A model generated the notes under the pieces. The model saw only the letters and a list, made by a program, of their open reading frames with translations. It was not told where the DNA came from and ran no database searches. Position numbers and translations under genes: made by a program. From positions 1,110,001 through 1,142,000 of the forward strand of contig NC_016803.1 in assembly GCF_000189295.2 (NCBI RefSeq): a DNA stretch of 32,000 nt, given 5' to 3'. Positions 1 to 32,000 of this stretch are shown here, one piece after another. Origin of the DNA: Pseudodesulfovibrio mercurii (GTDB lineage Bacteria; Desulfobacterota; Desulfovibrionia; Desulfovibrionales; Desulfovibrionaceae). Positions within the stretch are counted from its first letter, which is position 1, and every line of letters starts with the position of its first letter.

Positions 1-1266
1 GGCCCGGCGGCCGAGAACGGCTCGCCCCTCGGCTCGGTGGCCGTGGACCATCGCCACGGCGGCGTGCGCGGCGGCCTGGGCCTGGTCTGGGCGGCCAAGA
101 ACCTCAAGTACCTGACCGTGCGCGGTTCCGGCCAGGTCCGGGTGCACGACCCCGAGGCCCTGGACGAGGCGCGCGAGGCCATCATTCGCCTGACCATGGC
201 CTCGCCCGTGCTCATGGGCCGCCACGGATTTTCGCACTGGGGCACGGGCGCCCTGTTTGACCTGATCAACTCCCGGCGCATGCTGCCCACCGACAATTTC
301 ACCAAGACCTGGTTCGAGCACGGCGGCGCGGTCGACGCCCCGTCCCTGACCGCGCTGTACAAGCCGCGCGACCACGGCTGCCTGGGCTGCCACATCCATT
401 GCCGCAAGATCGCCCGGGACGGACGCAGCCTGCCCGGCTTCGAGGCCATGGCCCACTTCACCGCCCTCATCGGCAACGCCGACCCCGAGGCGGCCATGGA
501 GGGCGTGGACCTGTGCGGTCGGCTCGGCCTGGACCCCATCTCGGCCGGGTCCACCCTGGCCTGCCTGCGCGAGATCACCGGCAAGGACTACACGGACAAG
601 ACCCTTCTCTCGACCCTGCGGGCCATGGCCGAGGGCGGCGACCTGGCCCTGGGCGCCCTCAACCTGGCCCGGGCCTGCGGCAGACCGGAGACGGCCATGA
701 CCGTCAAGGGGCTGGAGCTGCCCGCCTTCGACCCGCGCGGCGGCTACGGCCTGGCCCTGGCCTACGCCGTGTCCACCCGGGGCGGCTGCCACCAGCGCGC
801 CTACCCCATCAGCCACGAGGTCCTGCGCAAGCCCGTGGCCACCGACCGCTTCACCTTCAGCGGCAAGGCCCGGATCATCAAGCTGGCCGAGGACGCCATC
901 GCGGCCTGCGACGCCATGAACGCCTGCCGCCTGATCTTCCTGGCCGCCGGGCTCGAGGAGTACGCCAAGGCCATGACCGCGGTCACGGGACGCGACTGGT
1001 CGGTCCAGTCCCTGCTCGAAGTGGGCGAGCGCACCACGGTCAACGAGCGGCGCATGAACGCGGAAAACGGCTTCACCGCCTCGGACGACGACCTGCCCGA
1101 GCGGTTCTTCACCGAACCGGGCAGGTCGGGCGGCGGCGTGACCGTCCCGCCCATCGACCGCGAGGCGTTCCTCCAGGCCCGGCACAACTACTACGTCGTG
1201 CGCGGCCTGGACGAGAACGGCGACCCCACCATGGAAACCCTGCAACGGCTGGGGCTCGACCGATGA
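1..1266 (+). CDS. aor: Aldehyde:ferredoxin oxidoreductase family protein (tungsten/[4Fe-4S] type), C-terminal ~421 aa; 5' end lies outside the window
   Basis: Frame 1 is open from base 1 and is the same frame as track ORF 37..1266. It contains the AOR-type cluster motif C-x2-C-x3-C (DHGCLGCHIHCRK) and the distal Cys (TRGGCHQRA). It is collinear with the full-length paralog at 14652..16424. Confidence 0.85.
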   Translation, partial: GPAAENGSPLGSVAVDHRHGGVRGGLGLVWAAKNLKYLTVRGSGQVRVHDPEALDEAREAIIRLTMASPVLMGRHGFSHWGTGALFDLINSRRMLPTDNFTKTWFEHGGAVDAPSLTALYKPRDHGCLGCHIHCRKIARDGRSLPGFEAMAHFTALIGNADPEAAMEGVDLCGRLGLDPISAGSTLACLREITGKDYTDKTLLSTLRAMAEGGDLALGALNLARACGRPETAMTVKGLELPAFDPRGGYGLALAYAVSTRGGCHQRAYPISHEVLRKPVATDRFTFSGKARIIKLAEDAIAACDAMNACRLIFLAAGLEEYAKAMTAVTGRDWSVQSLLEVGERTTVNERRMNAENGFTASDDDLPERFFTEPGRSGGGVTVPPIDREAFLQARHNYYVVRGLDENGDPTMETLQRLGLDR

Positions 1267-2435
1267 AAACGCTGTGCGAAAAATACGCGGCCAAGCTGGC
1301 CGCCCAGGGGCTGGCCCCGGCCACGGGCCCGGACGCGCCGCTGGTCGGCGGCCTGGACGCGGACCTGGTCTGGAACCGCGAAGACCCGCGCACCGCCGAA
1401 CTGGCCGGGCTGTTCTCGCGCCTGTCCATCAACTCCCTGGTCTTCGTCCGCCCGGCCGAGCCGTACCGGACCATCCTGGACTTCCTGGCCGCGCGCAACC
1501 CCGAGGCCATCCGCCCCGAGGACACCGAGACCCGGACCTTCCTGCACGACATCCCGGTCTGCGCGGACTTCACGGCCGAGGCCATGGCCGCGCAGCTCAA
1601 ACGGCGCAAGGTCATCGTGATCCCCGGCCGGGGCGTGGCCGCCTGCGGCACGGTCAGCCCGGAGCAGGGCTTCGTGTCCGTGTCCTCGGCCGTGTTCGCC
1701 ACCTTCGTGCTCTTCTTCTCCGACTACCTGGCCCGGGCCCGGCGCATCGAACTGGACGACGGCTACGCCGAGGCCTTCGCCCGCGTGGTCCGGCTCCTGC
1801 CCGAACCGCGCACGGCCCCGCCCCAGCTCATGACCAGCCCCTTCCTTGACGAGGAATCCGTGCTCGCGGCCATGGCCGAAACAGGCCGCCAGGTGGTGGG
1901 CTTCGGTCTGGTGGACTCCTTTTTCGGCAATATCTCCTACCGGCTGGGCGAGACCGTCCACATCTCGCAGACCGGCAGCTCCCTGGACGAACTCGAAGGA
2001 TGCATCGACCCGTGCCCCCTGGACGGCTCGACCACCAACGGCCTGACCGCGTCCAGCGAGCTGACCGCCCACGAGGACATCTACCGCAGCGCGGACTTCG
2101 ACTGCATCCTGCACGGCCATCCCCGGTTCACGGTGATCATGTCCATGGACTGCGAGCGCGACGACTGCCCCAACCGGGGGCGCTGCCACATCCACTGCAC
2201 CGAGTGCCGGACCGTGGACGGCGTGCCCATCGTGCCGGGCGAGGTCGGCACCGGCCCCACCGGGCTGTGCCACACCCTGCCGCCCGCCATGGCCCGAAAC
2301 GGCGCGGCCATCGTCCACGGCCACGGCCTGTTCACCGCCGGAAAGACGGACTTCAACGTCCCCTTCGCCCGGCTGCTCGAGATCGAGAACCGCTGCCGGG
2401 ACCTCTACTTCGAAAGGCTGGCCCAATATGCCTGA
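1263..2435 (+). CDS. Class II aldolase/adducin-domain protein with an unassigned N-terminal ~190 aa and a Cys-rich insertion
   Basis: ATG at 1263 overlaps the aor stop (ATGA), suggesting translational coupling. The C-terminal half carries class II aldolase His signatures (ILHGHP ... IVHGHGLFTAG). The track ORF 399..2435 is the same frame; its upstream part overlaps aor and is Pro/Arg/Gly-rich junk. Confidence 0.7.
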   Translation: MKTLCEKYAAKLAAQGLAPATGPDAPLVGGLDADLVWNREDPRTAELAGLFSRLSINSLVFVRPAEPYRTILDFLAARNPEAIRPEDTETRTFLHDIPVCADFTAEAMAAQLKRRKVIVIPGRGVAACGTVSPEQGFVSVSSAVFATFVLFFSDYLARARRIELDDGYAEAFARVVRLLPEPRTAPPQLMTSPFLDEESVLAAMAETGRQVVGFGLVDSFFGNISYRLGETVHISQTGSSLDELEGCIDPCPLDGSTTNGLTASSELTAHEDIYRSADFDCILHGHPRFTVIMSMDCERDDCPNRGRCHIHCTECRTVDGVPIVPGEVGTGPTGLCHTLPPAMARNGAAIVHGHGLFTAGKTDFNVPFARLLEIENRCRDLYFERLAQYA

Positions 2436-3324
2436 TGCCGCCCCCGCTCCCGACCGCCTTCCCGACCATTTTCGGCCCGGCCCGGTCCTGGCCTTCGTCC
2501 TCATCACCTTCGCAGCCACCTGGGGCGTGGAGGGCGCGCTCATCGCGGACGGCCTGCGCTTCGACGACCTGGTCAGCCGGGCCGCGCCCGCCTTCTGGCT
2601 CATGGGCGTCATGTGGATTCCCGGCCTGGCCGCCCTCCTCGTGACCCTGGTCGCGGAGCGGACCTCCCCGCGCGACCTGGTACCGGCCCTTTCCCTGCGC
2701 ATGGGGTCCATCGGCCCCTACTTCCTCGGCCTGCTCCTCATTCCCGTGGCCTACGCCGTCATGTACGGCCTGACCTGGGCGGCCGGGCTGTCCGGCTTCG
2801 ACCCGGACCTGCGCTCCCTGTCCGCCCTGTCCGGCACGGACATCGGCCGCGAAACCGCCCTCCGGGTCATGCTGCCCCTGTCCATCTTCCTCGGCCCCCT
2901 GATCAACTTCGTCTTCGGCCTGGGCGAGGAACTCGGCTGGCGCGGCTTCCTCCTGCCCCGGCTCATGCCGCTCGGCAAGCCCGCCGCCCACCTCGTCCTC
3001 GGCCTGCTCTGGGGCCTGTGGCACGCCCCGCTCATCTGGGCGGGCCTCAACTACCCCGGCCAGCCCGTCCAGGGCATCGTCATGATGTGCCTCGTCTGCC
3101 TCGCCTTCGGCGCGTTCCTCAACGAGATGACCCTGCACTACCGCTCCTCCATCCTGGCCGGGTTCCTCCACGGCGCGGCCAATGCCCAGGGCTACGGCAT
3201 CTGGATGTGGATGTTCCCCGACGCCCACCCCCTGCTCGGCGGCGCCATGGGCCTGATCGGCGTCCTCGTCTGGACCGCCCTCACCTGCCTGACCATCGCC
3301 GCCCTCCGCAGGTTGCGCCGATAA
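2428..3324 (+). CDS. CPBP-family (CAAX/Abi-like) intramembrane metalloprotease
   Basis: Multi-pass hydrophobic protein with CPBP motifs EELGWRGF (EExxxR), LWGLWHAP and FLHGAANA. The start overlaps the upstream stop by 8 nt. Confidence 0.8.
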   Translation: MPDAAPAPDRLPDHFRPGPVLAFVLITFAATWGVEGALIADGLRFDDLVSRAAPAFWLMGVMWIPGLAALLVTLVAERTSPRDLVPALSLRMGSIGPYFLGLLLIPVAYAVMYGLTWAAGLSGFDPDLRSLSALSGTDIGRETALRVMLPLSIFLGPLINFVFGLGEELGWRGFLLPRLMPLGKPAAHLVLGLLWGLWHAPLIWAGLNYPGQPVQGIVMMCLVCLAFGAFLNEMTLHYRSSILAGFLHGAANAQGYGIWMWMFPDAHPLLGGAMGLIGVLVWTALTCLTIAALRRLRR

Positions 3325-3342
3325 CGGGGATGCCTCCGGCGG

Positions 3343-3394
3343 CCAGGGCGCTGCCCTGGACCCGCTTAAGAACCTCTTGGAAGAGGTTCTTAAG
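3343..3394. repeat. Two adjacent perfect hairpin palindromes (REP/MITE-like)
   Basis: 3343..3359 is ccagggc-gct-gccctgg (7-bp stem). 3365..3394 is cttaagaacctctt-gg-aagaggttcttaag (14-bp stem). Confidence 0.6.
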
Positions 3395-3570
3395 AATCTC
3401 CAGAACTTTTTGGCGCCGCTTCGCGGGGTGCGAACACAAAAAGGGCCTCCAATCGATACCGATCAGAACCCCTTGTTTTTTCTCATTGGAGCGATTCGGG
3501 TGCGCAGCACCCGACAGCGGCTCTCTCCCCCGCGACCGTCCGATGCGAGGCTTTCGAGAGTGGGTCAGCT

Positions 3571-3647
3571 GCGCATTTTCTTCCAGGGGGCTTTCACCGC
3601 AGCGTAGCCGTCTACGTGAGGATGAAAGCCCCCTGGAAAAAATGTGC
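3571..3647. repeat. 77-nt rod-like imperfect hairpin (about 25 bp outer stem plus nested 5-bp hairpin); candidate small RNA or REP-like element
   Basis: Arms gcgcattttcttccagggggctttca and tgaaagccccctggaaaaaatgtgc pair with one bulge (C3580) and one G.U. The inner hairpin is cgtag-ccgt-ctacg at 3603..3616. Confidence 0.55.
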
Positions 3648-3675
3648 AGATGGCCCGCTATCGGAAGCCGCCCCC

Positions 3676-3749
3676 CGGCAACCCGTAATTTAACGCAAAA
3701 AAGGGCCCCGTTCGGGGGCCCTTTTTTGCGTTAAATTACGAGGTTGCCG
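3676..3749. terminator. Bidirectional intrinsic terminator embedded in a 74-nt near-perfect palindrome (34 bp of stem, one bulge)
   Basis: The core is aaaaaa-gggcccc-gttcg-ggggccc-tttttt (3697..3727), with 7 G:C pairs (3703..3709 with 3715..3721). It is flanked by matching AT-rich arms cgtaatttaacgc / gcgttaaattacg and by cggcaacc / ggttgccg. It lies between convergent genes: CPBP (+) and rubredoxin (-). Confidence 0.75.
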
Positions 3750-3920
3750 ACTAACGGGCCTCTACCAAAGGACTTTTGCTGTTGTCTACGGGTTGCCTTG
3801 TGACGCTGTCCGATTCGATGAATCTTGCAGTTTGTCTGGCGTTACCTGGAAACACTTCCTTTGACTTGATGCAACCATACGCCCGAACGGACGGTGATGC
3901 AATGGCCTGTGACGGTTTTT

Positions 3921-4076
3921 TTACAGTTTTTCGAAATATTCCTTTTCCGCGCCGCACTTGGGGCAGACCCAGTCGTCGGGCAGATCCTCGAACCTGGTCC
4001 CGATGGGGATGTTGTTGTCCGGATCGCCTTCCGCAGGGTCGTACACGTAGCCGCACGGGCATTCCCATTTTTCCAT
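3921..4076 (-). CDS. rub: Rubredoxin, 51 aa (below the ORF-track size cutoff)
   Basis: Hand translation of the minus strand gives [51 protein letters not shown], with stop TAA at 3923..3921. A GGAGG Shine-Dalgarno sits 8 nt upstream of ATG 4076. The body shows rubredoxin hallmarks: GYxYDP, GDP, [14 protein letters not shown]. Confidence 0.9.
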
Positions 4077-4113
4077 GTCTGGTTCCTCCATCTTTTATTA
4101 CGGATTTGAGCCC

Positions 4114-4141
4114 ATTATAGCAAAACGGGACGGAGTGACAA
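4114..4141 (-). promoter_or_regulatory. Sigma-70-type promoter for the rubredoxin gene
   Basis: The minus strand reads TTGTCA, a 16-nt spacer, then TATAAT (perfect -10). It lies about 35 nt upstream of the rubredoxin start and just downstream of the ruvB stop. Confidence 0.6.
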
Positions 4142-4166
4142 CCTTTTTATCAGGAATGGGTATCGA

Positions 4167-5153
4167 TTACAAAAGGGTGGCCTGGTCGTCTTCCATGCGC
4201 ATCTTGAGGTGCTGGTAGGCCTTGGCCGTGGCCACGCGGCCGCGCGGGGTGCGCTTCAGGAAGCCGCACTGGATGAGGTACGGCTCGTAGATGTCCTCGA
4301 TGGTCCGGACCTCCTCGGCGCAGGCCGCGGCGATGGTCTTCAGCCCCACGGGACCGCCGTTGAAGTGCTCGACCATGAGGGTCAGAATCTTGCGGTCCAT
4401 GTTGTCCAGGCCGTACTGGTCCACGTCGAGGCGTTCCAGGGAGGACTCGGCCAGTTCGCGGGTGACCACGCCCGAACCGTGGACCAGGGCGTAGTCGCGC
4501 ACGCGCCGGAGCAGCCGGTTGGCGATGCGCGGGGTGCCGCGCGCCCGGCGGCCGATGGCCAGGGCGCCCTCGGGCTCCACCTTGACGCCGAGGATGGCGG
4601 CGCTGCGCTCGACGATGCGCCCCAGCTCCTCGGGGGAGTAAAACTCGATGCGGAAGATGCAGCCGAAGCGGTCGCGCAGGGGCGAGGTCAGCAGCCCGAG
4701 GCGGGTGGTCGCGCCCACCAGGGTGAAGGGTTCGAGGTCGAGCTTGACCGTGCGCGCGCCGGGCCCGGAGCCGATGACCAGGTCGATCTGGAAGTCCTCC
4801 ATGGCCGGGTACAGGACCTCCTCGACCGTGGGCGGCATGCGGTGGATCTCGTCGATGAACAGGATGTCGCCGCGCTCCAGGTTGGTCAGGATGGCGGCCA
4901 GGTCCCCGGACCGCTCGATGACCGGGCCCGAGGTGGAGACCATGTTCACACCCAGCTCCGAGGCCATGATCCGGGCCAGGGTGGTCTTGCCCAGGCCGGG
5001 GTTGCCGTAGAACAGGGTGTGGTCCAGGGAGCGGTCGCGCTCACGCGCCGCCCGGATGAAGACGTCGAGGTTGGTGCGCAGGTCCACCTGGCCGATGAAA
5101 TCGGACAGTTTCCTGGGCCGGACGTTTTCCTCGGGAAGGGTGCATTTGCTCAT
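4167..5153 (-). CDS. ruvB: Holliday junction branch migration DNA helicase RuvB
   Basis: 328 aa with Walker [17 protein letters not shown], and the typical RuvB N- and C-terminal sequence. Its start overlaps the ruvA stop. Confidence 0.97.
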
Positions 5154-5770
5154 GAACGTGCCGCGTTGATTTTCTTGAGCACCGCGCGGATGGCCCCGGC
5201 GGCGTCGAGGTCGGGTTCTTCGTCGAAGGTTTCGATCAGCATAGGCCGAATCTCGTCCTCACCGTAGCCCAACCCCTTGAGGCCCGCAAGGGCGTCCAGG
5301 TACTCGCCCTGCGGACCCTGCCGTCCCTGGTCGGCGGCCGAGCCGCGCCCGGTCACGGGCTTGAGCTTGTCCACCTTGTCCTTGAGATTCCAGAGAATCT
5401 GCTTGGCCGACTTGGGCCCGATGCCCGGCACCGTGGACAGGGTGTTCACGTCCTCGCGGAAGGCGATCTCGCGCAGATGGGCCGCGTCGAACATGGACAG
5501 GATGGCCATGGCCTTCTTGGGACCGAGTTTGTCGAGGGAGATGAGCGTGCGGAAGAGGTCCAGGTCGTCGGCGGTCAGGAAGCCGAACAGATCGATGGCC
5601 TTCTCGCCCACCTGGGTGTGGACGAACAGGCGCACCTCCTGACCCCGGCCCGGCAGCTTGGCCAGGACCGACGTGGGCGCGGCCACCTCGTAGCCCACCC
5701 CGCCGGGGGTGAGCAGGACCAGCCCCTTTTCATCCGCCGAGAGCAGTTCGCCCAGCAGGTATCCGATCAT
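5150..5770 (-). CDS. ruvA: Holliday junction DNA helicase subunit RuvA
   Basis: Begins MIGYLLGEL..., the canonical RuvA N-terminus, and carries HhH motifs ([13 protein letters not shown]). The track ORF extends to 5905, but the extra 45 aa have no RuvA counterpart. Confidence 0.93.
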
Positions 5771-5830
5771 GAATTGCCTCCGTGACGTGACTTTATCCGA
5801 ATAGTGGACGTAATTCAAAGGGTATCCACC

Positions 5831-5859
5831 TTGACCAAAGGGTGGCGCGATTCTATGCT
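5831..5859 (+). promoter_or_regulatory. Possible sigma-70 promoter for the 5926..6426 gene
   Basis: TTGACC, 17 nt, then TATGCT, about 65 nt upstream of the start codon. Confidence 0.35.
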
Positions 5860-5925
5860 TCATAACGGATGTTCCGCCATCCGGCCGCCGTCCGGGCGGT
5901 CTCAACCCGCAACAAGGAAGACATC

Positions 5926-6426
5926 ATGAAAAGACTCGCATATTCCCTCCTGGCCGCAGCCCTGCTCATCCTGGCCGCCTCCCCGGTCCTGGCCCAGGGC
6001 GAAGACCTGACCAAGGACGAACTCGTCTCCCTGGTGGGCGAGGCCGTGGTCCAGGAGGCCGCCGACTCCTCCGAGGAAGTGGCCCGGGCCAAACGGATTC
6101 TCGACGCCGTTCGAGGCAGGAAGGACGCCCCCCAGCAGGAAGTGAGCGAGGCGCAGATGGACTATGACCGGGCCCGCGACCGGTACCGCAAGGCCGAGTC
6201 CGACCTGGACAACGCCAAGGTCAACGAACTCGCCCTGCAATGCAACAAGACCAGCGACCAGATCCGGGCCATGCGCGACTCGGGCATGGGCTGGGGCCGC
6301 ATCGCCAAGGAATGCGGCATGCACGGCGTGGGCAAGGGCAAGAACAAGAACAAGGGCACGGACGACGACATGGCCCAGAGCAAGAGCAAGAGCAAGAACA
6401 AGGACAAGAAGCCCAAGAAGAAGTAG
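5926..6426 (+). CDS. Hypothetical secreted protein, acidic core with Lys-rich C-terminal tail
   Basis: AAGGAAG RBS 6 nt before the ATG. Sec-type signal peptide MKRLAYSLLAAALLILAASPVLAQG. The tail is KGKNKNKG...SKSKSKNKDKKPKKK. I recognised no family. Confidence 0.65.
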   Translation: MKRLAYSLLAAALLILAASPVLAQGEDLTKDELVSLVGEAVVQEAADSSEEVARAKRILDAVRGRKDAPQQEVSEAQMDYDRARDRYRKAESDLDNAKVNELALQCNKTSDQIRAMRDSGMGWGRIAKECGMHGVGKGKNKNKGTDDDMAQSKSKSKNKDKKPKKK

Positions 6427-6440
6427 CTCCGACAGGCACG

Positions 6441-6477
6441 AAAAGGCCCGCCCGGGAATGCCGGACGGGCCTTTTTT
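6441..6477. terminator. Bidirectional intrinsic terminator
   Basis: aaaa-ggcccgcccgg-gaatg-ccggacgggcc-tttttt. It lies between the convergent 5926..6426 (+) gene and ruvC (-). Confidence 0.75.
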
Positions 6478-6505
6478 CACGCCTTGCGATCGGATGCGGC
6501 CCGGG

Positions 6506-7009
6506 TCAGACGCCGGTCAGGCGACGCATGCGCCGCTCGTTCAGGTGGCAGATGGCGATGGCCAGGGCGTCGGAGGCGTCCTCGGGCCAGTCGGGTTTCT
6601 TCACGCCCAGGCAGTGGGCGACCATGTAGGCCACCTGGGACTTGGGCGCGCTGCCCAGGCCGACCAGGTTCTTTTTGACCTTGGACGGCTCGTACTCGCC
6701 CATGGGGATGTTGTGCACGGCGCAGGCGGCCATGCAGGCACCCCTCGCCTGCCCCAGTTTGAGGGCGGACGAGGGGTTCTTGGAAACAAACACGTTTTCG
6801 ATGGCGGCCTCGGCCGGTGCATGGAGCCGGATGAGTTCCTGGAGGCGGTTGAAGAGCACCCCCATGCGGGTGGCCATGTCCTCCCGGACCGGGGTGCGGA
6901 TGGTGCCGGTGTCCACGAGTTCGGCCTTGCCCGAAAGCTCCCGGACGATGCCGTAACCCGTGACCCGCGTACCGGGGTCCAGCCCCAGGACGACCAGCCC
7001 TTCCGCCAT
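6506..7009 (-). CDS. ruvC: Crossover junction endodeoxyribonuclease RuvC
   Basis: 167 aa starting VVLGLDPGTRVTGYGIV, the catalytic Asp motif and RuvC fold signature. Confidence 0.95.
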   Translation of the reverse strand: MAEGLVVLGLDPGTRVTGYGIVRELSGKAELVDTGTIRTPVREDMATRMGVLFNRLQELIRLHAPAEAAIENVFVSKNPSSALKLGQARGACMAACAVHNIPMGEYEPSKVKKNLVGLGSAPKSQVAYMVAHCLGVKKPDWPEDASDALAIAICHLNERRMRRLTGV

Positions 7010-7014
7010 GCGGC

Positions 7015-7761
7015 CTAGTCTTCCTCGTCGAACAGGTCGTCCGGCAGGTCGGCGTTCATGTAGACGTTCAGGGTGTCGTCGTTGTCGTCCAGGGCGTCGA
7101 ACAGGTTCATGACCTTCTTGCCCACGGAGACGTCCACCGGGACGAGGTTCTCGGGGACCTGGTTGAACTCGGCGGACTCGAACTCCATGCCCGCGTCGGT
7201 GAAGGCCTGCTGCACGGCCATGAAGTCCGTGGGCGCGGTGTGCACGGTGAAGGAATCATCGTCGTCGATGATGTCCTCGGCGCCCGCCTCCAGGCCCACT
7301 TCCATGAGCTGGTCCTCGGTGTACTTGTCCTTGGTGAAGACGATCACGCCCTTGCGGCTGAACATGTAGGACACCGAGCCGGAGTCGGCCATGTTGCCGC
7401 CGTGCTTGGAGAAGGCATGGCGGATTTCGGCCACGGTGCGGTTCTTGTTGTCGGTGGCCACCTCCACGAGCATGGCCACGCCGCCGGGGCCGTAGCCCTC
7501 GTACATAATCTCGGCCAGGTCGCCGCCGGCCAGTTCGCCGGTGCCCTTCTTGATGGCGTTCTCGATCCTGTCCTTGGGCAGGTTCACGGCCTTGGCCTTC
7601 TGGATGGCCAGGCGCAGGGTCGAGTTGTCGTCGGGGTTGCCGCCGCCCGCCTTGGCTGCCAGGATGATGTCCTTGGCGGCTTTAGTGAAAAATTTCGCCT
7701 TCTTGGCGTCCTGACGACCCTTACGATGCTGAATGTTTGCCCATTTGCTGTGTCCGGACAT
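7015..7761 (-). CDS. yebC: YebC/PmpR-family transcriptional regulator
   Basis: 248 aa with the MSGHSKWANIQHRKGRQDAKK N-terminus diagnostic of the YebC family. It sits immediately upstream of ruvC, as in many bacteria. Confidence 0.93.
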   Translation of the reverse strand: MSGHSKWANIQHRKGRQDAKKAKFFTKAAKDIILAAKAGGGNPDDNSTLRLAIQKAKAVNLPKDRIENAIKKGTGELAGGDLAEIMYEGYGPGGVAMLVEVATDNKNRTVAEIRHAFSKHGGNMADSGSVSYMFSRKGVIVFTKDKYTEDQLMEVGLEAGAEDIIDDDDSFTVHTAPTDFMAVQQAFTDAGMEFESAEFNQVPENLVPVDVSVGKKVMNLFDALDDNDDTLNVYMNADLPDDLFDEED

Positions 7762-7814
7762 ATTTCCTCCTGAATCTCCCGATATCGGTATGTTTTCCTG
7801 GTCGGTCCAATGTT

Positions 7815-8414
7815 CTACCCGTCAACGCCCTTAAAGCCAAGCGCAACGATGAATATCTCCTTGCTCTCGGATCGGGAACTGTACGGTTTGAAATTCTTTA
7901 TCCTGGCGAAGTACGGCCTGATGGCGTCGCGGTAGTCGTTGATCTCGCCGCCCTCGAAGATCTTCACCGCGAAGCTGCCGCCTTTCTTCAAATACTTGAG
8001 CGCCACCTCGAAGGCCCGCTCACACAACTCCAGCGAGTTGGCCTGGTCCGCGAACTTGATTCCGGTTGTCTTGGGGGCCATGTCGCTGATAATGACGTCG
8101 AAGGGCGCAAGGGGCTCCACGGCCGCGAGCAGCTCCGGCGAATCCGAGAACACGTCCGCCTGAAGGAAGGTGATGTTCCCGGCGAAGGAGTGCTTGGTGG
8201 TCTGCAGGTCCACGCCGAGCACGTGCCCCTCCGGGCCCACCCGCTCCCCGGCGAACTGGCTCCAGGAGCCGGGGGCCGCGCCCAGGTCCAGCACGGTCTG
8301 CCCTTTCTTGAAGATCTGGAAGCGCTTGTCCATCTCCTTGAGCTTGTAGACCGAGCGGGCGGCGTAGTTTTCCTTTTTGGCCCGTTTGAAGTATTTGTCC
8401 TGGTATTGTTTCAT
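7815..8414 (-). CDS. rlmE: 23S rRNA (uridine-2'-O)-methyltransferase RlmE/FtsJ
   Basis: 199 aa with YRARSVYKL-like [10 protein letters not shown], the SAM motif [13 protein letters not shown], and [13 protein letters not shown]. Confidence 0.9.
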
Positions 8415-8537
8415 GGTATCGCTCCGTCAAAACGGCGTGGAGCGCTTAGTAGCCGAATCCGCCGAAAAAGCCAAGAGACCGACGTGCCCCGACCCCGACA
8501 TATATCAATACAGGATGAACTCGGCCTTTCCAAGTCC

Positions 8538-10007
8538 ATGCCCGCGGACGCGGCGCAGTTCGAATGGCGGGTCAACCGGCAGCTGGACGACGCCCCGGTG
8601 ATCTTTCTCGGGCTCGGCCCGGAACCGGACAAGGTCCCGGAATGGTTTGATCTTCCCGACGACGAAACCTTCTTCTACCTGGAAAGCCCGGACTTCATCG
8701 CCCAGGTGGAGGGGTGGCGCGAGCGCGTGCCCGCCCATTTCGCGCCCATGGACCCCGAAGCGTTCACCATCGCCGCGTCGAGCCGCGCCCACGTGGTCCG
8801 CTACCTGCCGGTGCAGAAGGCCTTCCCGTCCTTTTACGGCCCGCTGACCGCCCGGCTCTCCCTGGAGGACCGCCAGCGGCCGAGGCTTGAGCGCACCGTG
8901 TGGCTGCCGGTGGGCGACGACGCCCTGCTCGTGGAGGAGCTGGCCCGGGCCTTTGCGGACGCGGGCTGGCGGGTGGTCCGCATCGACCACGAATCCCTGG
9001 GCAAGCACCCCGGCAGCACCCTGCCCGGTTATCTCCAGGAGGGCGTGCCGGACCTCTTTTTTTCGGTCAACTTCCGGGGGCTCGACCACTTCGGCCTGGG
9101 CCAGGCCATCCTGCGCGAGGCCGGGGCCAAGGTGGCGGTCTGGATGGTGGACAACCCCTTCCACCTACTGACCGGGATCAAGACCGAAGCGTGGCGGGAG
9201 CTGAACCTGTTCGTCACGGACCACAGCTTCATCGGCCCGCTCATCGAGAACGGCGCGCGGCGGGTCACGCACCTGCCCCTGGCCGCCTCCCCGGCCCTGT
9301 TCGAGAGCGGCGGCACGCTGCCGGACCACGCCCAAGGCATCGAGGGCGGGCTGATCTTCGTGGGCCGCTCCCGGTTCCCCGACCGGGACAAGTTCTTCGC
9401 GGGGATCACCGTGCCCGAGGACGCGGCCGCGCTGGTTGTGGACGCGAGCGGGCCGACCCGGTTCGACTACCACTGGTGGCGGGACCGGCTGGGCGTGGCC
9501 CCGCTCTGGCCGGGCAACGCGGTGCGGGCCGTGGGCGCGGGCGCGGAGTTCGCCTCCGGGGTGTGGAAGCGCCGCTGCCTGAACGCGGTGGGCCGGATCA
9601 CCATCTTCGGCGACGACGGCTGGAAGGACCTGGACACCCCGGACGCGGATGTGCGCCCGGTGGTGGACTACTACGCCCACCTGCCCGCCCTGTACCGCGC
9701 GGCCGGGGTGGTCCTCAACGTCACGGGCATGCAGCTCCCGGCCGGGCTGAACCAGCGCAACTTCGACGTCTGGTGCGCGGGCGGCTTCCTGCTGACCGAC
9801 ACCCATCCGGGCCTGGGCATCTTCCCGGACGAACTGGTCGAGCCCATCGCCTACGCCCGGCCCGGCGAAATCCACGACCTGGTCATCCGTCACCGCGAGG
9901 AAACCCCGGAAAAACGCGACCTTCGCCGCGCCTGGCAGGACTGCATCCGCCGCGACCACACCTACCGCAACCGGGTGGAAGCGGTGCTCAAGGCACTGAA
10001 TTTATAA
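8538..10007 (+). CDS. CgeB/YkvP-like glycosyltransferase-domain protein (function uncertain)
   Basis: The first ATG clear of antisense overlap with rlmE. The C-terminal part resembles the CgeB-type glycosyltransferase group-1 domain (VLNVTGMQLPAGLNQRNFDVWCAGGFLLTD ... HTYRNRVEAVL). No clear SD. Confidence 0.55.
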   Translation: MPADAAQFEWRVNRQLDDAPVIFLGLGPEPDKVPEWFDLPDDETFFYLESPDFIAQVEGWRERVPAHFAPMDPEAFTIAASSRAHVVRYLPVQKAFPSFYGPLTARLSLEDRQRPRLERTVWLPVGDDALLVEELARAFADAGWRVVRIDHESLGKHPGSTLPGYLQEGVPDLFFSVNFRGLDHFGLGQAILREAGAKVAVWMVDNPFHLLTGIKTEAWRELNLFVTDHSFIGPLIENGARRVTHLPLAASPALFESGGTLPDHAQGIEGGLIFVGRSRFPDRDKFFAGITVPEDAAALVVDASGPTRFDYHWWRDRLGVAPLWPGNAVRAVGAGAEFASGVWKRRCLNAVGRITIFGDDGWKDLDTPDADVRPVVDYYAHLPALYRAAGVVLNVTGMQLPAGLNQRNFDVWCAGGFLLTDTHPGLGIFPDELVEPIAYARPGEIHDLVIRHREETPEKRDLRRAWQDCIRRDHTYRNRVEAVLKALNL

Positions 10008-10064
10008 TCTCGTTCAAAACCACTTGAGCTTCCTCTCGAAAAGCGGTAACAACGCTCCACCAAC

Positions 10065-10140
10065 GGGGACGTAGCTCAGCTGGGAGAGCACTGCCTTCGC
10101 AAGGCAGGGGTCGAGAGTTCAAATCTCTTCGTCTCCACCA
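10065..10140 (+). tRNA. tRNA-Ala (anticodon CGC), CCA encoded
   Basis: 76-nt cloverleaf read by eye. The acceptor stem GGGGACG/CGTCTCC has the G3:U70 alanine identity pair. The anticodon arm is ctgcc-ttCGCaa-ggcag, the T-arm contains GGTCGAGAGTTCAAATC, and the 3' end is CCA. Confidence 0.92.
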
Positions 10141-10152
10141 AGAATACGAAAA

Positions 10153-10180
10153 GCCCCGCCGCGAGTCATCGCGGCGGGGC
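10153..10180. terminator. Intrinsic terminator hairpin (12-bp GC stem) shared by the tRNA (+) and the minus-strand SBP gene
   Basis: gccccgccgcga-gtca-tcgcggcggggc, flanked by gaaaa and ttcctctt. Confidence 0.7.
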
Positions 10181-10204
10181 TTCCTCTTGCCGAACACCCA
10201 GGAA

Positions 10205-10939
10205 TCACGGCGTGAAATTCCGCTCCATGATGTCCTGGTACACGCCGCTTTCCTTGAGGGCGTCCAGGGCATCCTGCCATTTTCGGACGGTTTCGTCGGG
10301 CACGTCCAGGGAGAAGGCCAGCCAGGCGGCGGAATCCCCGAACTTGCAGTCCGTGCGCTCGAACTCGGCGGGATCGAGACCGGCCTGCCTGACCATATAG
10401 TAATAGGTGCGCTCGCCCATGAGCACGAGGTCCACGCGGTCCTGGACCAGCTTGCGGTAGCTGGATTCGTAGGTCGGCCCCACGTCGAGATTGGTGAACC
10501 CCCTGGCCGCCAGGGCCTGGTGGGTGTAGCCGTCCTTGCGCACGGCGATGCGCAGGACCTCCCGGGCGTCGTCCAGGGTCTCGATCCTGAGCGGCGAGCC
10601 CCGGTGCTTGAAGAAGTAGTCCCCCTCGCCGAAGATCGGTCCGACCCACTTGAAGAGCTTTTCCCGCTCCGGGATGCGGACGATGGCGAACAGGGCCTGC
10701 CCGGACAGCTTCTGCGTCTGCTCGTAGCCCCGCAACCAGGGCGTCTCCCGGAGAGGACTGTCGTCGCCGACCGCCTTCTGAATCTCGAGGATCACCTCGG
10801 GAGCCACGCCCCACAGCCTGCCCTCGTCGGCGTAGACCAACGGGGGATAGACAATGGCCTGCATATTGAAATCGCCGCCAAAAACCGCCACCGGCAGAAA
10901 CAGCGTCAGACACACGCCCAGAGCGAAGATCCTGTACAC
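10205..10939 (-). CDS. Periplasmic family-3-like solute-binding protein, orphan (no adjacent permease or ATPase)
   Basis: GTG start with a GAGGGAG RBS and signal peptide MYRIFALGVCLTLFLPVAVFG. Size and overall pattern fit the amino-acid-type SBP fold. The assignment is from memory. Confidence 0.55.
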   Translation of the reverse strand: MYRIFALGVCLTLFLPVAVFGGDFNMQAIVYPPLVYADEGRLWGVAPEVILEIQKAVGDDSPLRETPWLRGYEQTQKLSGQALFAIVRIPEREKLFKWVGPIFGEGDYFFKHRGSPLRIETLDDAREVLRIAVRKDGYTHQALAARGFTNLDVGPTYESSYRKLVQDRVDLVLMGERTYYYMVRQAGLDPAEFERTDCKFGDSAAWLAFSLDVPDETVRKWQDALDALKESGVYQDIMERNFTP

Positions 10940-11127
10940 GAACTCTCCCTCGTTGATGAATCAGGGCGCCACCATATACGAGGCGTTAGGCACTGTCCAT
11001 TATTGACCGAAAGTCATTGTCATCTCCTGAAAAAACCCGCCTGAAAATGATCGGAATACCCCTTCATGGAGCTGCCCGGCACCGCTGGAAGACAACGACA
11101 TTTTCTTGAAAATCAAACATATCAGGT

Positions 11128-11143
11128 AGGCACGAGTGCTGCT
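11128..11143 (+). promoter_or_regulatory. Sigma-54 (-24/-12) promoter upstream of the activator gene
   Basis: aGGCACGagtgcTGCt. GG is at 11129-30 and GC at 11141-42, the exact consensus spacing (TGGCACG-N4-TTGCW). It lies about 80 nt before the GTG at 11223. Confidence 0.6.
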
Positions 11144-11222
11144 TTTTGATGACTTCGGGCGGGGAATGGGATAGATCAAAAACACGATTCATTGTTGCAT
11201 CAGCGACCCAGGAGCGTGGCGC

Positions 11223-12959
11223 GTGCCCGAAGCACATCCCGTGGACATTCCCTTCCATTCCATCCTGAACCATCTGGACGTCTCGGCCCTGGCCGCCGAC
11301 TCGGCCGGGTTCATCGCCTACGCCACGCCGAACGCGGAGCGGACCTTCGGGTTCGGGCCTGGCCGGATGCACGGACTGCCCTTGGCCCAGGTGGTGCCCG
11401 ACGCCCTGGTCAACGGGGACGGAAACGGCGCGGATGCCGTGGACGAGGGCGCGGCCCAGAGCGTGGCGCTGCCCGACGGCACCCTGAACTCGGTGTCGCG
11501 CAGCCCCATCGTCATGAACGGCGAGACCGTGGGCAGTCTGCTGACCCTGCACCCCGAACCGGGACCGGACCAGGTGGTCCGGACCGAGACCTACCGCACA
11601 CTGGCCGAACACATGGAGGCGGTCTTCAACGCCTCGAGCGACGGCATCTGGCTGACCGACGGGCACGGTGTGGTCCTGAACATCAACACCGCCTCGGAGA
11701 GCCTCAACTCCATCACGGCGGACGAGGTGGTGGGCAAGCCCGTGGCCGCCCTGGTGGAGGACGGGATCATCGACCGGTCCGCCACCATGGAGGTCATCCG
11801 CAAGCGACGCCGGGTCTCGGTCCTGCAACAGGTCACGCGCACCGGACGGCAGCTCATCGTCACCGGCACGCCGACCTTCGATACGGACGGCAACATCCGG
11901 CTGGTGGTCCTGAACGAACGGGACATCACCGACCTGAACGAGCTGCGCACCACCCTGGCCCAGACGCGCAAGGCCAAGGAAAAGGCCGAGGCCGAGCTGA
12001 CCGGCATGTCCCTCATGGAACTGAAGAAGAGCCGCGTGGTGGCCGAGAGCCCGGCCATGCGCAAGGCCATGGCCACGGCCCAGAAACTGGCCCAGTTCGA
12101 AACCTCGGAGATCCTGCTCATGGGCGACTCCGGCACGGGCAAGGGACTGCTGGCCAAGTTCATCCACGACACCAGCCCCCGGCGCGGCAAGCCGTTCATC
12201 CAGGTCAACTGCGCCACCCTGCCCGAAACCCTGTTCGAGGCCGAACTGTTCGGCTACGAGAAAGGTGCCTTCACGGGAGCCTCGGAGCAGGGCAAGTCCG
12301 GCCTGTTCGAGCTGGCCTCGGGCGGCACCTTCTTCCTGGACGAGGTGGGCGAGATTCCGCTGGACATGCAGGCCAAGCTGCTCAACTGCCTGGACGACCA
12401 CGAGTACTACCCTTTGGGCGCGAGCAGGCCCAAGCGCGTGGACTGCATCATCATCGCGGCCACCAACCGCGACCTGGAGAACCAGGTGCGCAAGCAGGCC
12501 TTCCGCCGCGACCTGCTCTACCGGCTGAACACCTTCACCGTGCGCATCCCGCCGCTCAGGAAGCGGCCCGAAGACGTGTTCGAGCTGATCAACCACTACC
12601 TGCGGCAATTCAACGCCGCCTTCCGGACCGCCAAGCGCATCGGCCCGGCGGGCATGAAGCTGCTCCAGTCATATCCGTTCCCGGGCAACGTCCGCGAGCT
12701 CATCGGCATCATCAAGAAGGCCGTGGTCATCTGTGAGGACGACCTGCTCGACGACTACCTGCGGGACCTCTTCGACCACACCGAGGACGCCGTCATGGAA
12801 AACGGCACGTTGCCCGAGGAAGTGGCCCGGCTGGAGCGCCGCATGCTCCGCCAGGCCATGGAGGCATGCTCCAACACCCGCGAGATGGCCGGGTTCCTGG
12901 GCGTCAGCCAGCCCACCGTGGTGCGCAAGATGCAGCGCTACAAGCTGAGCAATTCCTGA
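11223..12959 (+). CDS. Sigma-54-dependent transcriptional activator (PAS sensor, AAA+ and Fis-type HTH domains)
   Basis: Walker [12 protein letters not shown], the GAFTGA sigma-54 contact loop ([13 protein letters not shown]), and a C-terminal HTH ([21 protein letters not shown]). The GTG start has AGGAG 8 nt upstream. The start is uncertain. Confidence 0.85.
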
Positions 12960-13134
12960 TTCATAACTGAATCAGCCTATTTCCCGAAAGATCAGTTTTG
13001 GCATTATTGTCAATTTCTTCACAGTTTGAAGGGAGGCAATGACGGTGTCTGACTTTTTTGCAATGAAAGGGGTGCAATCCTGCGTCCTGAGGCGAATCTG
13101 CAAAATGGTCGCGACAGTATTGTTAAAATCTCGC

Positions 13135-13211
13135 TTGATTTGATTTTGAATCATACTTTTCTTGTTTAATTACGGTAAGATAGCAAAAACGTTTGATTTG
13201 ATCTTGAATCA
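13135..13211 (+). promoter_or_regulatory. Pair of 19-bp direct repeats TTGATTTGATYTTGAATCA; candidate enhancer (UAS) sites
   Basis: 13135..13153 and 13193..13211 are identical at 18 of 19 positions and lie 58 bp apart. They sit 67-145 bp upstream of the -24 element at 13278. Confidence 0.5.
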
Positions 13212-13276
13212 CAGAGAAACCGGACCGCCTCCACTAAATTCGCATAACTAGTCGTAATAAAAAGATTATTAAAACA

Positions 13277-13292
13277 CGGATCAGCCCTTGCT
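13277..13292 (+). promoter_or_regulatory. Candidate sigma-54 (-24/-12) promoter of the polyamine/GABA operon
   Basis: cGGatcagcccTTGCt, with GG at 13278-79 and GC at 13290-91 in correct spacing. The -12 element TTGCT matches consensus, but the -24 keeps only GG. It lies about 55 nt before the gabT ATG. Confidence 0.4.
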
Positions 13293-13345
13293 TTAGACGG
13301 GACTGTTTCCGACTTCAACTCTTACAATATATTTGGTGAATCATC

Positions 13346-14647
13346 ATGACGAACGAAGAACTGCAACTGAGAAGAGAGAAGGCCGTCCCCAGAGGGGTGT
13401 CCAATGCCGGTCCCATTTTCGCCGCGAGCGCCAAGGGCGCGACCGTCACCGACGTGGAGGGCAGGGAGTACATCGATTTCGCGGGCGGCATCGGCGTGAA
13501 CAACGTGGGCCACTGTCATCCCAAGGTGGTCGCGGCCGTGCAGGAGCAGGCGGGCAAGCTGATGCACTCCTGCTACCACGTCTTCCAATATGAAGGATAC
13601 GTGGCCCTGGCCGAGAAGCTCAACGCCCTGACCCCCGGAGACCACGCCAAGAAGACCGTGCTGGTCAACTCCGGCGCCGAGGCCGTGGAGAACGCGGTCA
13701 AGATCGCCCGCCGGGCCACCGGCCGCCCGGCCATCGTGGCCTCGGCCTCGGGCTTCCACGGCCGCACCCTGCTGACCGCCACCCTGACCGCCAAGGTCAT
13801 GCCCTACAAGGCCGGGTTCGGTCCCTACGCCCCCGAGGTCTACCACATCCCCTACGCCTACTGTTACCGCTGTCCCGTGGGCCGCTCCTACCCCGGCTGC
13901 AACCTGGAGTGCGCCGAGCTGCTCAAGAAGAGCTTCGTGGACATGGCCTTCCCCGAGAGCGTGGCCGCCGTGCTCCTGGAGCCCGTTGCGGGCGAGGGCG
14001 GCTTCGTTGTGCCCCCCAAGGAATATTTCCCGCGCATCAAGGAAATCTGCGACGAGTTCGGCATCCTGCTGATCATCGACGAGGTCCAGTCCGGCATCTG
14101 CCGCACCGGCACCGTGTTCGCCATCGAGCAGTGGGACGTCATCCCCGACCTGCTGACCTCGGCCAAGTCCCTGGGCGGAGGCACGGTCCTGTCCGCCTGC
14201 ACGGGCCGCGCCGAGATCATGGACGCGCCCCAGGTGGGCGGCCTGGGCGGCACCTACGGCGGCAACCCGGTCAGCTGCGCCGCGGGCCTGGCCGTGCTCG
14301 ACGTGGTCGAGACCGAGGACCTGGCGGGCCAATCCCGCGCCCTCGGGTCCAAGGTGCGCGCCGCCTTCGAGGACCTGGCCAAAAAGTACGAGTGCATCGG
14401 CGACGTGCGCGGTCTGGGCTCCATGCTGGCCATGGAGCTGGTCCACGACCGGACCACCAAGGCCCCGGCCGCCGACATCGCCAAGGCCCTGGTGGCCAAG
14501 TGCCGCGAAAACGGCCTGATCATCCTGTCCTGCGGCCACGGCGGCAACGTCATCCGCACGCTCATGCCGCTGGTCATCAGCGACGCCGAGCTGGAAAAGG
14601 GCTTGTCCATCCTGGAAGCGGCCTTCGCCGAAGTGGTAAAGGGGTAG
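13346..14647 (+). CDS. gabT: 4-aminobutyrate aminotransferase (class III PLP aminotransferase)
   Basis: 433 aa, collinear with E. coli GabT as I remember it: RGV...PIFA...VEGREY[IL]DFAGGI..., SGAEAVENAVKIAR, DEVQSG..RTG, GGLGGTYGGNP. Confidence 0.85.
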   Translation: MTNEELQLRREKAVPRGVSNAGPIFAASAKGATVTDVEGREYIDFAGGIGVNNVGHCHPKVVAAVQEQAGKLMHSCYHVFQYEGYVALAEKLNALTPGDHAKKTVLVNSGAEAVENAVKIARRATGRPAIVASASGFHGRTLLTATLTAKVMPYKAGFGPYAPEVYHIPYAYCYRCPVGRSYPGCNLECAELLKKSFVDMAFPESVAAVLLEPVAGEGGFVVPPKEYFPRIKEICDEFGILLIIDEVQSGICRTGTVFAIEQWDVIPDLLTSAKSLGGGTVLSACTGRAEIMDAPQVGGLGGTYGGNPVSCAAGLAVLDVVETEDLAGQSRALGSKVRAAFEDLAKKYECIGDVRGLGSMLAMELVHDRTTKAPAADIAKALVAKCRENGLIILSCGHGGNVIRTLMPLVISDAELEKGLSILEAAFAEVVKG

Positions 14648-14651
14648 CACG

Positions 14652-16424
14652 GTGAAAGGACTCTACGGGCGCATACTCTTCATCGACGTCACCGGGCGGA
14701 CCTTTTCCATCGAGCCGCTCGGGGACGCCTGCCCGCCCCTGCCCGGAGGCAAGGGACTGGGCACGCGCCTGCTGCTGGAACACAACCCGGCCGGGGTGGA
14801 TCCGCTCTCCCCGGACAACCGGTTCGTCATCACCACGGGCCCGTGCTGCGGCACGGGCGTGTGGGGGGCGAGCCGTTACGGCGTCTTTTCCAAGTCGCCG
14901 CAGACCGGCTTCTACGCGGAATCCTACTCCGGGGGCCGAACCCCGGAGGCCATCGACCGGGCCGGTTTCGACGCCATCGTCGTGACCGGCGCGGCCGACG
15001 TGCTGACCGTCCTGGCCATCCACCCGGACGGCTGCGATTTTCATGAGGTCCCACAGCTCAGGGGGCTCGAGACCTACGCCGCCGAGGACGCCCTGCTCGA
15101 ACGCTACGCCCCCAGGGGCGAGGGGTACGGCAGGCCCGGCGCCATGGTCATCGGCCCGGCGGGCGAGAACCTGGTGGCCTTCTCGGTCATCGAGAACGAC
15201 TACTGGCGCAGCGCGGGCCGGTGCGGCCTGGGCGCGGTGCTCGGCTCCAAGCGGATCAAGGGATTGGTCTTTTCCGGGGACCGCAGGCGCGAGATGGCCG
15301 ACCCCGAGGGCCTGAAGAATTTCAACAGGGAACTGCTGGCCGCCAACGGCGACTCCCCGGCGGTCAAGGCCTACCGGGCCCGGGGCACCACCCAGATGGT
15401 CGCCCTGATGAACACCGTGGGCGCCTTCCCGAGCCGCTACTGGTCGGCCGGGTCCTGCGATCACTGGGAACGCATCAGCGGCGACGCCTTCCACGAACAG
15501 CACGAGGTCACGCCCCACGCCTGCCTGAAGTGCTTCATGGCCTGCGGCCGCAAGGCGCGGATCAAGAGCGGCCCGCACAAGGGGCTGACCATCGAGGGCC
15601 CGGAGTACGAGACCATCTACGCCTTCGGCGGGCTGTGCATGGTCCGCAACATCGACGAGATCGCCCACCTGAACGACCTGTGCGACCGTCTGGGGCTGGA
15701 CACCATCTCGGCGGGCAACCTCTGCGGCATGGTCGCCGAGGCCTCCAGCCAGGGCCGCCTGGACGCCCCCCTGACCTACGGCGACACGGCCACCATCGCC
15801 GCCCTGCTGGAGCAGATCGCGGGCCGCGAGGGGCTGGGCGACGTGCTGGCCGACGGCATCATCAAGGCGGCGGACAAACTCGGCCTGTCGGACATGGCCG
15901 TGCACGTCAAGGGGCTCGAGCCCGCCGGGTACGACCCGCGAGTGCTCAAGGGCATGGGCCTGACCTACGGGACCTCCCCGCGCGGGGCCTGCCACCTGCG
16001 GACCACCTTCTACAAGGCGGAGCTGTCCGGGATGATCCCGTCCGACGCCGTGGAGGGCAAGGCCGACCTGCTCATGGATTTCGAGGACCGGCTGATCGTC
16101 TTCGACTGCCTGATCCTGTGCCGCTTCTACCGCGACATGTACGGCTGGGCCGAACTGGCCCGGCTGCTCACCCTGGTCACCGGAGAATCCTGGGATGAAT
16201 CCACCCTGCGCCGGGCCGCTGCCCGCGTGGTGGACGACACACGGCGGTTCAACGTCCGCGAGGGGCTGACCCCGAAGGACGACCGCCTGCCCAGGAAGCT
16301 TCACGAGGCCCTGCCCACCGGGCAGGTCATAACCCGCGAGGAGTACGCGCTCCTCCTCAATGACTACTATCGCCTGCGCGGCTGGGATGAATCGGGCGTA
16401 CCGCCCGTCCCGGCCGCCGAATAG
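14652..16424 (+). CDS. aor: Aldehyde:ferredoxin oxidoreductase family protein (tungstopterin/[4Fe-4S] type)
   Basis: 590 aa with a GTG start 4 nt after the gabT stop. N-terminal AOR domain (GRILFIDVT..., GGKGLGTRLL). Cluster motif C-x2-C-x3-C (HACLKCFMACGRK) plus the distal Cys (PRGACHLR). Confidence 0.88.
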   Translation: MKGLYGRILFIDVTGRTFSIEPLGDACPPLPGGKGLGTRLLLEHNPAGVDPLSPDNRFVITTGPCCGTGVWGASRYGVFSKSPQTGFYAESYSGGRTPEAIDRAGFDAIVVTGAADVLTVLAIHPDGCDFHEVPQLRGLETYAAEDALLERYAPRGEGYGRPGAMVIGPAGENLVAFSVIENDYWRSAGRCGLGAVLGSKRIKGLVFSGDRRREMADPEGLKNFNRELLAANGDSPAVKAYRARGTTQMVALMNTVGAFPSRYWSAGSCDHWERISGDAFHEQHEVTPHACLKCFMACGRKARIKSGPHKGLTIEGPEYETIYAFGGLCMVRNIDEIAHLNDLCDRLGLDTISAGNLCGMVAEASSQGRLDAPLTYGDTATIAALLEQIAGREGLGDVLADGIIKAADKLGLSDMAVHVKGLEPAGYDPRVLKGMGLTYGTSPRGACHLRTTFYKAELSGMIPSDAVEGKADLLMDFEDRLIVFDCLILCRFYRDMYGWAELARLLTLVTGESWDESTLRRAAARVVDDTRRFNVREGLTPKDDRLPRKLHEALPTGQVITREEYALLLNDYYRLRGWDESGVPPVPAAE

Positions 16425-16434
16425 GAGGAAAGAT

Positions 16435-17457
16435 ATGACCCTTGAAGCATACGCCGTGCACAAGAGCTACGGCGACGTCCAAGCCCTGAAGAACGTTGAC
16501 CTGACCGTCCAGAAGGGTGAGTTGTTCACCCTGCTCGGGCCATCAGGCTGCGGCAAGACCACCCTGCTCAGGATCATCGCCGGGCTGGAACAGGCCGACT
16601 CGGGCTCCATCTTCCTGAACGGGATGCCCATCACCCAGAAGCCCGCCAACGAGCGCCCGGTGAACACGGTCTTCCAGAGCTACGCCTTGTTCCCGCACAT
16701 GAACAACGCGGACAACGTGGCCTTCGGCCTGCGCTCCCAGAAGATTCCGGAGAGCGAGATCCGCATCAGGGTGAACAAGATTCTCGAGATGCTCGAGCTG
16801 ACGAATTTCAAGGACCGCTTCCCGGACCAGCTGTCCGGCGGCCAGCGACAGCGCGTGGCCATGGCCCGCGCCCTGGTCTGCGAGCCCGAACTGCTCCTGC
16901 TGGACGAGCCCATGTCCGCCCTGGACGCCAAGCTGCGCACCCAGCTCCAGATCCAGCTGCGGCGGCTCCAGCAGCAGCTGAACAAGACCTTCATCCTGGT
17001 CACCCACGACCAGGACGAGGCCCTGACCGTGTCCGACCGCATCGCGGTCATGAAGGACGGCGAAATCCTGCAATACGGCTCCCCCCAACAGATCTACGAC
17101 CGGCCCAACTGCCGCTTCGTGGCCGAATTCATCGGCACGGCCAACATCCTCGACGCCGAGCGGCGCAACGACCAGATCATCACCCACGCGGGCAAGCTGG
17201 CCGTGCCCTCCCCGCCCCAGTGGAAACGCGGAGCGCTGGTCATCCGGCCCGAGGGCATCGTCATGCGCGACCAGGAGCCCGAGACCAACGGCGTCTGGGC
17301 CACGGTCACGGAGACCTTCTACCGCGGCAACTTCCTGGACATCACCCTGGAACCGGCCGGGCTGCGCATGCGCTGCGCCCCGCACAAGAAGGTCCAGGCG
17401 GGCGACCAGTTATGGGTCGAACTGCTCAAGGACGCGCTGGTGGCCATCGATGACTAA
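16435..17457 (+). CDS. potA: Spermidine/putrescine ABC transporter ATP-binding protein
   Basis: AGGAGG RBS. Walker A GPSGCGKTT, VNTVFQSYALFPHM, signature LSGGQRQRVAMARAL, Walker B LLLLDEP, and a C-terminal TOBE-like domain. Confidence 0.88.
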   Translation: MTLEAYAVHKSYGDVQALKNVDLTVQKGELFTLLGPSGCGKTTLLRIIAGLEQADSGSIFLNGMPITQKPANERPVNTVFQSYALFPHMNNADNVAFGLRSQKIPESEIRIRVNKILEMLELTNFKDRFPDQLSGGQRQRVAMARALVCEPELLLLDEPMSALDAKLRTQLQIQLRRLQQQLNKTFILVTHDQDEALTVSDRIAVMKDGEILQYGSPQQIYDRPNCRFVAEFIGTANILDAERRNDQIITHAGKLAVPSPPQWKRGALVIRPEGIVMRDQEPETNGVWATVTETFYRGNFLDITLEPAGLRMRCAPHKKVQAGDQLWVELLKDALVAIDD

Positions 17458-18370
17458 CGAGAAGCAAACCGACACCCAGATCTGGTACGGCGAGCTGACC
17501 ACGCGCAGCGCGCTCCGGCGACGCGGACTGCTTCAGGTCTCGCCCGGCCTGTTCTGGATTCTCATGTTTCTGACCGTGCCCGCCCTGGCGCTCATCGCCC
17601 TGTCCTTCGCCACGCGCGGCGGCTACGGCGAGATCGAGTGGATCTTCACCTTCGAGAATTTCAGCAGGCTGGCGGGCTACGGCATGTTCGGCTGGAGCCC
17701 GGACTACCTGATCATCCTGGCCCGCTCCCTGTGGGTGGCCTTCGTGACCACCACGGTCTGCACGGCGCTCGCCTTCCCGCTGGCCTTCTTCATCGCGGGC
17801 AAGCCCAAGACCACCCGCTACGTCTGGCTGACCCTGGTCATCATCCCCTTCTGGACCAACCTGGTCATCCGCACCTACGCCTGGCAGCTGGTCCTGTCCC
17901 CGGACCTGCCCATCGCCAAGTTCGCGGCCGCCCTGGGGTTGGTCCCGGAGGGCAGCCCGCTCTACCCGTCCGAGTTCGCCGTCTACCTGGGCATGATCTC
18001 CGCCTTCCTGCCCTTCGTGGTCCTGCCCCTCTACTCCAGCGTGGAAAAACTCGACTGGTCCCTGGTGGAGGCGGCCCACGACCTCTACTCCAACAAGCGC
18101 CGGGTGTTCATGCAGGCCATCCTGCCCCAGACCCTGCCCGGCCTTTCCGTGGGGGCCATCCTGACCTTCGTCCCGGCCATGGGCATGTTCCTCATCCCGG
18201 ACTTCCTGGGCGGGGCCAAGTACATGCTGGTGGGCAACCTGATCCAGCAGCAGTTCGGCAAGAGCCGCGACTGGCCCTTCGGCGCGGCGGTCTCCCTGGC
18301 CCTGATGGCCCTGACCCTGGTCGGCCTGTTCGTGTTCCGGCGCAAGGGCGAGAAGATGGAGGTGGTCTAG
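17450..18370 (+). CDS. potB: Spermidine/putrescine ABC transporter permease
   Basis: 306-aa multi-pass membrane protein with the EAA-type loop (EAAHDLYSNKRRVF). It overlaps the potA stop by 8 nt. Confidence 0.85.
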   Translation: MTNEKQTDTQIWYGELTTRSALRRRGLLQVSPGLFWILMFLTVPALALIALSFATRGGYGEIEWIFTFENFSRLAGYGMFGWSPDYLIILARSLWVAFVTTTVCTALAFPLAFFIAGKPKTTRYVWLTLVIIPFWTNLVIRTYAWQLVLSPDLPIAKFAAALGLVPEGSPLYPSEFAVYLGMISAFLPFVVLPLYSSVEKLDWSLVEAAHDLYSNKRRVFMQAILPQTLPGLSVGAILTFVPAMGMFLIPDFLGGAKYMLVGNLIQQQFGKSRDWPFGAAVSLALMALTLVGLFVFRRKGEKMEVV

Positions 18371-18371
18371 C

Positions 18372-19193
18372 ATGCAGTTCCAACGCAAGCCGATCCTGAT
18401 CCCGGCCGTGGCCCTGGGCACCCTGGCCTTCCTGTACATCCCGCTCCTGGCCGTGGCCTCGTTCTCGGTGAACAACTCCCGGTTCGGCCTGACCTGGCAC
18501 GGGTTCACCTGGAAGTGGTACCTGGAGCTCTTCCAGAACGAACAGATCCTCGAGGCCGTGGGCAACACCCTGCTCCTGGGGTTGGTCTCCACGGCCGTCG
18601 CCACGGTGGTGGGCACGGCGCTGGCCATCGGCATGAGCCGCTTCCCGTGGTCGAAGAAGACCTCGGCCTTCTTCGAGTTCAACCTGTACATGCCGGTCAT
18701 CACCCCGGAGATCGTCTTCGCGGGCGCCCTGGTCATCGCCTTCGCCTCCCTGCGCTACGTCTCCTCGGCCTTCGAGCCCGGCATGCTGAACATGATCATC
18801 GGCCACGTGACCTTCCAGGTGGCCTTCGTGGCCCTGGTGGTCCGCTCGCGCCTGGCGGCCTTCAACAACGAGATCGAGGAGGCCTCCCACGACCTCTACG
18901 CCACCAACTGGTACACCCTGCGCAAGGTCATCCTGCCCATGCTCACCCCGGGCATCGTGTCCGGGGCCATGCTGGCCTTCACCCTGTCGCTCGACGACTT
19001 CATCATCAGCTTCTTCACGGCCGGGCCGACCTCGGTGACCCTGCCGCTTTACATATATGCGGAAGTGCATCGCGGCATCACGCCGAAGATCCACGCCCTG
19101 TCCACGGTCGGCCTGCTGCTGACCATCGTCCTGGTGATCGCCTCGCAGAAAATAACAAACAGTTTCAATGAAAAGGAGAGAGATGATGCGTAA
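18372..19193 (+). CDS. potC: Spermidine/putrescine ABC transporter permease
   Basis: 273-aa multi-pass membrane protein with the EAA loop (EEASHDLYATNWYTLRKV). It starts 1 nt after the potB stop. Confidence 0.85.
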   Translation: MQFQRKPILIPAVALGTLAFLYIPLLAVASFSVNNSRFGLTWHGFTWKWYLELFQNEQILEAVGNTLLLGLVSTAVATVVGTALAIGMSRFPWSKKTSAFFEFNLYMPVITPEIVFAGALVIAFASLRYVSSAFEPGMLNMIIGHVTFQVAFVALVVRSRLAAFNNEIEEASHDLYATNWYTLRKVILPMLTPGIVSGAMLAFTLSLDDFIISFFTAGPTSVTLPLYIYAEVHRGITPKIHALSTVGLLLTIVLVIASQKITNSFNEKERDDA

Positions 19194-20226
19194 ACTGCTG
19201 CTGGCCATGCTCATGGTCCTGGTGATGGTCCCCTCCGCCTTCGCGGCCGAGGAAATGCGCCTGCTCATCTGGAGCGAATACATGCCCGAAGATTTCCTGA
19301 CGGATTTCGAAAAGGATACGGGCATCAAGGTGCGCGCGGAATACTACGAATCAATGGAAGAGATGGTCGCCAAGCTCCAGGCGGGCGGCAAGAACCAGTA
19401 TGACGTGGTCGTCCCGTCCGACTACATCATCCCGGCCATGATCAAGCTGGAACTGCTCAAGGAGCTCGACCACTCCAAGCTGCCCAACCTGAAGAACCTC
19501 CAGGAAACCTTCATCGACCCGGCCTGGGACAAGGGCAACAAGTACACCGTGGCCTACCAGTGGGGCACCTTGGGCATGATGTACCGCAAGGACAAGCTCA
19601 AGGACTTCGACGGCTCCTGGTCGGTCATGTTCGACCCGGCCAAGCGCCAGGGTCCGTTCATCTTCATCGACTCCATCCGTGAGATGCTCGGCTGCGCCCA
19701 GTGCGCCATGGGCATGGACGTCAACACCACCCAGAAGGCCGACCTCAAGGCCCTGCTCGACAAGATGCTCGAGGCCAAGAAGTCCGACTACTTCGCCGGC
19801 TTCGACGTGGGCACCGGCGGCCGCTCCAAGGTCGTGGCCGGCACCGCCGTGGCCGCTATCGTCTACAACGGCGACGCCCTGCGCGCCGTGGCCGACAACC
19901 CGGACACCTGCGCCTTCGTGAACCCCAACGAGGGAACCATCGGCTGGGTGGACAACATGTCCATCCCCATCGGCGCCCCGCACCCGGACATGGCCTACGC
20001 CTTCATCAACTGGGTGCTCGAGCCCCAGGTCGGCGCCAAGCTGTCCAACTGGACCCAGTACGCCACCCCGAACAAGGCGGCCTACCCGTACATCACCCCC
20101 GAGGACTTCAAGAACCCGGCCATCTACCCGGCCGAGTCCTACATGTCCAAGATCCAGTTCATCAAGGACCTGGGCAACGACAACAAGATGTACGACCAGA
20201 TCTGGACCATGGTTAAGACCCGTTAA
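19183..20226 (+). CDS. potD: Periplasmic spermidine/putrescine-binding protein (PotD/PotF family)
   Basis: Signal peptide MMRKLLLAMLMVLVMVPSAFA after an AAGGAGAG RBS. ATG 19183 is preferred over the track start 19168, and 19186 is also possible. PotD-like body (LLIWSEYMPEDF..., YDVVVPSDY). Confidence 0.85.
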   Translation: MMRKLLLAMLMVLVMVPSAFAAEEMRLLIWSEYMPEDFLTDFEKDTGIKVRAEYYESMEEMVAKLQAGGKNQYDVVVPSDYIIPAMIKLELLKELDHSKLPNLKNLQETFIDPAWDKGNKYTVAYQWGTLGMMYRKDKLKDFDGSWSVMFDPAKRQGPFIFIDSIREMLGCAQCAMGMDVNTTQKADLKALLDKMLEAKKSDYFAGFDVGTGGRSKVVAGTAVAAIVYNGDALRAVADNPDTCAFVNPNEGTIGWVDNMSIPIGAPHPDMAYAFINWVLEPQVGAKLSNWTQYATPNKAAYPYITPEDFKNPAIYPAESYMSKIQFIKDLGNDNKMYDQIWTMVKTR

Positions 20227-20237
20227 TCCTCCAACCC

Positions 20238-20266
20238 GGCGGCCGGGGGACCACACCCCGGCCGCC
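20238..20266 (+). other. Intra-operon GC hairpin without a U-tract (11-bp perfect stem) after potD
   Basis: ggcggccgggg-gaccaca-ccccggccgcc, followed by atactcatcATG rather than a T-run. Confidence 0.6.
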
Positions 20267-20275
20267 ATACTCATC

Positions 20276-21832
20276 ATGCTAGAAGACCATTATCTGCTCA
20301 TCAACGGCAACATCATCTCCATGGACGGCCGGGACAACCGGTACGAAGCCATGGCCGTGGAAAACGGCCGCATCCTCCGGGTCGGCGCAAACGACGACAT
20401 GGCCGACCTCGCCGAGGCGGGCTGGCCGGTCACCGACCTCAAGGGCAAAACGGTGTTGCCCGGTTTCATCGACACCCACCAGCACCTCGGCCTGACCGGC
20501 CAGGTCCTGAACGGTATCGACTTCCAGGGTACCAGGACCCTCAGAACCGTTTTCGAGAAGGTCCGGGAGGCGGCAACCATCGCCGCGCCCGGTGCCTGGG
20601 TCCTCGGTTACACCCTCAACGACTTCTCCCTCGAGGAAGGGCGGATGCCCATCAAGGAGGAGCTGGACGCGGTCTGCGCCGACAACCCGGTCATGATCGT
20701 GCACTCCTCCTGGCACATGTGCGCCCTGAACTCCCTGGCGCTGGAAATCCTGGCCCCGCCCGCCGACCTGCCGGGCATGGACCTTAAACCGAACGGCGAA
20801 CCCACCGGCGTGGTCCGCGACCCCGGCGCGCCCGACTTCATCTTCCCGGCCGTGTCCACGCGCACCCCGGTGGAGGTCAAACTCGCGAGCTTCCGCAAGG
20901 CGTGCGAAGCGGCCCTCAAGCAGGGCATCACCACCCTGCACTGCCTGGAGGGCGGCGGCTTCGGACCGGGCGACACCCGCATCGTCCACGACAATCTGGA
21001 CAAACTCCCGGTCAACGTGGTTCTCTGGAACCAGGTCATGGACGTGGACGAGACCGTGGGCATGGGGCTCACGCGCATCGGCGGCTGCATCTGCGCCGAC
21101 GGTGCCATCGACGCCTACACAGCGGCCCTGTTCGAGCCCTACCTGAACCAACCGGGCAACCGCGGGACCCTGAACTTCACCCAGGAGGAGATGGACGCCT
21201 TCGTCCTCGCCTCGCACAAGGCCGGGCTCCAGGTGGCCGTGCACTGCGAGACCGACAGGGCCATCGAACAGGTCCTGTCCGCCATGGAAAAGGCCATCGC
21301 GGCCTACCCCCGCGCCGACCACCGCCACCGCATCGAGCACTGCGAGATCCCCACCGTGGACCAGGTGGAGCGCATGGGCCGGGCGGGCATCCTGGCGGGC
21401 ATGCAGCCCGCCTTCATCCACTACCTGGTGGATATGGAAGACTACGAAAAACGCTTCGGCTGGGACCGGCTGCGCTGGATGCATCCCTACCGGACCATGC
21501 TCGACAACAACGTCATCATGACCGGCGGCTCCGACTGCCCGGTCACCCCGCACGGCCCGCTCACCGGCATCCAGACCGCCGTGCTCCACCCCATCGAGGA
21601 GGAACGCCTTACCCCGATGGAGGCCATTCGCATGTTCACCATCGACGCCGCCTACAGCGCCTTTGACGAGGCCAATCGTGGCAGCATCGAACCGGGCAAG
21701 ATCGCCGACCTGGTGATTCTGAGCGCCGACCCGACAGAGGTACCCCCGGAAACCATCCGCGAGATCAAGATCGTCAAGACCGTCGTGGAAGGCAAACCGG
21801 TGGAAGATCCCAGGGACGGGCCCGCGGCCTGA
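20276..21832 (+). CDS. Metal-dependent amidohydrolase (Amidohydro_3 / YtcJ-like), substrate unknown
   Basis: 518 aa. N-terminal metal-ligand motif GFIDTHQHL (HxH). Later HCE/HRIEHC and GGSDCP motifs are typical of the amidohydrolase superfamily TIM barrel. Confidence 0.75.
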   Translation: MLEDHYLLINGNIISMDGRDNRYEAMAVENGRILRVGANDDMADLAEAGWPVTDLKGKTVLPGFIDTHQHLGLTGQVLNGIDFQGTRTLRTVFEKVREAATIAAPGAWVLGYTLNDFSLEEGRMPIKEELDAVCADNPVMIVHSSWHMCALNSLALEILAPPADLPGMDLKPNGEPTGVVRDPGAPDFIFPAVSTRTPVEVKLASFRKACEAALKQGITTLHCLEGGGFGPGDTRIVHDNLDKLPVNVVLWNQVMDVDETVGMGLTRIGGCICADGAIDAYTAALFEPYLNQPGNRGTLNFTQEEMDAFVLASHKAGLQVAVHCETDRAIEQVLSAMEKAIAAYPRADHRHRIEHCEIPTVDQVERMGRAGILAGMQPAFIHYLVDMEDYEKRFGWDRLRWMHPYRTMLDNNVIMTGGSDCPVTPHGPLTGIQTAVLHPIEEERLTPMEAIRMFTIDAAYSAFDEANRGSIEPGKIADLVILSADPTEVPPETIREIKIVKTVVEGKPVEDPRDGPAA

Positions 21833-21892
21833 CCGCTCCCCCCATCCCTGACCGAAGTCCCGAAAGCACCACCAGAAACACGGAGTGGAATC

Positions 21893-23248
21893 ATGACCCG
21901 TAACATTGACGAAGCATTTAAGGAAGCAACTGAATTTATTGATATTATTACGAAGCCTGTGGGCAGTGTCTCCCTGGAGGAGCGCCAAAACATCGCCACC
22001 GAGACCGTGGAGAACTTCCGCGACTACATCAACAAGGGGTTCCTGGAGTACCGCAAGTCCGTGACCGAGGCGGGCGAGTTCGCCGTGACCGAGTGGATGG
22101 GCCAGGGGTCCATCCTCAAGGACGCCCTGGATCGCGAGTACATCGACATCCTCGGCGGGTTCGGCCTGTACAGCTACGGTATCCGCCACCCCAGGATCGT
22201 GGAGGCGGTCAAGGCTCAGCTCGACCGCTCGCCCCAGTACTCCCAGGAGATGCTCGACCCCCTGCGCGCCAAGCTCGCCCGGATCATCGCCAAGCTGACC
22301 CCCGGCGACATCCAGTACGGCTTCTTCGCCAACTCCGGCACCGAGGCCGTGGAAGGGGCCATGAAGCTGGCCAAGTTCTACACCGGCAAGAAGGGCTTCA
22401 TCTCCATGCTCAAGGGGTTCCACGGCAAGACGCTGGGTTCCCTGTCGCTCATGGGCAAGACCGACTACCGCGCCCCGCTGCTGCCCCTGCTCGAAGGCAT
22501 GCGCCACGTGCCCTTCGGCGACCTGGAGGCCGTGGAGCATGAGCTGAAGTACGCGGCCGCCGTGGGCGACGACATCGCCGCCGTGGTGGCCGAGCCCATC
22601 CAGGGCGAGGCCGGAGCCATCGTCCCGCCCGACGAATTCTGGCCCGGCCTGCGCGAGGTCTGCGACAAGTACGAGGTGCTGCTCATCGCCGACGAGGTCC
22701 AGACCGGCTTCGGCCGCACGGGCAAGATATTCGGCGTGGACCACTGGGACGTGGCCCCGGACATCATGTGCTTCGGCAAGGCGCTCGGCGGCGGCGTGGT
22801 GCCCATGTCCGGCTTCTTCTCCACCCCCAAGTTCTGGGAGGTCATGGAGCCCAACCCGTTCATGCACACCACCACCACGGGCGGCAACCCCCTGGCCTGC
22901 GCCTCGGCCCTGGCCGCCATCACGGTCATGCACGAGGAGAACCTGCCCGCCCAGGCCGCCCAGAAGGGCGAGTATGTCAAGGCCCGCCTGGCCGAACTGT
23001 CCGAAAGACACCCGGGCATCCTCAAGGAGGTCACCGGCAAGGGGCTGCTCATCGGCATGCACTTCATGGACGACGAGATCGGCTACCACGTGGCCTCCGG
23101 CCTGTTCGCGCGCGGCGTGATCACCGCCGGGACCCTGACCAACGCCCGGTGCATCCGCTTCGAGCCCGCCCTGAACATTCCCATGGAACTGCTTGACGAA
23201 GCCCTGAACAGAATGGAAGACGTCTTTAAATCGCTGCCCGTCAGCTAA
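21893..23248 (+). CDS. patA: Putrescine aminotransferase (PatA/YgjG-like class III aminotransferase)
   Basis: 451 aa, closely collinear with E. coli PatA as I remember it: GGFG...HP..V.AV..QL...P..SQE[ML]LDPLRA.LA, NSGTE[AS]VE[GA]A[ML]KLAK, DEVQTG.GRTGK.F, HTTT.GGNPLAC. Confidence 0.85.
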   Translation: MTRNIDEAFKEATEFIDIITKPVGSVSLEERQNIATETVENFRDYINKGFLEYRKSVTEAGEFAVTEWMGQGSILKDALDREYIDILGGFGLYSYGIRHPRIVEAVKAQLDRSPQYSQEMLDPLRAKLARIIAKLTPGDIQYGFFANSGTEAVEGAMKLAKFYTGKKGFISMLKGFHGKTLGSLSLMGKTDYRAPLLPLLEGMRHVPFGDLEAVEHELKYAAAVGDDIAAVVAEPIQGEAGAIVPPDEFWPGLREVCDKYEVLLIADEVQTGFGRTGKIFGVDHWDVAPDIMCFGKALGGGVVPMSGFFSTPKFWEVMEPNPFMHTTTTGGNPLACASALAAITVMHEENLPAQAAQKGEYVKARLAELSERHPGILKEVTGKGLLIGMHFMDDEIGYHVASGLFARGVITAGTLTNARCIRFEPALNIPMELLDEALNRMEDVFKSLPVS

Positions 23249-23259
23249 GGAGGATTCCC

Positions 23260-24702
23260 ATGAACACGAACGAGATGAAGCTTTGGATCAACGGCCAGTG
23301 GACCGACGCAGCCGACGGCGGCGTGTTGGAAGTGGAGAATCCCGCGACCGGCGAAGTGGCCGCCACTGTGGCCAAGGCCGGTGAAAAGGACGTGCTCAAG
23401 GCCGTGGCCGCGGCCAAGACCGCCTTCGAGGACGGCCGCTGGTCCGGCCTGACCCCGTCCCAACGGTCCAAGTGCCTGTGGAAGCTGGCCGACCTGCTCG
23501 AGGCCCGCAAGGAGGAGTTCGCCCGCATCGAATCCGAGGACACGGGCAAGCCCTTCGCCTTCCTCAGCCTGGGGGCGGACCTGCCCTTCTGCATCGACAA
23601 CCTGCGCTTCTTCGCCACGGCCGCCCGCGACACCGGCGGCCACCACGCGGGCGAGTACGCGCCGGGCTACACCTCCCTGTACCGCCGCGACCCGGTGGGT
23701 CCGGTGGGCCAGATCGCCCCGTGGAACTACCCCCTGCTCATGGGCGTGTGGAAACTCGGCCCGGCCCTGGCCGCGGGCTGCACCGCCGTGCTCAAGCCCG
23801 CCTCCCTGACCCCGCGCACCTCGCTCATGCTCGGCGAACTGACCGCCGAGGCGGGCATCCCCGACGGCGTGGTCAACGTGGTCGCGGGTTCCGTGGGCCA
23901 CATCCTGACCAGCCATCCGGACATCCGCATGGTCTCCCTGACCGGAGCCACCGAGACCGGCAAGTCGGTCATGAAGAGCTGCGCCGACACGGTCAAGCGG
24001 GTCCACCTGGAGCTGGGCGGCAAGGCCCCGTGCCTGGTCTTCAGCGACGCGAACATCGACCTCGTGGCCGAGAAACTGTCCATCGCGGCCATCTGCAACT
24101 CCGGCCAAGACTGCACCGCCGCCACGCGCATCATCTGCCACAAATCCGTCGAGAAGCAGGTCTGCAACGTCATGGCCGAGGCCATGAAGAAGATCGTGGT
24201 CGGCGATCCCTTTGACGACGCCACCCAGATGGGCTCCATGATCTCCGGCCGCCACCTGGAGATGGTCTCCGGCTTCGTGGAACGCGCCAGGGCCGACGGG
24301 GCCACCGTGCTCTGCGGCGGCCAGGCCATCGACCGGCCCGGCCACTTCTACACCCCCACGGTCATCACCGACGTGCGCCAGGACTCCGAGATCGTCCAGC
24401 AGGAGGTCTTCGGCCCGGTCATCACCATCCAGACCTTCGACGACGAGGCCCAGGCCATCGCCATGGGCAACGACGTGGTCTTCGGCCTGGCGTCGTCCGT
24501 GTTCACCAAAGACGTGGCCCGGACCATGCGCGTGGCCAAGGCCCTGGAGTTCGGCACGGTCTGGGTCAACGACCACCTGCCCCTGGCCTCCGAGACCCCG
24601 CACGGCGGGTTCAAGCAGTCCGGTTTCGGCAAGGATCTGTCCGCCGAGGCCGTGGGCGACTACCTGGTGACCAAGCACGTGATGATCAACAACGCCGTCT
24701 AG
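23260..24702 (+). CDS. patD: Gamma-aminobutyraldehyde dehydrogenase (PatD/YdcW-like NAD-dependent aldehyde dehydrogenase)
   Basis: Strong AAGGAGG RBS, 480 aa. Aldehyde dehydrogenase motifs: IAPWNYPLLM, catalytic ELGGKAP and NSGQDCTAATR. Collinear with E. coli PatD as I remember it. Confidence 0.8.
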   Translation: MNTNEMKLWINGQWTDAADGGVLEVENPATGEVAATVAKAGEKDVLKAVAAAKTAFEDGRWSGLTPSQRSKCLWKLADLLEARKEEFARIESEDTGKPFAFLSLGADLPFCIDNLRFFATAARDTGGHHAGEYAPGYTSLYRRDPVGPVGQIAPWNYPLLMGVWKLGPALAAGCTAVLKPASLTPRTSLMLGELTAEAGIPDGVVNVVAGSVGHILTSHPDIRMVSLTGATETGKSVMKSCADTVKRVHLELGGKAPCLVFSDANIDLVAEKLSIAAICNSGQDCTAATRIICHKSVEKQVCNVMAEAMKKIVVGDPFDDATQMGSMISGRHLEMVSGFVERARADGATVLCGGQAIDRPGHFYTPTVITDVRQDSEIVQQEVFGPVITIQTFDDEAQAIAMGNDVVFGLASSVFTKDVARTMRVAKALEFGTVWVNDHLPLASETPHGGFKQSGFGKDLSAEAVGDYLVTKHVMINNAV

Positions 24703-24751
24703 CGGCGCGAAAAAACATTCAACCGCCTGCCCGAGGCAGGCAGAGAGCGAC

Positions 24752-25822
24752 ATGGCGAACACCCCCGTTACCCCCATCCGCGTCCCGGTCCGCGCACCGG
24801 CCTGCGACGGGCTCTTCATGCCCGGCGAATGGGCCGAGCACGAGGCCACCTGGATGATCTGGCCGTGCAAGCCGTCGGCCTGGCCCTTCGGCATGGACAA
24901 GCCCCGTCTTGCCTACGCCGAAGTGGCCAAGGCCATCAGCCGGTTCGAGCCGGTGTACATGATGTGCCGCCCCGAACTCATGGCCCAGGCCAAGGCCCTG
25001 TGCGGCGACGCCGTGACCCTGGTGCCCATGGACACCCGCGACTCCTGGGCGCGCGACTCGGCCCCGACCTTCGTCATCGACGGCAGGGGCGGCGTGGCCG
25101 GCGTGGACTGGGTCTTCAACGACTGGGGCCACATCGCCCGGTATGAGGGCAAGTACGACGAGCCCATGGCCCAGGCCGTGCTCGAACACCTGTCCATGCG
25201 CCGCTACGCCGCGCCCTGCATCATCGAGGGCGGCGGCATCCACTCGGACGGCGAGGGCACCCTGTTGACCACGGAGCAGGTCCAGTTCGACCCCCGGCGC
25301 AACGCGGGCTTCTCGAAGGGCGACTTCGAGGCCCTGTTCGCCGCCTACCTGGGCACGGAAAAGGTCGTCTGGCTCGGCAACGGGCTGGAGGACGACGAGA
25401 CCAACGGCCACGTGGACATCCTGGCCTGCTTCGTCCGGCCCGGCGTGGTCATGGTCCACGACTGCACCGACCCGGACGACGCCAATTACAAGGTCTCGCG
25501 GGACGCCATACAGCGGCTCGAAACAACCACGGACGCGCGCGGCCGGTCCTTCGAGATCATCCGTATGCCCCAGCCCGCGCCGCGCTTCAACGGCGACTGG
25601 CGCATGGACCTGAGCTACATCAACTTCTACATCGCCAACGGCGGCATCGTCATGTCCTCCTTCGACGACCCCATGGACGAGACGGCGTACAGGCTGATGT
25701 GCGAGGCCTTCCCCGGCCACGAGGTGATCCAGCTCCCGTGCCTGGACATCTTCGCCGGGGGCGGCGGCATCCACTGCATCACCCAGCAGCAACCCAAGGG
25801 CACGCCCCTGCCGGTATTCTAG
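24752..25822 (+). CDS. aguA: Agmatine deiminase
   Basis: 356 aa. PAD_porph-type signature including the C-terminal catalytic Cys motif GGGIHCITQQQP, plus DSWARDSAP and NGHVD. Confidence 0.88.
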   Translation: MANTPVTPIRVPVRAPACDGLFMPGEWAEHEATWMIWPCKPSAWPFGMDKPRLAYAEVAKAISRFEPVYMMCRPELMAQAKALCGDAVTLVPMDTRDSWARDSAPTFVIDGRGGVAGVDWVFNDWGHIARYEGKYDEPMAQAVLEHLSMRRYAAPCIIEGGGIHSDGEGTLLTTEQVQFDPRRNAGFSKGDFEALFAAYLGTEKVVWLGNGLEDDETNGHVDILACFVRPGVVMVHDCTDPDDANYKVSRDAIQRLETTTDARGRSFEIIRMPQPAPRFNGDWRMDLSYINFYIANGGIVMSSFDDPMDETAYRLMCEAFPGHEVIQLPCLDIFAGGGGIHCITQQQPKGTPLPVF

Positions 25823-25831
25823 GAGCGCAGC

Positions 25832-26713
25832 ATGAGCAAAACCACTCTGGCAGTCACCCAGATGGCCTGCACCGACGACCTCAAAGCCAACGTGGACCGG
25901 GCCGAAGCCCTGGTCCGCGAGGCGGCCGCACGCGGCGCGCAGATCATCCTCCTCCAGGAACTGTTCGAAGGACCGTACTTCTGCAAGAAGCAGAAGTTCG
26001 AGTACTTCTCCCTGGCCCACGAGGCGCGCCCCGACGACCCGCTCCTGGCCCGCTTCTCCGCCCTTGCCAAGGAACTCGGCGTGGTCCTGCCCGTGTCCTT
26101 CTTCGAACGCGCGGGCAAGGCGTACTACAACTCCATGGCCATGATGGACGCGAACGGCCGCATGCTCGGGCTGTACCGCAAGACCCACATCCCCCAGGGA
26201 CCGGGCTACGAGGAGAAGTATTACTTCAACCCCGGCGACACCGGCTTCAAGGTCTGGGAGACCGCCTTCGGCAAGGTCGGCCTGGGCATCTGCTGGGACC
26301 AGTGGTACCCCGAGGCCGCCCGGTGCATGGCGCTCATGGACGCGGACGTGCTCCTGTACCCCACGGCCATCGGCTCTGAGCCGACCATGCCGGACTGCGA
26401 CTCCATGCCGCACTGGCGGCGCACCCAGCAGGGCCACGCGGCCGCCAACATCCTGCCGGTCTGCGCGTCCAACCGCATCGGCACCGAGACCGACGACGAC
26501 GTGACCATGACCTTCTACGGCTCGTCCTTCATCACCGACCCCATGGGCGCGCTCCTGGCCGACGCCGACCGGACCACCCAGGGCGTGTTCACCGCCGAGG
26601 TGGACTTCGACGAGATCCGCAACTTCCGCACCGGCTGGGGCTTCTACCGCGACCGGCGGCCGAAACACTACCGGACCCTCCTGACCCTCGACGGCCACAC
26701 CCCGGCCGACTAG
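25832..26713 (+). CDS. aguB: N-carbamoylputrescine amidase (nitrilase/CN-hydrolase superfamily)
   Basis: 293 aa. CN-hydrolase catalytic triad context (LQELF...; YRKTHIP; GLGICWDQWYPE). It starts 9 nt after aguA. Confidence 0.85.
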   Translation: MSKTTLAVTQMACTDDLKANVDRAEALVREAAARGAQIILLQELFEGPYFCKKQKFEYFSLAHEARPDDPLLARFSALAKELGVVLPVSFFERAGKAYYNSMAMMDANGRMLGLYRKTHIPQGPGYEEKYYFNPGDTGFKVWETAFGKVGLGICWDQWYPEAARCMALMDADVLLYPTAIGSEPTMPDCDSMPHWRRTQQGHAAANILPVCASNRIGTETDDDVTMTFYGSSFITDPMGALLADADRTTQGVFTAEVDFDEIRNFRTGWGFYRDRRPKHYRTLLTLDGHTPAD

Positions 26714-26732
26714 GGGAAGCGACCCCGCAACG

Positions 26733-26767
26733 AAAAGGGCGCCCGGTTTGGCCGGGCGCCCTTTTTT
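26733..26767. terminator. Bidirectional intrinsic terminator ending the polyamine operon
   Basis: aaaa-gggcgcccgg-tttg-ccgggcgccc-tttttt. It lies 20 nt after the aguB stop and about 100 nt past the stop of the convergent radical SAM gene. Confidence 0.8.
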
Positions 26768-26871
26768 GTTGCAATCGGGGGAGGAAATCGCTTGGCGGCG
26801 TTATCGGATGGCTTCGCCTCCGGCGTGCAGGGGTTCACCCCGCTGCCCCCCCTACGCCTTGGGGGAATGGG

Positions 26872-28221
26872 TCAGAGCAGGCACTGCAGGCCGCCCATGC
26901 ACCACAGGCAATGGCCGCAGGGGATGGTCGCGCCCAGGCAGTCGCAGTCGAAATCGAAGGGCGCTCCCTTGATGTCGTCGCAGGGCACGAACGGGCAGTT
27001 GGAGCAATAGGGGTATTCGTATTCCAGCACCTGGCGGCGGAAATCCGCGTAGGAAGCGCCCCGCCAGATGTCCACCAGGTCGCGCTCGCGGATGTTCCCG
27101 AAGAGCCACGGCCGGACCACCTTTTTGCCGCCGTCCAGGTGGCAGGCGTACTGGTGCCACAGGAACTGGCACGGGCTGACGTCCCCCTGCGAGGTGACGA
27201 AGGCCGTGCCATCCTCCACGAAATGGCAGCGCCGCTCGTCGCGGGCCTTGAGGGGCGGCAGGCGCAGCTCCAGCCCGGCGCGCAGGGCCGCGTCCCCGGC
27301 CTGCCGGAAACGATGCGCCAAGTCCCGCTCCGCCCCGTCGAGGTTGCGCCGGTCCCATTCGAGCAGGTGGGGCAGGTGGACCCACACGCCCGAGGCCTCG
27401 GCCTCGGCGAGCAACCCCTTGACCAGCTCGAGCAGCCGCTTCTCCCGGTCCGACTTGACGAACTTCCAGGCCACGCCCTGCTGGTCGTGCAGGTCGAGCC
27501 CCTGTTCCGCCGCCCTGGCCTGCCATTTTTCGAACAGGGCCGTGGCCGCCGGGGTGTTGGGGTTGAACAGGGACTGATCCTGCATGGCCTGGTCGTAGGG
27601 CAACACGTGGGAGACTATGGCGAAGTCCAGGCCGATCTCCCCGGCCCAGCGGACGACCAGGGGCAGCTGGTCGGCGGTGTCGCGCATGAGCACGAATTCC
27701 AGGCCCAGGCGCAGGCTCCGGCCGTACCGCTCCCCTGCCCGGCGCAGCAGGCGGAAGGCGCGCTCCAGGCGGGCCGCCCCGGTCATGCCGTGCAGCTCGC
27801 CCCCGGCCGCGAGGCCCATCTCCAGGGTGTCCACCGAGACGCAGAAGGTATCCACGCCGGATTCGACCAGACGGTGGGCCAGGGATTCCGTGACCAACAG
27901 CCCGTTGGTCTGGAAGCCGATCCAGCCGGACGCGGGCATGACGGACCGGGCAAAGGCGGCCATGTCCGGCAGGTCGGGATTGAGCAGGGGCTCGCCGATG
28001 CCGTTGAGGACCAATGCCTCGCACCGGGCCAGGGCCGGTTCAAGCCGCCGGAAGGCGTCGAGGTCCAGGTCGGTCTCGGGGATGTCGCTGTCCGGGGCGG
28101 ACTTGACGCACATGGCGCAGCGCATGTTGCAGCGCGTGGTCACCTCCACCTGGAGCCGGGACGGAAAGGACGGTTCCGGACGGGTGGCGGCGGGAGCGGG
28201 AAATGTCTGGGGGCGGTTCAT
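26872..28221 (-). CDS. Radical SAM enzyme with C-terminal SPASM domain and an additional Cys-rich tail
   Basis: Radical SAM motif TTRCNMRCAMC (C-x3-C-x2-C). SPASM motif C-x13-G-x4-C (CHFVEDGTAFVTSQGDVSPC), then CSNCPFVPC. Extra tail DCDCLGATIPCGHCLWCMGGLQC. ATG 28221 is preferred; the track start 28296 is a TTG. Neither start has a strong RBS. Confidence 0.8.
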   Translation of the reverse strand: MNRPQTFPAPAATRPEPSFPSRLQVEVTTRCNMRCAMCVKSAPDSDIPETDLDLDAFRRLEPALARCEALVLNGIGEPLLNPDLPDMAAFARSVMPASGWIGFQTNGLLVTESLAHRLVESGVDTFCVSVDTLEMGLAAGGELHGMTGAARLERAFRLLRRAGERYGRSLRLGLEFVLMRDTADQLPLVVRWAGEIGLDFAIVSHVLPYDQAMQDQSLFNPNTPAATALFEKWQARAAEQGLDLHDQQGVAWKFVKSDREKRLLELVKGLLAEAEASGVWVHLPHLLEWDRRNLDGAERDLAHRFRQAGDAALRAGLELRLPPLKARDERRCHFVEDGTAFVTSQGDVSPCQFLWHQYACHLDGGKKVVRPWLFGNIRERDLVDIWRGASYADFRRQVLEYEYPYCSNCPFVPCDDIKGAPFDFDCDCLGATIPCGHCLWCMGGLQCLL

Positions 28222-28321
28222 GACGGCGGTTCCATGGGGTTGGGTCGGGGGAACCGCCTGTATACGGCAAAGCGGACGCGCCGTCGAGGGGTGCAAGCGG
28301 CCCGTTCCCGGCGGGGTCCCC

Positions 28322-28666
28322 CTATCCGGCCGGGGAGGTCAGACCGGACACCGAGGTGCCGATGAACTCGTCCAGGGTCGCGCCGTCCGACTCGCCGATG
28401 AGCCGGTTGATCTCGCGGCCGCCGTGGAACAGCAGAAAGGTGGGCGTGCCCTTGACCGCGAAGCGCTCGGTGGCCGTGTCCAGGTAGTCGGCGTTGTACA
28501 GGAAGAACCGAACGGTGTCGCCGTGGGCCCGGTGAGCCGTTTCCAGGACCTGCAACTGCACGGAATATTTTTCATTCCGTTTCAGGAAGGCGATCAGCAG
28601 AGGAGAGCCGCCGCTGTGCAGTTCCATGTCGATGGCCTGTGGCTCGATGATCTTGATCGTGCGCAT
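28322..28666 (-). CDS. Thioredoxin-fold protein lacking all cysteines (redox-inactive)
   Basis: 114 aa with GAGGAG RBS 7 nt upstream of the ATG. Thioredoxin-like pattern PLLIAFL...VRFFLYNAD...FAVKGTPTFLLFHGGREI..LIG. The WCGPC position reads KRNEKYS, and the protein has no Cys at all. Confidence 0.7.
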   Translation of the reverse strand: MRTIKIIEPQAIDMELHSGGSPLLIAFLKRNEKYSVQLQVLETAHRAHGDTVRFFLYNADYLDTATERFAVKGTPTFLLFHGGREINRLIGESDGATLDEFIGTSVSGLTSPAG

Positions 28667-28726
28667 GCGTTCGCTCCTCGCCGGAACGCGGGCCGAAGGT
28701 CCGCCGTCCGGGCTTACTCCGACACA

Positions 28727-28744
28727 TAGCAGGGAGCGAGCCGT
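28727..28744 (-). promoter_or_regulatory. Sigma-54 (-24/-12) promoter for the thioredoxin-fold/radical SAM operon
   Basis: The minus strand reads cGGCtcgctcccTGCt. GG is at 28742-41 and GC at 28730-29, in consensus spacing. It lies about 60 nt upstream of ATG 28666 and directly downstream of the sigma-54 activator gene. Confidence 0.5.
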
Positions 28745-28815
28745 GTTGCATTACATCAACTCGTTAGTATGGTTATAACTTCATCCCGCCGGATGCGGGA
28801 CGCGACGGTCCGGGC

Positions 28816-31686
<2,871 letters not shown>

Positions 31687-31829
31687 ATCTCCTGGAATGA
31701 CCCATACATCACTTGTCCCGCGAAAACCAGCCCCGTACCGATACACCTCCTTTTTGACTGTTCATTTCCCTTTTCAGGGTGTATAGCCCCACATATGGTG
31801 GAGCCTTATCCATAACTCAGGAGGATTGT

Positions 31830-32000
31830 ATGTCATCTTTTACCGAAGCCGATCTGCCCGTTGACGTCCATCATGGGGAAATGATTACTCTGGCGGACGG
31901 GACCACGGTCAGGTTCGAATCCAACGGAGAAGCCAAGGACATTATGGTCAACGACGGGTTCGCCCCGGCCTGCACCCTGTTCCCCGGCAACGATTTCGTC
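31830..32000 (+). CDS. Hypothetical protein, N-terminal 57 aa only (runs off the window)
   Basis: AGGAGG RBS at 31819-24, then ATG 31830. The frame stays open to the window end (MSSFTEADLPVDVHHGEMITLADGTTVRFESNGEAKDIMVNDGFAPACTLFPGNDFV). It is divergent from the activator gene. Confidence 0.5.
   Translation, partial: MSSFTEADLPVDVHHGEMITLADGTTVRFESNGEAKDIMVNDGFAPACTLFPGNDFV

Follow-up and report, generated by a model that had tools for sequence, protein, structure and literature searches.

Near one end of the 32,000-nt stretch of Pseudodesulfovibrio mercurii ND132 DNA analysed here (the window), a gene for a cysteine-free thioredoxin-fold protein, trxL, is followed on the minus strand by a gene for a radical SAM/SPASM enzyme and preceded by that of a sigma-54 activator. 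A first-pass annotation had taken the first two as one sigma-54-controlled module, raising the question whether the genes belong together and what the enzyme may act upon. Searches of the literature found no report on the locus tags DND132_1042-1044. As detailed below, we consider it reasonably probable that three separately evolving units stand side by side, rather than one two-gene module, with the enzyme as a maturase that stands alone and acts on the product of a gene outside this neighbourhood.

An ordinary member of a curated radical SAM family

The enzyme gene and its parts are located as follows:

26872..28221, minus strand: radical SAM/SPASM enzyme gene, 449 aa from the ATG; NCBIfam TIGR04311 member with Pfam Radical_SAM and SPASM domains
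28108..28131, minus strand: radical SAM cluster motif C31-x3-C35-x2-C38
26992..27228, minus strand: SPASM domain, residues 332-410, including C332-x13-G346-x4-C351 (Pfam PF13186, 54.8 bits)
26881..27006, minus strand: Cys-rich C-terminal tail with C406, C409, C414, C426, C428, C435, C438, C441 and C447
26731..26767, both strands: A-run, GC hairpin and T-run, a bidirectional terminator at which the radical SAM gene and the polyamine operon converge

In NCBIfam HMM searches the protein reaches 628.2 bits with TIGR04311 (curated cut-off 400), residues 19-448 matching the model over its full length (positions 1-423 of 423). The gene is hence an ordinary member of the family named "radical SAM/SPASM family putative metalloenzyme maturase". 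The maturase role in the family name is itself a putative one, a prediction. The protein is identical to a P. mercurii database protein, and the GC3 of its gene is 0.91. Characterised SPASM families are distant: NirJ, AhbC/D, PqqE, mycofactocin and sactipeptide maturases all remain far below their NCBIfam cut-offs (for instance NirJ 59.6 vs 515, AhbD 47.3 vs 500, PqqE 36.1 vs 381 and MftC 33 vs 265).

Both cysteine motifs read from the sequence beforehand, C-x3-C-x2-C and the SPASM C-x13-G-x4-C, are borne out; C31, C35 and C38 are invariant in a 16-member family alignment, together with C332, G346, C351 and C360 of the SPASM domain. The extra cysteines of the tail are likewise present, however they are no oddity of a single protein: C406, C409, C414, C428, C435, C438 and C447 are invariant among the 16 TIGR04311 members, and the window enzyme holds all 13 family-invariant cysteines (C31/C35/C38, C332/C351/C360 and these seven). 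Judged from the alignments, the tail is a hallmark of TIGR04311 that is common also to the sister family TIGR04317. It would most likely ligate one or more auxiliary Fe-S clusters; the AF2 model has low confidence over residues 403-433, presumably because it is without bound clusters.

The annotation had also offered maturation of nearby tungsten AORs as an alternative, with reference to a family of tungsten-enzyme maturases. The direction was right, but not the membership, as the protein scores only 211.2 bits with TIGR04317 (cut-off 380) and its best stretch is limited to residues 303-447. By these profile comparisons TIGR04311 is the longer sister family of the AOR-linked TIGR04317, and the window enzyme is not a member of the latter. 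No experimental test of members of either family is reported in the literature searched.

The closest solved folds are generic SPASM/twitch enzymes, including SkfB, SuiB and anSME (Foldseek, TM ~0.45, 15% identity), and the best PDB sequence matches, BtrN and MoaA, are weak (E ~1e-6 to 1e-4). Peptides are frequent substrates of SPASM enzymes, and the folds and this established activity would both suit a RiPP or peptide maturase with an overlooked short precursor gene. Congruent with the first reading of the DNA, on the other hand, the search for open reading frames of at least 20 aa revealed nothing plausible in the 100-nt spacer between the two genes, in the leader or in the 3' flank. Moreover, a comparison of 80 loci shows no small gene that is consistently kept with the family: each clade has its own small neighbour (MoaD, TSCPD, RHH-like or trxL). 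Pfam shows no RiPP recognition domain. We give a hidden precursor next to no credence.

trxL, a redox-dead thioredoxin fold beside a sigma-54 activator

Upstream of the enzyme gene lie:

28322..28666, minus strand: trxL (DND132_1043), cysteine-free thioredoxin-fold protein, 114 aa
28816..31686, minus strand: sigma-54 enhancer-binding protein with REC, four PAS, AAA+ (GAFTGA) and HTH_8 domains
31830..31997, plus strand: hyp80, coding for a conserved hypothetical protein of 80 aa; it runs divergently from the activator, and only its 5' part is inside the window

The thioredoxin-like nature of trxL and its lack of cysteines, both noted at the outset, were confirmed by Pfam, AF2, Foldseek and the translation. 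The protein exceeds the Pfam gathering score for Thioredoxin (PF00085, 24.7 vs 23.5 bits) and scores 23.9 bits with the NCBIfam thioredoxin model (cut-off 96.8), while the AF2 model (pLDDT 84.8) follows the canonical order b1a1b2a2b3a3b4b5a4 and is matched by thioredoxins at TM ~0.8 in Foldseek. Zero cysteines are present, and the CxxC position reads KRNEKY, conserved in the family as KRNE(K/R)(F/Y). With this replacement thiol-disulfide chemistry is impossible, and trxL is a redox-dead thioredoxin fold. The one cysteine kept by most relatives, C54, is a Phe in P. mercurii. The cis-Pro loop, KGTPTFLLF, is conserved; trxL retains the interaction loops of thioredoxin (cis-Pro GTPT and GESD) and has lost CxxC. 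As for the C-terminal tail (GTSVSGLTSPAG), earlier suggested as a substrate of the enzyme, it was rejected as a conserved substrate motif: its length and sequence vary among relatives, and residues 111-114 have a pLDDT below 50.

The multi-PAS sigma-54 activator was correctly recognised; it has four PAS domains and an intact GAFTGA motif. Its likely start is the ATG at 31686 (M21 of an ORF running to 31746), which is preceded by GGAG, and the sequence upstream of this ATG is conserved across orthologous loci. The activator is found directly upstream of trxL in every locus whose sequence extends that far, the pair is kept down to 32-37% trxL identity, and in most loci it is accompanied by divergent hyp80 and stand-alone REC genes. 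The hyp80 product is 80% identical to an 80-aa protein of locus L081 (tblastn), and has no Pfam or NCBIfam match. Considering that the constant neighbour of trxL is this REC-PAS sigma-54 activator, trxL probably acts as a protein-binding accessory of the signalling system of the latter. Separately, the sole match in an Rfam scan of the whole window is a tRNA (10065-10137).

trxL and the radical SAM gene in related loci

Do the two genes nevertheless form a dedicated pair, with the adjacent activator driving their joint transcription from a sigma-54 promoter and trxL serving as substrate, chaperone or recognition partner of the enzyme? They share a strand, stand 100 nt apart, and no precursor peptide is visible. 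A terminator scan of the spacer in the window found no terminator, the spacer RNA fold being unremarkable against shuffles (z = -0.35) and devoid of a T-run terminator, and co-transcription is thus possible. Furthermore, the radical SAM gene is positioned at or near trxL in seven Pseudodesulfovibrio-type loci that span 62-100% enzyme identity and have differing downstream genes, a persistence that could reflect function rather than inertia.

The wider comparison however dissolves the proposed module. Only seven of 86 enzyme loci carry trxL, all Pseudodesulfovibrio, leaving 79 without it, and 21 of 28 trxL loci are without the enzyme; co-location is restricted to one Pseudodesulfovibrio subclade, with the trxL-adjacent enzymes forming a single clade in a neighbour-joining tree. 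The TIGR04311 neighbourhood thus normally includes no thioredoxin-like gene, and each gene is common without the other. On the annotation's own criteria, membership in a curated family and the lack of consistent co-conservation both tell against its proposal. The close relative L094 is syntenic with the window (activator 83%, trxL 81% and amidase 90% identical), but cleanly lacks the radical SAM gene. In this locus a hairpin-plus-T terminator belongs to trxL itself, and the 3' flank corresponds by homology to that of the window's radical SAM gene; the hairpin of the bidirectional terminator at 26731..26767 is also found in L094. In L105, an SBP_bac_3 gene stands between trxL and the enzyme gene. 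The pattern suggests that a single event, within a Pseudodesulfovibrio subclade, placed the radical SAM gene downstream of trxL, and that it was later lost or separated in close relatives.

Promoters of trxL and the radical SAM gene

The following elements bear on transcription of the two genes:

28728..28743, minus strand: -24/-12 element CGGCTCGCTCCCTGCT (GG-N10-GC), within the spacer of the sigma-70-like trxL promoter
28723..28751, minus strand: sigma-70-like trxL promoter, with -35-like ATGCAA (28751-28746), a 17-nt spacer ending in TGC (extended -10 TGn), and -10-like TATGTG (28728-28723)
28763..28778, minus strand: upstream box TTATAACCATACTAAC (TTATAAY-N4-nnTAAC), a putative protein-binding site or UP-like element
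28259..28287, minus strand: promoter-like TCGACG, 17 nt, TATACA in the trxL-radical SAM spacer

The -24/-12 element that had been singled out upstream of trxL is present and correctly spaced relative to TGGCAC-N5-TTGCW, scoring 18 of 21 with a weighted matrix, but it is neither stronger than chance nor conserved. Nine sites that are equal or better occur in the 2 x 32 kb of the window, most inside genes, and GG-N10-GC is located at the -24/-12 position in only four of 19 orthologous trxL upstream regions. The motif is intact in P. mercurii, P. caledoniensis, P. karagichevae and P. indicus, in support of a dedicated pair, whereas L099, L105 and L106 carry the enzyme and no GG-N10-GC. Between P. 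mercurii and P. indicus, the GG and CCCTGC are shared and the intervening bases have diverged, a point against the preferred reading. The element also resembles what is likely to be the sigma-54 promoter of the window's polyamine operon. The matrix is crude: that probably real promoter scores only 16.5, so low scores are compatible with function. In a search for strong sites as candidate true targets of the activator, 14 loci showed none scoring at least 19 in the vicinity of trxL, hyp80 and the activator, and 20 Desulfovibrionaceae loci showed none ahead of the radical SAM gene. A canonical sigma-54 promoter, TGGCATTGATCTTGCT, is however present at L103, whose trxL is a distant homologue, and this too counts against the preferred reading. 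Neither thioredoxin, radical SAM nor ND132 is mentioned in the published sigma-54 regulome of D. vulgaris. Sigma-54 control of the two genes consequently finds no support in conservation.

The sigma-70-like layout, by contrast, with its exact 17-nt spacing and extended -10 TGn, is recovered in all 19 trxL loci, with TA at the first two -10 positions in 18 of them. The box TTATAACCATACTAAC, upstream of the -35-like hexamer, is conserved in trxL loci as well. In the spacer between the genes, CTCGAC is invariant in five of five aligned sequences and a -10-like hexamer is found in four of the five, suggesting a separate promoter for the enzyme. The element at 28259..28287 is a possible sigma-70-like promoter from which the radical SAM gene may be transcribed, though read-through from trxL is also conceivable. 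With the trxL tail unconserved in addition, we find it quite improbable that trxL and the enzyme constitute a dedicated pair.

Genomic contexts and the target of the enzyme

In the preferred reading, a target encoded away from the locus is most likely, on which the enzyme would act as a stand-alone maturase or cofactor-modifying enzyme. Elsewhere, the order AOR, unknown protein, ThiS/MoaD and radical SAM gene is encountered in about 14-16 loci, and that of arsR, arsC, acr3 and radical SAM gene in about 17-19, so the two contexts, ars operon and AOR, are of similar frequency. HydB/HydG-like subunits are located upstream of the enzyme in about 10 loci, and in Maridesulfovibrio a divergent TSCPD gene adjoins it. 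The AOR-MoaD-radical SAM order of some TIGR04311 clades equals that of tk1066-tk1065-tk1064 in T. kodakarensis (PMC11323500).

At the window locus, the guess of an AOR maturase is without specific support. The nearest AOR gene (14652-16424, plus strand) lies 10.4 kb off on the other strand, and no ThiS/MoaD gene is found near the radical SAM gene in the window. The window AORs were also considered as members of the enzyme-linked AOR subgroup and rejected, with only 26-32% identity. From the homology to TIGR04317 and the AOR-MoaD contexts of other lineages, our best guess for the target would nonetheless be a tungsten or molybdenum pyranopterin enzyme, such as the AORs of the P. mercurii genome.

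Could the family instead serve arsenic or metalloid stress rather than AOR maturation, the P. mercurii orthologue having left its ars operon? The same-strand order arsR, LMW-PTP arsC, acr3 and radical SAM gene is found repeatedly, in several clades that stand apart in the tree, at times with an added ArsM-like methyltransferase or ArsP_1 permease, and the ars-linked clades include the Desulfovibrionaceae loci L005, L007 and L009 (57-62% identical to the window enzyme) and L010 (56%). Such a role might consist in repair of arsenite-poisoned dithiolene cofactors, or in a new radical reaction on an arsenical. Against it, neither an ArsR gene nor an ArsR site is seen near the radical SAM gene of the window, the AOR-MoaD contexts and TIGR04317 homology favour pterin enzymes, and the literature search found no report of radical SAM enzymes in ars operons. 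The three ars operons of P. mercurii are moreover located elsewhere (DND132_0889-0890, 1317-1319 and 2311-2314; bioRxiv 10.1101/2022.10.17.512643), and this preprint on the ND132 arsenic transcriptome, with its supplement, mentions neither the trxL, radical SAM nor activator genes. We hold an arsenic role of the family to be unlikely. The more specific proposal is that TIGR04311 enzymes, the P. mercurii orthologue included, perform an undescribed radical SAM reaction in arsenic or metalloid stress, such as dithiolene cofactor repair after arsenite damage or anaerobic chemistry on an arsenical, and are not AOR maturases, and that in the Pseudodesulfovibrio subclade the gene moved under the activator and trxL system. 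An arsenic-linked reaction is put forward because of the repeated, polyphyletic placement at the ends of arsR-arsC-acr3 operons, and the proposal strikes us as decidedly doubtful.

Implications

For the window itself, the comparison leaves an enzyme of an already curated family, a tail that is the family norm, and a two-gene module that falls apart. Knowledge of the reaction of TIGR04311 and TIGR04317 enzymes would close a gap, either in how tungsten enzymes are matured or in the anaerobic biology of arsenic. Likewise, trxL and its large REC-PAS sigma-54 activator are conserved together in Pseudodesulfovibrio and in more distant relatives, which hints at a protein-binding accessory to an enhancer-binding protein. 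P. mercurii ND132 is amenable to genetics, and close relatives with and without the radical SAM gene represent a natural control.

Comparison with known systems

With regard to TIGR04311 (rSAM_Geo_metal), the name borne by many RefSeq orthologues, the window protein itself shows no difference; the sole distinction is its lineage-specific neighbourhood, with trxL and the sigma-54 activator. The window enzyme has its radical SAM core, SPASM domain and Cys-rich C-terminus in common with TIGR04317 (W_rSAM_matur, tungsten cofactor oxidoreductase radical SAM maturase), residues 303-447 corresponding to model positions 208-348 of 349. It is however about 100 residues longer than the 349-position TIGR04317 model; its AF2 model shows helices from about 210 to 315, where the core leads into the SPASM domain. 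For a TIGR04317 gene an adjacent AOR gene would be expected, often with a MoaD-like gene, whereas the window gene has neither next to it. Also for the T. kodakarensis relative tk1064 the role is only proposed, as it "might be involved" (PMC11323500).

Solved SPASM enzymes, anSME (4k36), SuiB (5v1s) and SkfB (6efn), combine a radical SAM barrel with a C-terminal auxiliary-cluster domain, as does the window enzyme. The latter differs in having no adjacent gene for a peptide or protein substrate, and in four more invariant cysteines (C428, C435, C438 and C447) past the Pfam SPASM match.

For trxL, thioredoxins of the E. coli TrxA type and the Desulfitobacterium thioredoxin-related protein 3gnj share its fold and its cis-Pro loop. 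The match to 3gnj has a profile E-value of 1.4e-9 and TM ~0.8, with NCHVC in 3gnj where trxL has KRNE(K/R)(F/Y). Redox-inactive thioredoxin folds are known in signalling from KaiB and the N-domain of SasA. Kinship of trxL with KaiB was rejected, as sequence support is lacking and the Pfam match is Thioredoxin rather than KaiB. By analogy only, trxL is likewise small, without catalytic cysteines, and encoded beside receiver-domain signalling proteins.

Gene layout of the locus

The genes of interest lie on the minus strand; a long polyamine/aldehyde operon on the plus strand converges on the enzyme gene:

28816-31686/31746, minus: sigma-54 enhancer-binding protein (the activator), 956-976 aa, with REC, four PAS, AAA+ with GAFTGA, and HTH_8
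28322-28666, minus: trxL, 114 aa
26872-28221, minus: radical SAM/SPASM enzyme, 449 aa
14652-16424, plus: AOR in the polyamine/aldehyde operon

The trxL gene is DND132_1043, and both its product and the enzyme are 100% identical to the P. mercurii ND132 proteins. GC3 of activator, trxL and enzyme amounts to 0.87-0.93, the third-position GC bias typical of real genes. For the activator, the longest ORF starts with GTG at 31746, and an alternative ATG is found 20 codons inward at 31686 (minus), with a GGAG ribosome-binding site and with upstream sequence that is conserved in orthologous loci; translation from 31686 opens with MPVSSTILVADG, and the Pfam receiver match begins a few residues later. 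A second AOR gene is truncated by the left window end, and a tRNA gene is located at 10065-10137 (+; Rfam RF00005, 66 bits).

The polyamine/aldehyde catabolic island spans 11223-26713 (+) and encodes a PAS sigma-54 activator, an aminotransferase, the AOR, a potABCD-like ABC transporter, an amidohydrolase, a second aminotransferase, an aldehyde dehydrogenase, an agmatine deiminase and an N-carbamoylputrescine amidase. The matching part of P. sediminis (L099) has no annotation of these genes; after its radical SAM gene come GT2, MntP and others, and then FtsJ, yebC and ruvC. A candidate sigma-54 promoter, CGGATCAGCCCTTGCT (13277-13292, +), lies 54 nt ahead of the aminotransferase start, and the two TTGATTTGATyTTGAATCA copies upstream of it (~13126 and 13192-13211, +) are likely activator binding sites. 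Of all sigma-54-like matches in the window, AGGCACGAGTGCTGCT (11128-11143, +) is the best; it is placed ~80 nt upstream of the island's activator gene, the second one in the window (start 11223).

The enzyme is a member of TIGR04311

Against NCBIfam TIGR04311 ("radical SAM/SPASM family putative metalloenzyme maturase"), the enzyme scores 628 bits (cut-off 400), and the match covers the full model. The score against TIGR04317, the tungsten-cofactor oxidoreductase maturase family, is 211 bits, below the cut-off of 380 and best over the C-terminal residues 303-447, and the enzyme scores far under every cut-off of the remaining named SPASM families in NCBIfam. An alignment of 16 members with 43-100% identity to the P. 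mercurii protein shows no variation in the three radical SAM cysteines, nor in C127, C332, C351, C360, C406, C409, C414, C428, C435, C438 and C447. The Cys-rich tail, previously considered an extra of this protein, is thus the norm of the family, and it is shared with TIGR04317. No solved structure of a close relative was found in sequence and structure searches. The AF2 model (pLDDT 81) is uncertain solely in the Cys-rich stretch 403-433, probably due to the lack of bound clusters in the model. The enzyme thus belongs, as a regular member, to an already catalogued family of putative maturases.

trxL and the enzyme are rarely found together

We fetched 80 genomic loci that encode relatives of the enzyme, taking a single genome for each species, and a trxL profile search of these and the window gave matches in the two closest loci and the window alone. 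Further loci were retrieved via trxL and via closer relatives of the enzyme, yielding 107 sequences for comparison (106 fetched loci and the window). The enzyme is present in 86 of them and trxL in 28. The first-pass annotation had read the sequence accurately, but its central interpretation, a two-gene module of trxL and the enzyme, fails. Both genes co-occur in only 7 of the 107 sequences. All seven are Pseudodesulfovibrio-type, and the five included in the enzyme tree form one clade.

The radical SAM gene is polymorphic in its presence. In L094, a locus with gene order like that of the window (identities of 83% for the activator, 81% for trxL and 90% for the N-carbamoylputrescine amidase), trxL has a hairpin-plus-T terminator of its own, immediately after which comes the shared bidirectional terminator, with no radical SAM gene; sequence past the trxL terminator aligns with window sequence past the radical SAM stop codon. 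This is the clearest case against a fixed pairing. In another locus, L105, a solute-binding protein gene separates the two genes. More generally, the gene 3' of trxL varies (dCache-GGDEF, dCache chemoreceptor, convergent kinase gene or radical SAM gene), and some loci have no gene between trxL and a convergent MarR-DsbD_2 pair. The adjacency is real but lineage-restricted, and we conclude that it is dispensable in both directions.

The activator, on the other side, is directly upstream of trxL in every locus with enough sequence, down to 32-37% trxL identity; past the activator, most of these loci carry a divergent 80-aa gene and then a stand-alone receiver. This conserved 80-aa protein has no Pfam or NCBIfam match, and its gene (5' part at 31830-31997 (+) in the window) precedes that of the receiver, of ~124-139 aa; in the fetched locus L081 the corresponding stretch is 1976-2794 (-). 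Where that side is available, both genes are transcribed divergently from the activator in most of the trxL loci.

Fold of trxL and its promoter

The model of trxL displays a confident canonical thioredoxin fold, and the protein has zero cysteines. The NCHVC site of 3gnj, a Desulfitobacterium thioredoxin-related protein, aligns with NERFR of the trxL profile consensus, and the active-site region is conserved as AFLKRN(E/D)(K/R)(F/Y) in 20 relatives. The loops GTPT (cis-Pro) and GE(S/T)D are conserved as well, and the CxxC site is replaced; we infer that the protein has retained the interaction surface of thioredoxins and lost their redox chemistry. The C-terminal tail was earlier suggested as a substrate of the enzyme, which is not borne out, as its length and sequence vary among relatives. 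The family is small: with an E-value limit of 1e-30 it comprises two clusters at 50% identity, and more distant CxxC-less relatives exist.

The -24/-12 element proposed upstream of trxL (28743-28728, minus) has the correct GG-N10-GC spacing, but an equal or better score is reached by nine sites in the window, and GG-N10-GC is found at that position in 4 of 19 trxL upstream regions (P. mercurii, caledoniensis, karagichevae and indicus). All 19 share ATGCA(A/T), a spacing of exactly 17 nt with TGn as its last bases, and TAnnnT, a layout that corresponds to a sigma-70-like -35, extended -10 and -10, with a TTATAAY-N4-nnTAAC box upstream. The TGC of the proposed element is the TGn of this extended -10. 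Within the P. mercurii subclade, sigma-54 may still control trxL, on three points: between P. mercurii and P. indicus the intervening bases diverge, with GG and CCCTGC unchanged; the element resembles the promoter of the polyamine operon, which is likely sigma-54-dependent; and L103, a locus with a distant trxL homologue (32% identity), has a canonical sigma-54 promoter, TGGCATTGATCTTGCT, between activator and homologue (1430-1576). There, TGGCATTGATCTTGCT is preceded by the palindrome GTCGCATGAGACAA...TTGTCTCATGCGAC, the activator is 50% identical to that of the window, and a dCache chemoreceptor gene is 3' of the homologue. trxL probably serves the signalling system of the activator as an accessory that binds proteins.

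In the spacer between trxL and the enzyme gene, CTCGAC is invariant and a -10-like hexamer follows 17 nt on in four of five loci, suggesting a separate promoter for the enzyme.

Genomic contexts and possible role of the enzyme

The gene contexts of TIGR04311 follow clades, with two recurring across unrelated clades. Among the clade-specific ones, about 10 Geobacteraceae loci combine HydB/HydG-like subunits and a small uncharacterised protein with the radical SAM gene, and in Maridesulfovibrio the gene for a TIGR03905 four-Cys TSCPD-domain protein lies divergently beside the orthologous gene (L100, 6429-6866 (-); L003, L004, L011-L013).

The first recurring context, arsR - LMW-PTP arsC - acr3 - radical SAM, comprises about 17-19 loci (L005, L007, L009, L010, L031, L032, L036-L038, L044, L046, L049, L067, L068, L070 and L071 among them), including Geobacter and several Desulfovibrionaceae. 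Here the TIGR04311 gene is at the operon 3' end in several unrelated clades, and some of the operons also encode an ArsM-like methyltransferase or an ArsP_1 permease. A role tied to arsenic is the main rival explanation for the function of the enzyme; the ars operons of P. mercurii are located elsewhere in the genome (bioRxiv 10.1101/2022.10.17.512643), and a literature search recovered no papers on TIGR04311 genes in ars operons.

The second, AOR - ~210-250 aa protein - ThiS/MoaD - radical SAM, is seen in about 14-16 loci from Nitrospirota, Thermodesulfovibrio, Anaeromyxobacter and others (L027, L040, L045, L054, L059, L062, L064, L075, L076 and others), the ~210-250 aa protein being without a Pfam or NCBIfam match. 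The enzyme probably works on its own, as a maturase or a modifier of a cofactor, with several Fe-S clusters and a target encoded elsewhere. The most plausible target is a W/Mo enzyme of the pyranopterin type, for instance an AOR, an assignment that we hold tentatively, at somewhat below even confidence. No papers on TIGR04311 or TIGR04317 were found in the literature search; the closest published remark on such enzymes concerns T. kodakarensis tk1064, which adjoins a MoaD-type gene and an AOR and "might be involved" in tungsten cofactor maturation (PMC11323500). The order of tk1066-tk1065-tk1064 matches that of the AOR - ThiS/MoaD - TIGR04311 loci.
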